This document shows positions 1 to 64,000 of a stretch of 64,000 nt of DNA, one piece after another. Position 1 is the first letter of the stretch, and every line of letters begins with the position of its first letter. The notes beneath the pieces were generated by a model. That model was not told the origin of the DNA, searched no databases, and saw only the letters and a program-made list of their open reading frames with translations. The position numbers and the translations under genes are program-made. This DNA is from Candidatus Latescibacterota bacterium (GTDB taxonomy: Bacteria > Latescibacterota > UBA2968 > SICM01), in assembly GCA_965217865.1 (NCBI GenBank), contig CBDCJO010000002.1, positions 4,544,001 through 4,608,000 of the forward strand. Reading direction: 5' to 3'.

Positions 1-2
1 AG

Positions 3-1118
3 TCCGTTGTCAGTCTTTCGGGAGAGGTGAGTAAAAATCCGCAGGTCAGGCTCGGCGGTATCGAGATCCGGCTGAGCCATCTCCGGATTGAGAACCTGGC
101 AGCGTCCCCTCTGCCGATAGATCCTTTTTCATCTTCGCTACCTGGACAGGATCTGCGGCTCGACTGGCGACATCTGGATCTGCGCCGTCCCGAGAATCAG
201 CACTTCTTCCGAATTCAGACTTCCCTCGAGCAGGCGATGCGTGAATTCTGGGCTACGGAGGGTTTCATTGAGATCCATACACCCAAACTGATGGGCAGCC
301 CAAGTGAGTCCGGAGCCGAGCTCTTCGAGCTTGCGTATTTCGAAAATCGGGCCTATCTGGCTCAATCGCCCCAGTTCTATAAGCAGATGGCCATCGCGGC
401 CGGCCTGAACCGGGTCTTTGAGATCGGCCCTGTCTTTCGGGCGGACCCGTCTTTCACCTCACGGCACACAACGGAATTCACGAGCGTTGACGTGGAGATC
501 GGCTGGATCGAGTCTCACGAGGAGGTGATGGCCTTTGAGGAGCGGTGGTTGTCATATGTCATCGAAGTTCTCCAGGAAAAACACGGAAAGGAGGTCCGCG
601 ATTTATTTGGCAGGGAGGTTATCGTCCCGGTCGTGCCTTTTCCCCGTATCAGTATGGAAGAGGCGACTCAACTCTTAAGCCGTGAGGGTTATGATGGTTC
701 GCCGACCGGCGATCTGGACCCGCATGGTGAGCGATTCCTGGGTGAATACTTTCGCCGCGAGCACGGCCACGAATTTGTATTCGTCACGGACTATCCAGCG
801 GAAGTGCGTCCATTCTATCATATGCGGCACGAGACGGAGCCGAGGCTCACCCGAAGCTACGATCTTCTCTGGATGGGCCTTGAGATAACCACCGGTGCTC
901 AGCGGGAACACCGTCTGAATCCGTTGATCGCTCAGGCAAGGGAGAAGGGTTTGGGCACGGAGGCCATTCAGTTCTACCTGGATTTTTTCAAATATGGATG
1001 TCCGCCTCACGGGGGCTTCGGGCTGGGCCTGGCGCGGCTCTTAATGATCCTGCTGGACCGTCCCAATATCCGGGAGACGACGTTTCTGCCCCGTACACCC
1101 AACAGGCTTCATCCGTAG
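3..1118 (+). CDS. aspS: Aspartate--tRNA(Asp/Asn) ligase, archaeal-type (probably non-discriminating); 5' end outside window
   Basis: Class IIb aaRS motifs YLAQSPQFYKQ, FEIGPVFRA...RHTTEF, YGCPPHGGFGLGLAR; frame is open upstream of the GTG at 27 to the window edge; no large GAD insertion. Confidence 0.85.
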   Translation, partial: SVVSLSGEVSKNPQVRLGGIEIRLSHLRIENLAASPLPIDPFSSSLPGQDLRLDWRHLDLRRPENQHFFRIQTSLEQAMREFWATEGFIEIHTPKLMGSPSESGAELFELAYFENRAYLAQSPQFYKQMAIAAGLNRVFEIGPVFRADPSFTSRHTTEFTSVDVEIGWIESHEEVMAFEERWLSYVIEVLQEKHGKEVRDLFGREVIVPVVPFPRISMEEATQLLSREGYDGSPTGDLDPHGERFLGEYFRREHGHEFVFVTDYPAEVRPFYHMRHETEPRLTRSYDLLWMGLEITTGAQREHRLNPLIAQAREKGLGTEAIQFYLDFFKYGCPPHGGFGLGLARLLMILLDRPNIRETTFLPRTPNRLHP

Positions 1119-1269
1119 TATTTCTACGGCGCACCGGACACTGGTGATAGCTATAAAATTGGATGATCTAAGTGAATGGTCAACTCGGGGTCTTATTGCT
1201 TGACATTGCATGAGGCGTTTTTGATATATTAGTCAGCCCACTTCGATTTTAGGATGAGGCCGGGCAAAT

Positions 1270-2496
1270 GTGCCTGCTAAAGGTGTGATGTCAGAAGACG
1301 AAAAAAGCCTTCCTATGTCCGAGACGAAAAACACGACAACCGATGTTGATCGGCTCCAGCAGCGAAACCGGGAGCTTTCGATCCTGAACACGATTGCCAA
1401 AGCGCTCAACCAATCCGTGGACTTGGACCAGGCTCTGAGCGCGACCCTTTCGGAGGTGGCTGAACTGCTGGACCTGGAAACCGGGTGGATCTGGCTGCTG
1501 CACGAAGCGTCCGATGAGTCCTACCTGGCGGCGTCACAAAACCTCCCCCCTGCGCTTGCGGACAACCCTCACCTGATGGAAGGACGGTGCTACTGCCTGG
1601 ACACCTTTCGAAACGGGGACATGAAGGGCGCTGCGAACGTCAATGTGGTGACATGCAGCCGGCTCCAGAACCTGGTGGAAGGCACCGACGGGCTCCGCTA
1701 CCACGCCAGCATCCCGTTGTATGCGCAAAAAAAGAAGATGGGTGTGCTCAACGTGGCCAGCAGGACATGGCGGAAACTCTCTTCTGAGGATCTCCAGCTG
1801 TTGAATACCATCGGGGATCTGCTTAGCATTGCGGTTGAACGGGCGCGGCTGTTCGATCAGAGCGTCCAGTCCGGGGCCGCTGATGAACGCTACCGGCTCG
1901 CCCGTGAACTCCACGACACCCTTGGGCAGGGTCTCGCCGCAACGCTTTTGAAACTGGAAACCGTGGATGCCCTTTTAGAAGGGGGGTCCGATCCGGACGA
2001 GATCCACAAAGGAATACGCCAGACGATGGAACTGACACGCTCCAACCTGGAGGAAGCGCGCCGCTCCGTGCTCGACCTTCGGGCGGCCTCTCTGGAGGGC
2101 CGTACGCTGGCCGAGGCGTTCGCCTCTCTGGCGGAAGAGGTGTCGAAGAAAGGGGATATCGATATCGGTTTCGAGGCGACGGGGGGAAGCCGTCCCCTTC
2201 CCGTTCGGTTCGAATCGGGGCTTTATCGGATCGCCCAAGAGGCTTTGAACAATGTCGTCCAACACGCAGGCGCCAGTCGTGCTTCGCTTCGGCTTGTCAC
2301 CGCGCCGGAAAGGGTAAGGCTCTTTGTTGAGGACGACGGATGCGGCTTCGATCCGTCCGGGATTTCCGGTGACGGCCACGGGTTGATCGGTATGAACGAG
2401 AGGGTAAAGCTGCTGGGGGGCAGGATACGTCTCGACAGTCGTCCCGGGAAGGGCACGCACATCGAAGTGGCTGTTGCACTGGAGGGTGGACCTTGA
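1270..2496 (+). CDS. GAF-domain sensor histidine kinase (HisKA_3 type)
   Basis: ERYRLARELHDTLGQ H-box, EALNNVVQHA N-box, DDGCGFD and GLIGM G-boxes; N-terminal GAF with CYC...CSRL; start may be ATG 1288 or 1315. Confidence 0.9.
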   Translation: MPAKGVMSEDEKSLPMSETKNTTTDVDRLQQRNRELSILNTIAKALNQSVDLDQALSATLSEVAELLDLETGWIWLLHEASDESYLAASQNLPPALADNPHLMEGRCYCLDTFRNGDMKGAANVNVVTCSRLQNLVEGTDGLRYHASIPLYAQKKKMGVLNVASRTWRKLSSEDLQLLNTIGDLLSIAVERARLFDQSVQSGAADERYRLARELHDTLGQGLAATLLKLETVDALLEGGSDPDEIHKGIRQTMELTRSNLEEARRSVLDLRAASLEGRTLAEAFASLAEEVSKKGDIDIGFEATGGSRPLPVRFESGLYRIAQEALNNVVQHAGASRASLRLVTAPERVRLFVEDDGCGFDPSGISGDGHGLIGMNERVKLLGGRIRLDSRPGKGTHIEVAVALEGGP

Positions 2497-3128
2497 GCGA
2501 AGAGAAAATACGCATTCTGGTCGCGGACGATCACCCGGTTGTACGCGAAGGTCTCATCGCTATTCTCGGGACGCAGCCGGATTTCGACGTGGTCGGCCAG
2601 GCGGGGGATGGAGAGGTGGTAATGGGGCAGGTCGCTTCGCTCCGGCCGGACATCCTGCTGCTCGATCTTGAGATGCCGGGGGTCGACGGTGTGGAGACGC
2701 TTCGACGCCTGAGGGCGTCCGACGCAGAGGTTCGTGCTATTGTCTTTACGGTCTTCGACACCGATGAGCGGATTCTGAGTGCTGTCAAGGCAGGGGCGCG
2801 GGGCTACCTGCTCAAGGGCGCTCCGCGTGAGGAGATCTTCAACGCCTTGCGTGTGGTCCATCAGGGGGGCTCGCTCCTCCAGCCGATCGTGGCCTCAAAA
2901 CTGATGGATCACATCGACAGAGGCGAGCCCGACGCCCTTACCCCGCGCGAGCTTGAAGTGCTGGGTCTGATTGCCCGGGGGCTCCTGAACAAGGAGATTG
3001 CGGACAAGCTATCGATCACCGAGCGAACCGTAAAGTTCCACGTGAGTTCGGTTCTGGCCAAGCTGGACGCCGGAAACCGCACGGAGGCCGTTTCAGTGGC
3101 TGTAAAAAAAGGACTTATTCAAAGGTAA
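2493..3128 (+). CDS. NarL/LuxR-family response regulator
   Basis: Receiver (ADDH, LLDLEMP, YLLK) plus LTPRELEVL...EIADKL...TVKFHV HTH; overlaps kinase stop. Confidence 0.95.
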   Translation: MSEEKIRILVADDHPVVREGLIAILGTQPDFDVVGQAGDGEVVMGQVASLRPDILLLDLEMPGVDGVETLRRLRASDAEVRAIVFTVFDTDERILSAVKAGARGYLLKGAPREEIFNALRVVHQGGSLLQPIVASKLMDHIDRGEPDALTPRELEVLGLIARGLLNKEIADKLSITERTVKFHVSSVLAKLDAGNRTEAVSVAVKKGLIQR

Positions 3129-3318
3129 TTCGGAACAACCCGGCCGATAGGACAGGTCCATACCTGGCCCTTTTTATAGGACGATGTCTGACCCTCCGTA
3201 CGATGCGGGGGGCTTTTTTTATCGGTATATTTGAATTGAAAATTAATGGGGATGTGGCAAAGAGACGGTATGCCATCTAGAGGACGATCGTTGGTCAGTA
3301 TATTTAAAGGAGGACGTT

Positions 3319-3720
3319 ATGAGCGGCCAGGTAGAACACGCAAATATCAAGGTTCGGGACATCGATGAGACGGTGAACTTTCTAACAACTGCCCTGCCGA
3401 ACTTCAAGGTTCGGGGGGGCAGTGATGAGCCTTCCAAGAAATGGGTTCACATCGGAACGGAATCGACTTACTTAGCCCTGAATGAAGACGGAAGAGGCAC
3501 ACAGAAGCAGGGGCCCGGTCTAAACCACGTTGGCTTCGTCGTGGATGATACGGATGCTGTTCGGGAAAGATTGGAAAAGGCGGGATTTAAGGAGGGCTAT
3601 GTGCCGGAAACCCATCCCCACAGGAGACGCGTCTACTACCTGGATGGCAGTGGTACAGAATGGGAATTCGTACAATACTTCTCAAACGATCCGGCTGAAC
3701 GCAACGATTATACGAGGTAG
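3319..3720 (+). CDS. VOC/glyoxalase family protein
   Basis: EHANIKVRD, LNHVGFVVDD, EWEFVQY motifs; AGGAGG RBS. Confidence 0.85.
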   Translation: MSGQVEHANIKVRDIDETVNFLTTALPNFKVRGGSDEPSKKWVHIGTESTYLALNEDGRGTQKQGPGLNHVGFVVDDTDAVRERLEKAGFKEGYVPETHPHRRRVYYLDGSGTEWEFVQYFSNDPAERNDYTR

Positions 3721-3902
3721 GTTGGATATTTCGATCCAACCAATTGCAGCCCCCGTTTAATGATTGTATTGCTTTTGTTCCTTAGAACTGGCACCTATGT
3801 GTTCCACCTTCGTCGATTCATCCTGCTGAGGGGTAGATTTTGAATACATTCCGAATTTGAAGCGGTTGAGTTTTCAGTCCCAATGAGTAGGGAGGCAAAA
3901 TC

Positions 3903-5345
3903 ATGCCGAACCAGCCAACAGATAGTGTCCGGTTCAGGCCAGATATCGAGCCATATGTCCAGCTTATGGAAAGGACACCAAGAGAGGCCTGTGTGCCGAC
4001 GGTGGTCGAGCAGCTACGACGTGGATTGACTTACCGGCAGTTCTTGGAAGCACTCATGCTGGCGGGTATCCGAAAAAGCAATTCAGGCCACGAAGTATAT
4101 CTGGTCCACGCGGCTCACCAAATGAGTCTGGATGCACGGCACGAAGACCGACTACTGCCTTTGTTTTGGGCTCTGGATTCCTTCAAGCGACAACAGGAAG
4201 CACTCCCGGCTCCACCCATCTCTTCCCTGAAGGGGAACCTACCGCCTCAGGAAAAGGCGCCAAGAGAGTTTCACGATGCCATTCGTCAATTTGACAGAGA
4301 GCGATCCGAGCTGGCAATCATTGCACTGGCAAGGAGCAGAGGTCCGGAGCACGCCATACAACACTTATGGCATTACGGAGCCCGTGATTGGGACAGCATC
4401 GGTCACCATGCAATAGCTCTAGCTAACTGCTTCCGGACTCTTCAGGCGATCAATTGGAAGCACGCAGAGCCGGTATTACGCTTCGTGATTCGCCATCTGG
4501 TAGGTAGACCAGAAAACCAATCCTACTACCCAAATGTATCACGCGCAAAAAGGGGATTCGAGAAGCTTGAACACGCATGGGACCATGCTGGATCAGCTCC
4601 CGAGGCCACGCTGGAACTCTTTGCTGTGATGCGAGAAGGAGAAGTAGATGAAGCCTGCGAATTAGCCAGCGGGTTGTTGATCGGCAATAGGGCCACTGCT
4701 GGTGCCATATGGGATGCGGTCCATCTCACGGCAGGCGATTTGATGGTACGCTTCAATGACGAAAGTCGGCTTTGTACTCGCCCTCTGCACGCAAATACTT
4801 CGGCAAACGCTCTCCACTATTCCTTTCGTAACAGCAATGATGATGAAACCCGTCTGTTGATTCTGCTGCAAGCTGTCGGATGGATAGCAGAGTTCACCAG
4901 AGTTGAGAAGTTTAGAGGGAATTTGAGGGATCTCAACATCACACAGCTTCCCAGTGTCGAGACTCCACAATCTCAAGAGGCCGCCGTCGAAGAGATATTT
5001 GCTCTCTTATCATCAGATGCGAAATTTCCGAAAGGCAGTGAAATGGGTGGAAACCCAGCCAACCGGGCGGGACAAGATAAAGCCATGCCAAAAGCTTTGA
5101 CATTATCTCAAAGGCACCCAAATCCGCAGATCTTCTTTGAAGAAGCAAGGCGACTGCTATTTAGGAAGGCAACATACAATGCACACAACTATAAGTTTCC
5201 TGCTGCAATCTTTGAAGACTACGAATTGGTGAATCCAAAGTGGAGGCCCCATATTCTGGCCACATCTGTAAATTGGCTTTACGGCTGTCAAAGTCCGTAT
5301 TCGCCTGTTTATCTGCAGGTGAGTGATTCCCTCAATGAATTGTGA
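3903..5345 (+). CDS. Conserved hypothetical all-alpha protein with His-rich motifs
   Basis: 480-aa ORF with GGGAGG RBS; motifs GHEVYLVHAAHQM, SIGHHAI, LHANTSANALH, NAHNYKF. Confidence 0.7.
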   Translation: MPNQPTDSVRFRPDIEPYVQLMERTPREACVPTVVEQLRRGLTYRQFLEALMLAGIRKSNSGHEVYLVHAAHQMSLDARHEDRLLPLFWALDSFKRQQEALPAPPISSLKGNLPPQEKAPREFHDAIRQFDRERSELAIIALARSRGPEHAIQHLWHYGARDWDSIGHHAIALANCFRTLQAINWKHAEPVLRFVIRHLVGRPENQSYYPNVSRAKRGFEKLEHAWDHAGSAPEATLELFAVMREGEVDEACELASGLLIGNRATAGAIWDAVHLTAGDLMVRFNDESRLCTRPLHANTSANALHYSFRNSNDDETRLLILLQAVGWIAEFTRVEKFRGNLRDLNITQLPSVETPQSQEAAVEEIFALLSSDAKFPKGSEMGGNPANRAGQDKAMPKALTLSQRHPNPQIFFEEARRLLFRKATYNAHNYKFPAAIFEDYELVNPKWRPHILATSVNWLYGCQSPYSPVYLQVSDSLNEL

Positions 5346-5389
5346 GAGGTCAAGGACTCCTATCCCAGGCCTCAATCTCTCGAATATCC

Positions 5390-7309
5390 CTACCCCCGAC
5401 CAATCCCCTCCGCTTTTATCCATTTTTCCACAATTTCCACAATATCCGGATCTTCCTTGACCCCCTCGAATTCCTTGAAATCCTCAAAATAGGCCCGGCA
5501 TTGTCCGCTCGTGACGAACTCTCCCGAGATGCTGCCTAACCGCTCCTTTGCCTCCTTTACACGGTCCAAAGCGAATAAAGATGCGGCGTTGCGGAGGGGC
5601 GCACTGAAGTAGACGTAGTCGATAAGTACGTCGCCCTGACCGTATTGAATCACGGACTCAAAGTATTGGACGGCCTTCCGGTAACGGCCTGTACGGTATG
5701 CGGCTTCCCCGGCATGGGCAAAGGACATCGTGAGGTGCCACCTTTCGTCTTTTGCTTCACGCTGCAAATCTTGATCGTCGGGATTTTCCTTTGTCCGGCG
5801 ATCTAATTTCTGCCAGTGGCCTTGGTGCTTTCCAAGCGCCCAATCCAGTTCATCGAAGGTAGACGATGGATCCAAACCGCCTTCGTGTTCCGCTCTGGCC
5901 ACAACTGAAGCCAGCATGTCGCAGATGTTCGACCAGCGCGCTTTCTCTCCTGTTAGTCCTTTGTGGAAGGGTCCGAAATCGAAGAGTTGTGGATCCTCCT
6001 CTGGAATTGCCTTTAGCCATTCCACAAATCCACAGCCTTCCCTGGCGGCTTTTTCCCACTGCTTCATCTCCAAAAAGATCCGGGAACGAACCTGATGGTA
6101 CAACCTCCTTCCATAGATGGACCAGTTGTCTCCGACGGCCTTCCCCAACTCTTCGATCTGTGACAGGGCTTCTTCAGCAGAACCTATTCGGGGATAGGCA
6201 ATTGTAATGGCGACTGAACACCACAGATGGAGTTTTTCTTGAGGATCCAAATCCTGAGGAAGAAGCGTCCGAGCACGGCGGTGGCACCTGACGACAGCCT
6301 CCAGGTCGTTGGCCCGATAATATCGATCGGTTGCTCTCCTGAGATATGCTATACTTTGTTCCTCGTCGCTTATCCCGTCCGCTGCTTTTTCTAGAAGCTC
6401 CCCGGCTTCGCGAAAGCGTCCAAATCTGGCGTAGAGGCCATCGAGTGTCCATACGAGCCGGTAGTCATTTCCTTCAAGCTGGTAGGCTCTTTCGAGCTCC
6501 CCAAAGGTATCTTTCAACAGGTTTCGGTCCCCGAATTCGGGATCCATCCGCATCAGCTCTCCAACTTCGCTGCTCAAAGCCAGGGCAAGCCCCCGCTGAG
6601 CCTCTGCGTGTCCGGGGTCGGCCTCTACGACTTTGCGAAATTCGTTTTTCGCCGCGGGAAATTTCCCCTCCTCCAGCAGTAGTTTTCCTCTATCAAGCGT
6701 CTTTTTAAAGACTTCCTCCGTAAAATTCTCAGGAAGCTTATAATCGCCAAGGGTCCCGTTCACCATTTTGACCATCCCCTCTTTCAACCGGGTACGGGCC
6801 CGGTAGAGTCTCTGGTTCACACTCTGGGCAGAAATTTCAAGGAATGAAGCGATTTGCTTCAAGGACATCGATTTCAAGTAGAACAGGACAACAACCTGTT
6901 GTTGTGGCCCGGTCAGATGGGCGATCGCATTCAGGACCTGTTGCCGGGTTTCTCGGGAATCCATCTCGCTCTCAGGACTGCTCGAAGAAGAGACGAGCAT
7001 TTCCTCGCGAACCTCATCCAGAGGCGCCGAACGGCTCTGTCGGCGCATCCACATCTTGCATTCGTTGATCGCGATTCGTCGCAGCCACGGTCCGAAGCGG
7101 TCCGCGCGAGGGAGGTCCTGGATCCTCAAGAATGAGGTGATGAAGGCCTCCTGTGCGGCATCTTCGGCAGCGTCGAAGTCCCGGGTATAGGCAGCGCAGA
7201 GCCCGAAGACCGCGTAGCGATATCGGTTTATGAGCTGCTCAAAGGCGCCGATGTCGACAAGGAGGAAGGCCTCAACGAGTTGTCCATCCGTTTTTTTGGG
7301 ATTTTTCAT
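5390..7309 (-). CDS. ECF sigma-70 factor with long C-terminal TPR-like extension
   Basis: sigma2 (AEDAAQEAF...FGPWLRRIAINEC) and sigma4 (SLKQIASFLEIS...RLYRAR) followed by about 450 aa of helical repeats; ATG at 7309 preferred. Confidence 0.85.
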   Translation of the reverse strand: MKNPKKTDGQLVEAFLLVDIGAFEQLINRYRYAVFGLCAAYTRDFDAAEDAAQEAFITSFLRIQDLPRADRFGPWLRRIAINECKMWMRRQSRSAPLDEVREEMLVSSSSSPESEMDSRETRQQVLNAIAHLTGPQQQVVVLFYLKSMSLKQIASFLEISAQSVNQRLYRARTRLKEGMVKMVNGTLGDYKLPENFTEEVFKKTLDRGKLLLEEGKFPAAKNEFRKVVEADPGHAEAQRGLALALSSEVGELMRMDPEFGDRNLLKDTFGELERAYQLEGNDYRLVWTLDGLYARFGRFREAGELLEKAADGISDEEQSIAYLRRATDRYYRANDLEAVVRCHRRARTLLPQDLDPQEKLHLWCSVAITIAYPRIGSAEEALSQIEELGKAVGDNWSIYGRRLYHQVRSRIFLEMKQWEKAAREGCGFVEWLKAIPEEDPQLFDFGPFHKGLTGEKARWSNICDMLASVVARAEHEGGLDPSSTFDELDWALGKHQGHWQKLDRRTKENPDDQDLQREAKDERWHLTMSFAHAGEAAYRTGRYRKAVQYFESVIQYGQGDVLIDYVYFSAPLRNAASLFALDRVKEAKERLGSISGEFVTSGQCRAYFEDFKEFEGVKEDPDIVEIVEKWIKAEGIGRG

Positions 7310-7402
7310 GAGTGCACTCAAATCATTAATGCACGAGGGATGCAAAATATAACGCTGAAGTGGAAATATTTTAGGGAAAGGCGAATCTGTATCATTTTTT
7401 CC

Positions 7403-7446
7403 TTGCAAATTCCTAAGAAATTAATTACATTACTAATTAATTAGTA
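7403..7446 (+). promoter_or_regulatory. Promoter (TTGCAA-17-TACATT) with perfect 16-bp palindrome TACTAATTAATTAGTA, probable BlaI-family operator
   Basis: Palindrome 7431-7446 abuts the -10 box upstream of the blaI-like gene. Confidence 0.6.
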
Positions 7447-7508
7447 GATAGGCCTGTGATAAAGTCTTTCGGAAACATCCAGGTCCATTAACCGGAGAAT
7501 CTCCGCAT

Positions 7509-7916
7509 ATGAAGAAAAGAATTGAAAAAGGCCTGTCGAGGGTCGAGTGGGAGATCATGGATGGCGTCTGGAAATTTCCCGACCGCGTAACGGTCCGAGA
7601 GGTTCACGGCTGTCTCTATCCAAAAGGGCAGAAGGCATACACAACCGTTCAGACGATCATGAACATTCTGGTCGAAAAAGGGTATTTGACCAAAGAGAAG
7701 ATCGGAATGGTAAACTTCTATCTCCCGACTACGTCACAGAAGGAGATGGCGCACAAGGAGGCCCGGTCCTTAGTGTCCAGGGCTTTCGATGGTTCTTTTT
7801 TCGCCCTGGCGAACTATCTTGTGGACTCAGGATCCCTTTCACAGAAAGACTTAAATCTTCTTAAAGGCCTAATCGAGGCGAAAGAGAGCGAAGGAAAGGG
7901 TAAAGGAAGGAGTTAA
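7509..7916 (+). CDS. BlaI/MecI/CopY family transcriptional repressor
   Basis: LSRVEWEIMDGVW...AYTTVQTIMNILVEKG...FDGS signature. Confidence 0.92.
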   Translation: MKKRIEKGLSRVEWEIMDGVWKFPDRVTVREVHGCLYPKGQKAYTTVQTIMNILVEKGYLTKEKIGMVNFYLPTTSQKEMAHKEARSLVSRAFDGSFFALANYLVDSGSLSQKDLNLLKGLIEAKESEGKGKGRS

Positions 7917-7917
7917 G

Positions 7918-9618
7918 ATGGATACGGTCCGACAGTTTTCCGAAGCCTGGATGCCGATTTTCGGGATCCATATGCTCGAGATCTCCGCCTTCATCCTCCT
8001 GGTGTGGATAGTTGATCGCTTCGTGAGATTGGATACTCGCCTGCGGTATCTGCTCTGGCTTTTGGCCCTGGTGAAAGTGTTCGTTCCTCCCGTTTTCTCT
8101 TTGCCAATGCTCACTCTAGAGCCGAACGCGTTGCCTGCACAAATCTCATTCCAGGCGATTGGTGTGAATCTCTCAGGATCTCAATTTTCACACGAAGCGA
8201 AGCGTTTTTCGCTATCCTGGTTTGTATTGATTACCTGGATGGCGTCCGTTCTCACTTTAGCTGGAATGGCGGTATTTCAAAATGTCGCCTTGCGACGACG
8301 CCTTCGGAATGGTATACCTGTCGAGATTCCGACCTCATACCTGCCCACCCATTCGTCCCAAACGGGTTTGCAGATCTTCACCGTCTGCACGATTCAGTCC
8401 CCGGTCCTTGTAGGACATCTCCGGCCCCGGCTCTACCTGCCGGAGGAATGGAAGACCTGGCCACATCTCCAACTTCGGGGGGTTCTCTCCCACGAAATTG
8501 CCCACCTCCGATTCTCTGACCGTTGGGTGATTGTCCTGCAGGCCCTTGCGCACATCCTCTTCGGGTTGAATCCTTTGGTTTGGTTGTTGTGTTCCCGTCT
8601 GGCATACATTCGTGAGCTCCGGTGCGATGAAACAGCCATCGAGGAATTGAACATCGATCCTGTTGACTATAGCAAACTGTTGTACGCCTTCATCCAGAAG
8701 CAGGTCCACGGGACTTTTCCAGTGACCACCGGAATCTCCTTTTTGGACAATCATCGTGCAATCCTTAAACGGTTTCACCACCTGCTTAATTTTCAAAAGG
8801 CCACGCGATCCAGGAAATCGTGGCACCCATTTACCCTGGTTATTCTGGCACTATTTATCTTTCCGTTTTCCGTGAAGGGGCGTGAGGAGAATCTAAAATC
8901 ACAAGACGATCTTCCCAAACGTGGAGAGTTCGTGCCTGTGGATACACAACCAATGCCCATATCTAAGCCTGCGGTAAAGTATCCGGAATCTGCGCTCAGG
9001 GACAGCATTGAAGGTGTCGTTTTTATTCATGTCCTGGTCGGAAAGGACGGTAAAACCCGTCAGGTAGAGGTAATCAGGGGTCCTGCCATCTTTCATGAGG
9101 CCTCCATCGCGTCGGCCGAAGCGATGGTCTGGGAACCGGCCACTCATAAAGGAGATCCGATCAGTGTTTGGATAGCATATCAAATCAGATTTAAATTTAG
9201 ATCTGATGGTTCTCCTTCTGCGATGGGGAGTGAGCGACCATCTAATTTCCTTAATCGAGGACCGGCCATTATGGTAGAGACGGAATCCGGCGATTCGATT
9301 CATGTAGATAAAATAGATAAAATGCCGTCACCGATCGGGAGTCCCAAACCCGTGTATCCGGAGTCAGCAATTAAAGACAGTCTGAATGGGCTTGTTGTCA
9401 TTCAACTCCTTGTCGGCAAAGATGGGCGGGTAAAAAAAACCAGGCTGCTCGAGGGAGAGGAACCATTCTCTAGCGCGGCGATCGAAGCAGGCAAAAAGTC
9501 TATCTGGGAACCTGCAATATATAAAGGAAAACCGGTGGGGGTGTGGGTCGCATTTCCGATTAGGTTTATAATGAGCCAAAGTAAGCAACGGGGGGTTATC
9601 CCACCCAACGGGGATTAA
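7918..9618 (+). CDS. M56 (BlaR1-like) metallopeptidase fused to two TonB C-terminal domains
   Basis: TM segments, HEIAH zinc motif, NPLVW...RELRCDE; two YPESA..D..G.V....LVGKDG...WEPA..KG.P..VW repeats. Confidence 0.88.
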   Translation: MDTVRQFSEAWMPIFGIHMLEISAFILLVWIVDRFVRLDTRLRYLLWLLALVKVFVPPVFSLPMLTLEPNALPAQISFQAIGVNLSGSQFSHEAKRFSLSWFVLITWMASVLTLAGMAVFQNVALRRRLRNGIPVEIPTSYLPTHSSQTGLQIFTVCTIQSPVLVGHLRPRLYLPEEWKTWPHLQLRGVLSHEIAHLRFSDRWVIVLQALAHILFGLNPLVWLLCSRLAYIRELRCDETAIEELNIDPVDYSKLLYAFIQKQVHGTFPVTTGISFLDNHRAILKRFHHLLNFQKATRSRKSWHPFTLVILALFIFPFSVKGREENLKSQDDLPKRGEFVPVDTQPMPISKPAVKYPESALRDSIEGVVFIHVLVGKDGKTRQVEVIRGPAIFHEASIASAEAMVWEPATHKGDPISVWIAYQIRFKFRSDGSPSAMGSERPSNFLNRGPAIMVETESGDSIHVDKIDKMPSPIGSPKPVYPESAIKDSLNGLVVIQLLVGKDGRVKKTRLLEGEEPFSSAAIEAGKKSIWEPAIYKGKPVGVWVAFPIRFIMSQSKQRGVIPPNGD

Positions 9619-9757
9619 TCAAAAATCCGCGTCTAAAACAAGCGTAGAGCTCTTCAGCGGATGGGACCGCGAAATTTTCACGACGTACCCACAAGTAGCT
9701 TATCAATTTAACAATTTGCACTTTCCATTTTTCATTCTGCATTTCCCTTCCTCCCTC

Positions 9758-10567
9758 TCAACTCCCAGTCGACTGATAGTGCCGCACACCCACCTTCCAC
9801 GCCTGCAGCGCCCCGATCAGGAAAAGAAAACCCACCAGAGGTGCTATCCATCCGAGAAATGACGGCATGCCTAGCGGATCCTGCCGGTCCATGATCGCCA
9901 ACCCGGGAAAGTAGTTTGCGAAGGCCAGGGGTACCCCATAGGTAAAAAACTTCCTGAACCACGATCGGTAAATGGAGAGGGGGTATTGTGCGGATTCCAC
10001 GCCCCCATAGGTGAGGGTGTTCATGATCTCAAGGGTTTCCGTGGTCCAGAACGCAAGGATGGCCTGGAGAACCATCAGGGCGTAAAAGAAGCAAGCCCCC
10101 CCGAAGACTGTTGAAACCGCCAGCCCGATCTTAAGCGGTGTCCATACAATCTCAAGCTCCGACGCGGCCCATATGAGGACCGCTACGCCTTGAAGCAGTC
10201 TTCCTATTCTGCGGACCACCAATTCTTTCCCCGCCAGTTGGAGTGTGGTGCTCCTGGGTCTTAAAAGAAGACGGTCGAAGTCCCCGGCCTTGACCATATC
10301 CCCAAAGGTATCGAACCCGCGGCATGTCGCGTCGGCCAGAGCAAACGACACGTTCACAATCCCATAGAACAGCGCCACTTCCTCCAATGCCCATCCCGCG
10401 AGACTTCCGAAACGGTCAAAAAGGGCCAGGATGCCCAGGAATTCAACCCCGGTCGCCAGGAACTGTCCGATCGACTGCATCACGAAAGAGGCGCGGTACT
10501 GCATCTGGCCCCGAAAGGAGATTCCAATGTATCGAGTATAGAGCCGAGCTGCGTTCAGCATCTTCAT
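9758..10567 (-). CDS. ABC-2 family transporter permease
   Basis: YRASF, GDFDRLLLRP, YPLSIY, C-terminal YQSTGS; ATGA overlap with upstream gene. Confidence 0.9.
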   Translation of the reverse strand: MKMLNAARLYTRYIGISFRGQMQYRASFVMQSIGQFLATGVEFLGILALFDRFGSLAGWALEEVALFYGIVNVSFALADATCRGFDTFGDMVKAGDFDRLLLRPRSTTLQLAGKELVVRRIGRLLQGVAVLIWAASELEIVWTPLKIGLAVSTVFGGACFFYALMVLQAILAFWTTETLEIMNTLTYGGVESAQYPLSIYRSWFRKFFTYGVPLAFANYFPGLAIMDRQDPLGMPSFLGWIAPLVGFLFLIGALQAWKVGVRHYQSTGS

Positions 10568-11355
10568 CCTCCTTGAACAACCAACCGGCGCGTACCCCGT
10601 GCCAACAGGCGGTGACCCAGTAGGATCAGCCCGAGGGACCAGGCGACCTGGTGCGCGAGCACGGATGCGGCCTGAGAAGGCGGAATGTGTCCTGAATAGA
10701 GACGGAAGGGTAGATCCACGAGACCCCGGAAGGGCATGAACGCGATGATGGTCTGGGCCCAGTCCGGGAAGAATGGCAGCGGAACGAGCATCCCCGAAAG
10801 CACCCATAGGGCACTGGGAAGAAGATGCTGGACTCCGTCTCCCGAGATCGTCCACAGGAGGGAGATGTTGATCAGAGTCGACAAGGCGCAGCTCAAAAGA
10901 AGCGCTCCTGCGCTTGCGACAATCCAGGCAATTCCAGCGGACCAGGAGTCCGGGGGCTGAAGGCCCAGGAATACGCCTGCCACCAGGAACAGGGGGAGGG
11001 CGCGCAGGAGTGTGGGTGCGGTTCTGTTGGCCAAGGACCGGGTGAACCAGTAGGCGTAGAGACCCACGGGCCGCAGAAGCTCATACACGACTGTGCCCTC
11101 GCGAACCATGGTGCGTCTATCCCTGTCAGCGTTCCAGGGAAGCATTCCGAACAGGGCCTGCCCGAGCCAGATGTAGGTGACGACGTCCGGATAGGCCATC
11201 GGCTGGGTGGCCGATGACGAACGGTAGAAGGCATCGAAAATCATCACGCGTATGAGCCCCCAGAAAAGCTGGGTGCCGCATCCGGCGATCGCCGCACCCC
11301 GATACTGAAGGAGGGTCCGAAACCTTGTGCTCACGAGTGACCAGTAGGATTTCAT
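10564..11355 (-). CDS. ABC-2 family transporter permease
   Basis: Multi-TM; YELLRPV, SGMLVPLPFFPDW, C-terminal VVQGG. Confidence 0.9.
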   Translation of the reverse strand: MKSYWSLVSTRFRTLLQYRGAAIAGCGTQLFWGLIRVMIFDAFYRSSSATQPMAYPDVVTYIWLGQALFGMLPWNADRDRRTMVREGTVVYELLRPVGLYAYWFTRSLANRTAPTLLRALPLFLVAGVFLGLQPPDSWSAGIAWIVASAGALLLSCALSTLINISLLWTISGDGVQHLLPSALWVLSGMLVPLPFFPDWAQTIIAFMPFRGLVDLPFRLYSGHIPPSQAASVLAHQVAWSLGLILLGHRLLARGTRRLVVQGG

Positions 11356-12335
11356 CCTTTTTCCTCTTCATAAAGACGTGCGATGATCTCCTCGATCGGG
11401 GGGTTCTCCACGAAGAGATCCTGAATCGCATAGTTCGCCGCGATTCGACCGATCAAGGCCGCTGCGGAGACGCGACATGGGTCGAAACTCAGGTGAACCC
11501 GGTGGCCCTCCCGGCGGATCACGCTTGCGTCCGGGTCAACGATTTGCTGGCTTTCGTCGACGAGGTCCACGGTCAGCCATCTCTCCCGGGTGACTCGCGA
11601 CCGGAGGTCCTCCAGCGTGCCGTCGGAGAGGACTTTTCCCCCGCTGATCACGAGGACCCGTTCGCAAAGGGTTTCGATATCGTCCATGTCGTGCGTCGTT
11701 AGGATCACGGTGACGCCGCGCTCTCGGTTGAGCTTCTTGATGAAGTCCCGCACCGCGAGCTTGGACACGGCGTCCAGGCCGATCGTGGGTTCGTCCAGGA
11801 ACAGGAGTGTGGGCGCGTGCAGAAGGGAGGCGGCCAGGTCGCAGCGCATCCGCTGTCCGAGGCTGAGCTGGCGCACCGGGACGTTCAGGAGGGGTTCCAG
11901 GTTCAGCAAGGCGATCAGCTCGTCTCGCGCCCGGACGTATTGACCTTGGGATACGCGATACACGTCGCGGAGCAGGTCGAACGATTCGATGACGGGAAGG
12001 TCCCACCAGAGCTGTGTTCGCTGACCGAAGACCACGCCGATCTCCCTCACGGTCGGGATCCGTTCCTTCCACGGTGTTCTGCCCAGGACCTCGCAGCGGC
12101 CCGAATCGGGAACCAGGATTCCGGAAAGCACTTTCACGGTTGTGGACTTCCCCGCTCCGTTCGGACCGATGTAACCGACCAGCTCCCCGGGGTTCAGGGA
12201 AAAGGAGACCCGGTCGAGGGCGCAGACCACACGATGGCGACGATGGACCACACCCCGAATCGCCCCCCACATACCCGGATTCCTTTCCGGGATGCGGAAG
12301 GTTTTGACAAGGTCTTCGACGAGGATGAGTGACAT
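11352..12335 (-). CDS. ABC transporter ATP-binding protein
   Basis: Walker A GPNGAGKST, LSLGQRMR signature, LFLDEPT. Confidence 0.95.
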   Translation of the reverse strand: MSLILVEDLVKTFRIPERNPGMWGAIRGVVHRRHRVVCALDRVSFSLNPGELVGYIGPNGAGKSTTVKVLSGILVPDSGRCEVLGRTPWKERIPTVREIGVVFGQRTQLWWDLPVIESFDLLRDVYRVSQGQYVRARDELIALLNLEPLLNVPVRQLSLGQRMRCDLAASLLHAPTLLFLDEPTIGLDAVSKLAVRDFIKKLNRERGVTVILTTHDMDDIETLCERVLVISGGKVLSDGTLEDLRSRVTRERWLTVDLVDESQQIVDPDASVIRREGHRVHLSFDPCRVSAAALIGRIAANYAIQDLFVENPPIEEIIARLYEEEKG

Positions 12336-12528
12336 TGCGTTCCTTTCTTTGCAACACGTTAGAATGGGTCTCCGTCTGGAGACGGCCCTTAACGATTCAT
12401 GTCCTTCCTATCGAGGCCTTTGTTTCTCTCAACCGCAACCAAAAAAAGTCCCAGTACCTTACAGTTGAAATTTCTGGAATGCACAATGATATTTTGGTAT
12501 GCCGTTGTGCCCTCTCACCCCGACCCAG

Positions 12529-12562
12529 ACCCACCCCTAAATCCCCTCCAAGGAGGGGACTT
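12529..12562. repeat. REP-like palindromic element
   Basis: ACCCACCCCTAAATCCCCTCCAAGGAGGGGACTT; hairpin TCCCCTCC/GGAGGGGA. Confidence 0.45.
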
Positions 12563-12891
12563 CACCAATCCCTTGGTGCCCCGGATGACTTAAGCCGGGG
12601 CGGGGTGGGTCATATCCCATTCTCATCTATCCAATTCCGAATCCCATGCACCACACCTTCGAGATTCTGCTTAACATCACCGGCAGTCTCTGAGGTAATG
12701 CGTCTATCTGGGGATCTTTCTCAGACCCACCCCTATCGCGGGCTTCGTTTCACCCAGCCGCAACAAAAAATATGTAAGCATCTTGCGTAGAAGTTGTAAC
12801 GTTAGACTCTATATTTCTAATCCCCAAACCGCATTCTACAATCCCAAATGATAATCCGGCGGTCCCCTGATTCGGTCGGGACCTGCCGGAC

Positions 12892-13128
12892 AAAAAACAA
12901 AAAACCCGCCGTCGATTTGATCTCGACCGCGGGTAGTAGCCAACGTACCGGACTCACCCTCGAAGGGGCGTCCAAGTTTAAGCTTCCAGGGCAGCTTAAG
13001 CTCAACCTGGAAGCCTAGTATTACCGGTATTGTGTCTCTGGGTCTCTTCAGGTGCAGGTTCAATCCCCCTCTCTAAAATCGGATTGTTCCTCGGAGTTAA
13101 ATATAGGTATCACGGCTACGGGGGTCAA
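12892..13128 (-). ncRNA. Candidate structured ncRNA or attenuator leader with own promoter and intrinsic terminator
   Basis: TTGACC(13128-13123)-17-TATATT(13105-13100); internal hairpins GGCTTCCAGG/CCTGGAAGCT and a GCCC/GGGT stem with a CUUCGA loop; terminator stem 12904-12934 plus U tract. Confidence 0.45.
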
Positions 13129-13146
13129 GTAAAATTTAGAACTTCC

Positions 13147-14927
13147 TCAAACCCCCGAAACGGACGCGCGAATGACGGCCTTTCCCTTTTTGAGTCCTCT
13201 GACGAGGCCGGCCTGGGTGACAAAGGCAATCGTTGGGTCACTGCTCTCCCACACAAACTTGCCATTGGATTTGACGGTAAACGATGCTTTGTCTCCGACA
13301 GGGAGGAAATAGGGCCAATCCATCTCTCTTTTCCTGATCTTCTTTTTCAGTTCACTTGGTGTGGGTCCCCCAAATATTTTCAGGACATCTTTGTGGACGT
13401 AGATTTTCGCCCCCGTCCGCATGGCCAGAGCGATGGAATCGCTGGGCCGGGCGTCGAGCCGTTTCACAGTCTTCTTCCTGCGGAAGGCGTTGAAGGCAAA
13501 AAAGGTACTTTTGTGGCATAAATCGATAATCGTCTCTTCGTGTGTGATTTCAAACCCGTCCAAAATCGCTTTCAACAGATCGTGCGGCCAGTCCCGGGCC
13601 GGACCGTTTTTCTCAGTTTTCCTTCAGGCGCTCCCGACAGGTTTATCGGAAGTGCGGCCGCACAGGCCCTCCCTTCATAATTGCCAATAGCAATGGGCAG
13701 GTGAATCCTTTGTGCCCTGTCCGACAACCAGATTAAGGGGTCTGGTCTATCTGTTTGCATAGAGAATCCGATCGGATAAACATGCATGAGTTTCCGTCGG
13801 TCCGACAGGCCGCGAATTCGCGCTCGTTCACTGGGGGGGTTCCAATCATCACGCGACTTCCCCCCCTTTCTTCGTTTCGGGGTCACGTAAATTTTAAACC
13901 GGACCTCTTCAATTTGGCCGCCGGTGCGGCGGACCGTTGCGCAGGATGACGCTTCGCCGAGCTGGATCATCGCGGACTGTTTTGTGGTTTCTTCGAGGAG
14001 CCTTTGGTCCACGTAAACCGGTGCGTCGAAACGGACCGCCATAGCAAGTGCGTCACCGGGATCAGCTTCGTGGGTTACGGAGTGATTGCCCCTGCTGAAT
14101 GTTGTTTCCGCACAAAAGCGCTTTCTCACCTTTGTTATGCCGATGCCGTCCAGAATAATTCCAAATGCGTCGCAGATCCTCTGGAACATATCGTAAGTGA
14201 TTGGACGAGGGGGTGGATCCTTATGGCGAGACAAGTAAAAGTATATCCCGGCACCCTGAAAGCCGCTGATTTCAACAGGAAAGCCCCGACGTTTGTGGTC
14301 GTGAAGGTAAAGTGAACTGGTGAATGGCTGGTTGACCCAGTCGACCACGACTTTTCGGAAGTTTGACGGGAGTTTGTTGGCGTCGAACATGTCACGGGCC
14401 ATGTCGATCATCTCCTTTTTGAGCTTTCTGCGGGCGTCGGAAAGCCGGCGCTTGACCGTGCCGACCGGGACGTCGAGAAAGTCTCCGACTTCGTCGCAGG
14501 TGTAGCCGTTGATATAATAGAGTGTAACGGTTTCGCGGTGAATGTCCGAAAGGGAGGCGATCGCCCCCTGGATGCGCCGGTGAAGGGCTCTACGGTCGTG
14601 CTCATCAGCGGAATGGGAATTACCGGGTGTTACTCCGTCCAGGGGGATGGTTTCACGGCGATTCCGGATCAAGTCCCGGGAGATGTTCAGGGTGATGGTA
14701 TAGAGCCAGCTTGGGAACCGATCGGGTGAGTTCAGCCCATCCAGCCGGCGGTAGGCCTGAACAAATGCCTCCTGGGCTATGTCCTGGGCGTCGTGAAAGT
14801 TGCCGACCTGAGCGTACGCGGCCCCATAGACGGCGTCCTGATATCGGTCGACCAGCCCGCCGAAGGCCGCTGTGTCTCCTGTCAGCGTCCGTCGAATCAA
14901 GTCCGGATCGGGGTCGGAAGGGATCAT
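13147..14927 (-). CDS. ECF sigma factor fused to two DUF151 (bifunctional nuclease-like) domains and a C-terminal Ig-like segment; frameshift near 13590-13625
   Basis: sigma2/sigma4 motifs; PPRPITYDM...ADPGDALAMAVRFDAPVYV; second copy LPIAIGNYEG...(HDL)LKAIL...LDARPSDSIALAMRTGAKIYV split across ORFs 13572-14927 and 13147-13575. Confidence 0.75.
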
Positions 14928-15168
14928 AACGATGATCGTTATCTGTCCGTTGAAGGCTTATTGTATAGACGTAAAGTATGGTGAGAAAGGTTCAGTCCCA
15001 AAGCAAAAAAATCGTCGTTGAATGCAAGTCGGCGCTGTGGGATCGCCCGGGGCCTCGCGGGTCGTAATCGGTTAACCGATGCCGTTGACCCCTCTATTGC
15101 GGCCTTCGTATCGCTCAGCTTGAACCACCTCGATCCGGAAGGCGCTATAATTTTTGGAACGTCGTGCT

Positions 15169-15229
15169 CCCTCACCCCGCCTCGCAAGCTCGGCACCCCT
15201 CTCCCGGGTGCCGGGAGAGGGGATGAGGG
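15169..15229. repeat. REP-like palindromic element
   Basis: CCCTCACCCC...CCCCTCTCCCGG/CCGGGAGAGGGG...TGAGGG nested inverted repeat. Confidence 0.5.
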
Positions 15230-15247
15230 CGTCCAGGAGATCGATAG

Positions 15248-15278
15248 CAAAAAGGCCAGGAGTTAAAACTCCTGGCCT
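15248..15278 (-). terminator. Intrinsic terminator
   Basis: AGGCCAGGAGT/ACTCCTGGCCT stem followed by a T run on the minus strand, downstream of ORF ending at 15307. Confidence 0.7.
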
Positions 15279-15306
15279 GAAATATTTCCCTTCAAACCTG
15301 ATGGGC

Positions 15307-15874
15307 TTAACGACTCAGGAACATTGTATTCGATTCAGTCTTCATCCACGTTCCATCGTTAAATATCCATTCATGAACCTCAACCCTTCCGGGGAAATCT
15401 TTCACCATCCTGAGAAGCTCTTCTTCGGAAGGCAGTTTTTCCTTTCGGCCTCCGTGGGTTTCGTAATCCGAAACCAGCTTTGCTTTTGTTTGAGGGGCCA
15501 ATCGCCGCACCCGGACACTGACGAACCTGGAATCGTTGCGTTGTTCAACGTTAAAGACCTCAATGATTTCGGAACCGCGGTTTGACCATATTCTTCCGGT
15601 ATACATCCCCGGATCGATCCGGATAACCTGAGTGTTCATCTTTTCGATCACGCTCAGAACGCGCTTCAACCTCACAGACTCCGGATATCGCTTCAGAGAA
15701 CGGAAATCTGTCATAGAGGCCCGTTCGATCCACGAACTGAACGCGTTGACATAGTTGTGGTTCCGGGTAATATGCAACAATTTCCGGGGATTCTCCGTCG
15801 GTGGTTCCTCCGGATGTCTTCGAGAAAACGAGGATTAAAAGGAGGAGGGGGAATACGGATTTTGGCTTTATCAT
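15307..15874 (-). pseudogene. Secreted hypothetical protein split by a frameshift near 15790
   Basis: Signal-peptide ORF 15560-15874 (MIKPKSVFPLLLLILVF) overlaps ORF 15307-15780 in another frame. Confidence 0.45.
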
Positions 15875-16243
15875 TTTTTTCAGAAGTAAGAATGAAATAA
15901 GGATGATTGTTTGTGTAAGGACGTTCCAGCCTCTTACATGGTTTCAAACAAAGTTCGGATTTCGATTTTTACCCTCGATCTAGACCCGCGTCGCGAGACT
16001 GATTTTAAGCCCTCAGCCTTTTGATGAGGTGCGATTAATATAAAAGAGGGGCTGCCGCAAAGCAGTCCCTCTTTTAATCTCCCTGTAATTAACATACAAA
16101 AATTTCTCTCAAAAGTCAAGTTAAATAGTCATATAAGCTATAAATAAATCAATCACTTATAGTAATTTTCTTGTTGACTTTGCCGTTCTTTTTGACTATT
16201 TTAATTCTTTCTGAAGATTCAAGTTTAGACCAGGTCAGTTAAA

Positions 16244-18472
16244 ATGGTAAAAATAGCTGTAAATAAAGAAGATATGGACATTGAGGCCAGAGTCGAGGCG
16301 TACCTCGGGCCGGATGAGCGGCTTCTTCTCCTAACGGATTCGGATATCCAGGAGGACGGCTCTTTCGGTCAGAGGTGGCTGGCGGTCACCAGTGAACGGA
16401 TTATGACGGTTTCCCAGGATGGAAAAATCGATCCTCCGGATTCCGGCCTGCGGTTGGAAAATTTGAAAAGTGTGAACGCCACGCCCCTCGTTGGCCAGAT
16501 CGCCCTCGAGTTGGAAACGGACCATCGTAAGGTCGAGTTGATGCGATGCACGAATTCCCTGTCGGGTAAATTCGGCAGGATTGCCAAATCATTAACGGAG
16601 GCGTGTAAAGACGGGGAGGACCCTGTCTTCGACCTGGAGGAGGAGGAGGTAAAGCGGTGTCCGGAATGCGGCCGGTTACTTCCCGAGGCTGGGGGATTTT
16701 GTCCGTCCTGCCTGAAGAAGGGCAAGGTGTTGGCGCGATTTTGGAAATACATGAAACCGCACTGGCCCAAAGCGGGTCTGGTCAGCCTGTGCATCATTCT
16801 CGGAACGGTCCTCGCGTTGGCCCCTCCCTATCTGATCAAGATCCTGGTTGATGATGTGCTGATGGGTGAAGGGGGAACGACTCTCCTTCTAATTCTGGTC
16901 GGCGGCCTGGTTGGATTGCACCTTGCGTCGACGTTGTTGGGAATCGTCCGGGGTAGACTGTCTGCTTGGCTGGGTTCGCGCATCGTACATGACCTGCGAT
17001 TCGAATTCTATCAGGCTATCCAGGGTTTGAGTCTGCGAAGGTTCGATAAAACCCAGACGGGTTCGCTGATGTCAAGGCTAACAGGCGATACCGGGATGCT
17101 GAATTTTATCTTCGCGGATCTCGGAACCCTGATCATCCCCAACCTCCTGCAGCTGGTGGGTATCTGTGTGATGCTGTTCGTGTTGAACTGGAAGCTTGCG
17201 CTGTTGGTTTTGATCCCCACGCCGGGGGTGGCGCTAACAAGCCTCTGGTTTTACCGCAGGCTCCGTGGAACCTACCACCGGGTGTGGCAGCGGCGTGCCA
17301 AGATGAGCGCCCGGGCGAATGATACCATCTCGGGTATACGGATTGTGAAGGCCTTTACCCAGGAGCCTTCGGAGATCCGGCAATTCGGGGACAGGAGCGT
17401 AGAGGTGTATCAGGCAATGGCCAAGGCGGAGAGCATGTTCGGGACCGCCTTTCCGATCATCTCATTCGTGACGATGCTGGGGAGTTTCCTGGTGTGGTAC
17501 TTCGGCGGGCTGGGGGTGATGGACGGTGATCTTAGCTTCGGGACCCTGATGGCCTTTCTCGCATATCTGGGCATGTTTTATGGTCCCCTCCAGATGTTGA
17601 TACGATTCAGCGACTTTATGAATCGTGCCTTTACAGCAGCTCAGCGGCTTTTCGAGATAACCGACTCGGATCAGGAGGTCTACGAAGATCCAGAGGCGCA
17701 GTCCCTGGATGCACCTCCGATGGGTGCCTTCCGGTTTGAGAATGTCGAGTTCGGATACATCAAGAGCAACCCTGTGTTGAAAGGGGTGGATGTGGAGGTG
17801 CAGGCCGGGGAGATGATCGGTCTTGTGGGTAAGTCCGGCGCGGGGAAGACGACCCTGACCAATCTGATCTGCCGGTTCTACGATGTGGATGCGGGGACTA
17901 TCTTCCTGGACGGAGTGGATATTCGAAAGATCAAGCTGAGGGACCTTCGCAGGCACATTGGTATCGTACCGCAGGAATCCTTTTTGTTCAATGGCACGAT
18001 AACTGAAAATATCGGATATGCCAGACCGGAAGCCAAGAAGGAGGAGGTTATCCGGGCGGCGATTGCAGCCAATGCCCACGGGTTTATCATGCGCTTTCCG
18101 GATGGGTATGACACGCGGGTCGGCGAGCGGGGGGCACGGCTCTCGGGCGGGGAAAAGCAGCGGATTGCGATTGCCCGCGCCATCCTGCACAATCCGAGGA
18201 TTCTTATCCTCGATGAAGCCACATCCTCTGTAGACACAGAGACCGAAGAGCTGATTCACGAGGCCTTGATACGCCTGGTGAAGGGGCGAACCACTTTCGC
18301 GATCGCCCATCGGCTTTCCACCTTGAGGAACGCGAACCGGCTTCTGGTTGTCGAGGATGGGAAAAAAGCGGAATTCGGCACCCACGAAGAGCTTTTGGAC
18401 CAGAAAGGCATATACCATAAGCTGGTCGAGATGCAGTCCAGACTGGCTGCTATCACGGTCGTCGGAGGATAG
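16244..18472 (+). CDS. ABC exporter, fused permease/ATPase with N-terminal Zn-ribbon extension
   Basis: CPECG...CPSC, TMD, GKSGAGKT, LSGGEKQR, ILDEATSSVD. Confidence 0.93.
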   Translation: MVKIAVNKEDMDIEARVEAYLGPDERLLLLTDSDIQEDGSFGQRWLAVTSERIMTVSQDGKIDPPDSGLRLENLKSVNATPLVGQIALELETDHRKVELMRCTNSLSGKFGRIAKSLTEACKDGEDPVFDLEEEEVKRCPECGRLLPEAGGFCPSCLKKGKVLARFWKYMKPHWPKAGLVSLCIILGTVLALAPPYLIKILVDDVLMGEGGTTLLLILVGGLVGLHLASTLLGIVRGRLSAWLGSRIVHDLRFEFYQAIQGLSLRRFDKTQTGSLMSRLTGDTGMLNFIFADLGTLIIPNLLQLVGICVMLFVLNWKLALLVLIPTPGVALTSLWFYRRLRGTYHRVWQRRAKMSARANDTISGIRIVKAFTQEPSEIRQFGDRSVEVYQAMAKAESMFGTAFPIISFVTMLGSFLVWYFGGLGVMDGDLSFGTLMAFLAYLGMFYGPLQMLIRFSDFMNRAFTAAQRLFEITDSDQEVYEDPEAQSLDAPPMGAFRFENVEFGYIKSNPVLKGVDVEVQAGEMIGLVGKSGAGKTTLTNLICRFYDVDAGTIFLDGVDIRKIKLRDLRRHIGIVPQESFLFNGTITENIGYARPEAKKEEVIRAAIAANAHGFIMRFPDGYDTRVGERGARLSGGEKQRIAIARAILHNPRILILDEATSSVDTETEELIHEALIRLVKGRTTFAIAHRLSTLRNANRLLVVEDGKKAEFGTHEELLDQKGIYHKLVEMQSRLAAITVVGG

Positions 18473-18660
18473 GGAAAGGCAGTAGCAGTGGCAGGTGGCA
18501 GTAGCAGGAAAACCGTGAGACGTCAGAGGTGAGACGGGGGAAAGCAGTTGCAGGTGCCAGCAGAAGGAAAGGCAGGGGCCAGAGGTCGGAGGTCAGAGGC
18601 CAGGGAGTCAAAACCGCTAGTCAGAAGTTGGAGATCGGGAAGGCGATAGGGAAAAACCGG
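18473..18660 (+). repeat. Purine-rich hexamer/heptamer mosaic repeat tract
   Basis: GCAGTA/GCAGTG, GTGAGAC and GAGGTCA/GAGGCCA units. Confidence 0.7.
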
Positions 18661-18661
18661 G

Positions 18662-19200
18662 ATGGAAGAAAAAACGCCTGAAGGGATCGACTCCGCTGTT
18701 AAGGAACCGGATTACGAGTTCCTGGATCCGAAAAAAAAAAGCTCCGTCTGTTTCGGGCTGGCTCCGGCCGGCTCAGGCTTACAGTTGAGGGAGACCGTTC
18801 CTACCCGGAAGTGAAGGTCGTACGGGCATTTCCTCTCTCCGACTCCGACCATTACATCGGTTTTCTGGACAGGAAGGACAGGGTCATCGGGCTGGTGATC
18901 GATATTAAAGAATTTGAGCCCGACCCAGGAAAGATCGTCGTTGAGGAACTGGATCGACGTTACTTCACCCCCGACATCGAGCGGATCTACAGCTTAAAAG
19001 AGGAATTCGGCGTGATCTATTTCGATGCGGAGACGAACTATGGAAGAAGGCAGTTTGTAGCAAAGGGGATCAGGGATTCGATGGAGGAAATGGGGGACGG
19101 AGAATTGTTGTTAGCGGATGTGGACGGGAATCGCTATAGAATTATAGATTGGCGTCGGATGGATGTTCGATCCAGGATGCTGCTGGAAAGAATCGTGTGA
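18662..19200 (+). CDS. DUF1854 family protein; frameshift in A10 run at 18731-18740
   Basis: MEEKTP...FLDPK then LRLFRAGSGRLRLTV...VVRAFPLSD...ELDRRYFTP...DVDGNRY; lies downstream of the ABC exporter. Confidence 0.75.
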
Positions 19201-19442
19201 GTCTTTTTGAAAGAGAATTCTTCCTCAAATAACTCCCTATTTTTAGCCTTTTGGATAAGTTTTTTCTCTTGTTATATTAAGACAAATTAGATATATTGTC
19301 CGCTGACTGGCCTGGGGAAAAAACAATAAACTAAAGCAGGGAAGCAGCACCAGTCTATAAGTCGCCTGCTTATACTTTCGGTCTGATCGAAGGTATGGGC
19401 GGGCGTCTTTTTTTTCCGTCCTCGTCTCTTTATGAGCCCACT

Positions 19443-20261
19443 ATGAGCAGATTCGGAGGCTATGAAGACCAGCCTTTCTTGGCTGAGCTTTACGACAGCG
19501 TCCCGGGCTACTCCGGCCGGCGGGATCTCGAGTTCTACGTCAACTTCTGTCGTTCGGCAAATGGCAAAGTTCTGGAACTTGGATGCGGTACCGGGAGGGT
19601 ACTGATTCCGGCTGCCGTTGCCGGAACCGATATCGTGGGGTTGGACCTCTCCCCTTACATGCTGGCTAAGTGCAAGGAGAAGCTGTCCGCACAACCGGAA
19701 GCGGTGCGGAGTCGTGTGAGGGTCCTTCAAGGCGACATGACGGACTTTCACCTGGAAGACAGGTTTTCCCAGGTGATCATTCCGTTCCGGCCTTTCCAGC
19801 ATCTGGTGAACCTTGAGGACCAGCTCGGATGTTTGAGGTGCGCCAACGCTCATCTGAACATGGGAGGCAGGATCGCATTCGACCTTTTCCAGGTCAATTT
19901 CCGAAAGATCGCCGATCCCGGGAGAATGGAGGAACAGGAGGACCTGCCCGAGTTTGAACTCCCGGACGGCCGAAAGCTTCGCCGCTGCAACCGGGTCACC
20001 GCCACGCATCGGTCCGAGCAGTATAATGATGTCGAGTTGATCTACTACCTTACGGGTACTGACGGGATGGTTCAGCGTCTTGTACAGACTTTTCCCTTCC
20101 GCTACTTCTTCCGGTACGAAGTCGAGCACCTCTTAGCTCGATGCGGGTTCAGCATTTTGGAGCTTCATGGCGACTTCGACGGGTTGCCCCTGGAGGAAAA
20201 TTCGCCGGAGATGATTTTTATTGCCGAGAAGATAGAAAATGTCGTTCAGGATGGTAAATGA
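19443..20261 (+). CDS. Class I SAM-dependent methyltransferase
   Basis: VLELGCGTGR, GLDLSPYML, GDMTDF. Confidence 0.9.
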   Translation: MSRFGGYEDQPFLAELYDSVPGYSGRRDLEFYVNFCRSANGKVLELGCGTGRVLIPAAVAGTDIVGLDLSPYMLAKCKEKLSAQPEAVRSRVRVLQGDMTDFHLEDRFSQVIIPFRPFQHLVNLEDQLGCLRCANAHLNMGGRIAFDLFQVNFRKIADPGRMEEQEDLPEFELPDGRKLRRCNRVTATHRSEQYNDVELIYYLTGTDGMVQRLVQTFPFRYFFRYEVEHLLARCGFSILELHGDFDGLPLEENSPEMIFIAEKIENVVQDGK

Positions 20262-20362
20262 CGGAAACGTCTTCGATAGGGAGCGTCGAAATCGTGAAGG
20301 TATAGTTGGGCGTCTATTTCATTTGTTATCCATCTCTTGATTGAGTGGAGACAGTATGGCCA

Positions 20363-21070
20363 ATGACTGAGCCTATTTACCGGTATACCGGGGCTGACCA
20401 TCCACAAGCTTATGAGTACTTGAATGTATGTACGGATCCCGACCAACTGGTAGAAAAGCTGATGTGGAATATCGCTCCCTGGGCCGGCCGGGTGTTGCTC
20501 GATCTTGGCGCGGGATCCGGCTTCCACGTTCCAAGGTTTTCCGAGAAGGCCGATCGTGTCATTGCCGTTGAGCCCGACCCGAAACTCCGACAACAGATGT
20601 TAATGCGCTTTAAGCAGGATTCTACAGCCAGGGTAAACGTGATAGCGGGGTCGGCCGAGTCGATATCCCTCAGGGATAACAGCATTGATGTCGCTCAAGC
20701 AAGGTACGCCTACTTTTTCGGTACTGATGATTGTCTTCCGGGGATCTCTGAAGTCAGGCGCGTTATGAAACCCGGCTCCCACTTCTTTATCGTGGATGTT
20801 ATTCCGGGATACGGGAAATGGGGTGAAATTGCCAGAGAGGCTTATCCGAAGGTGTTCACGCACGACTACCATCAAAAACATTCTTCCTTTTTCACACGTA
20901 ACGGCTTTACGACTCACGAATTGGAGGCGGTGTTTCGGGCCCCAAGTAAAGAAATTATGCGAAAAGTTTTTGAAATGGATTTCCCGCACAAGGCCGAAGC
21001 GTTTATTGAAAAAGTGGATGCTCTTGAATTAGGGTATGGAATCGCAGTCTATCATACCCAAAAAGAATAG
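20363..21070 (+). CDS. Class I SAM-dependent methyltransferase
   Basis: LLDLGAGSGFH, AVEPD, GSAESI. Confidence 0.88.
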   Translation: MTEPIYRYTGADHPQAYEYLNVCTDPDQLVEKLMWNIAPWAGRVLLDLGAGSGFHVPRFSEKADRVIAVEPDPKLRQQMLMRFKQDSTARVNVIAGSAESISLRDNSIDVAQARYAYFFGTDDCLPGISEVRRVMKPGSHFFIVDVIPGYGKWGEIAREAYPKVFTHDYHQKHSSFFTRNGFTTHELEAVFRAPSKEIMRKVFEMDFPHKAEAFIEKVDALELGYGIAVYHTQKE

Positions 21071-21080
21071 TCAACTTGTA

Positions 21081-21890
21081 ATGGAAAATCAGTGTCTCGC
21101 AGATGAAGAAGTCAGCTCTTTCGAAGAATTAGGCTATGTCCATCTTTCACAGGCTTTTCCTCCTGAGTCCGCGCTGACAATGCAGGAATTCATGTGGACC
21201 CAGCTTAAGCAGTTAAGCGGTATCGACCGAACCGATAGCGCCACCTGGAAGAAACCGTGGCGGGGACTCAACAAGACCGGACGCCACGGAATCTACAAGG
21301 ACGTCAACAGTCCTCGTATGCTCGGGGCTGTTGACCAACTTCTGGGGCCGAGAACTTGGACCAAGCCCGCGGGTTGGGGTGGTTTTCTAGTCTCTTTTCC
21401 ACAGGACACGGACGAACCGTGGGATGTGACCACCAAGCAATGGCATTGGGACGGCGATCCGGGAAGTCAGGTCGATGGTCTATCGGGTTTGTTCATCTTT
21501 ACTTTTTATTCTCACGTTCTTCCAGGAGGCGGCGGCACGTTGATTGTTGAGGGATCTCACAGGCTCGTCACGGCCTATTTTCGCAATCTGGCACATTATC
21601 ATATTGACCAAAAACAGAAAAAAATAAGGCTCCGCTTCTGTAAATCGCATCCCTGGCTTGCGGAGTTGACGGGCGGAGTGCCGGATTCGAAGGACAGGAT
21701 TCGGAGATTCATGGAAGAGAGGACAATCATCGATGACGTTCCCGTACGAGTCGTCGAACTCACAGGGGAACCTGGCGACGCGGTATTGTGTCACCCTTCG
21801 ATTTTCCACGCCCGGTCCTTCAATCGGGCAGATGTACCGAGGTTCATGCGCGCTGGCGGGGTCGCCAAGAGTAATAGAAAACTTTCTTAG
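21081..21890 (+). CDS. Phytanoyl-CoA dioxygenase (PhyH) family protein
   Basis: F.ELGYV, WHWDG (HxD), GGTLIVEGSH, GEPGDAVLCHPSIFH. Confidence 0.85.
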   Translation: MENQCLADEEVSSFEELGYVHLSQAFPPESALTMQEFMWTQLKQLSGIDRTDSATWKKPWRGLNKTGRHGIYKDVNSPRMLGAVDQLLGPRTWTKPAGWGGFLVSFPQDTDEPWDVTTKQWHWDGDPGSQVDGLSGLFIFTFYSHVLPGGGGTLIVEGSHRLVTAYFRNLAHYHIDQKQKKIRLRFCKSHPWLAELTGGVPDSKDRIRRFMEERTIIDDVPVRVVELTGEPGDAVLCHPSIFHARSFNRADVPRFMRAGGVAKSNRKLS

Positions 21891-21905
21891 CTTTTCAATA
21901 AAGCT

Positions 21906-23207
21906 GTGTCGAACAGCCTCTACTGCACCTACACCAACTACAATGACTACTTCGACCCGGAGTGCGACCTGTCGGAGGGTCAGATCCCTTCCCCTGACTG
22001 GGCGGCGGAGAACTGTATGTACGACGAGAAGGGGGAACTGATCCGGGGTTATCACGAGGCCACCCGGCTACTGCCCAATCTTTACGTAAAATGGGCGAAC
22101 CAGGGAAAGCTGCAAAAGCGATTCTACAACCTTAAAGATTACCGGGAAATTATGCGCGTGAATTCCTTCTTCTTCGATGTGCACGCTAGACTCCCACCCG
22201 TCCACTACTTCGACCAAAAGGGAACCCATTACAGCCCGAGGGATTTTCTAAGACACACCTCAGATCTGTTCGCTCTGGCTCGAGAATACGGGGAAGACGC
22301 CCCGATTTTTTCAAATTGCGGATACGGAGGCGAATGGCACGCAGGTGCGATGGAAGGGGGGTGGGCAAACAACCTGTTCCAGCCGAAGTTTTGGGGGATA
22401 GAGGGGGAGGACTGGGAATATTATCCCAACGTGGATCAGGTGCACAGACCTCATTATATGTCCGTGGGGGCGACAAGGGATAATGGCGAGAAGGAATGGG
22501 ACAACCGGAAAGCCCGGTTCCAACGGCAGGTTGCCCGCAACGTGTTGTTCGGTCGTACGGAGACGATCTATTGCTACTGGCCTACGGACATTAGCAGGTT
22601 CGACACCCGCTTGATGGGCTACTACCTGCATAGTGCTTTTCACCGGATGCTCGGGATGAATGGCATGCGTGAGATCGAGTTCGACGACGGGGATCTCCAT
22701 CGTCAGGTCGTTCATTATGACAACGGCGCTGCGATCTGGGTCAATCAGGGGGATGACGATTGGGTTGTCGACGGACGCAGGCTCAAGGAGGCCTGTTACC
22801 TCATCAAAGGACCGGATTTTCTACAGTATTCCGAAGTTCCAGCAGAAAAAGACTTCATCGTGGAGTTCGTGAAGAGTCCTGATTACTGGCTTTTCGCCTC
22901 TCCGGAAATGCACGACTTTGGTTCCGCTAAGGTGGACGGAGCGTACGCCGTACAGGTGCCCGAACCCGACCGGATCGTGGTCTACCAGATCCGCAAGACC
23001 CACGCCATGATCACCCTGTACCTGCCTGACTTCCTCGGGAGACCCGGGCCATACAGGTTGATGGGGATCCATACGGTTTTCGACGGCAAATCCGTCAGGC
23101 GTAACCCGGATTACGAGATCAGGAAATCTACGGTGGAGGGGGACTACCTCAATTTCGAGCCGTCTCAGGACCCCCACGCATGGCGCTACGAAATCGAGAT
23201 TGAATAG
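21906..23207 (+). CDS. Hypothetical protein, probably the C-terminal part of a larger glycoside-hydrolase-like protein
   Basis: 433-aa ORF without convincing RBS or start; YTNYNDY, FFDVH motifs; beta-rich C-terminus. Confidence 0.5.
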   Translation: MSNSLYCTYTNYNDYFDPECDLSEGQIPSPDWAAENCMYDEKGELIRGYHEATRLLPNLYVKWANQGKLQKRFYNLKDYREIMRVNSFFFDVHARLPPVHYFDQKGTHYSPRDFLRHTSDLFALAREYGEDAPIFSNCGYGGEWHAGAMEGGWANNLFQPKFWGIEGEDWEYYPNVDQVHRPHYMSVGATRDNGEKEWDNRKARFQRQVARNVLFGRTETIYCYWPTDISRFDTRLMGYYLHSAFHRMLGMNGMREIEFDDGDLHRQVVHYDNGAAIWVNQGDDDWVVDGRRLKEACYLIKGPDFLQYSEVPAEKDFIVEFVKSPDYWLFASPEMHDFGSAKVDGAYAVQVPEPDRIVVYQIRKTHAMITLYLPDFLGRPGPYRLMGIHTVFDGKSVRRNPDYEIRKSTVEGDYLNFEPSQDPHAWRYEIEIE

Positions 23208-23530
23208 TGTCTGGGCGGTGGGGCTTATTGGCGTTTTTGATCCCGGAAATGGTTCCCATAGGGATCAAAAATGAAGCCTTCAGGCCTCAATCGGGATCCT
23301 CAAGATCATACAAAAATAGCCCCGCTGGGAATTGACTCCGTCGGGGCTTGATTTTTTGTGCTTTAAATATCCAAACGTTATTTCATCACAGTATATAATA
23401 TACAAAATCCGGCTTTAAAAGTCAAGTATATAATATTATAAGTTCATAATTAATATTTAGTTACAGTTGACTTTGGCGATCCTCCTACTTATCTTTAGTC
23501 GAAGACGTTCAACCCCCAAAGGAGGATCGG

Positions 23531-24460
23531 ATGGTAAAGGAATTTCATCCCGACACACAAAAGAAATGTGAGTTTTGTGGTGAGGTTATTCCAAAGGTAC
23601 GTTCGATGTCCGTCCGGGACGTGCGCACCTGTGTAAAATGCCAGAAAAAGCTGGAGAAAAACCCATGGGAACTGAAGGATCCGAATCATAGGGAGGTTCA
23701 AAAGCAACAAGATGACGCGGACTTACCCAATTCCTTAGAGCTGCAAGACGATCATGTGAAGGTGGGGGGGTGGTCAAACAGCCTCCTGGAAATGACCTCA
23801 AGGGGGGTCGAACTCAGAACACTTATGGATTCAGGTAAAGTGCGGGACGCGCGCACTTTCGTTCAGCACTTAACTGTTCCGGCGCAAGCTGCACTGGTTT
23901 CTCTGGATCAAAATCCCGAGGAGGTCCTTTCTGTCACCGGAATGACAGATTCAGAACTACCGGCCTACTGTCCGCAGGTTGTGGATTTACTCCCGACGGA
24001 GCTTTTGGCGGACCTGGTTGCCCCCCACACAGAGTACCTGAGGTTCAACATAGAAGTCCTAAAGGCGATGTCACCCAAAACTTTTCGGCGGGTAATGCTG
24101 GAGACCCTGGATCCAATCGATAACCTGGAATATCGCGCCCAAGTGTCCTGGGAGTGGTTAGAGGCATTGGTGGCGATCGATGATCCTAATAAGATCGCAG
24201 AGCTTGTGGGGGACGTCGAAGTGGAGTTGCTTGAAGATGCCATCATTACTCGTTTTGAATATCTTGATATGCACCAAATCGTTGGGGGGGATGTCCCGCT
24301 TTTCCGTATCTTTTCGGAATCCGGAAATTTATCTGTCGATCCAGGGGACTTTTTTAAAGAGCCAAAAACAGCTAAAGTGATCAAAGCCCTTCACGAAGCG
24401 GTACCGGATCTTTTGAACGAAGTCGTACGAGGGGCTTGGGAACGTGCAGGAGAGGTTTAG
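23531..24460 (+). CDS. Protein with N-terminal DksA/TraR C4 zinc finger fused to an acidic helical domain
   Basis: CEFCGEVIPKVR...RTCVKCQ; AGGAGG RBS. Confidence 0.75.
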   Translation: MVKEFHPDTQKKCEFCGEVIPKVRSMSVRDVRTCVKCQKKLEKNPWELKDPNHREVQKQQDDADLPNSLELQDDHVKVGGWSNSLLEMTSRGVELRTLMDSGKVRDARTFVQHLTVPAQAALVSLDQNPEEVLSVTGMTDSELPAYCPQVVDLLPTELLADLVAPHTEYLRFNIEVLKAMSPKTFRRVMLETLDPIDNLEYRAQVSWEWLEALVAIDDPNKIAELVGDVEVELLEDAIITRFEYLDMHQIVGGDVPLFRIFSESGNLSVDPGDFFKEPKTAKVIKALHEAVPDLLNEVVRGAWERAGEV

Positions 24461-26487
24461 GATGGTATGCCGTTAATCGGCACCTGGCTGGGGTGTTTTT
24501 TGAAGAAGTCCTTTCGAGGCTCAAGGACTTTAAGACGATGCTCTGCGGGGTTCTCCATAAAAGCATATATGGGTTCAAAAATGCGATCCCAACTCCAGAA
24601 CTCCTCTCCGAGCCTCATATACTCACGAACCATTTCAGTCCCTTCGGGGACGACCGGATGCATAAGAACCGTAGCCACCCGGACCATATGGAAAGCGTCG
24701 ATCAAGGATCGTCTCCGTAAGGCGGAGTCACAATCGTCATTATATGGCTTTCGTGCGCTCCACCGATGATTGATTTCTCTTATATATGCGCCAGCTATGG
24801 TTATAGCCTGGTGAAACTCATGTTTATACATGGCTTCTTCAAATTCCAGAATCGTTGTTTTCGCTTGCGATAAGATTTCATCACTAATTTCGCCTACCGG
24901 CACTTTTCCATCAAAGAATTTCTGAGCCGTGTAAAAGCAGGATCGAACAGCACGATTGAAAGCGTTGCTTAAAAGATTCCCTTCTTTTAAGACAGGGTCG
25001 CTCTCCTTTTCCCCCGCGTTCGGGTTCAATGGTCTTGGACGAAAACTCATGCTTCGCATTCCGAGTCCCAGACTCAGGAAATGAGCCCTCAGTTGATCCA
25101 CTGTATAGAAGTTGAGGAGGTCTCTTGCCATAGGCGGTTTTAATGCACCGCTGCTGCTGGCTTTTTTGTCGAGGAAAAGAAGGTGTCGATTGGCGACGAG
25201 GTGCGGGATTTGAATTTGGCCCTCGGGAGGGTCTATGGCCGGATGTTTCCCCTGCATTCCTATGAACATTGCAGCCTCGGGGAGGCTATAAAAAAAGACA
25301 TTGTCTTCTCCGATAAACTGGTAAACCTTTGAGTTTTTTGAGCACCACCAATCCCTCCAGTCTTTCTTATTCCCCCCTTGATGTTCTAAATATGCCGCGG
25401 TAAATGGTATTGGCGCCCAGAGCGATTCCGGCCATACCCAGAAAGTCAATCCGGCAAGTCCTTCCAATTCCGGAGCTGGTAAACCCCATTCCAGATTCCC
25501 GGTGAGCCGAAAGGGCACGAGTGTTTTGCCTGTTCGGTACATCACGGAATGCTCGCTTAAAATCGATCTCGCTTTTTCCTTATCTTCGAGGCGGTTAAAA
25601 ACCAATCGAACCGACCTGGCTCTTCCTTCCACCCGGTTGTGGGTGGGGAGTTGATGAACGACCGAGTTCAATGTCTCCACTTGATCTCGTGTCACGTGGA
25701 TAATGGGCGGCTCAAAGTGTTCCTGTATATTTCTGATGATGAAATCCCGCCATTCTCCGAATTCTCTCAAACTATTCAACCATGATTCCAATAGGGTCCG
25801 AAACTCCGGAAGTCTCAGATACCAGTTCGTAACTCCTCGCGTGTGCGGTCTGTCCCCCGTAAGGGTGCTTTTGGGGTCGATAAGGTCTTCCGGTTCGAAT
25901 TGGTGGCCCAGAGAACATTCATCGGCATAAGCCTTTTCAGATCGACATCCTTCTATCGGACAGAGGCCTTGCACTTGACGACCGGTCAAAAACGTTTTCG
26001 CTTTAATATCATAGAACTGAGGCGTGGTTCGCTTTTCCAAATGCCCATTGGCGTGGAGGGTTTCAATCAATAAGGCCCCGAACTCTCGATGAATATCCGC
26101 GAAACGATCGAAACCGGAGGCCGCAAAAAGATTTAAACTGACGTTGTACGCTTCCAGTGTTTCGGTTTGACGCTTGTGGTTGGATCGAACAAAGTCTTCG
26201 AGGCTCCCTTCAAATTCGCCCTGAGCGGTCAACTCCCGGTGTTCTTCGACGATGGGGGAACCGTAACAATCAGTGCCCGAAATAAAAATGACGTTCTCCC
26301 CCCCGATGCGATCACGGAGAAATCTGGCAAATGCGTCGGCGTGCACAAACAGGCCGCCGATGTGTCCAAAATGAAGGTCCTTGTTCCCATAAGGCATCCC
26401 GCAGGTGACAATTGCCCGCTCTGGAAAATTTGGCCTCCCCCGATCTCGAATATCTGACCTTTCTTTTTTTTCCTTCATAAATATCAC
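24457..26487 (-). CDS. metG: Methionine--tRNA ligase (divergent form)
   Basis: TCGMPYGN..LHFGHIGG, SGTDCYG, Zn knuckle, FIGEDN, KASSS in place of KMSKS, anticodon-binding helical domain. Confidence 0.85.
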   Translation of the reverse strand: MIFMKEKKERSDIRDRGRPNFPERAIVTCGMPYGNKDLHFGHIGGLFVHADAFARFLRDRIGGENVIFISGTDCYGSPIVEEHRELTAQGEFEGSLEDFVRSNHKRQTETLEAYNVSLNLFAASGFDRFADIHREFGALLIETLHANGHLEKRTTPQFYDIKAKTFLTGRQVQGLCPIEGCRSEKAYADECSLGHQFEPEDLIDPKSTLTGDRPHTRGVTNWYLRLPEFRTLLESWLNSLREFGEWRDFIIRNIQEHFEPPIIHVTRDQVETLNSVVHQLPTHNRVEGRARSVRLVFNRLEDKEKARSILSEHSVMYRTGKTLVPFRLTGNLEWGLPAPELEGLAGLTFWVWPESLWAPIPFTAAYLEHQGGNKKDWRDWWCSKNSKVYQFIGEDNVFFYSLPEAAMFIGMQGKHPAIDPPEGQIQIPHLVANRHLLFLDKKASSSGALKPPMARDLLNFYTVDQLRAHFLSLGLGMRSMSFRPRPLNPNAGEKESDPVLKEGNLLSNAFNRAVRSCFYTAQKFFDGKVPVGEISDEILSQAKTTILEFEEAMYKHEFHQAITIAGAYIREINHRWSARKPYNDDCDSALRRRSLIDAFHMVRVATVLMHPVVPEGTEMVREYMRLGEEFWSWDRIFEPIYAFMENPAEHRLKVLEPRKDFFKKHPSQVPINGIPS

Positions 26488-26519
26488 TCTCCTTAAATCA
26501 AGCTCTCTTCCACTGTGTT

Positions 26520-26815
26520 TAGAAAAACAAAAAACCCGCTGCAGAGTGGAAGTCCACAGCGGGTCGATGTTCGAATTGTTGATTAAATTATATCAAATTA
26601 TCATAAAATCTCCCGCCACGGAATCCCTTTTTGGACCTGTTGCTGCTGGAACTGGATACCTTCAAAGAACACCCCAGGTATCCATTTGGTTAACATTGCG
26701 CTTTCAGGAATCGATGATCCGTAGCGGTGAACCGACATTTGGTCTATCTCGTCATCTGATTTAAATGGTTTTTCTACTCTGATCCTACTTTAGGCGTTTT
26801 TAACTGTTATGTCAA
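26520..26815 (-). promoter_or_regulatory. metG promoter and about 290-nt leader with attenuator-like terminator
   Basis: TTGACA(26815-26810)-17-TAAAGT; hairpin TGGATACCT/AGGTATCCA; terminator ACCCGCTG/CAGCGGGT (26534-26564) plus U tract upstream of the RBS. Confidence 0.6.
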
Positions 26816-27155
26816 GGGATTTTACAAGGTAGAGTATAAAAAAGGGGCACCGTCGCTCACACAACGGCAATGATTATCTGACGTCATATCTCAGTCTTGG
26901 CGGGAATACGTTGAGAGAGGAATAAGAAGGTAACCCGGAGGAGCGTCCCAAGGAGACTTCCGAAGGAAGCGAAGCGACTGAAGGGCAGACACGGTGTGAA
27001 GATTCGGGGTATCATCATTGATGACGCAAAATTCGGTATGTTTCAGTCGTGACCGGAAAGCTGATGTAAGCCCATTTGCAGTGCAAGAACCCAAAGGGGT
27101 GAATGTGGTGATCAAAGCTTTGTTGTTACACGCAGTTTTGGGGTTGTCGCCTCTC

Positions 27156-27942
27156 TCAGATTTCCACGCGTTTCTCAAACAGCCAGAGCCCGGCAAAGAG
27201 AAGAACCGTAGACGCCAGGAACGGGTAAGCCAGATGAGACAGCTGCATCACACCTTTCATGGACCCTTCTGCCCAAAAACCCACCGTGTTGTATCTGCCC
27301 AGGAAGCTCAGGGAATCGACAGCGGTTGTGTAAGATCGGGCATAAAGGTAAATCATACCGCCAAAGAATGTAAGCGCCGCCAATCCCTGAAACCGACGCA
27401 CAGAAAATTTGAGCCCCTCCATCGCCGTAACCAGGGCCAGCAGAAGCATCATATACAACAGAAACGGCACAACGAAAACAACGCATAGATCGATCAGAAA
27501 GCCAGAGATCTGGCCAAAGGAAGCCGTGGACAACTCGGGGTTTAGTTTCGTCAATTTGCCTTCTTTCATCAAGAGCAGCACCATACTCCCGGCAGCAATC
27601 ATCCACAGAATGAATCCATTGATCAGTGCTACGGCGTATTTGCAAATCACGGTCACCCAGCGGTTAACGGGTAGCGAAAACCAGAGATAGTGTGTTTCTG
27701 ACTTGAACTCCGAAGAAAATGACCGTGCCAGCAGAAACGGTGGAACGATAACGCAGGCTACAAAACCCAATACAAAAGGCAGGACAACCCATCCTCCACC
27801 ACTTGCCCCGGCCAATTCGGGATCAAAAAGATACCACCCTATAGATCTGGAGCGCCACGAGCGCGATCACCAGAAAGGCCAGCAGGTAGGCGCTGTCCTT
27901 CCACTCCTTAACATAAAGTGCGACCCAGGTTTTCATATCCAT
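27156..27942 (-). CDS. ABC transporter permease (YtrC-like); frameshift near 27840
   Basis: MDMKTWVALYVKEWK start with GGAGGG RBS continues in another frame as ORF 27156-27815 (LWFSLPVNRW..ICKY). Confidence 0.65.
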
Positions 27943-27961
27943 ACCCTCCGCCTACGGCCCA

Positions 27962-28654
27962 TCAATAAGCAACGGTTTCAAAAATCTCTTCCAGTGACTT
28001 ACCCTGTTCCTCGCGCACCTGATCCATATTTCCCGAAAGCGCGATCTCTCCGGCCTTCATAAACACCAAATCTTCGATAAACGCTTCGATTTCGGTTACC
28101 AGATGCGACGTCAGAAACATCGTCTGAGCGTCAAACCGAAACTCATTAAACAGCCCCTGGAGTATTCTTCGCCGTGACGGCGGATCGATTCCGGCAAACG
28201 GCTCGTCCATCAGCACCAGATCGCTCGACCAGGAGAAGGCAGCAACCACTTTCAGCCGCCCTTGTTGCCCGCGTGAAAGCGTGCCGATTTTCTGATCTTC
28301 GGGCAAATTCATGAACTTCAGCAATTCACGAGACTTATCCATATCCCATCCTGGATAGAACGCCGACAGAAACTCGAGCTGTTCCACCCCCCCCATCCAC
28401 TTGTAAAACGGATCTACCTCAGGCAAAAAAGCCACACGGCGCCGGGTTTCAACCCCAACGGGCTGCCCGTCCAGCAAAACGGTGCCCTTGCTCGGACGCG
28501 TAACGCCTGCAAGAATGCGAAACAGCGTGCTCTTCCCGCAGCCATTCTCACCCAAAATGCCCAACACGCGCCCCGTTTCCGCCCTCAACGAGATATCGCG
28601 CAATGCCCAGGTTCCGGGATATCGCTTCCACAGATCGCGAATTTCGACTTTCAT
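27962..28654 (-). CDS. ABC transporter ATP-binding protein (YtrB-like)
   Basis: GENGCGKST, LSRGQ, LMDEP. Confidence 0.93.
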   Translation of the reverse strand: MKVEIRDLWKRYPGTWALRDISLRAETGRVLGILGENGCGKSTLFRILAGVTRPSKGTVLLDGQPVGVETRRRVAFLPEVDPFYKWMGGVEQLEFLSAFYPGWDMDKSRELLKFMNLPEDQKIGTLSRGQQGRLKVVAAFSWSSDLVLMDEPFAGIDPPSRRRILQGLFNEFRFDAQTMFLTSHLVTEIEAFIEDLVFMKAGEIALSGNMDQVREEQGKSLEEIFETVAY

Positions 28655-29028
28655 GACAGCACCCCCTTGATCTCGTCGAGTATGCGCGCTACCTGATGCG
28701 CGTTCAACCCCAATTCCTGGATCTCGGTCACAAAACTTTCCACCGCAGCCTCTGCCAACCCCTCCCGCTCGGTTTCGACGCGCTCAGGCGTTTCGGTCAC
28801 AAACGAACCCTGCCCGCGTCGGGTAAACACAAACCCCTCGCGCTCCAGTTCCGAGTAAGCCCGTGCAATCGTGTTGGGATTGACCCCCATCTGCAAGGCC
28901 ATCTCCCGAACCGAGGGCAATTTCTCCCCTGGCGGATACCTCCCACGCACGGTGCGCTTCTTGATCTCCGCGATGATTTGAAGGTAAATCGGCCGATTTG
29001 GATCAAATTCAAAAGTCTGCACGGCCAT
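28651..29028 (-). CDS. GntR family regulator, YtrA subfamily
   Basis: PIYLQII...KLPSVREMA..GVNPNTIARAYSELEREG; short C-terminus; heads the ABC operon. Confidence 0.92.
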   Translation of the reverse strand: MAVQTFEFDPNRPIYLQIIAEIKKRTVRGRYPPGEKLPSVREMALQMGVNPNTIARAYSELEREGFVFTRRGQGSFVTETPERVETEREGLAEAAVESFVTEIQELGLNAHQVARILDEIKGVLS

Positions 29029-29054
29029 TGGCCTCTTTCAAAAATATAACTGTT

Positions 29055-29099
29055 TTAGTGTCATAATTAAATAATACACTAATACGAAAACAATGTCAA
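29055..29099 (-). promoter_or_regulatory. Promoter TTGACA-17-TATTAT overlapped by YtrA-type operator inverted repeat TTAGTGT-N14-ACACTAA
   Basis: Inverted repeat 29055-29082 directly upstream of the GntR gene. Confidence 0.65.
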
Positions 29100-29454
29100 C
29101 AATTTTTCTTAAAAAATCCCTCCAGCATAACCGCGGAATGGATAAACAACAATTCTACAACATGTTGTAAGAAACACTCAAATATGAACCAGTAATTTCC
29201 GGTTAGGAAATCGCAGACAGTGGGGGCGCAATATTTATGCCACCCAATACCAGACCTATACTATTTGCAATAGGCGGTGAAATTACAACATGTTAAGTTT
29301 TGAAGCATACTGGGGATAAAGAAATGTGAGACATGGATGTTACACCGTCGAGGAATTCACGGCTCAGCCTTGGTGGGAAAATGCTGGGGGCTTTGTATGA
29401 GTAAGCAACAAGCCAAACCATATTTACATCAAATTCCCGTGCTCCTAAACGACA

Positions 29455-29983
29455 TAAGTAATTGCGCATAATGCCAAGATTCGTTATCTTTGTTTTGACG
29501 TGAAAAAGCTCACGATATCTGATACAGAAAGTGTCATCCTCGCGCTACAAGATGAGATCCGAAGGTCTCCGGAGTCTCGCTTTGGCCATCGGCTGCATGG
29601 CATTTTGCTGGTTGCTCAGGGGAACAGCGGTCGGGAGGTAAAACCATTCAGCCCATCCCCACCGGAATACAGAATACAGAAGACAGGAGCCAGAAGAAGA
29701 CCTAAAAAAGAGAGGGACCAGAGGCCAGAGGTCAGAGGCCAGGGAAAAGCAATGGGTCGGAGGTCAGGGGCCATGGAAAAGAACCGTGAGACGGGAGATG
29801 TGAGATGTGAGACGGGAAAGGCAGGGGCCAGAGGAGTAGGACACTTCCCATCCCCACCGAGAATACAGAAAACAGAAGATGACCTAAAAAACCGAGGGGT
29901 CATAGTCAGGGAAAAGGAAAATCATGAACTCAGTCTGTGGGCAGGTTGAACCGAACTGTCCGGAAAATATGCGCAATTACTTA
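29455..29983 (+). mobile_element. Internally deleted IS630-family remnant filled with heptamer repeats
   Basis: Perfect 16-bp inverted repeat TAAGTAATTGCGCATA (29455-29470 / 29968-29983); transposase N-terminus (LQDEIRRSPESRFGHRLHGILLVAQG) and C-terminus (TVRKICAIT*) retained. Confidence 0.7.
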
Positions 29984-30034
29984 AGACGCTATTATAATTG
30001 AAGATTGAATATTCGGCAAACTGAATATTGGAAA

Positions 30035-30830
30035 ACAGCTACAGACGTATTTGCTGAAAGCGCTGACGCCACGAATGCCCTGGCCTCCTGACCCTCCTTG
30101 GTCCGAAGCTCCGGCGTGTCGATCCCTCTGAGCCGTATGTTCTGCCGGGCCCAGACCCGGAATCCGCAGTCCACGTCCAGCCACAGGGTGTCGCCGTCGA
30201 TCACCCGCTCCACGTAAACCAGGTAGGAGTAAGCGGCCCGTGTATCGGGTACCGTCAAAAGCCTGAAAACCGGTTCCACCTCATCCGGACCGCGAACCGC
30301 CTCCACGAATCTTCGGGAGGTTATCAAGCCGATCCAGCGGCCTTTCGAGTAGGATGGCGAACCCCAGATCCAGGCGCAGCCCTTCCCCCCGGAGCTTCTA
30401 TCAGCCGGTAGGTCGAAAGCTGTCCCCGCTTGGCCCGGAGTCGTGCCGCAGGCCTCTTTTGCGGTTGCTTAACGGTCTTCTCAGGGAGAGAACCGGCCTG
30501 GTCTGGACGGCCAGTTCCCGGCTGCTAAAAGCGTGTCTATCTGATTTATAGAAAAAGAGATACTGTTTATCATCCGATGTGAGTTTTATCAGCCTTCGGT
30601 AGTGCATCCAGGTCAATTTTGAACGCGCGCGCAGAATTGGAAAGGACCGGTGGAACCGAAGAGATTCATACTAAATCCTCTCGCTGATTCCTACGGCCTT
30701 CGCCAGCCGGGGAACCAACTGTTTTCCGTATTCCGCCCGGTCCTTATTTGCAAGCAAATGCGCCTGGATCAAGCCCCCAACCTCCCAGTAGGTCCTGGCC
30801 TTTTCCCGCTCCACGGCCTGACGGGCCCTT
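30035..30830 (-). pseudogene. DUF1016(YhcG)-N-terminal plus thermonuclease (SNase) fusion pseudogene
   Basis: TYWEVGGLI...RAEYGKQLVPRLA...*...SKLTWMHYRRL, then VERVIDGDTL...IRLRGIDTPE; in-frame TAG, frameshifts, truncated 3' end. Confidence 0.65.
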
Positions 30831-31001
30831 TCATTGCCCTAAATACGTTTAGAAGAACACATTGAAACCTGTGGCTCGCGTGTTCGTGGAAAGAGCGAGC
30901 ACCTATTTTTCTTAGGGGTTTGGATTACTTATATTTATATATAAGGGCTTCAGGAAATCAGCACTGCAGAATAAAGAATCTTTCCGACTGAGGACGGTTT
31001 T

Positions 31002-31463
31002 ATGGCGACCTTCGAAGCTCTGATCACGATCGACGCGCCTGTTCAGGACGTCTGGAAGGCGTTATCGGATATCGGCTCGATCCACAGGTGGAACCCCGGC
31101 GTTGTATCCTCCTACGTCAACACGGATCAGGAGGCAGGCGTTGGTGCGGGCCGGCGCTGTTATCTTGGGGGCAAGAACTATCTGGATGAAAGGGTCGTGG
31201 CGTGGGAGGACGGCGAACGTCTGACGATGCGAATCATCGGCACAAACCTCCCGTTCAAGACGGCGGACATTCGTTTCACTTTAAACGTGGAGCACGATTC
31301 CACGGTGGTCAAGGTCTCGCCCGATTATGAGCTCAAGTTCGGTCCGATGGGAAAGCTTATCGATCTTCTCTTTGCTCGTAGATCTTACGCGAAGGGTATG
31401 AATGACCTGCTTGCGGGGCTCAAGGACTATGTTGAAGGAAAGACACAGGTGCCGGCCGAGTGA
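31002..31463 (+). CDS. SRPBCC (polyketide cyclase-like) family protein
   Basis: IDAPVQDVWKALSD...WNPGV...GVGAGRRC...LAGLKDYVE. Confidence 0.85.
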   Translation: MATFEALITIDAPVQDVWKALSDIGSIHRWNPGVVSSYVNTDQEAGVGAGRRCYLGGKNYLDERVVAWEDGERLTMRIIGTNLPFKTADIRFTLNVEHDSTVVKVSPDYELKFGPMGKLIDLLFARRSYAKGMNDLLAGLKDYVEGKTQVPAE

Positions 31464-31575
31464 GGGAATGGATATATCCCTCAGATTTTTTGATGATAAC
31501 AGGCCCCGCAGGCCAACTGATTTGAGTTTACGAATGGCAGTATCTTTTTTCCCGTCAGGAAGGAGGCGAACATAG

Positions 31576-31899
31576 ATGGTAAAAGACAATTCTTCGTGGG
31601 GTGAAAAGCGAAAACATCCGCGGATCGAGATTGAACTTCCGGTTCTGGCACACGTGGAAGGGGAAAAGAAGGAGACCGTGATTTCGCAATTGGTGGACAT
31701 CAGCGCACACGGCATGCAGCTCAAGATGGCCAGTTCCGATTTCGAAACCCTCCAGACAGGTTCAAAACAGGAAGGTAAGAACAACCGTTTTGAAATCCGA
31801 CTCACTGCCCGGCTTTCGTGGGTCATGCCGGATGAGCAGGGGTTGTTCAAAACAGGGTGGGAGTTCAACATCGTGGACGATGAGGAACGGATCGGATAA
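31576..31899 (+). CDS. PilZ domain protein
   Basis: EKRKHPR (RxxxR) and DISAHG (DxSxxG) c-di-GMP-binding motifs. Confidence 0.85.
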   Translation: MVKDNSSWGEKRKHPRIEIELPVLAHVEGEKKETVISQLVDISAHGMQLKMASSDFETLQTGSKQEGKNNRFEIRLTARLSWVMPDEQGLFKTGWEFNIVDDEERIG

Positions 31900-31904
31900 C
31901 AAAA

Positions 31905-32225
31905 CCCGTGGATCGTGATTCGTGAATCGGGGTTCGGAAGTCGGGGTTCAAAGGTCAGGGAAAAGTAGTAGCAGTGGCAGGAAAACCGTGAAACGTCAGA
32001 CGTGAGACGTGAGACGGGAAAGGCCCTTCCGCCCCTCCTGAATACAGAATACAGGAGATAGAATACAGAAGAAGACTAAAAAAAAACGAGGGGTCAGAGG
32101 CCAGAGGTCAGGGAAAAGACAAACCGTGAAACGTGAAACGGGGAAGGTGAGTAGCAGTAGCAGTAGCAGTGGAAGTGGCAGGAAAGGCAAAAGCAGGGGT
32201 CGGGGATGTGGGATGGTAAAAAATG
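31905..32225 (+). repeat. Purine-rich heptamer/hexamer mosaic repeat tract
   Basis: TCGTGA, GTGAGAC/GTGAAAC, GAATACA, GAGGTCA, GCAGTA units. Confidence 0.7.
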
Positions 32226-32365
32226 AAGTCGAAGCCCGTATGGTAGGAGCCGTCTCCTGGCGGCGAATATGAGAAAGAACGTGAAGCGTATCTCGCGAAG
32301 CGGAAATCCAAGACCATCCTGGGCTACTGCGAGATGCGCTTCATGTTTTACCATCACATTGGCCA

Positions 32366-33496
32366 TTGAAGAATACTTGTGACGTTGCGATTATCGGGGG
32401 TGGTGCCGCGGGATGCGCGGTTGCGTATTATCTCGCGAAGGCAGGCGTACGGGCGACGATCGTTGAGCGGGAAGGTGTGGGCCTCCAGGCATCCGGATAT
32501 TCCGCGGGAGGTCTTCATCCGCTGCAGGGCGCGGGCATCCCAGGTTCCATGGGTCCGATGGCGATCGCATCGTTTCGGATGCATCTGGATTTGTGGGATC
32601 AGCTCAAGGCGGAGTCGGACCTGGATTTCAAGCCCGAACGAATCGCAAGGGTGGAGGTGGCCTTCGAAGATTCGGACCTGCCGAATCTTGAAGAGACTCT
32701 GAAGGTGTGCGAGTCGACCGATGGATTTTCCGCCCGCTGGATGGATGATCGCGAGCTGCGCGACCTGGAGCCCAGGCTGTCCCCGCGGGTCATCCGGGGG
32801 CTCCATACCTTCGGAGACGCAGCCCTCAACAGTCTGGACTACACGGTCGCACTTTCAAGAGCGGCGGAAGGGCTCGGGACGGTGATCCGAAAAGGGATCG
32901 TGAACGGGCTGAAAAAGTCGGACGCTTATGTTACGGGTCTCACCCTGGAGGACGGCGAGCTTTTATGCGATCGGGTGGTGGTGGCTGCGGGACCCTGGTC
33001 CGCGCGGGCTGGGGGGTGGCTGGCCATTCCCATACCTGTATCTCCCCAGAAGGGGGAGATTCTTCGAATGGAGGTTCCGGGGGGCCCGCTCCCGTGTGAT
33101 TTTTCATCCCCTGCCATCAACCTGTTCCGCAGGCCGGACGGTCTGGCGTGGATCGGAGCCACCGAAGAGCTTCGGGGATTCGACACCAGTCCCAGCGCGT
33201 GGGCCCGGCAGTTCCTTCTGGATAGGGCGACCCGTCTCGTGCCTGCAATGGCCGATGCCAGGCTGGTGAAGCATACGGCCTGTCTTCGACCCCTTACTTC
33301 CGACCGGATGCCGATCATCGGGAAGGCCCCGGGATGGGAAAACGTCTACCTGGCCACGGGTGCGGGAAAGAAGGGGATCCTGATCAGCCCGGGAATGGGG
33401 AAGGCCATCGCGGACCTGATAACCACAGGGGAGACGCGTATCCCGATCGAGCCCTTCTCTCCCGATCGCTTCAGGGGTGTCGATAGCGTCAGTTAA
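32366..33496 (+). CDS. FAD-dependent oxidoreductase (glycine oxidase/DAO family)
   Basis: IIGGGAAG Rossmann motif, AAGPWS, P.KGEI, CLRP.T.D.MPIIG. Confidence 0.88.
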   Translation: MKNTCDVAIIGGGAAGCAVAYYLAKAGVRATIVEREGVGLQASGYSAGGLHPLQGAGIPGSMGPMAIASFRMHLDLWDQLKAESDLDFKPERIARVEVAFEDSDLPNLEETLKVCESTDGFSARWMDDRELRDLEPRLSPRVIRGLHTFGDAALNSLDYTVALSRAAEGLGTVIRKGIVNGLKKSDAYVTGLTLEDGELLCDRVVVAAGPWSARAGGWLAIPIPVSPQKGEILRMEVPGGPLPCDFSSPAINLFRRPDGLAWIGATEELRGFDTSPSAWARQFLLDRATRLVPAMADARLVKHTACLRPLTSDRMPIIGKAPGWENVYLATGAGKKGILISPGMGKAIADLITTGETRIPIEPFSPDRFRGVDSVS

Positions 33497-33528
33497 CGAA
33501 CCCGAAAAACTTAAATAGATCCGGGGCT

Positions 33529-34332
33529 TCAGGTTCCGGTGCTTTGATATCGCTTCAAGCCGGCCTTCCACAGCAATACGGCGATGGAAAACATGCTCAA
33601 TCCCACAATGGGACCCATAAACTGGATGTAGGGATGAAAAAGGAGAATATCGTTCTTCTGGAGGAAATATTGCGCGGGATAGAAATTGATGAAGGCATAG
33701 GGAATGATGAATGTCAGGATGAATTGGATAAACTTGGGGTAGATCGAAATCGGGTACTGCACGAAATCCCGCATCCCCCAGATGAAGAAGCCCACGAAGG
33801 ACTCGGCCCTCACCAGCCAAAAGCTGGCAACGGAGGTATAGACAATAAACGATACCTGAATCATCCAGGCCGAGAGAATCGCGACAAGAAGCCAGAGCCA
33901 TGAAAAAAAGGTAAATGAGATCGAGAGGTTGCTCAAAGCGAACCCGATCACCGTAGAGCTGATCAGGATATGCGCAAAATGTCCGTATCTGAACCGCTTA
34001 ATGATGAAGTAGAGAGAAACACTCATCGGGCGAATTAGAAACTCATCGAACTCCCCGGATTGCACATATTCCCCCAAGCGCATGAATGAGCTCCAGGTAC
34101 AGAGGGCCGCCATTCCGTATGCGAGCATATTCATACCCAGAAGCAAGAGTACTTCATAAGCCCTCCAGTTTCCGATATGCTCAAAACGATCGATGACAAC
34201 CCATACGACAAACATTTCGCCCCCGTACAAGAATATCATGCCGATAATGCCCACGAAAAAAGCCGCCCGATATTCAGCCAGGTGTTGTGCCCACAAACTG
34301 CCAAACCGGAAGAACATGGTGATGCTGTGCAT
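33529..34332 (-). CDS. ABC-2 family transporter permease (intact copy)
   Basis: GEFDEFLIRP, YPISIYP, C-terminal YQSTGT. Confidence 0.9.
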   Translation of the reverse strand: MHSITMFFRFGSLWAQHLAEYRAAFFVGIIGMIFLYGGEMFVVWVVIDRFEHIGNWRAYEVLLLLGMNMLAYGMAALCTWSSFMRLGEYVQSGEFDEFLIRPMSVSLYFIIKRFRYGHFAHILISSTVIGFALSNLSISFTFFSWLWLLVAILSAWMIQVSFIVYTSVASFWLVRAESFVGFFIWGMRDFVQYPISIYPKFIQFILTFIIPYAFINFYPAQYFLQKNDILLFHPYIQFMGPIVGLSMFSIAVLLWKAGLKRYQSTGT

Positions 34333-34479
34333 CCCTTATCCTCCTTGCACAACCGTTTTTCGTATGGTCTTCGACCAGACGAATCGTTCGACAAGAACCC
34401 TTTCTGCAATCCACGCCAAAAGGGGTGTCGATGGCGTCAGTTAACGAACCCGAAAAAATTAAAGGTGAAATCCATGCCT

Positions 34480-35252
34480 TCAGGTGCCGGTGCTTTGATA
34501 TCGCTTCAAGCCGGCCTTCCACAGCAGCACGGCGATGGAAAACATGCTCAATCCCACAATGGGACCCATAAACTGGATATATGGATGGAACAGAAGAACA
34601 TCGTTCTTCTGAAGGCATAGGGAATGATGAATGTCAGGATGAATTGGATAAACTTGGGATATATCGAAATCGGGTACTGCACGAAGTTGCGCATCCCCCA
34701 GACGAAGAAGCTCACGAAGGACTCCGCCCTCACCAGCCAAAAGCTCGCAACGGCGGTATAGACAATAAACGATACCTGAATCATCGAGGCCGAGAGAATC
34801 GCGACAAGAAGCCAGAACCATTTAAAAAGCGTAAACGAGATCGAGAGGTTGCTCAGAGCGAATCCGATCACCGTGGAGCTGATCAGGATATGTGCAAGAT
34901 GTCCGTATCTGAACCGCTTAATGATGAAGTAGAGAGAAACACTCATCGGGCGAATCAGAAACTCATCGAACTCGCCGGATTGGACATATTCCCCCAACCG
35001 CGAGAATGAGCTCCAGGTAAAGAGGCCCGCCATCCCGTATGCGAGCATATTCATACCAAGAAGCAACAGCACTTCATAGGCCCTCCAGTTTCCGATATGC
35101 TCAAAACGATCGATGACAATCCAGACGACGAACATTTCGCCCCCGAACAGGAATATCATACCGATAGTTCCCACGAAAAAAGCCGCCCGATATTCAGCCA
35201 GGTGTTGTGCCCATAGACTGGCAAACCGGAAGAACATGGTGATGCTGTGCAT
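34480..35252 (-). pseudogene. ABC-2 permease copy with 31-bp deletion and frameshift at about 34610
   Basis: Near-identical to 33529-34332 but lacks the segment encoding INFYPAQYFL. Confidence 0.85.
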
Positions 35253-35255
35253 TCC

Positions 35256-36047
35256 CTATCCTCCTTGCACAACCGTTTTTCTTATCGCTTTCGACCAGAC
35301 GAATCGCTCGATAAGAACCATTCCCGCAATCCACGCAAGCTGCAGAAGGCATAGAGATGGCAGATCCTCCACGGGGACTTTTCCGAGGTAAACGGCTGCG
35401 GGCAAGAAATAAAGAAACTGATACGGAAGCCATTGGGCTATGGTATTGATGTAGGCCGGAAAGAACCAGAGCGGGACGATTCGCCCCGCAAAGATCGTAC
35501 TGAAGATTGTATTCAGGGAGTTGGGATGTGCAGCGGATATAACCCAGAACACTGTCGTCCCAAGCGTGAACTGAATGTAGTAATTCAAAACGACGGCTCC
35601 CAAGGTCATGAACACGAACCCGATACCGTGAGCGGTGCTGGCAGGGGATTTCATTCCGAACAGGAATATGCTCAAAATCAAAATAGGTGTCAGGCCCGTA
35701 AGGATCTCTCCAATCGATTTGCCTATGTTCTCCGCAAACTTAGCTGATTTATACGATACCGGACGGATCAGTTTCATGCCGATATCCCCGTATCGCACGT
35801 CCCTTTCTATGGCATAGATGAAGCCTGCCCGTGTGAACGCATCGACGATGCGCACGACCAGCACATAGGTGATCATTTCGGGCAGATTGATCCCGGCCAC
35901 ATCTCCCTTCCCGGCATAGAGTGCTTTCCAGATCGAAATCTGAATCAGGATCAGAAAGAACCCGCTCAGGAAGGCGAATAACCAGTTCGCGCGGTAGGCC
36001 ATGGACTGTTGGAGCTGGCGTTTTGTCAGCTCAACGAAGTAACGCAT
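35256..36047 (-). CDS. ABC-2 family transporter permease
   Basis: YRANW, LIRPV, GRIVPLWFFP, C-terminal VVQGG. Confidence 0.9.
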   Translation of the reverse strand: MRYFVELTKRQLQQSMAYRANWLFAFLSGFFLILIQISIWKALYAGKGDVAGINLPEMITYVLVVRIVDAFTRAGFIYAIERDVRYGDIGMKLIRPVSYKSAKFAENIGKSIGEILTGLTPILILSIFLFGMKSPASTAHGIGFVFMTLGAVVLNYYIQFTLGTTVFWVISAAHPNSLNTIFSTIFAGRIVPLWFFPAYINTIAQWLPYQFLYFLPAAVYLGKVPVEDLPSLCLLQLAWIAGMVLIERFVWSKAIRKTVVQGG

Positions 36048-36065
36048 TTCTGCTTTTTCCTTAGA

Positions 36066-37124
36066 TCAACGGCTGCTTTTGAACGTTCCGGGCATCCACG
36101 CGGACTCCTGCTCGACAAACTCCTGATCGCTCCCACGCGAGATGCCCGTCTTTTCATAGATATTCCGAACGATCTCTTCAACGCTGGTTTCCCGAAAGGT
36201 CAGGTCCCGGATCTGATGTGTCCCCACGATTTTCTGAATGACCCCGACGATCGAGACCTGATTGCGGTTGAATTCGATCCATTTTATCGATCCCTCTTCT
36301 TTAGTCACCTGCGATCCTTCCGGGGGGCTGAATTGATCCGGTTCTGACTCGAATTCTACTGTCAGCGTGACTTTCCCTCCAAAACGGTTCTTGATATCCT
36401 CCAGATCACCGTCCCAGATGATCCTTCCCCGATCGATCATGAGAAGCCGTCTGCACACCTGTTCGACATCGTTCATGTCGTGTGTCGTGAGGATGATCGT
36501 CACGCGCAAGTCTTTGTTCACCGACCGTAGGAACCGTCGGATTCGCTCCTTGGCGACGACATCCAATCCGATAGTCGGCTCGTCGAGGTAAACGATGTCC
36601 GGACCGTGGAGAAAGGCCCCTGCCAGTTCACACCGCATCTTCTGGCCGAGACTGAGCTGGCGCACGGGCCGATCCATGAACGACTCCATTTCGAGGAGTT
36701 CGACGAACATATCCAGGTTCTTCTTAAAGAGATCCTCCGGCACCCGGTAGAGATGCCGCGCGAGATGGAAAGATTCTATCGCGGGGATGTCCCACATCAG
36801 CTGCGTGCGCTGACCGAACACCACGCCCATCCGCCTGGCATTTTCCACCCGTTCTTTCCATGGAATCCTGCCTCTGACCGTTACCGTTCCCGAGGTCGGG
36901 ACCAGGATGCCGGTGAGGACTTTCAGGGTGGTCGATTTGCCTGCGCCGTTCGGACCCACATATCCGATCAGTTCCCCCTCCTCGATCGTAAAATCGACCC
37001 CATCCAGGGCCTTGACGATCGAACGCTGCCGATCGAAAAGGTCCCGAAGGGCACCGGTCAACCCCCTGCGATGTTTATACACCTCGTAATTCTTGACCAG
37101 GTCCTTCACTTCAATTAAGGCCAT
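36066..37124 (-). CDS. ABC transporter ATP-binding protein
   Basis: GPNGAGKST, LSLGQKMR, YLDEPT; paralog of 11352-12335. Confidence 0.95.
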   Translation of the reverse strand: MALIEVKDLVKNYEVYKHRRGLTGALRDLFDRQRSIVKALDGVDFTIEEGELIGYVGPNGAGKSTTLKVLTGILVPTSGTVTVRGRIPWKERVENARRMGVVFGQRTQLMWDIPAIESFHLARHLYRVPEDLFKKNLDMFVELLEMESFMDRPVRQLSLGQKMRCELAGAFLHGPDIVYLDEPTIGLDVVAKERIRRFLRSVNKDLRVTIILTTHDMNDVEQVCRRLLMIDRGRIIWDGDLEDIKNRFGGKVTLTVEFESEPDQFSPPEGSQVTKEEGSIKWIEFNRNQVSIVGVIQKIVGTHQIRDLTFRETSVEEIVRNIYEKTGISRGSDQEFVEQESAWMPGTFKSSR

Positions 37125-37199
37125 CTGTTTCTCCGTGGTTTTTCGCGGCGCAGGAAAGATTGGCTTACCGGCCGGGCAAGATAAAAATCCGGTTTATCC

Positions 37200-38123
37200 T
37201 TAGGCGGGACGCGTTCGCGAAGTTCCGAATACTTCTTCCAGCTTCACCCGCACTTCATCGAGCAGACCCGCATCGGGCGGGGGATAGGGGGGGCCCATCC
37301 GGTTGTTCGGATAGAGTCCCTGGAGCTGTACGGCGGATTTCAGGACGCAATGCCAGTTTCGATCGATCGCCCACTGCATCCAGGGTTCTTCATAGCGGAA
37401 GACCATCTGCCAGGCCCCGTCGATGTCCCCTTTGATCAGGATTTCGTAAAACTGAAGGGGGATATCGGGCCGAAATGGGGCGATCGGACACAGATAAGCC
37501 GGAGATCCGATCTGGTATCCGAATACGAAGTTACGCATCTGGCCCCCGGAGATCACACCGAATTGCTGCTCTCGGGTCGCCCTTATCAGGTCGTAATAGT
37601 CCTTGAAGGCGTCTCCATCGTTCTTCATCCCGACGATGTTTTGACGCTCTGCCAGCCGAGAAACGACCTCCGGGTGGAACGGGGGTTCCCGGGTGCTCCA
37701 GAGCAACAGGGGAATATCGCTGCCACCTTCGATCTGATCAAAGTATCTCTCCATCATCTCCCGGGTCCGGGGAAATCCGGTGTGGATCTGGACCTTGACG
37801 GCATCGGCCCCGACGGCGTCTGCGTGCTTCAGAAAATCCCTGGCTTTAGCGGGTTTCCAGAAGGCGGTGGAGGCGATAAAGAGAGAGCGGCCCGCGTTTG
37901 CTTCAGCGACCGAAGCGGTCACGTCCCAGAGCTCTTCATCACTCATGCAGTAAAATTCACTGCTTCCGTAAGTCAGGAGGAGGACAGGCACCTTCTCGAC
38001 ACATAACCAGTCGACATAATTCCGAACTGCAGAATGGTTTATGGTTCCGTCGTCGTTGAAACAGATGTTTAGGGGGACCACAGGTCCCTTCATGCGGGAA
38101 AGGACGTTTTCAGATCTGGTCAT
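37200..38123 (-). CDS. Dihydrodipicolinate synthase-like (DapA/class I aldolase) family protein
   Basis: GPVVPL...FNDDGTIN, GSSEF, GADAV, NIVGMKND (Schiff-base Lys); ATG 38123 preferred. Confidence 0.8.
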   Translation of the reverse strand: MTRSENVLSRMKGPVVPLNICFNDDGTINHSAVRNYVDWLCVEKVPVLLLTYGSSEFYCMSDEELWDVTASVAEANAGRSLFIASTAFWKPAKARDFLKHADAVGADAVKVQIHTGFPRTREMMERYFDQIEGGSDIPLLLWSTREPPFHPEVVSRLAERQNIVGMKNDGDAFKDYYDLIRATREQQFGVISGGQMRNFVFGYQIGSPAYLCPIAPFRPDIPLQFYEILIKGDIDGAWQMVFRYEEPWMQWAIDRNWHCVLKSAVQLQGLYPNNRMGPPYPPPDAGLLDEVRVKLEEVFGTSRTRPA

Positions 38124-38361
38124 AAAGGGCTCCAAAGGGAAAGGTGAAATCCAGAGGTCAGAGGTCGGGGGAAATTGAAGATCGAAAATTGAAGATTGAA
38201 GATTGAAGATCCTCCTAGTTTTTGGTGGAGAGCGAGGTTCTGTGAGGCGACGCATCAGCGGGCCAACGGTCCGCGATCCGAGCGTCAGGGAGCGTTTTCG
38301 ATCTTTTGTGCTGAACACTAGATGAATCAGGATACGGGACAGGGATTAGGGGATGTGAAAT

Positions 38362-38450
38362 TATCGCGGCCCTTCAGGCCGCAAGATGCTATTGCTTTCC
38401 AAGGACCCAGGGCGGTGCCCTGGGTTGAGGGACATCGCGCCGTTGGCGCT
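38362..38450. repeat. REP-like palindromic element
   Basis: Three hairpins: GCGGCC/GGCCGC, ACCCAGGGC/GCCCTGGGT, GCGCC/GGCGC. Confidence 0.5.
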
Positions 38451-38520
38451 GGAGAAGAATCGATCAAATTTAGCGGTTTGCGGGCCCCCGGTCCAAGCCT
38501 TTTGTGATAAAAAAAGTTGC

Positions 38521-38750
38521 TTGACTTTAGGGGGTCAAGATCATATCTTGTCCGGATAAATTTATCGAATATCGTGGGCAAAGGCAGGGGAAAAGGTGAA
38601 ACCGATTCGTCTCGAGTCCAGCAATCCCGGAGTGCGGCACGGAGGGTTGGATGCTGCTAAGGAGGCCCCCAACAGGGGATCGCCCGGCGGATTTTGTGTT
38701 TTTCCATGGATTTCGGAGCCCGCCATTGAGTCCACGGCGGGTTTTTTTTT
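38521..38750 (+). ncRNA. Candidate ncRNA or orphan attenuator leader with promoter and terminator
   Basis: TTGACT(38521)-17-TATCTT(38544); terminator GCCCGCC/GGCGGGT (38718-38742) plus T run; no downstream gene on this strand. Confidence 0.4.
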
Positions 38751-38924
38751 AGCGAACTGTTGAGTAGGGAAGTGTGGGCCTGATGATCTCCTTCCGCATC
38801 TCCGTACTTCCAACGTATATCGGTAGGGAGGAGGGACAGGATGTCCCGAAGGGATAAAAAAATTCCGCAATAATGCGATTCTTCGTTTATTGCGGAATCG
38901 AATTGGGTTCATACCCAACGCGTT

Positions 38925-39506
38925 TTACACCAGGTCACAGGCCTCGGCCGGCATCCAATGGGCGTCCTTTCCGTCCCATTTGACATTACAGCCGAGGGGA
39001 TTGGTCACCGGGTGGCTCACGGGGGCACCCGAAAGGTGCTCCTTCAGGGTGTTGTCGAGATCATTGACGGAAATCTTATCCGATTCCTTCGGATTATCCA
39101 CCCCTCGACCGGTGTAGATGAGTTTTCGATCCACGTCGAATACGAAAAAATGCGGCGTTCTGAGTGCCCCGTAGGCCAGGGCGACTTCCTGAGTCTTGTC
39201 GTGAAGGTAGAGCCAAGGAAAATGGTGGGTCCTCATCCGCTCGACCATATGCCCAAAGCTGTCGTTTGGGTGGGTGTTTTCGCTGTTGGAATTGATCATC
39301 ACAAATTTAACACCCTGTGGGAGGAACTGCTCGACGGTTTTTCGGGTGCCTTCGTCCGATCCGATGACATACGGACAGTGGTTGCAGGTGAATGAAACGA
39401 CCAGGACCCTGGAATCGTCGAAATCGGATAATTTGTAGCTCCTGCCGTCCGTCGCAGGCAGGTCGAAATCGGGTGCCTTCTCTCCGACATGCAATGTAAA
39501 CGCCAT
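38925..39506 (-). CDS. Thioredoxin-fold AhpC/TSA family protein
   Basis: [38 protein letters not shown]. Confidence 0.92.
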
Positions 39507-39646
39507 GATCGACTCCTTTGAAGATTGTAGACTGAAGATTAATGATTTAGGTAATTAGCAGATTAAGGCTTGACTTTCAGTCCCTTTTTGGTTATATTAA
39601 GTGTAATGAAAACAATTAACTTAACCAAAAAAAGGGAGATAGGAAA

Positions 39647-40531
39647 ATGAACTTGTTGACGGCGATTGAAAAGTTCCCGACGCAGGAATCATGCATTGAG
39701 CATCTTGAGCGGGTAAGGTTCAGAGATGATCCGTTTTGTCCGCTGTGTGGGGCGGTTGGTGAGTGTGCCAGAAAGAAAGAGGGAACTCTTGTGGGGCGTT
39801 GGAACTGCCATGCCTGCGGGTCCAGCTTCAACGTTCTTTCGGGGACAATGTTTCAGGGTACGCATCTTCCGCTCCAGAAGTGGTTTATGGCAATCGCCTT
39901 GATCATCAACGCCAAGAAGAGCCTGTCCAGCTGCCAGCTTGCCCGGGACCTGAACCTTAACCAACGATCTGCATGGTATGTGCAACAGCGGATTCGCGCC
40001 GAGATGGCGACGAGGCAGGGGAAGATATTATTGCGAGGGATCGTCGAGGCAGACGAGACCTACGTTGGAGGCAAGCCACGGAAACGGAACAAGCGGTCAG
40101 GCGGTGGCAGCGCTCCCAGGGGGCGCGGAACCCGCAAGACTCCGGTTATAGGAGCCGTTGAGCGTGGAGGGAAGGTAGTTGCCCGTGTGGCGGACGATCT
40201 GTCTGGTAAGGGGGTTCTGGCCTTCGTCAAGCAGGCGATAGACCCTTCGGAAGAATCTGTGCTTATTACGGACGAATTCAGTTCCTACAGCGCAGTAAGG
40301 CAAATCATGAGTCATGCGGTGATCCACCACGCCAGGCATTACGCGGACGGTGATATACACACCAACACGATCGAAGGCGTGTGGTCCCTGCTCAAGAGAG
40401 CGTGGTACGGTTCACATCATCACTACACGAAGCGTTATACGCCGCTCTACGTGGCCGAAGCCTGCTACAAATACAACAACCGAAAAAACAAGCGGACGTT
40501 TGATACGTTCATGAAAGGGTGCTTCGCATAG
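39647..40531 (+). CDS. IS1595 family transposase (element A), intact
   Basis: N-terminal Zn ribbon CPLC...CHAC, EADETYVGG, TDEF, HTNTIEGVWSLLKR. Confidence 0.95.
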   Translation: MNLLTAIEKFPTQESCIEHLERVRFRDDPFCPLCGAVGECARKKEGTLVGRWNCHACGSSFNVLSGTMFQGTHLPLQKWFMAIALIINAKKSLSSCQLARDLNLNQRSAWYVQQRIRAEMATRQGKILLRGIVEADETYVGGKPRKRNKRSGGGSAPRGRGTRKTPVIGAVERGGKVVARVADDLSGKGVLAFVKQAIDPSEESVLITDEFSSYSAVRQIMSHAVIHHARHYADGDIHTNTIEGVWSLLKRAWYGSHHHYTKRYTPLYVAEACYKYNNRKNKRTFDTFMKGCFA

Positions 40532-40553
40532 CTTAAATTTGGAGGTTAAGTCA

Positions 40554-40712
40554 ATGACCAATATTGAAATAATCAACAAGACGAAGACACAGGACCCGTC
40601 CATCAAAAATATTGGGTCAAACGTCTTCGTCACAATCGTTGATCGTCACGACAAGAGCCTGAGTTCCAATTATGATCGAGATCTCCGATCCGTCGGAAAT
40701 CAGGTTCATTGA
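40554..40712 (+). CDS. Small hypothetical protein (52 aa), possibly a degraded passenger gene
   Basis: GGAGGT RBS then ATG; MTNIEIINKTKTQDPSIK... Confidence 0.3.
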   Translation: MTNIEIINKTKTQDPSIKNIGSNVFVTIVDRHDKSLSSNYDRDLRSVGNQVH

Positions 40713-40847
40713 AACAACACCATATTCCCCACAATAGATCGAGATTCGGCATGGCTTCGAGGACTCGCTTTTCAATCTTAAAACTGATCCTGGTTCGGCA
40801 TTGAAAGATGCCATTTGGGTCTCCAGTAGACGCCCCCGCGTACATTT

Positions 40848-42024
40848 TTACCTCATTCCATCTGTGCCTGTTAATGCCGGTTTACTTGCTGGGTAGTATC
40901 CGAAGCGCCCGGCAATCTCCGCCACGTATTTTTGCCACATGGACGGCGTCCTTAGATACCAGCCATGAAGGTACGTCCCAAAATCCTGATTCTGGTTCCA
41001 TGAAACCGGTCCTTGAATATTCAGATAGCGGACAGCGTTCCACGCCTCCGGGTTGGTCTCGAAAATATCAATCAGATTGTGGGCGATCATATCGTTGGAT
41101 CTTCGGAGGTAAGGATTTTCCGATAATCCGGGAAGTCGCGCCTCAAACCACGCCCTGAATTGTGCCGCATCCATTCTCTGGCCGGGGATATTTTGTTCTG
41201 CATAGGGCAGGAGACGATTCATCATAGAATGAAGATACCATGTCGTGTTTTGGCTTGGAACATATACGTTGAGAACAGCGCCTGCCAAGATCTTCTCATG
41301 TATCTTCCTCAAAACGTACAATGAGGCCATACTTGATAGAGATTCATCAAACCATTTATTCGGTCCGCTTCGCACCTGATAATAGTTACTCATCAAGTGA
41401 CCATATTCATGGGCGAACTGAAAGACGTTTTGCTCGACATTAGTATTTTCCGTGTCTAACCAGATCACGTAAGAACCGGTTGGGGTGCGTGAGTATAGAA
41501 CTTTCGGACCCTCCGGTTCGACATGCCGAACGACTATATCAGAATCGAGAGCATAAATCAGTGGTTCTGACAAGGTTTTCTGAACACTCTTACAGACCGC
41601 TTGAACAAGTTCAACTGGTTGGCGCCATCCTCCAGGTTCGACGGTGATCGATGGCAATAACTTGGGACGAGTACGAGTGGGAGGAGATCCATCTCTATAA
41701 ACCGTTTCAATGATTGGCGCTGAAGGAGTAACAAGAACCGTTGTGTCTCTTACTACAAAGGTATCCAGAACCACATTATCGACGAACGTTGTATCTCTTA
41801 CCAGAAGGGTATCCAGAACCACACGATCGACGATCGTTGTATCTCTTACTACAACGGTATCAACTTCAACGGATTCAGGGTCGAAGATCTCCCCGCCCGA
41901 CTTTCCGAAATTGGAAGAAAATATGAAGAAGTCTTCAAGGTTTACCTCGCCGTTACCGTCCAGATCGCCGATCAGCCTTTCCTGAGCCGTTGCGGCCGCA
42001 AGCCATGTAACTACAAAAAAAACA
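40848..42024 (-). pseudogene. Passenger gene of element A: secreted dockerin-like, repeat-containing HEXXH protein, cut after about codon 11 by element B (5' piece at 49242-49275)
   Basis: Joining 49275-49250 to 42024 gives in-frame MRKVLIIVSVFFVVTWLAAATAQ-ERLIGDLDGNGEVNLEDFFIFSSNFGK...FAHEYGH; AAGGAGGT RBS upstream of ATG 49275. Confidence 0.85.
41740..41864. repeat. Coding tandem repeat, about 2.6 x 48 bp (VVLDTxxVRDTTxVDx)
   Basis: GTTGTRTCTCTTAC...GGTATC unit repeated with 48-bp period. Confidence 0.85.
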
Positions 42025-42053
42025 GGGATTGCGTAGTTCGGGGCTTATAGGGC

Positions 42054-43670
42054 TTAAGCATTTAAGCGAAGCTCGGGCTGTTTCATGCCTCTTCCCACCA
42101 CGGCCGGAGTATCGAATTTCTTTCCCTCAAGAATTTCGTGGACGTTCAGCATCTGAAGGCGGGGATAGGCTGCGCTACCGATTTTCACGTCTCCCGCTCT
42201 GGCCATGAGGCGGTGAAAGTTGCGGGTTTTTGTCTCCCCCAAGGGATCCATGATAATCAACCCGGCCATCATTGCAAGGTCGTTGTCCAGGACCCCGCAT
42301 AAGGCGCGGAGGTCCCGAATCGATACGTTTTGTCCGCCCTTTACCTCAATGGCCATGTTATGCAAATCTCGTTTTCCTGGGCAATCGAAATACAATCGCC
42401 CATCGATCCCGCCGTCCGCCGTCCGCTTCGTGGTTACAAAACCATCTACTTCCTCAGTGGCCCATTTTTGAAAATGATAAGTGTCCCGTTCCCACAGGTC
42501 TTTCGCCCCTTCGGTGTTACGGGGCACACCTTCGATTTTGTAGTCTTGACCTTCGACCAGGCCCAGCTTGTCACGCAGCCTAAAAGCTGCTACGCGCTTG
42601 ATGGCATGTATGGCTATGTCAATACCTATCCACCGGCGTTTGAGTCTGTGGGCCGCTTCCAGCGTTGTAGCGCACCCACAAAAGGGATCGAATACGACAT
42701 CTCCATCAATGGAGCTGGCCTTGATGATGCGTTCAAGGAGTGCGAGCGGTTTCTGTGTGGCGTAGCCCATCCGTTCGGAAGACGTATTGGGAATTCTCCG
42801 TATATCGGTCCATATGTTTTGCAGTTGCTTGCCAGGTGCTTCATCCATATAGACCTTTAAGCCGTCCATGCGTGGCGTTCCGTCTCGCTTGGTCTGTATA
42901 CGTCCTTCTTCCCACCAAGATTCAAGTTGTTCGCGTCGATAACCCCAACAGCGCGTATTGCCGGGCCTTGTTCCTCGCCATTCAAATCTATCACGACCGG
43001 AAGTCGGCGCAGTCAAGTCGTCAAGTCTATATTTTCGTCCAGTGCTGTCAACATGTCGAAATCGGCCCAATTGCGCCTCTCCATAAGGCTGATATTGTGG
43101 ATTCCAGGTTGTAGTCCGGGAGTTTGAGTAGTACAATATGATGTCCGCAACATTACCGTATTTCCTGGCGTTGTTATGGCTTTCGGTCCTTTGCCAAGTG
43201 ATTTCATTTCTGAAATTCTGATGTCTGAAAATACCGTCCATCATGACTTTGATGTAGTGGGATGCGGTCGGATCACAATGCAGGTAAATCGAACCTGTTG
43301 GCTTCAGGATGCTTTTCATGTGGAGTAGGCGTTCAACCATATACGAGAGGTAGGCCAGCAAGCGGGGTTGTGTTTCTCTCAAGGCTTTCATCCACAGGTG
43401 CCAGAAAGCAGCTATGCTGTCATCAACACCGGATTCCCGCATTAATACAGGCATGGTTCTGATCGCTCGTTCACGCTCTTCATCCAGCGTCCATAGATCA
43501 CAGAAGGCATCAATCTGGTCCGGCAATGGTCGGCCCGTCCCATCCTTATAGATCGCATTGTAAGCCCGGTTGGAGTTGAATGGGGGATCGAGATAAATCA
43601 GGTCTACGCTGTCTTTCTTCATATATTCCTGCATGACCGTCAGGCAGTCGCCGTAATAGAGTTTGTTCAC
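42054..43670 (-). CDS. Beta-class N6-A/N4-C DNA methyltransferase fused to C-terminal Mrr-like PD-(D/E)xK endonuclease domain (cargo of B)
   Basis: LIYLDPPF near N-terminus, FDPFCGCATT near C-terminus, then DGGIDG...IEVKGG; GTG 43670 overlaps the transposase TGA. Confidence 0.88.
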   Translation of the reverse strand: MNKLYYGDCLTVMQEYMKKDSVDLIYLDPPFNSNRAYNAIYKDGTGRPLPDQIDAFCDLWTLDEERERAIRTMPVLMRESGVDDSIAAFWHLWMKALRETQPRLLAYLSYMVERLLHMKSILKPTGSIYLHCDPTASHYIKVMMDGIFRHQNFRNEITWQRTESHNNARKYGNVADIILYYSNSRTTTWNPQYQPYGEAQLGRFRHVDSTGRKYRLDDLTAPTSGRDRFEWRGTRPGNTRCWGYRREQLESWWEEGRIQTKRDGTPRMDGLKVYMDEAPGKQLQNIWTDIRRIPNTSSERMGYATQKPLALLERIIKASSIDGDVVFDPFCGCATTLEAAHRLKRRWIGIDIAIHAIKRVAAFRLRDKLGLVEGQDYKIEGVPRNTEGAKDLWERDTYHFQKWATEEVDGFVTTKRTADGGIDGRLYFDCPGKRDLHNMAIEVKGGQNVSIRDLRALCGVLDNDLAMMAGLIIMDPLGETKTRNFHRLMARAGDVKIGSAAYPRLQMLNVHEILEGKKFDTPAVVGRGMKQPELRLNA

Positions 43671-43904
43671 GCAAAGCACCCCCGAATGAAGGCGCCGAAC
43701 GTGTTGTCGTTCTTTCTGTTGTTGTACTTGTAGCAGGTTTCGGCAACAAAGAGGGGCATGAACTTCCTGGTATAGTGGTGATGCGAACCATACCAGGCAC
43801 GCTTGAGCAAAGACCAGACTCCTTCAATCGTGTTGGTGTGGATGGAGCCATTGACATAGGTTTCCGAGTGCTTGACAACCGAATGCCTGAATGTCTTTTG
43901 AATT
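43667..43904 (-). pseudogene. 3' fragment of element B IS1595 transposase
   Basis: FRHSVVKHSETYVNGSIHTNTIEGVWSLLKRAWYGSHHH...GCFA*; in frame with the 48507 side after removing element C. Confidence 0.9.
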
Positions 43905-43952
43905 GGTGATTATGCACTTGACTAAGGTTGGCAGGTTTGGTAAATTGATGGG

Positions 43953-44471
43953 ATGGAATGGAAAAGTGTTTTTCGGAACCCGCTTTGCGCCTTGTCGGTG
44001 CTGGCTATGTTCGCAGGTTTACTGGTCGATTTTCAGGGGGCGGCGTCTAAAATGGCACGAGCTATTCCCCTAATAGAAGCCTTACTGCCATTGATAGCCC
44101 TTGGGGGGGTTACGTTCTTTGGGTTGTGGTCAATATGGGCGGTTCCATCATTCTTCTGGGCGCGTCGCCCTGCTGCCAAGTTTGGAACAAATTACTATTT
44201 CATAGTGAAATGCCGCAATGCCGTTGAAGGTCGCATTATCGGCATATTGGACAACAATTCTCACTTGTATGCCGGAATGACGGAACTTTCCAATACGTTG
44301 AGTCGATTCCGAATCCAATGTCCCAATATAAATCCTGACGATAAATATTACGCAGTAGTATGGTTCAACTTTCTTGCACAATTAGCGCCATTGGCACGGC
44401 ACGATGATTTGTACAATGCACGCAAACTTGGATTACGGGGAAATGAATCACATGACCGAACCCAACTTTAA
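43953..44471 (+). CDS. Hypothetical membrane protein (cargo of C)
   Basis: 172 aa, two hydrophobic N-terminal segments; downstream of TIR promoter; overlaps the methyltransferase start. Confidence 0.6.
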   Translation: MEWKSVFRNPLCALSVLAMFAGLLVDFQGAASKMARAIPLIEALLPLIALGGVTFFGLWSIWAVPSFFWARRPAAKFGTNYYFIVKCRNAVEGRIIGILDNNSHLYAGMTELSNTLSRFRIQCPNINPDDKYYAVVWFNFLAQLAPLARHDDLYNARKLGLRGNESHDRTQL

Positions 44472-45621
44472 GAACCGCACGATATGGACGGGCGACAACC
44501 TGGACATCATGCGTGGCATGAACTCCGAAAGCGTTGATCTGATCTACCTTGATCCGCCCTTCAACTCCAATCGCACCTACTCCGCGCCCGTAGGAAGCAA
44601 GGCGGCGGGGGCTGCCTTCAAGGATTCATGGTCGTTATCCGATTTGGATGTTGCCTGGATGGGGATCATTGCCGACAAACATCCGGGCATGTATAAGGTT
44701 CTGGAAGCGTCTGGCGTCGCTCACGGAAAAGGGATGCAATCCTATCTTTGCATGATGGGTGTCCGAATCCTTGAAATGCATCGTCTCTTGAAGCCTGCGG
44801 GGAGCATCTATCTTCATTGCGATCCCACGGCCAGTCACTACCTCAAGCTGCTTATGGACGCGGTATTCGGGCAGGAAAATTTTCGGAGTGAGATCACGTG
44901 GCGCCGTACCAATGCGAAAGGATTGGCGTTCAAGAGCTACCCGAACAACGCTGACTTTCTGTTGTACTACAGCAAAGCCGAATCTTTTACGTGGAATCGT
45001 CCATTTCGCTCCCATGATCCGACCTATTTAAAAAAATTTTACCGACATGTTGATCCAAAAACCGGACGGCGCTATCTACTCGACAATCTGGCGAACCCGA
45101 ACTCGGATCGCCCTAATTTGACATACGAGTTTCTCGGAGTAACCAGAGTTTGGCGTTGGACACGAAAACGAATGCAGAAAGCCTACGAACAGGGTCTCGT
45201 TGTGCAGCAACGTCCGGGTGCAGTTCCAAGACTCAAAAGGTATTTGGATGAGATGAAAGGCGCCCCGGTTGATACGATTTGGGACGATGTAAAGCCAGTA
45301 CAGGCTCAATCCGGGGAGCGCATCGGCTATCCCACCCAGAAGCCCCTTGTCCTCCTGAACAGGATCATCCAGGCAAGCAGCGACATCAACGATATGGTCA
45401 TGGACCCATTCTGCGGATGCGCAACGACCTGCGTGTCGGCGGACAAGCTGAACCGCCAATGGGTCGGAATAGACATCTCGCATAAAGCTTCCGAGCTTGT
45501 CAACATGAGACTTCAATCGGAATTGGGAGACCTTTATCATTCCCGCCTGGTTGCGGTCCGAACCGACGTTGTATCTATTCTGAGATAACAAGAGAAAAGC
45601 AGATAAAGGTCCAAGCAAGAT

Positions 45622-46653
45622 TCAGGCAGCCTTGTGGATGGTCTGGGATGTTCTTTGCCGATTGATTTCTATGCGGCGCTGCCGAGCCTCCTCCTTTCGA
45701 CCTTGTCGGTGGTGAAGAATCTTTTGATGCTGGCCTTTATGCCTCTGAAGAGGCGTGACATACTGTATTGCCCCGTGATAGCGTTCGGCGTTGTAGCTGT
45801 GAATGAAGGAATCAATCAGGCCTTCCAGTTGATGGAATGTGAAGATGTCCTGGAAGCGCAGCCAGTCGTATTTGAATGTCCGGAAAAAGGCTTCGATCCA
45901 GGCGTTGTCCGTGGGTGTTTGATATCGGGCAAACAGCTGCGAGATGCCCAGGTCCTTGAAGAATTGGGCCATCGATTTGGCCTTCATCTGAGATCCGTGA
46001 TCTGAGAGGGCTGTCAAGCTTATGGGCCCAGTGTCCAGGTCCAGCAGTCCTTCGTTGGCAAGGGCTTGATCCCAGGCCTGTTTGACCTGCTCCACGGTCG
46101 CGTTGAAGGAGAGCTTCCATCCTACGATCTTCCTGGAATACACGTCGAGAATGGCGGTAAAATACAGGAACAAACCGAAAAATGGGATGTAGGTCAGGTC
46201 CCAGCTCCAGACCTGATTAGGACCTTCAGGTTTGACCTGGGGCTTGCTCTGCTTGACCGGCGTCCTCACCTGTTTCCTGCGTGCCAGACGTTCTTTCCTG
46301 GCCTGTCGGTAGAAGCTGGAGGCCGAGGCCTGCACTACCCCCTTCTCTGAGGCTACCACCGCCAGCTGATGGGGAGGCAGATCGGCATAGGTCTCATCCC
46401 TTAAGAGGGCCGGGATTTGCTCTTTCTCCTCCCTCAGCAATCCGTGTGGGGCCTCATCAGGGGCGGGCCCGGGCTTCCCATCCAAAAGCGGGTCCGACAC
46501 CCCATCCAGCTTCTCTTCTCGATCTCGCCGGCTCCAGGCACAATACCGCTGGAGGGGAAGCTGTAGGATCTCGCAAGAACGGGTGAGTTTCACCCCTTTC
46601 TCCTTGGCCCGATGGACCATTAAGAGGATCTCGCGTTTGACCTCAGCTTGCAC
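45622..46653 (-). CDS. IS3-family transposase OrfB (rve integrase core)
   Basis: PNQVWSWDLTY, DVYSRKIVGW, SDHGSQ, DNAWIEAFFRTFK, YNAERYH. Confidence 0.92.
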   Translation of the reverse strand: MQAEVKREILLMVHRAKEKGVKLTRSCEILQLPLQRYCAWSRRDREEKLDGVSDPLLDGKPGPAPDEAPHGLLREEKEQIPALLRDETYADLPPHQLAVVASEKGVVQASASSFYRQARKERLARRKQVRTPVKQSKPQVKPEGPNQVWSWDLTYIPFFGLFLYFTAILDVYSRKIVGWKLSFNATVEQVKQAWDQALANEGLLDLDTGPISLTALSDHGSQMKAKSMAQFFKDLGISQLFARYQTPTDNAWIEAFFRTFKYDWLRFQDIFTFHQLEGLIDSFIHSYNAERYHGAIQYVTPLQRHKGQHQKILHHRQGRKEEARQRRIEINRQRTSQTIHKAA

Positions 46654-46676
46654 CCGGTGGCCCTTGATCGGGCCTG

Positions 46677-47012
46677 TCAGATCCCATTCACACTTTTTTT
46701 TAGCAGGGAAAGTTCCACAGATTGCTCAATGATCGTTTGCTCCAGGCGTGCCCGCTCTTTGCGCAGCTGCTCCACCTCCTCAGCCGATACCATCGGCTTG
46801 CGGCTCCGGCGACCCTTGAACTCCTTGAGGGCCCCGGACTTGACCGACTCACGAATACGCTTTAGATCCGAGGAATGAATGCCCCATTTCCGCAGCACCT
46901 GTGCAATGGGAACATCTCCCCGGCTGGCTTCAAGGAAAATCTCATACTTCTGTTCCGGGGACAAGCTCCTGCGCTTCTTGACCGGGTCACTGTTTGAGGA
47001 CAGTTGCTCCAT
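46677..47012 (-). CDS. IS3-family transposase OrfA (HTH)
   Basis: SPEQKYEIFLE...QVLRKWGI, coiled coil; A8G slippery site at 46701-46693 fuses to orfB by -1 frameshift. Confidence 0.85.
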   Translation of the reverse strand: MEQLSSNSDPVKKRRSLSPEQKYEIFLEASRGDVPIAQVLRKWGIHSSDLKRIRESVKSGALKEFKGRRSRKPMVSAEEVEQLRKERARLEQTIIEQSVELSLLKKSVNGI

Positions 47013-47399
47013 CTTTACTCCTCCTGTGAGGTCAGGGATATCCCAAAATATGTATCCCTTCTCAACCCTACAGGCAACCAGGATCTTGCTTCGACCTTGC
47101 CCCCGTTTTTTCGGGCGATCTCAGACAAAAGATAACGTTCCAAAGCGCACTGACTTGGGCGAACTTCCCGATTACCGAACGTACAAGCATATCCTGTTCG
47201 GCAAGCAGGAAGGAGTATGCGGTGGTTGTCGTTCAACGTTCCAGTTCAGGAACTTCACGGTGGATCATATCGTACCCAAAATCAAAGGAGGAACCAACCA
47301 CCAAGACAACCTGCAACTGCTCTGCGGAGCCTGTAACAGCTTGAAAGGTGATAGGCCGCAAGCCTATCTGGTGGCGAGATTGAAAGGCTTGGCCACACC

Positions 47400-48293
47400 T
47401 TAGGCCGCCGTCAGGTTCCGGTACGTGATGTTGTCCGTGTTCATGATCCGGCGAAGCGTATCGTGGAACAGGCGAGGATTGTTACGATTGTTGAACCTCC
47501 ATTCAAGCTCTTCAAGATAACGGTCCATATGCTTAGTGCTCATCTTGTGAAACGTCCCTACGATGGAACGCTTGAACAGGGACCAGACGCCCTCGACGCT
47601 GTTGGTGTGCACGTCGCCGACAACCCATTGCTCTTCGGAATGCCTGACGGTTTCATGACGGGTGTCATGGTCCTCGACTCCGAGATAGGATTTCAACTCG
47701 TCCGTGTAAATGGCTTCCGCTTCGTCCTTGACGGTTCGCCGGATAAAGTCATGAAGCGTCTGGCGTCTGACGTTGGAGATGCGCTCGATTCGGATGTTTC
47801 CGCCCCTCTGGACGGCCCCTGCGATCCAGGTTTTGTTTCCCTTGTAGGCGCGCCCCTTGTTCTTTGTCCTGCCTCCTACAAGCGTTTCGTCCACTTCCAC
47901 GACGCCGAGCAGCGTCGGCCCCTCAAACGGATCGTTGCCCATAGCCTTCCGGATTCTGTGGCAGAGATACCAGGCCGACCGGTAGGCGACGCCGAGCGTT
48001 CGTTGAAGTTGAAGCGCGGAGATGCCTTTTTTGGATTCGCACATCAGGTAGATCGCCAGGAACCATTTGCGAAGCGGCAGATGAGAATCATGCATGATGG
48101 TCCCGGACATAACGCTGAACTGGTACTCGCATGACCGGCATTCCCACAGGTTGTAATCGTGAAGCTCGTTTACCCCCGTGTCTCCGCAGCGCGTGCAACA
48201 TACGCCGTTCGGCCAGCGGATGCGCTCAAGGGCTTCCCTGCACTTCCCGTCATTGCCGAACCGGTCAATCAAGGAGATAATATTGACGTCCAT
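47400..48293 (-). CDS. IS1595 family transposase (element C), intact
   Basis: RWPNGVCCTRC...CRSC, EVDETLVGG, YTDE, HTNSVEGVWSLFKR, WRFNNR. Confidence 0.95.
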   Translation of the reverse strand: MDVNIISLIDRFGNDGKCREALERIRWPNGVCCTRCGDTGVNELHDYNLWECRSCEYQFSVMSGTIMHDSHLPLRKWFLAIYLMCESKKGISALQLQRTLGVAYRSAWYLCHRIRKAMGNDPFEGPTLLGVVEVDETLVGGRTKNKGRAYKGNKTWIAGAVQRGGNIRIERISNVRRQTLHDFIRRTVKDEAEAIYTDELKSYLGVEDHDTRHETVRHSEEQWVVGDVHTNSVEGVWSLFKRSIVGTFHKMSTKHMDRYLEELEWRFNNRNNPRLFHDTLRRIMNTDNITYRNLTAA

Positions 48294-48444
48294 GGATCAC
48301 ACTCCTAAGAAGAAGAAGAAATTGCCTAAGGATTTCGCCGAGCGGACCGACCACGAGCTCATGGAGCTGCTTTTCGGAAAACAGGTCATGAAAGCCGTTG
48401 ACAAGATCGTCGATGACCGGTCACAAGACTTTGACAGTAAGTAA
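48292..48444 (+). CDS. Small 50-aa ORF divergent from transposase C
   Basis: MDHTPKKKKKLPKDFAERTDHELMELLFGKQVMKAVDKIVDD...; ATG interlocks with the transposase ATG (CCATGG). Confidence 0.35.
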   Translation: MDHTPKKKKKLPKDFAERTDHELMELLFGKQVMKAVDKIVDDRSQDFDSK

Positions 48445-48506
48445 GTAACGTCGTCCATAGACTTAATATAACAATATTCTTATCCTTAGTCAAGTGCATA
48501 ATAACC

Positions 48507-49144
48507 TTTGAATTGCGTTGTAGGATTTGAATTCATCTGTCACCAGCAAGGAGCCGTCGGGCTTGACGGTCTTTTTGATGAACGCCATGACGCCTTTGCC
48601 CGAAAGGTCGTCTGTGACCCGGGCAACAACGTTTCCACCACGTTCAACGGCGCCTATAACCGGCGTTTTCTTTGTTCCTCTGCCTCTCGGGCGGGGGGGG
48701 GGTAGATGATCTCTTTCTGCCACCGACGTAGGTCTCGTCCGCTTCAACAATACCTTGCAGCAACAGAAAACCCTCTTTGCGTGCCATTTCCGCCCGTATG
48801 CGTTGTTGCATATACCAGGCCGACTTGTGATTCATTCCAAGGTCACGGCCCAACTGGTGGCTCGACAGGCTCTTCTTGGCGTGCATGACAAGTCCGATGG
48901 CAAAGAACCAGTCCTGCAACTGAAGCTTGGTGTTCTGGAAAATCGTGCCGGAAAGCACATTAAAACTGGCCTTGCATGAATGGCAGTTCCAACGTCCGAT
49001 TCTGTTGCCATCGGCTTTGCGGGCCACGTGGCCAACAACACCGCAGAGCGGGCAGTAAGGCTCATCACCAAAACGGACCTTTTCGAGATGCCTGATGCAC
49101 GATTCTTGATTGGGGAACCGCGCGAAGATTTGATGAATGGTCAT
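48507..49144 (-). pseudogene. 5' part of element B IS1595 transposase; additional frameshift in G10 run 48693-48702
   Basis: MTIHQIFARFPNQESC...CPLC...EADETYVGG, then RGRGTKKTPVIGAVERGG...TDEFKSYNAIQ in another frame. Confidence 0.9.
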
Positions 49145-49289
49145 TGCAACAACTCCTTTGTGGGGCTTGATGTTTGGTTGCCGAATGCTTATAATATAAG
49201 CAATCCAACCCCGATTGTCAAGCCCCAATCTACGCAATCCCAAAAAACAGATACTATAATTAAAACTTTCCGCATTTATCCCACCTCCT

Positions 49290-49470
49290 TGATGAGTAGT
49301 TTTGGCACCTGCCAAAAGAAGGTGCCGGGTAGAACCACCAATCACGCAGAGAGATGATGCGGGAAGGGTCCTGCTTATTCGCCGAACCGGGTTGCAAGGC
49401 CGGCTCTGGTGTTGTTGGCTATTATATTCGGCAGGCTACCCGACATGCGGGACTGCCTGATTGGTGGTAC
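49290..49470 (-). promoter_or_regulatory. Structured 5' leader of the element A passenger gene
   Basis: 16-bp long-range stem 49334-49349 / 49453-49468 (1 mismatch) enclosing further stems; lies between the TIR promoter and the RBS. Confidence 0.5.
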
Positions 49471-49782
49471 GTGGAATATAACCAACTCAGGACCGAAAGT
49501 CAAGCCTTAATCTGCTAATTGCGATGATTTATAGTCGAACCACCAGTTTTCCTGATGGCTCTTATTTATCTCGATTATCCTAAATATATAAATAAAGCCC
49601 CAGGAGAAGAATCAAGGGTTCTTGCCGGGAATCCTCCTGCCGGATTTGGATTCGATTCGTGACTTGACATCAACACCATGATTGGGTATCGTAGTGAATA
49701 TATTGTGTCTTCCATACGAAGCACCACATGTCCTTGTATTGGGTCGGTTGTGTAGTATGAAATCCCCTGGAAGAGGTCCCGC

Positions 49783-52700
49783 ATGAAAGGTCCGATCGGA
49801 TTGCCCCCCAAGCAAGGGCTTTACGATCCTCGCCACGAGCGCGATGCCTGTGGTATAGGCTTTGTCGTGAATATCCACGGGGAGAAGTCCCACCAGCTCG
49901 TGTGTCAGGCCCTTTCCGCCCTGAATTGTCTGAGCCATCGGGGCGCCCGGGGGTGTGAGGCGAACACGGGTGACGGCGCAGGTATCCTGCTGCAGGTTCC
50001 CCACAAATTTCTCCGGAAGGCCTGCCAAGAGATCGGCATAAAGCTCCCCGATCCGGGATCCTTCGGGGTGGGGATGGTTTTTCTTCCTCCGGACCGGGAC
50101 GAACGCCGACGATGCGAAGAGGTCTTTGAAGGGATTGTCGATGCGGAAGGCCAAAAGCTTTTGGGCTGGCGTGACGTTCCAAAGGGGGATGCCGATCTCG
50201 GGGCGACGGCTATGTCGTGCGAGCCCTTTATTCGGCAGATTTTCATCGGCCGGAACCCGAACCTCCAGGATGAAATGGCCTTTGAGCGAAAGCTCTATGT
50301 GATTCGAAAACGCGCTGAGAAGGCCATCCGTTATGAAGGCGACCTCCCGGGAGGCGGTTTTTTCTACGTCCCCAGCCTTTCATGTCGGACGATCATCTAT
50401 AAGGGAATGCTCACATCCCAACAGGTCGGAGAGTTCTACGCGGACTTGAAAGATCCGCTTATGGAAACCGGGCTGGCTTTGATCCATTCCCGGTTCAGCA
50501 CGAATACCTTTCCCTCGTGGGAGCTTTCCCATCCCTATCGCTACATGATTCACAACGGAGAGATCAATACCCTGCGGGGCAATACAAACTGGATGTATAC
50601 ACGCCAGGCCATGCTCTCCTCAGATCTGTTCGGAAGCGACATCGAAAAGCTCTTTCCGATCATCCAGGAGGACGGGAGCGACTCGGCCAAATTCGACAAC
50701 TGTCTGGAGTTTTTGAGCCTGGGCGGCCGCTCTCTGCCGCACGCGGTGATGATGATGATCCCGGAACCCTGGGAGAATCACGAGCAAATGAGCGATGAGA
50801 AAAAGGCCTTCTATGAGTACCACAGCTGCCTTATGGAACCGTGGGACGGTCCCGCTTCGATCGCTTTTACGGACGGCATCCGGGTCGGGGCCGTGCTCGA
50901 CCGGAACGGATTGCGTCCCTCTCGCTATTACGTGACAAAGGACGATCTGGTGATCATGGCCTCCGAGGTGGGTGTTCTGGATGTGCCCCCGGAGCGGGTG
51001 CTTCACAAGGGAAGGCTCCAGCCGGGCAGGATGTTCCTCGTCGACACGGAGGAAGGCGGGATCATCAGCGATGAGGCGTTGAAGCATCGGATCGCGGAGG
51101 AGCATCCCTATCGCCTGTGGCTTGACGAGCACCTGGTGGACTTTGAAAAGATTCCCGACGTTCCTCACCAGGATTCTGAATTAGACCACGAGACGGTTCT
51201 GCAGCGACAGCAGGTCTTCGGCTATACGTTCGAAGACCTACGTGTGAACATCGGCCCCATGGCCACGGATGCGATCATGCCGCTCGGGTCGATGGGGAAC
51301 GATGCGCCGCTTGCAGCCCTTTCCGACCAATCGCACCTGCTCTACAACTACTTCAAACAACTGTTCGCGCAGGTCACGAACCCTCCGATCGATCCGATCC
51401 GAGAGGAGCTCATCACAGCGACCGAGACCACTCTAGGATCGGAGCGCAATCTCCTGAACCCAGAGCCGGAGAGCTGCCGACAGATCCGGCTCAAGACCCC
51501 GATCCTCAAGGATGAGGAACTGGAGAAGCTTCGTCGCATCGACAGGCCGGGATTCAAGGCCGGGACCCTGTCGATCACCTTTAAGGTCGCGGACGGAGAG
51601 GCAGGGCTCGAAATCGGTCTGGAAAGGCTTTTCAAGGCGGCCGACCGGGCGATCGATGAGGGGGTGAACATCCTGATCCTGTCGGATAAAGCCTTCGATC
51701 GGGAAAAGGCACCGATTCCGGCCCTCCTGGCGGTCTCGGGTCTTCATCACCATCTGATCCGGGAGGGGAAACGCACCCGGGTGGGCCTGGTGCTCGAATC
51801 CGGGGAGCCGAGGGAGGTCCACCACTTCTGCCTGCTGTTGAGCTACGGGGCTCAGGCCATCAACCCATACATGGTCTACGAGAGCCTGAGGGACATGATC
51901 CGGGAGGGCTTGTTAACCGACCTGACCTTTGAGGAGGCCGTGAAGGGTTACAACAAGGCCGGGATGAAGGGTGTGGTCAAGGTTATGTCGAAGATGGGGA
52001 TCTCCACATTCAAGTCTTATCGGGGGGCACAGATCTTCGAGGCCGTGGGGATCAAACAGGCCGTGATCGACAAGTACTTCACCTGGACCGATTCCCGGGT
52101 GGAAGGTGTCGGCCTGGATACGATCGCCGTGGAGGCGCAAAATCGGCACGAGAGAGCATTTCCGAAAATCCCTGTGAACGGCAACACCCTGGATGTCGGG
52201 GGACTGTACCAGTGGCGTCAGGACGGCGAGCATCATATGTTCAACCCCCAGACCGTGCACAAGCTCCAGCTGGCGTGCCGCACGAACAACTACGATGTCT
52301 TCAAGGAATACGCGGAGCTGATCAATGATCAGTCCGTTAAACTCGGTACGCTGCGCGGCCTCCTGGACCTGAAGTATGCCCCGGAGCCGATTCCGATCGA
52401 GGAGGTGGAACCCGTTGAATCGATCTGTCGACGATTCAAGAGCGGCGCCATGTCCTACGGTTCGATCAGCAAGGAGGCACACGAGACCCTGGCGATTGCG
52501 ATGAACCGAATCGGCGGCAAGAGCAACACCGGGGAGGGGGGTGAGGACCCCGCACGCTACACCCTGGACCCCAATGGAGATTCGCGCAACAGCGCAATCA
52601 AACAGGTCGCTTCGGGTCGTTTCGGCGTCACCACCAACTATCTGGTAAACGCCAAGGAGCTTCAGATCAAAATGGCGCAGGGGGCAAAGCCCGGCGAGGG

Positions 52701-54390
52701 CGGAGAGCTGCCCGGGCGGAAGGTCTACCCCTGGATCGCCAAGGTAAGATTCTCCACGCCGGGAGTGGGTCTGATCTCACCCCCACCGCACCACGACATC
52801 TATTCGATCGAAGATCTGGCACAGTTGATACACGATCTCAAGAACGCCAATCATCACGCCCGGATCAACGTCAAGCTGGTTTCCGAGGTCGGCGTCGGGG
52901 TGATCGCAGCGGGTGTGGCCAAAGGCCACGCGGACGTGGTTCTGATCAGCGGACTCGACGGCGGAACCGGCGCCTCCCCTCAGACGAGCATCAAACACGC
53001 GGGTTTACCGTGGGAGCTGGGTCTTGCGGAAACCCATCAGGTGCTGGTCCTGAACAACCTGCGGAGCCGGATCGTGGTGGAGACCGACGGCCAATTGAAA
53101 ACCGGCCGGGACGTTGTGGTCGCAACGCTTCTCGGTGCGGAGGAGTTCGGGTTTGCCACGGCCCCGCTGGTCGCTCTGGGTTGCATCATGATGCGTGTCT
53201 GCCACCTGGATACCTGTCCGGTCGGTGTGGCGACGCAGAATCCTGAGCTCCGAAAGAAGTTCACGGGTGATCCCCAGCACGCGGTCAATTTCATGCAGTT
53301 CATCGCCCGGAATATGCGCGAGATCATGGCCCGGCTCGGATTCCGGACGATCAACGAGATGATCGGGCGCTCGGACCGGCTGGAACCGAGGAAGGCCATA
53401 GCCCACTGGAAGGCCCGGGGTTTGGATTTCTCGAAGATCCTCTACCAACCCGACGTCGGTCCTGAGGTGGGCCGCTACTGTCAGATCCCACAGGATCACG
53501 GCCTGGACATGGCGCTTGACAACCGGGTGCTTCTAGATCTGTGCAAACCCGCTCTTGAGCGGGGCGAGCAGGTCAAGGCGGAAGTTCCTATCCGGAATAC
53601 CGATCGTGTGGTCGGCACGATCCTGGGCAGTGAAATCACCCGCCGATTCGGTCCGGACGGCTTGCCGGAGGACACCATCCATCTGAATTTAAAGGGGTCA
53701 GCGGGCCAGAGTTTCGGGGCCTTCATACCCCTCGGTTTAACCCTCGAACTGGAGGGAGACGCGAATGACTACTTCGGCAAAGGGCTTTCGGGCGGGAAGC
53801 TCATCCTATATCCACCCGAGGGATCGACGTTCAAACCCGAAGAGAACATCATCGTTGGGAACGTGGCTTTTTACGGGGCCACGTCTGGGGAGGCCTACAT
53901 CTGCGGGATGGCCGGAGAGCGGTTCTGTGTCCGGAACAGCGGGGTGCGGGCGGTGATCGAATCGGTGGGGGACCATGGATGCGAGTATATGACCGGCGGC
54001 CGGGTCGTGGTCCTCGGCGCGACGGGAAGAAATTTCGGCGCCGGGATGTCGGGTGGAATCGCGTATGTTCTGGACGAGTCAGGGGAATTCACCGTCCACT
54101 GCAACCGGGAAACGGTCGAGATCGAGCGCCTGGAAGAGGAGGATGAGATCGAAGAGGTCAGGGGGATGATCCATTGCCACGTAGAGTACACCAGGAGCGA
54201 ACTGGGACGACGCGTTCTTGCCAAATGGGGGGAGACGACCTCGAACTTCGTGAAGGTCATGCCGAAAGACTACAAACGGATGCTGGAGGCCCTCAAGCGG
54301 GCGGAGGAGGCTGGATTGAGCGGGGATGAAGCGGTGATGGTGGCCTTCGAGGAAAACAAGAGCGATCTCGCACGGGTCAGTGGGAACTAG
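49783..54390 (+). CDS. gltB: Glutamate synthase large subunit
   Basis: [65 protein letters not shown] domain. Confidence 0.98.
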
Positions 54391-54443
54391 GGAAGGAAAT
54401 GAAAATGAAAAATACGAAGTGCAAAGTGTAAAATAGGATTCAG

Positions 54444-55928
54444 ATGGGCAAGCCGACTGGATTTATCGAGTACAGACGCGAACTTCCCGCCGATCGTCCC
54501 CCCGAAAAGCGGATACACGATTGGAAGGAGTTTCACCTCCACCTTCCGGAGGAGAAACTGAGGCAGCAGGGTGCGCGCTGTATGGACTGCGGGATTCCCT
54601 TCTGCCATACGGGGACGTTGATCAACAACATGGCATCGGGATGCCCGGTCAACAACCTGATCCCGGAATGGAACGACTTGGTCTACAAGGGGCTATGGAG
54701 AGAAGCCCTGGAACGCCTGCTCAAGACCAACAACTTCCCGGAGTTCACCGGACGGGTTTGCCCCGCGCCCTGCGAAGGCTCGTGCGTCCTTGGCATCGAT
54801 CAACCTCCGGTGACGATCAAGAATATCGAGTGCTCGATCATCGACAAGGGTTTCGAGGAAGGCTGGGTGGCACCGGAGCCGCCGGAGAAACGGACGGGAA
54901 AAAAGGTGGCCATTGTGGGGTCCGGCCCGTCCGGCCTGGCGTGCGCCGCACAGCTCAACCGGGCCGGCCATCTGGTGACGGTCTACGAGCGGGCGGACCG
55001 GATCGGCGGGCTTCTGATGTACGGAATTCCGAACATGAAGCTGGACAAGTCGATCGTTCAACGCCGGGTCGACCTGATGGCTGAAGAAGGCGTCACGTTC
55101 GTGACGAATACGGAGATCGGTAAGGATATTCCGGGGAATCAGATCGTGGACGAATTCGACGCGGTTGTCCTTTGCGGCGGGGCGACCAAGCCCAACGACC
55201 TTCCCATCGAGGGACGGGAGCTCAAAGGCATCCTCTTCGCCATGAAATTCCTCCACGCCAATACTAAGAGTCTTCTGGATTCCGGACACAAGGATGGAAA
55301 CTACCTCTCCGCTGCCGACAAACACGTGATTGTGATCGGAGGAGGCGACACTGGGACGGACTGCGTCGGGACATCGATGCGACACCAGTGCAGGTCCCTG
55401 ACCCAGTTCGAAATCCTGGCCAGGCCCCCGGACGAACGGGCCTCGGACAACCCGTGGCCGGAATGGCCCAAGGTCTACCTGCTCGATTACGGCCAGGCGG
55501 AGGCCAAGGCGCGGTTCGGAGATGATCCGCGGCGTTACCTGATTATGACCCAGAAATTCGTAGGGGACGCCAACGGACACGTCAAGGAACTGCACACGGT
55601 CAACGCAGAGTGGACGAAGGGGGACAACGGACGGGCTTTCCCGAAGGCGGTTCCGGGGACGGAAAAGGTCTGGCCGGCCGACCTGGTGCTGTTGTCTATG
55701 GGTTTTCGCGGACCCGAGGACACGGTCCTTCAACAGCTCAACGTGGACCGGGACGAACGTTCCAACGCCAAGGCCGAGTACGGCCGGTTCGCCACGAATG
55801 TTGAGGGGGTTTTCGCGGCAGGCGATATGCGTCGTGGGCAGAGCCTGATCGTCTGGGCGATTCACGAAGGGCGGGCTGCGGCCAGGGAATGCGATCGGTA
55901 CCTGATGGGCTCGACCAGCCTGCCTTAA
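54444..55928 (+). CDS. gltD: Glutamate synthase small subunit
   Basis: [50 protein letters not shown]. Confidence 0.97.
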
Positions 55929-56054
55929 ACAGGTCCGGTGTCGCATTAAAAAGCATATCGGAGAAGTGGGGACCTTTTATTTTTAGTGAAATCCCTTCTT
56001 CTCCTTTTATTTTAGGGGGGAGGGAACGGGAGGGAATCTCAAAAAGAAAATGAA

Positions 56055-56085
<31 letters not shown>

Positions 56086-56106
56086 GGTGGGAAAGTCCGG
56101 TTGGGT

Positions 56107-56871
56107 TCACACCGAAAGATATCCTCCATCGACGGCAAGGGTATGACCCGTTACCATGCTGGAGGCCTCCGATGCCAGGAATATGGCCGCGCCGACCACC
56201 TCCTCCGGCTTACCGAGACGCCCCATCGGGGTCCGGCTCGTAAAATAATCGATCGAATCGGGACGGACCCTTCTTGTCAGAGGAGTGTCGAAAAGAGAAG
56301 GCGCGATCGCGTTCACCTGAACGTTTTTGGTGGCCAGCTCCAGTGCGAAGGATCGGGTCAGCTGCGCCACGCCTCCCTTGGCGGCGAGATAAGCCACGCT
56401 TTCCGGGTAGGCGACGAAAGCGCCGATCGAAGCCAGGTTGATGATTTTTCCCCGTCCACGTTCGGCCATGTGCCGTCCCACGATCTGCATGGTCAGGAAC
56501 GTCCCCTTGAGGTTGACCTCGATGACCCTGTCCCAGTCGGACTCCTCGTAATCCAGGACAGTCCCCCTGATTCCGATTCCCGCGGAGTTTACGAGAATAT
56601 CGATCGATTCCCGTTCACGAAGCACTTCGGCCACCGATTTCTCGATCTCCGATCGGTTGGATACATCCATTCGCAAGGCCAGGGCTCGGCCGCCATCCTT
56701 CAGGATAACCTCGACGGTTTCCCGGGCGGCTTCCAGGGAGATGTCCGTTACGGTGACGCCTGCACCAGCGGCCGCGAAGCCGGAGGCAATTTCAGCCCCG
56801 AGGCCGCTTCCGCCTCCCGTAACCAGGGCCGTTCGACCGTTCAGGTCGAACATTTTCGATCCTTTATCCAT
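56107..56871 (-). CDS. Short-chain dehydrogenase/reductase
   Basis: [17 protein letters not shown] (YxxxK), VDGG. Confidence 0.93.
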
Positions 56872-57013
56872 TTGCAGGAACTTAACCTTAGCGAGGGGTG
56901 TAAGATTGAAGAGACTCGCGAAATAAATAAAACCCGGACAACGATGTCAAGATGACTTTGCCGAGTCTGAAATCGATATACGGACATAGATTGCACTTCG
57001 TGAGAGGAAAACC

Positions 57014-57814
57014 ATGCAGAACCTAAAGCTAGTCTCCGGGGGTGAGATGCCGATCCTCGGGTTGGGGACATGGGATCTTCGGGGGGAGGGCGCAAAGCAG
57101 GCGATCAAGGAGGCCCTCGCCATGGGCTACACACATATCGATACCGCGTGGATGTACAAAAATCAGCGAGAAATCGGGGAGGCCTTGCGGGAAGCGAAGG
57201 TGGACCGATCAGGCCTGTTTATCACGTCCAAGGTATGGCATACGCACCTTCACTTCGAGGGTGTTTTGGAACAACTGGAGGAGACCATCCGGGACCTCCG
57301 GACGCCGTATGTGGACCTCTTTCTGGTCCACTGGCCCAACCGGGCGGTGCCGATGGAGGAGACCTTCGGTGCACTTCAAAGGATCTTCGAGGAAGGAAAA
57401 GCCCGGAGTATCGGGGTGAGCAATTTCGAGGTCGATCACCTCGAGGAGGCGCGGTCGGTTTCTAAGATCCCGATCAGCGTGAATCAGATCAAGTATCATC
57501 CGGGGGCAGAACAGCGGGACGTGCTGCAGTGGTGTCAGGACCACGATGTGGGGGTCACAGCGTATTCCCCGCTGGGCAAGAAGGGCATCCTCAAAGATTC
57601 GACACTCCTGGAAATCGGGAGGGGACGTGGAAAGACGATTGCGCAGGTCGCCTTGAGGTGGCTGGTTCAGAAGGGGATGGTCGTGATTCCCAAGGCGAGT
57701 TCAAGGGCGCATCTGCAGGAGAATATGGACCTGTTCGACTGGGCGCTGTCCGGTGCGGAGATGGAACGGATAGACGGCATTCGCCGCGGGTGGGTTCGCA
57801 GGCTTTTACGCTGA
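57014..57814 (+). CDS. Aldo/keto reductase
   Basis: GLGTW, HIDTA.MY, ITSKVW, LVHWP, IGVSNF, AYSPLG, VIPK. Confidence 0.95.
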   Translation: MQNLKLVSGGEMPILGLGTWDLRGEGAKQAIKEALAMGYTHIDTAWMYKNQREIGEALREAKVDRSGLFITSKVWHTHLHFEGVLEQLEETIRDLRTPYVDLFLVHWPNRAVPMEETFGALQRIFEEGKARSIGVSNFEVDHLEEARSVSKIPISVNQIKYHPGAEQRDVLQWCQDHDVGVTAYSPLGKKGILKDSTLLEIGRGRGKTIAQVALRWLVQKGMVVIPKASSRAHLQENMDLFDWALSGAEMERIDGIRRGWVRRLLR

Positions 57815-57819
57815 TTCGT

Positions 57820-57970
57820 CGAGATTAGGAAAAGGCAGTAGCAGGAAAGGCAAAGGCAGGGGAGAAATTGAAGATTGAAAATTGAAGAATATTGAAGCGA
57901 GATCAATAAGACCACAAGAAAGTCCTGAGTTGTTCAAATATTCAATTTTCCGATGTTCAATATTCAATAG
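57820..57970. repeat. Heptamer tract with inverted counterpart
   Basis: ATTGAAG/ATTGAAA units followed by TTCAATA/TTCAATT units. Confidence 0.65.
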
Positions 57971-57977
57971 AGTGAGC

Positions 57978-58970
57978 ATGAGGGTATTCATTACCGGAGG
58001 AACCGGGTTCATCGGAACGCACCTTATCGAACGATTCGCCCGATCCGGACACGACATCACGTGCCTGGTCAGGGAGTCGAGCGATACGGGGAAGATCAAA
58101 GGGATCGGGGCCGAAATGGTCACCGGGGATATCCGGAACATGGAATCCCTGCTCGACGGGATGAAGGGGGCCGACTGGGTGGTCAACCTGGCCAATGTCT
58201 ACTCCTTCTGGGAGCCCCGAAGTCAGGTTTATTCGGAAGTCAATGTCGAAGGCACCCGAAATCTGATGGCGTGTTCTTTGGCCGTCGGGGTCTCCAAGGT
58301 GTTACACGTAAGCTCAATGGCGGTCTTCGGCAAACCCAGGGATTGTCCGTTCACCGAAAAGAGTCCGGTGGGTCCGGTTCGGTTTAGCGAATACGCAAGG
58401 ACCAAATACGAGGGAGAACGGGTAGCCTGGACATTCCATCAAGAAAAGGGACTTCCGCTGGTCGTCTTATATCCCGGGGGCATCCTCGGTCCGGGAGACC
58501 CAAAGGCCAGCGGCCAGTACATCCAGAACCTGATTCATCGCCGGATGCCGTGCACCGTGTGTAACGATTCAATCATCACGTGGGTGGGCGTGAAGGATGT
58601 GGCCGAAGCCATCGTGAGGGCATTGGAGAAGGAGGACAATGTCGGTGAGAAATATCTGGTAGGGAAACAACGACTCTCGATCAAAGAGATGAACGAGATG
58701 GTGAGCGAAATCTCAGGGGTCGACTTGCCCAAGGCGCATCTTCCGGATCGTCTGGTCACACCGATTTCACGGTTCCTGACCTGGTGGGCGGATCTGATAG
58801 GAAGACCGCCCGGGTGGGGAATGGCGGCTGATCAGATTCGGACGATGAGAATGGGATTCAGTGGGGATGGGAGCAAGGCGGAAAGGGAACTGGGAATCAC
58901 CTACACCCCCATTCGGAAGGCCATGGCGGATGCGATCGCTTCGTATAAAAAAAAAGAATATGGAATATAG
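57978..58970 (+). CDS. NAD-dependent epimerase/dehydratase (dihydroflavonol reductase-like)
   Basis: ITGGTGFIG, VNVEGT, HVSS, YARTK. Confidence 0.92.
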   Translation: MRVFITGGTGFIGTHLIERFARSGHDITCLVRESSDTGKIKGIGAEMVTGDIRNMESLLDGMKGADWVVNLANVYSFWEPRSQVYSEVNVEGTRNLMACSLAVGVSKVLHVSSMAVFGKPRDCPFTEKSPVGPVRFSEYARTKYEGERVAWTFHQEKGLPLVVLYPGGILGPGDPKASGQYIQNLIHRRMPCTVCNDSIITWVGVKDVAEAIVRALEKEDNVGEKYLVGKQRLSIKEMNEMVSEISGVDLPKAHLPDRLVTPISRFLTWWADLIGRPPGWGMAADQIRTMRMGFSGDGSKAERELGITYTPIRKAMADAIASYKKKEYGI

Positions 58971-59265
58971 AATACAGAAGGCAGAATACAGAAGGAAAGA
59001 CAGAGATCGAAGTTCAGAGAAATGGAGAATAGAGGAAGTCAAAAAGAATGTAGAATATAGAATACAGAATGAAAAGACAGAGATCGTAGGTCAGGGAAAG
59101 GAGTAAACAGGAGTCAGGGGCGAGAATCCGGAGTAGGGCAAAGGAGGGATCTGTGGATCAGCATTCAGGAAATTGCACGGTTTTGATTTCTCCTGACTCC
59201 TGTATTCTGTATTCCGGTGGGGTGGGCCTATAGGCGGGAGAAGGGGATACGGGGGATGAGGGCGT
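58955..59265. repeat. Heptamer tract (GAATACA/GAATATA) with inverted counterpart and REP-like tail
   Basis: GAATATAGAATACAGAA twice; CTCCTGTATTCTGTATTC at about 59198-59215. Confidence 0.65.
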
Positions 59266-59347
59266 TGAACGAAAATCCGAACTATCGAAAGAACATCCTT
59301 GACGATTAACAGAAAACCCGACCGACGTGGAAAGGGGTTAAAATCGT

Positions 59348-60352
59348 ATGTCATGCAATGAGAAAATCGCAGTAGAAGTATTTCGGGTTGAAGAAATTCC
59401 GTTGGGAACCAAGGGGCGTTTCCATCTGGTCATCGACAATATGCCGGATGGAGGGGATCTCCTCTTTCCCGCTTTGATCGTCCGAGGAAGACGTCCCGGA
59501 AAAACCCTCCTGGTCACGGGTGGAACCCATGGAGACGAATATGAAGGGGTGGTGGCCATCCAGGATGTCTTCGAGAGTCTAGACCCTTCGGTATTGGAAG
59601 GAACCTTTTTCGGGATCCCTGTCCTGAACGCACCTGCTTTTATAGCTGCCCAACGCGAAGGCGTGTGGGACCATCTCAACCTTGCCCGGGTCTTCCCCGG
59701 AAGCTCCACGGGCAGTCCCACACAGCGCATTGCGCACGCATTTCAGGAGTTTGTAGTGGATCAGGCCGACCTCTACCTGGACATTCACAGCGCGGGGTCC
59801 CAAAACGTTATCCAGGATCTTGCCGGGTATCAGATCCGGGAAGGCGAACTGGGGGAGATTCAGAGAAAAGCTGCCTTTGCTTTCGGGTTCGATCTCGTGT
59901 GGGGTACCGCCCCCTCGTCCGGCCGAACCCTGAACGCGGCCGCGGATAAGGGGGTCCCGTCGATCTATGTGGAAATGAGGGGAAGCGGACAATGCAGGCC
60001 CGAGGATCTGGAGAAAGCCAGGAGCGGCATCAAAAATGTTTTGAGCTTTCTGGGGATCGTCGAAGGACCTTTTCCCAGGGATCCTCCCCGCCTGTTCGTG
60101 GAAGACCCATCTCCCGGATCCGGCCATCTCCAGACGGGACATCCCAGTCCCACATCAGGAATCTTCGTATCTTCGGTTGGCCTCTGGGATCCTGTGTCGA
60201 AGGGGCAAAAACTGGGGGAGATCCGTGGTCCTGACGGGACTCCACTTGCCCGGGTGGAGAGCTTGCTTGAAGGCCGGGTGCTCTGTTTGAGAGTCCGACC
60301 GCGGGTGTTTTCAGGCGACTTTCTGGCCTTCGTGCTGGAAGGGGTGGACTGA
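59348..60352 (+). CDS. Succinylglutamate desuccinylase/aspartoacylase (M14) family protein
   Basis: GGTHGDEYEG, NLARVFPG, LDIHS, C-terminal lipoyl-like hairpin. Confidence 0.9.
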   Translation: MSCNEKIAVEVFRVEEIPLGTKGRFHLVIDNMPDGGDLLFPALIVRGRRPGKTLLVTGGTHGDEYEGVVAIQDVFESLDPSVLEGTFFGIPVLNAPAFIAAQREGVWDHLNLARVFPGSSTGSPTQRIAHAFQEFVVDQADLYLDIHSAGSQNVIQDLAGYQIREGELGEIQRKAAFAFGFDLVWGTAPSSGRTLNAAADKGVPSIYVEMRGSGQCRPEDLEKARSGIKNVLSFLGIVEGPFPRDPPRLFVEDPSPGSGHLQTGHPSPTSGIFVSSVGLWDPVSKGQKLGEIRGPDGTPLARVESLLEGRVLCLRVRPRVFSGDFLAFVLEGVD

Positions 60353-60394
60353 GTATAGCAAGCGAATGAATGAACGAAGGAAAGCAAAGACACA

Positions 60395-62336
60395 TTGGGT
60401 GAGCCTTCGCTAAACGACAGTTCAGGGGTGACGATAAAGGCGGTTTTTACGGGAACGATCCTGAGCGTCCTACTCGCTTTTCTCGCCGTCCTTCAACAGG
60501 CGCTCGGGGTCGGAGGAGGGGAGGAGATCGGATTCGCCGATGGATTCGGGACGGGGGCCCTGTTCTTTCTGTTTGCGCTGATATGTTTAAACACATGAAT
60601 GCTACGGCTAGGGATCATCAAAAGTGGATTAAGCCCTCAGGAGCTTCTCGTCGTTTTCTCCATGCTGCTGATGGTTACGGCGGTGGCCACGGGGGGGCTC
60701 GTGATCTACCTGCTGCCCCATATTTCAGGTTTCAGCCACTTTGCCTCTCCAGAGAACAAGTGGCAGGAGATCGTGCTTCCGCATCTACCCGACGGCCTAA
60801 CCATAGAAGGGGGGGGCGCCACAAAGGGATTTTTCGAAGGGCTTGGCCCAGGAATCTCCATGCCGTTTCAGGCCTGGTTGGGTCCTCTGTGCGCCTGGGG
60901 CGTATTGCTGGGGGCTTTTTATTTTTCCATGATCTCGATCCTGGTCATCCTGCGAAAGCGATGGTTCGAACAGGAGCGGCTTCCTTTCCCCGTCGCCCAG
61001 GTGCCCCTTGCCCTTGTACACGATGAAGCGGGACGACCGCTGAACAACGGGCTTTTCTGGATGGGATTTGCCTTTCCAGGTCTGACAGAACTGACGGTGA
61101 TTCTTCACAGGCTATTTCCAGTCCTCTCTCCCATCCACCTTTACTATTACACCCGCATTTACCGCAACTCGATCGGTTTTTTCATCCGGGCACATTATTC
61201 CCTGATCGGGGTCGGTTACCTGGTATCTCTCGAGGTCCTGAGCAGCATCCTCCTTTTCACCTTCCTCGCACATTTCCAGATCTTTCTGATCGTATTCTCG
61301 GGGTCAACGATTCCTTACAGCGCCCCTTACCGACCTTACGTGAGTTACACCCAGCTGCACCAGGAAGGGCTAGGGGCTCTGCTCATCCTGGTACTCTTCG
61401 GGATTTATGAAGCCCGCGGTCATTTGCGGGATGTGCTCGGGAAGGCATTGGGCTGGTCCCCCGAGGTGGATGACGACGATGAGCAGGTTTCCTATCGCAC
61501 GGCGGTGATCGGTTTCACGGCCGGGGTGGTTCTTATCTGCTTCTGGCTCCGAATGACCGGGATCTCCTGGTGGGTGGTTCCGATCTTTGTGGCGCTGATG
61601 CTGACGACCTTTCTGGGGGTTACCCGAATCCTGGCTGAGATGGGTTTTATGACTCAGGCCCCCTTGAGTCCGATGCAGGTTTTCATTCATTAAGTCGGAA
61701 CACGTGTCCTGGGTGCTTCGACAACGGTGGGATTTTTCCTCGCGCAGCCCTGGGCTTTCCAGGACGGGGCAACTTGGGCGAACATTAACGGGCCGAGTGT
61801 CATCACAAGTGTATCCACCGCCATGAGAACGACGCACCGATCAAGGGTCAGATCCAGGTCTCATCTCTATGTATTGTTCCTGGCCCTCCTGTTGGGCTCT
61901 GCAGTTGCATCTGTCTCGTTGCTCTATTTTGCGTATTCACGGGGGATCTACGGCTTTGGCGGAAGTTTTTATGTGACCAAGGCGCTCAATTATCATCTGA
62001 ATTATTAGGGGGGGGATCATTTCGGACCCAACGGAAGGTCATCCCGAAAGACTTCTGTGGACGGGAGCCGGTGCCGTGGTCATGGGAATGCTTATTCTGG
62101 CGCGCAAGAAGTTCTTCTGGTGGCCGATTCCACCGGTCGGATATACAGTGGGCACACTTCTCCCTTCCTGGTGGTTCAATGTTCTTGTTGCCTGGTTGAT
62201 CAAACGGAATGTTTTAAAATTCGGGGGTCCGTCACTCTATGGTCAGACCCGTCCTTTTTTCATCGGGCTCGTCATCGGACAGGCCGTGATGGTGAGTCTC
62301 GGCGCACTCATCGGTATGTGGACAGGAAAATTCTAA
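60395..62336 (+). pseudogene. DUF6785/DUF6784-like polytopic membrane protein, disrupted
   Basis: LSPQELLVVFSM, LRKRWFEQERLPFPVAQVP, WWPIPPVGY, RPFFIGLVIG; in-frame stops TGA 60596, TAA 61691, TAG 62006 plus a G-run frameshift. Confidence 0.75.
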
Positions 62337-62433
62337 TAAGTTCCGAATTAAATCAAAACCGGGGTGAGGTGGGGTTGGCGGCTGGGTCAGAAACCTGGAC
62401 CCGGATCGGAAGATGGGGAAGAGGGGGGTGTGA

Positions 62434-63999
62434 TCAGGCCGGGGGTTTCTGGCGGTTGAGCGCCCGGTTGATCTGTTCGAGAAGCTCTCTCGTCTCGAAA
62501 GGCTTTTGGAGGAGGGTAAGCCCGGCCTGCCGGACGCGTTCCCAGTCCGACCGCTCGTCCGTGTAGCCTGTGATCAGAAGCGCCGCCAGACCTGGCCGTT
62601 CATCCAGAAGCTTGAAGACCAGATCAGTTCCCCGGCCGTCAGGAAGCACAACGTCGCTCAAAATCAGGTCGAAGCGGTGGCCATTGTCCCGTACGGTTTC
62701 CATCGCATCTTCCATTGAGCCGCATGCGTGTACCCGATATCCGTTTTCAACCAGCATCTGTTCCGTGACATTTCGAAGCATCTTCTCGTCCTCCACAAGG
62801 AGGACGAGCTCTCCGTTGCCCCGGTATGAATCCAGCGAGTCCGGATCGATCCCTGGGGCGGGGATCTCAATGCCAAGTTCTAGGACCGGGAGGTGAATCT
62901 CTATGCAGGTTCCCTTTCCAGGCCCAGTCTCCACGGAAATCCACCCTTCGTGGGCTTTAACAATCCCGTAGACTACCGATAACCCCAACCCCGTTCCTTT
63001 TCCCGGGCCCTTGGTTGTGAAAAAAGGTTCGAAGAGGTGTCCCCTGACCTCCTCGTCCATTCCAATCCCCTCGTCGCTGACGGATAGACTGACAAAACGT
63101 CCGGTCCGGGCCTCAGGATAATCCCGGCAGTAGTCCTGATCGATCATGACATTTCTGGTCTGGATGCGAAGGGTCCCTCCCTCGGGCATGGCATCCCGGG
63201 CATTCACGGATAGATTGATGATCACCTGGTCCAGGTTTCCGGGGTCCGCGCTAACGGTCCACAGATCCTCCTCCAGGTCCAGGTGAATCTCGATGTCCTC
63301 TCCAAGGAGGCGATTAAGCATTTTCTGCAGCTCTTTCACCTGGTAGCCCAGATCGGTCGGGCGCAATTCCATCGGCTGACGTCGGCTGAACAACAGCAAT
63401 TGACGTGTCAGCCTGGCCGACCGAAGGGTTGTCTCCCGAACGTGAAGGAGGTTGGTGCGAAGGGGTGAATCATCGGGCAGGGCCCTGAGGGCCAGATCCA
63501 CATATCCCTTGATGATCCCCAGCTGGTTGTTGAAGTCGTGGGCAACTCCTCCGGCCAACTGGCCGACGGCCTGCATTTTCTGGGAGTGTCGGAGTTGCTC
63601 TTCGAGGCGTTTGCGTTCCGTGATATCCTGGATCATCGGGATGACATACAGAATTTTTCCGGATGCGTCCCGGACCGTGGAGACCGCGGTTTGTGCCCAT
63701 ACGATGCGACCGTCCTTCCGAATGTATCGCTTCTCCAACCAGTAGTTATTGCGTTTTCCGCTGTGGAGTTCTTCGGCAAATCGCCGGCTTTCTTCTATGT
63801 CTTCAGCGTGTGTGAAGTCCGTGAACATCATGCTTCGGAATTCATCAGCCGTGTAGCCGAGCATATCCTGGAGTGCCCGATTGGTTTGAACCAATCTTCC
63901 CCCCAGGTCTATGGCCAGGCCGATGGCAGCGAACTCGAACACCGTTCGAAAACGTGCCTCGCTGTCTCGCAAGGCCTCTTCCATCCGCCGCCGCTCTGT
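62434..63999 (-). CDS. PAS-domain hybrid sensor histidine kinase with receiver; 5' end outside window
   Basis: PAS/PAC, QLAGGVAHDFNN, NARDAM, FEPFFTTK...GTGLGLS, receiver VEDE...SDVVLP...QKP. Confidence 0.95.
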   Translation of the reverse strand, partial: TERRRMEEALRDSEARFRTVFEFAAIGLAIDLGGRLVQTNRALQDMLGYTADEFRSMMFTDFTHAEDIEESRRFAEELHSGKRNNYWLEKRYIRKDGRIVWAQTAVSTVRDASGKILYVIPMIQDITERKRLEEQLRHSQKMQAVGQLAGGVAHDFNNQLGIIKGYVDLALRALPDDSPLRTNLLHVRETTLRSARLTRQLLLFSRRQPMELRPTDLGYQVKELQKMLNRLLGEDIEIHLDLEEDLWTVSADPGNLDQVIINLSVNARDAMPEGGTLRIQTRNVMIDQDYCRDYPEARTGRFVSLSVSDEGIGMDEEVRGHLFEPFFTTKGPGKGTGLGLSVVYGIVKAHEGWISVETGPGKGTCIEIHLPVLELGIEIPAPGIDPDSLDSYRGNGELVLLVEDEKMLRNVTEQMLVENGYRVHACGSMEDAMETVRDNGHRFDLILSDVVLPDGRGTDLVFKLLDERPGLAALLITGYTDERSDWERVRQAGLTLLQKPFETRELLEQINRALNRQKPPA

Positions 64000-64000
64000 G

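Follow-up and report, generated by a model that had tools for sequence, protein, structure and literature searches.

A four-level nest of three IS1595 transporter elements and an IS3-family element in a Latescibacterota genome

Results

Architecture of the nest

The window, a 64,000-nucleotide stretch from the genome of a Candidatus Latescibacterota bacterium, contains a four-level nest in which element A encloses B, B encloses C and C encloses an IS3-family element. Each of the four has its own inverted ends and an exact target duplication (Table 1). The ends of A, B and C show 20-22 matches among the first 24 bases, and those of the IS3 element are less perfect. Siguier, Gagnevin and Chandler reportedly described IS1595-family transporter IS (tIS) in 2009. 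A, B and C may belong to the ISNwi1-like subgroup.

Table 1. Features of the nest, with positions in the window; cores are the lengths left after in silico removal of inserts.
Feature	Position	Strand	Description
A target duplication ATGATTTA	39542..39549 (left), 49524-49531 (right)		from flank comparison and the empty site
Element A	39550..49523	+	IS1595 transporter IS; flanks ATGATTTA/ATGATTTA; core 2749 bp
Promoter match, A left end	39570..39598	+	sigma-70-like, facing transposase; consensus match only
A transposase	39647..40531	+	294 aa, open; PF12762, PF12760 and NF033547 over cut-off
A cargo, 3' part	40848..42024	-	400-aa frame after excision
Element B	42025..49241	-	IS1595 transporter IS; duplication AAAAAACA; core 2607 bp
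B cargo	42054..43679	-	N6/N4 DNA methyltransferase-Mrr-like nuclease fusion, 541 aa, open; PF01555
B transposase, 3' part	43667..43904	-	split by C
Element C including IS3	43905..48506	-	4602 bp; duplication TTTGAATT; core 3033 bp
C cargo 1	43953..44471	+	172 aa, N-terminal half hydrophobic
C cargo 2, 5' part	44452..45569	+	N6/N4 methyltransferase domain, PF01555; 476-aa frame after excision
IS3-family element	45570..47134	-	1565 bp (core 1565 bp); duplication ACGT
IS3 orfB	45622-46653	-	rve DDE, PF00665
IS3 orfA	46677-47012	-	weak HTH_Tnp_1 match
C cargo 2, 3' part	47135..47403	+	HNH nuclease domain; PF01844 and PF14279 over cut-off
C transposase	47400..48293	-	297 aa, open; ~35% identical to A transposase
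B transposase, 5' part	48507..49144	-	frameshifted at G10 run
A cargo, 5' part	49242..49275	-	first 11 codons, signal-peptide-like
Promoter match facing A cargo	49503-49475	-	similar to that at the left end; consensus match only

Genes of the four elements

Element A is present once in the genome. At least 12 relatives, 86-91% identical to it in DNA across the transposase end, carry other cargo. Cargo also differs among relatives with near-identical transposases, and an earlier note on this DNA, according to which IS1595 elements can carry passenger genes, is borne out. The note had also taken A's transposase and ends to be intact; the frame, which encodes a zinc ribbon and the D136, D209 and E243 motifs, is open, and the ends match those of A's own family. 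Damage to the right end, which reads CGC instead of GG, was ruled out by the presence of CGC at both ends in multi-copy relatives. The cargo gene of A is interrupted by B at codon 11. Its product is likely a secreted protein with short repeats and a HEXXH metallopeptidase-like domain, as suggested by a weak Peptidase_M78 match and by Atlas peptidase MA/M64-like clusters (0.96-0.97).

Element B is likewise a single copy; among its relatives, L011 is unbroken at 2610 bp and L014 at 2631 bp. Its cargo protein contains the motifs DPPF, FxGxxT, GGID and IEVK; Mrr_cat stayed under the cut-off in this protein and exceeded it in the relative L053, and the only PADLOC matches for B were methylase models. 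The methylase gene is separated from a promoter match (a consensus match) at B's transposase end. The B transposase, in pieces, passes PF12760 and PF12762.

Element C carries a first cargo gene whose protein had no family match in profile searches and a second in which the IS3 element cuts the methyltransferase domain away from the HNH domain. The C transposase passes the PF12762, PF12760 and NF033547 cut-offs, and the IS3 element reaches 172.5 bits for NF033516 against a cut-off of 160, so that the family assignments of the earlier note are upheld. IS3 orfA and orfB overlap in -1 phase with a slippery A8G run, and frameshifting is predicted. IS3-family elements typically generate duplications of 3-5 bp and have 5'-TG...CA-3' ends. 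The genome holds 38 full-length copies of this one, many with 4-5 bp duplications; in the full copies listed, one end is TG and the transposase-upstream end is TA.

Each insert was said to have split a gene that is rejoined by its removal. Over the excised junctions, the A cargo and C cargo 2 were indeed opened (Table 1), but the B transposase was not restored: removal of C yields a 184-codon open stretch over the junction, and the gene is still broken because ten consecutive G residues (48693-48702) put it out of frame and terminate it at 166 aa. Contigs from four runs crossed this G10 run without gaps, and one low-depth contig (3.4) from run X6 had one G fewer.

A second copy of C with its IS3

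A second C::IS3 copy, which differs by one base, is located at G000:C2:312143-316744, outside any IS1595 element and with its own duplication TAAGAAAT. C and its IS3 therefore moved as a unit, and the presence of C::IS3 at two places supports the idea that a second IS within an IS1595 element does not prevent it from moving. For the whole 10-kb stack, a second site with a different duplication was not found in this genome; only the inner C::IS3 has one. Because C::IS3 recurs elsewhere as a moved pair, only two same-family nestings are needed, B in A and C in B. A lies in intergenic host DNA, which reduces to two the three successive same-family insertions that had been counted before.

Junctions, empty site and alleles in contigs

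We examined the junctions in contigs of eight of the 15 listed runs with a bridging bar of 31 letters, and bridging contigs from two studies were found at four of the eight junctions. A-left and A-right were each bridged by X1 (33 letters inside), the A/B junction by X1, X2, X4 and X5, and the right C/B junction by X4 (102 letters inside C). The left B/C junction was crossed by 29 letters only, below the bar, and position 49241 (right B/A junction) is crossed by contigs X1 record 7, X2 record 16 and X3 record 8. No contig among those listed bridged either of the two filled-form IS3 junctions, and none of the contigs examined spanned the entire stack. One bridging run may be the source of the assembly itself.

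Run X8, from a third study, has an empty A site (joint 39541>49524, 8 shared letters), and X2, X3 and X6 contain the IS3-free joint of C cargo 2. The search for intermediate states proposed in the earlier note yielded the empty site, but neither A alone nor A+B was among the joints listed for the eight runs. In X5, a joint at 41915>49323 leaves out B imprecisely; a paralogue of the A cargo may be its source. Together, the distinct ends, exact duplications, bridging contigs, empty site and IS3-free C cargo confirm the nested four-element structure.

Genome-wide target choice

In the genome, 152 IS1595-type ends formed 57 pairs, 45 of them with a duplication; A+T amounts to 83% across these 45 sites, consistent with the 8-bp AT-rich duplications expected beforehand. 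Nested in another IS1595 element were 2 of the 45 duplication-bounded insertions. AT-rich preference by itself predicts 1.4 (P 0.41), and 2.7 are predicted when tolerated insertions are confined to non-coding and IS1595 DNA (P 0.76). The comparison has low power (95% interval 0.5-15%; enrichment up to about fivefold compatible) and uses a target profile made from the very 45 sites tested and crude gene calls. With an unpaired-end case, an A-type end within an 897-bp element at C2:1262074, the count becomes 3 of 46 (P 0.17 or 0.52). Both nested insertions among the 45 belong to one stack, and the simulated chance of a three-deep IS1595 stack per genome was 0.5-2.3% under a whole-genome null and 1.6-8.7% under a non-coding null. 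The depth of the stack is the sole uncommon feature of the nest.

Under the genome's own profile, the site of C ranks 5th of 2587 in B and that of B 85th of 2729 in A, and a comparison of the targets of A, B and C revealed no common sequence beyond A+T richness. Gaps of less than 1 kb between neighbours were in slight excess (3 versus 0.9 expected, P 0.06). IS3 lies in IS1595 DNA in 2 of its 38 copies, which represent one event (P 0.38). Multi-copy DNA makes up 12% of the genome, and 1 of the 45 IS1595 insertions is in other multi-copy DNA versus about 2.4 expected. The proposal that these elements preferentially target each other or a shared safe site is therefore not borne out by the counts, by the targets or by the second C copy outside IS1595 DNA; the genome-wide check, named beforehand as the one that could refute it, gave no significant excess of nesting, though the test is weak.

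Nests in other genomes

Among relatives, 1 of 61 loci had a second IS1595 transposase in the flanks taken. This locus, L048 in a Caldilineaceae MAG, is a true nest; its inner element occurs in five further copies, none of them nested. In 10 other genomes, close transposase pairs within about 5.5 kb were chosen by eye, resulting in 7 regions plus 3 reference regions; five of the seven (L072-L078) were assigned to an arrangement, namely a true nest (L072), tandem neighbours (L075), inverted pairs (L076 and L077) and two elements with swapped duplications (L078). In G011, which has 81 transposase matches, four close pairs were inspected and L072 alone proved to be nested. As in the window, L048 and L072 have an IS1595-type element within another and 8-bp duplications on both, and the outer element of L048 carries an IS3-like ORF pair and methylase cargo; unlike it, they have two IS1595 levels only and other insertion points. 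Overall, the insertion points of the four nests differ (signal-peptide codons, mid-transposase, transposase stop and near the far end). L048 also provides a duplication-bounded IS1595 element of 8 kb. A search of 30 related genomes with the region detected neither the stack nor an orthologous site, only partial matches of 63-91% identity, which says little because no genome of the same genus was among them.

Discussion

The four-level nest is real, and we consider it likely that it accumulated as separate, ordinary transposition events into 8-base targets rich in A+T. IS1595 elements would favour AT-rich sites without target immunity, about 3% of the AT-rich sites in the genome would fall in IS1595 DNA, and insertions there would be tolerated because only passenger or transposase genes are broken. 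A would have come first, followed by B into A and by C bearing IS3 into B, an order deduced from geometry because no A-only or A+B intermediate is among the listed joints. The older layers are probably A and B, which are single copies, B being decayed as well, and the one base difference between the C::IS3 copies makes C::IS3 recent. Either C copy may have been the donor, and IS3 could therefore also have inserted into C within the nest, with C::IS3 copied from there afterwards. Because each nesting step disabled a gene of the host element, the stack is better described as a sink than as a constructed device.

The elements and their stacking can be compared with known systems. A, B and C each fit the tIS features of the IS1595 family, namely a single zinc-ribbon DDE transposase, inverted ends, an 8-bp duplication and passenger genes (TnCentral preprint, 10.1101/2021.05.26.445724); the accessible text of that source describes no IS1595-in-IS1595 nests, and the stacking of three different tIS with IS3 innermost departs from it. 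For engineered IS1 in E. coli, the accessible part of PMC12065110 describes nested insertions about as frequent as expected, a lack of target immunity and mobile nested parts, which resembles the present IS-within-IS insertion at about chance frequency with parts able to move on; that work used one engineered element type, unlike the three natural IS1595 lineages plus IS3 in four levels here. The available portion of PMC2853133 describes transposon-like units in which restriction-modification genes are enclosed by inverted repeats and an 8-bp target duplication, and for which a relative has the empty site. The nest shares these traits, but its units each encode an IS1595 transposase of their own, and their cargo is a predicted single-chain methylase-nuclease fusion. 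The accessible text of PMC9208149 contains nothing on nesting, and the literature searched, with most subscription papers outside its scope, yielded no report of IS1595-in-IS1595 nests.

Among the alternatives, a moderate preference of IS1595 elements for other IS1595 DNA, for example by way of transposase bound at the ends or of open promoter-bearing DNA, with stacks forming above chance, is unlikely. The simulated chance of a three-deep stack (0.5-9%), the nests L048 and L072, the slight excess of close neighbours and the compatible enrichment all point towards such a preference, but 2 of 45 nested insertions is within what is expected, the second C copy, like the five sisters of the inner element in L048, is located outside IS1595 DNA, each of the four nests has a different insertion point, and the window was selected for its unusualness.

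Somewhat more doubtful still is that the stack, or A::B, was built elsewhere and arrived as one transposon via A's ends, as a mobile compound cargo unit. C::IS3 has a nearly identical counterpart elsewhere in this genome, which argues that C, at least, entered locally, and the whole stack is a single copy. Such an arrival would agree with the open A transposase and family-matching ends, with C::IS3 as a nested unit able to move, with the 8-kb element of L048 and with B having no other copy in the genome. That the site was seen only fully empty or fully filled also fits, but intermediates were looked for in eight contig sets only. As a cargo unit the stack is impaired: the A cargo and the C methylase-HNH gene are split, B's methylase is cut off from its promoter match, and B's is the only whole methylase-nuclease frame. 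The defence-island reading proposed earlier, judged from predicted gene content, appears weak because two of the three main cargo genes are split, the B transposase is frameshifted and the stack is single-copy.

We are equally sceptical that IS1595 transporter elements stack on purpose, leaning to each other's DNA with the outer element carrying the stack, and that methylase-nuclease and secreted-protein cargo thus gather as integrase-free mobile islands. The joint movement of C::IS3, the nests in two other genomes and a compatible enrichment of up to about fivefold leave room for this idea. An assembly artefact of repeated elements, to which the lack of a contig over the entire stack and a genome contamination of 9.3% might be taken to point, is ruled out with near certainty: two studies supply contigs that bridge junctions, a third has the empty site, and there are four distinct exact duplications and rejoining frames.

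With ordinary independent insertion as our preferred reading, the nest offers a clean case of IS nesting in nature, for which an empty site, an allele lacking IS3 and a nested pair at two places are all at hand. C::IS3 shows that a cargo-bearing IS1595 element is still mobile with a 1.6-kb passenger IS inside. The nest is useful for annotation, in which pipelines are misled by genes that are split and by inner duplications, and it lends itself to tests of how large a unit IS1595 transposition can move and which targets it chooses. Were pooled data to show genuine self-targeting or transposition of the entire stack, the nest would gain much in importance, because this would be a new route to mobile defence islands.

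Structure of the nest

We observed a real, unusually deep nest of known parts, in which the four elements occupy the positions that the earlier note had assigned to them, each bounded by inverted ends of its own and by a target duplication that is exact. The IS1595 transposase genes of A and C are both whole (PF12762, PF12760, NF033547), with products ~35% identical to each other, and the innermost element passes the IS3 model. A, B and C show the tested features of the IS1595 transporter IS (TnCentral preprint 10.1101/2021.05.26.445724; PMC11891212).

In silico removal of the inserts opened a 400-aa frame in A and a 476-aa methylase-HNH frame in C. The claim that each removal rejoins a frame thus holds for A, C and a continuous stretch of the B transposase, but the latter carries a second lesion, a run of ten Gs that cuts the frame short at 166 aa. 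This run was matched without gaps in four public runs, and one contig (depth 3.4) has one G fewer. A 50-codon ORF with a lysine-rich start lies at C's transposase end.

Features of the nest and related loci (G000, genome carrying the window, contigs C1 and C2; G012 and G034, other genomes; C::IS3, C with IS3 inside; core, length after insert removal)
Feature	Location	Duplication	Size
A	window 39550-49523	ATGATTTA, exact	core 2749 bp
B	window 42025-49241	AAAAAACA, exact	core 2607 bp
C	window 43905-48506	TTTGAATT, exact	core 3033 bp
IS3	window 45570-47134	ACGT, exact	core 1565 bp
Second C::IS3 copy	G000:C2:312143-316744	TAAGAAAT	4602 bp
G10 run	window 48693-48702
50-codon ORF	window 48292-48444 (+)
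A cargo	window 40848-42024
A cargo paralogues	G000:C1:322735-323886; G000:C2:3263974-3265014
Methylase-HNH cargo loci	G000:C2:651746-654387, 1809778-1812419, 4039344-4042258, 5530183-5533097, 3670489-3674882; window 44452-47403
Short non-autonomous elements, examples	G000:C2:454583-454814, C2:238449-238793, C2:869386-870160
Palindrome	G000:C1:432502-432548	TTATTTA (flanking repeat)	47 bp
Facing pairs L076, L077	G012:C1:514000-525000, 1530000-1541000
L078	G034:C1:2678000-2694000, at 3491-11969

Junctions and alleles in public sequencing runs

Fifteen public runs contain all or part of the stretch, and eight (X1-X8), one of which may be the assembly's own source, were compared, all as contigs. 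The A-left, A/B, C/B-right, B/A-right and A-right junctions were bridged without differences by contigs from runs of two studies, and the B/C-left junction was crossed by 29 letters only. No contig in the eight runs spans the whole stack, and none of the pieces listed bridges the filled IS3 junctions. A contig from a third study (run X8) connects 39541 with 49524, sharing 8 letters at the joint; this is a related strain's empty site. In X2, X3 and X6 45565 is joined to 47135, giving the C cargo gene without IS3. Neither A alone nor A with B occurs among the joints listed for the eight runs (35 joints of one listing lie outside this set).

Element load and transposition of C with IS3

G000 contains 48 PF12762 matches and 152 IS1595-type ends, among which there are 57 pairs; 45 of these pairs have a duplication at ≤1 mismatch. 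Multi-copy DNA makes up 12% of the genome. A and B are single-copy. At least 12 relatives of A carry other cargo, and at the transposase end their DNA is 86-91% identical. Because the second C::IS3 copy, which differs by 1 base in 4602, has its own duplication, C::IS3 transposed as a unit; therefore, the nest requires only two same-family nestings and not the three successive insertions initially proposed. The lone difference (window position 48428) falls within the 50-codon ORF.

G000 has 38 full copies of this IS3; in all of those listed, the transposase-upstream end is TA, not TG. In many copies the two flanks do not match, which points to recombination among copies. Three short non-autonomous families (about 232, 345 and 775 bp) resemble C at their ends and are flanked by 8-bp duplications; a 208-aa ORF is present in the 775-bp type. 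A near-perfect palindrome made from two A-family ends and flanked by a 7-bp repeat is a minimal element or a deletion remnant.

Target preference and nesting

Across the 45 duplications the A+T content is 83% and no other strong motif stands out, and in the target profile derived from them IS1595 DNA holds 3.1% of the target weight versus 1.3% of the genome. Two of the 45 insertions (B and C) are nested, compared with 1.4 expected under this AT-rich profile (P 0.41) and 2.7 when only non-coding and IS1595 DNA is allowed (P 0.76); if one unpaired end within an 897-bp element is counted as well, the tally becomes 3 of 46 (P 0.17 or 0.52). IS3 lies within IS1595 DNA in two of its 38 copies, representing one event (P 0.38). 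Nesting is best explained by AT-rich target preference, not mutual targeting, although simulated sequential insertion produced a three-deep IS1595 stack in only 0.5-8.7% of genomes, depending on the null and element number, and gaps <1 kb are commoner than expected (3 versus 0.9, P 0.06). Because the window was picked as unusual from very many, an event of 1 in 10 to 1 in 200 would be expected to appear. The preferential IS1595-into-IS1595 targeting suggested in the earlier note is not borne out by these counts, but the 95% interval of 2/45 (0.5-15%) leaves room for modest enrichment. For an engineered IS1, PMC12065110 reports IS-within-IS insertion at chance frequency; a literature search that did not reach key reviews found no paper on IS1595-in-IS1595 nests.

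Among 61 loci with an A-like transposase, several from one genome and some with short flanks, only L048 has a second IS1595 transposase nearby: its 8088-bp outer element (AAACCAAA) contains a 2446-bp inner one (TAGTTAAT) and IS3-like ORFs. None of this inner element's five sister copies shows a second transposase. A PF12762 search in ten genomes yielded seven close pairs for examination. One of them, L072, is a true nest: an A-like element, whose empty form is L080, holds a 1133-bp element that belongs to a high-copy family. Two-deep nests recur at low frequency and at differing positions. Unbroken relatives that match B in size and layout occur in Bauldia and Acidobacteria MAGs (L011, L014), and the closest named transposase relatives are from MAGs of Latescibacterota, Poribacteria and Caldilineaceae, groups known as sponge associates.

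At L076 and L077, inverted IS1595 pairs face each other ~2.7 kb apart, long inverted repeats bounding the stretch between them. At L078, two related IS1595 elements have swapped target duplications, as expected from an element-bearing circle recombining into another copy.

Cargo genes

A methylase of this nest's cargo family lies 3′ of the transposase in 12 of the 61 A-like loci, and every one of the nine long methylase matches (≥35% identity) in G000 is located within an IS1595 element or at the end of one; RM genes bracketed by inverted repeats with 8-bp duplications are described in PMC2853133. A single methylase-HNH family, with identities of 51-61% across the methylase and 70-75% across the HNH portion, is carried by A-type as well as C-type elements. 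As the transposases of these two types share only ~35% identity, this distribution suggests that IS1595 lineages have exchanged cargo. In the A-family element at 3670489, another IS (466-aa transposase) separates this cargo from the element's own transposase and the methylase frame stops at 322 aa; pieces of it also occur near 3358142 and 3584753, and its flanks form no duplication, suggesting rearrangement.

The A cargo, whose N-terminal motif we take to resemble a dockerin-like calcium-binding repeat, has two near-full-length paralogues (59-69% identity). Both lie away from any IS1595 end, so the cargo may have been captured from the host.

Inward sigma-70-like consensus matches are present at five of six IS1595 ends. 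Because the B left end lacks one and the B methylase overlaps the transposase stop, the C insertion would cut this methylase from its promoter. Since the A cargo and the C methylase-HNH gene are both split, the stack retains one whole candidate RM gene, whose expression is doubtful.

Origin of the nest

The ends, duplications, empty site, IS3-free allele and second C::IS3 copy are directly observed. We propose that A would have entered an AT-rich gap between a peroxiredoxin-like gene and a 1535-aa gene, presumably glutamate synthase, that B would then have struck codon 11 of the A cargo, and that C, probably with IS3 already inside, would have struck the B transposase. Because A's transposase and ends look usable, movement of the whole stack is possible, though unseen. 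The nest is best explained by AT-rich target preference together with a high element load and tolerance.
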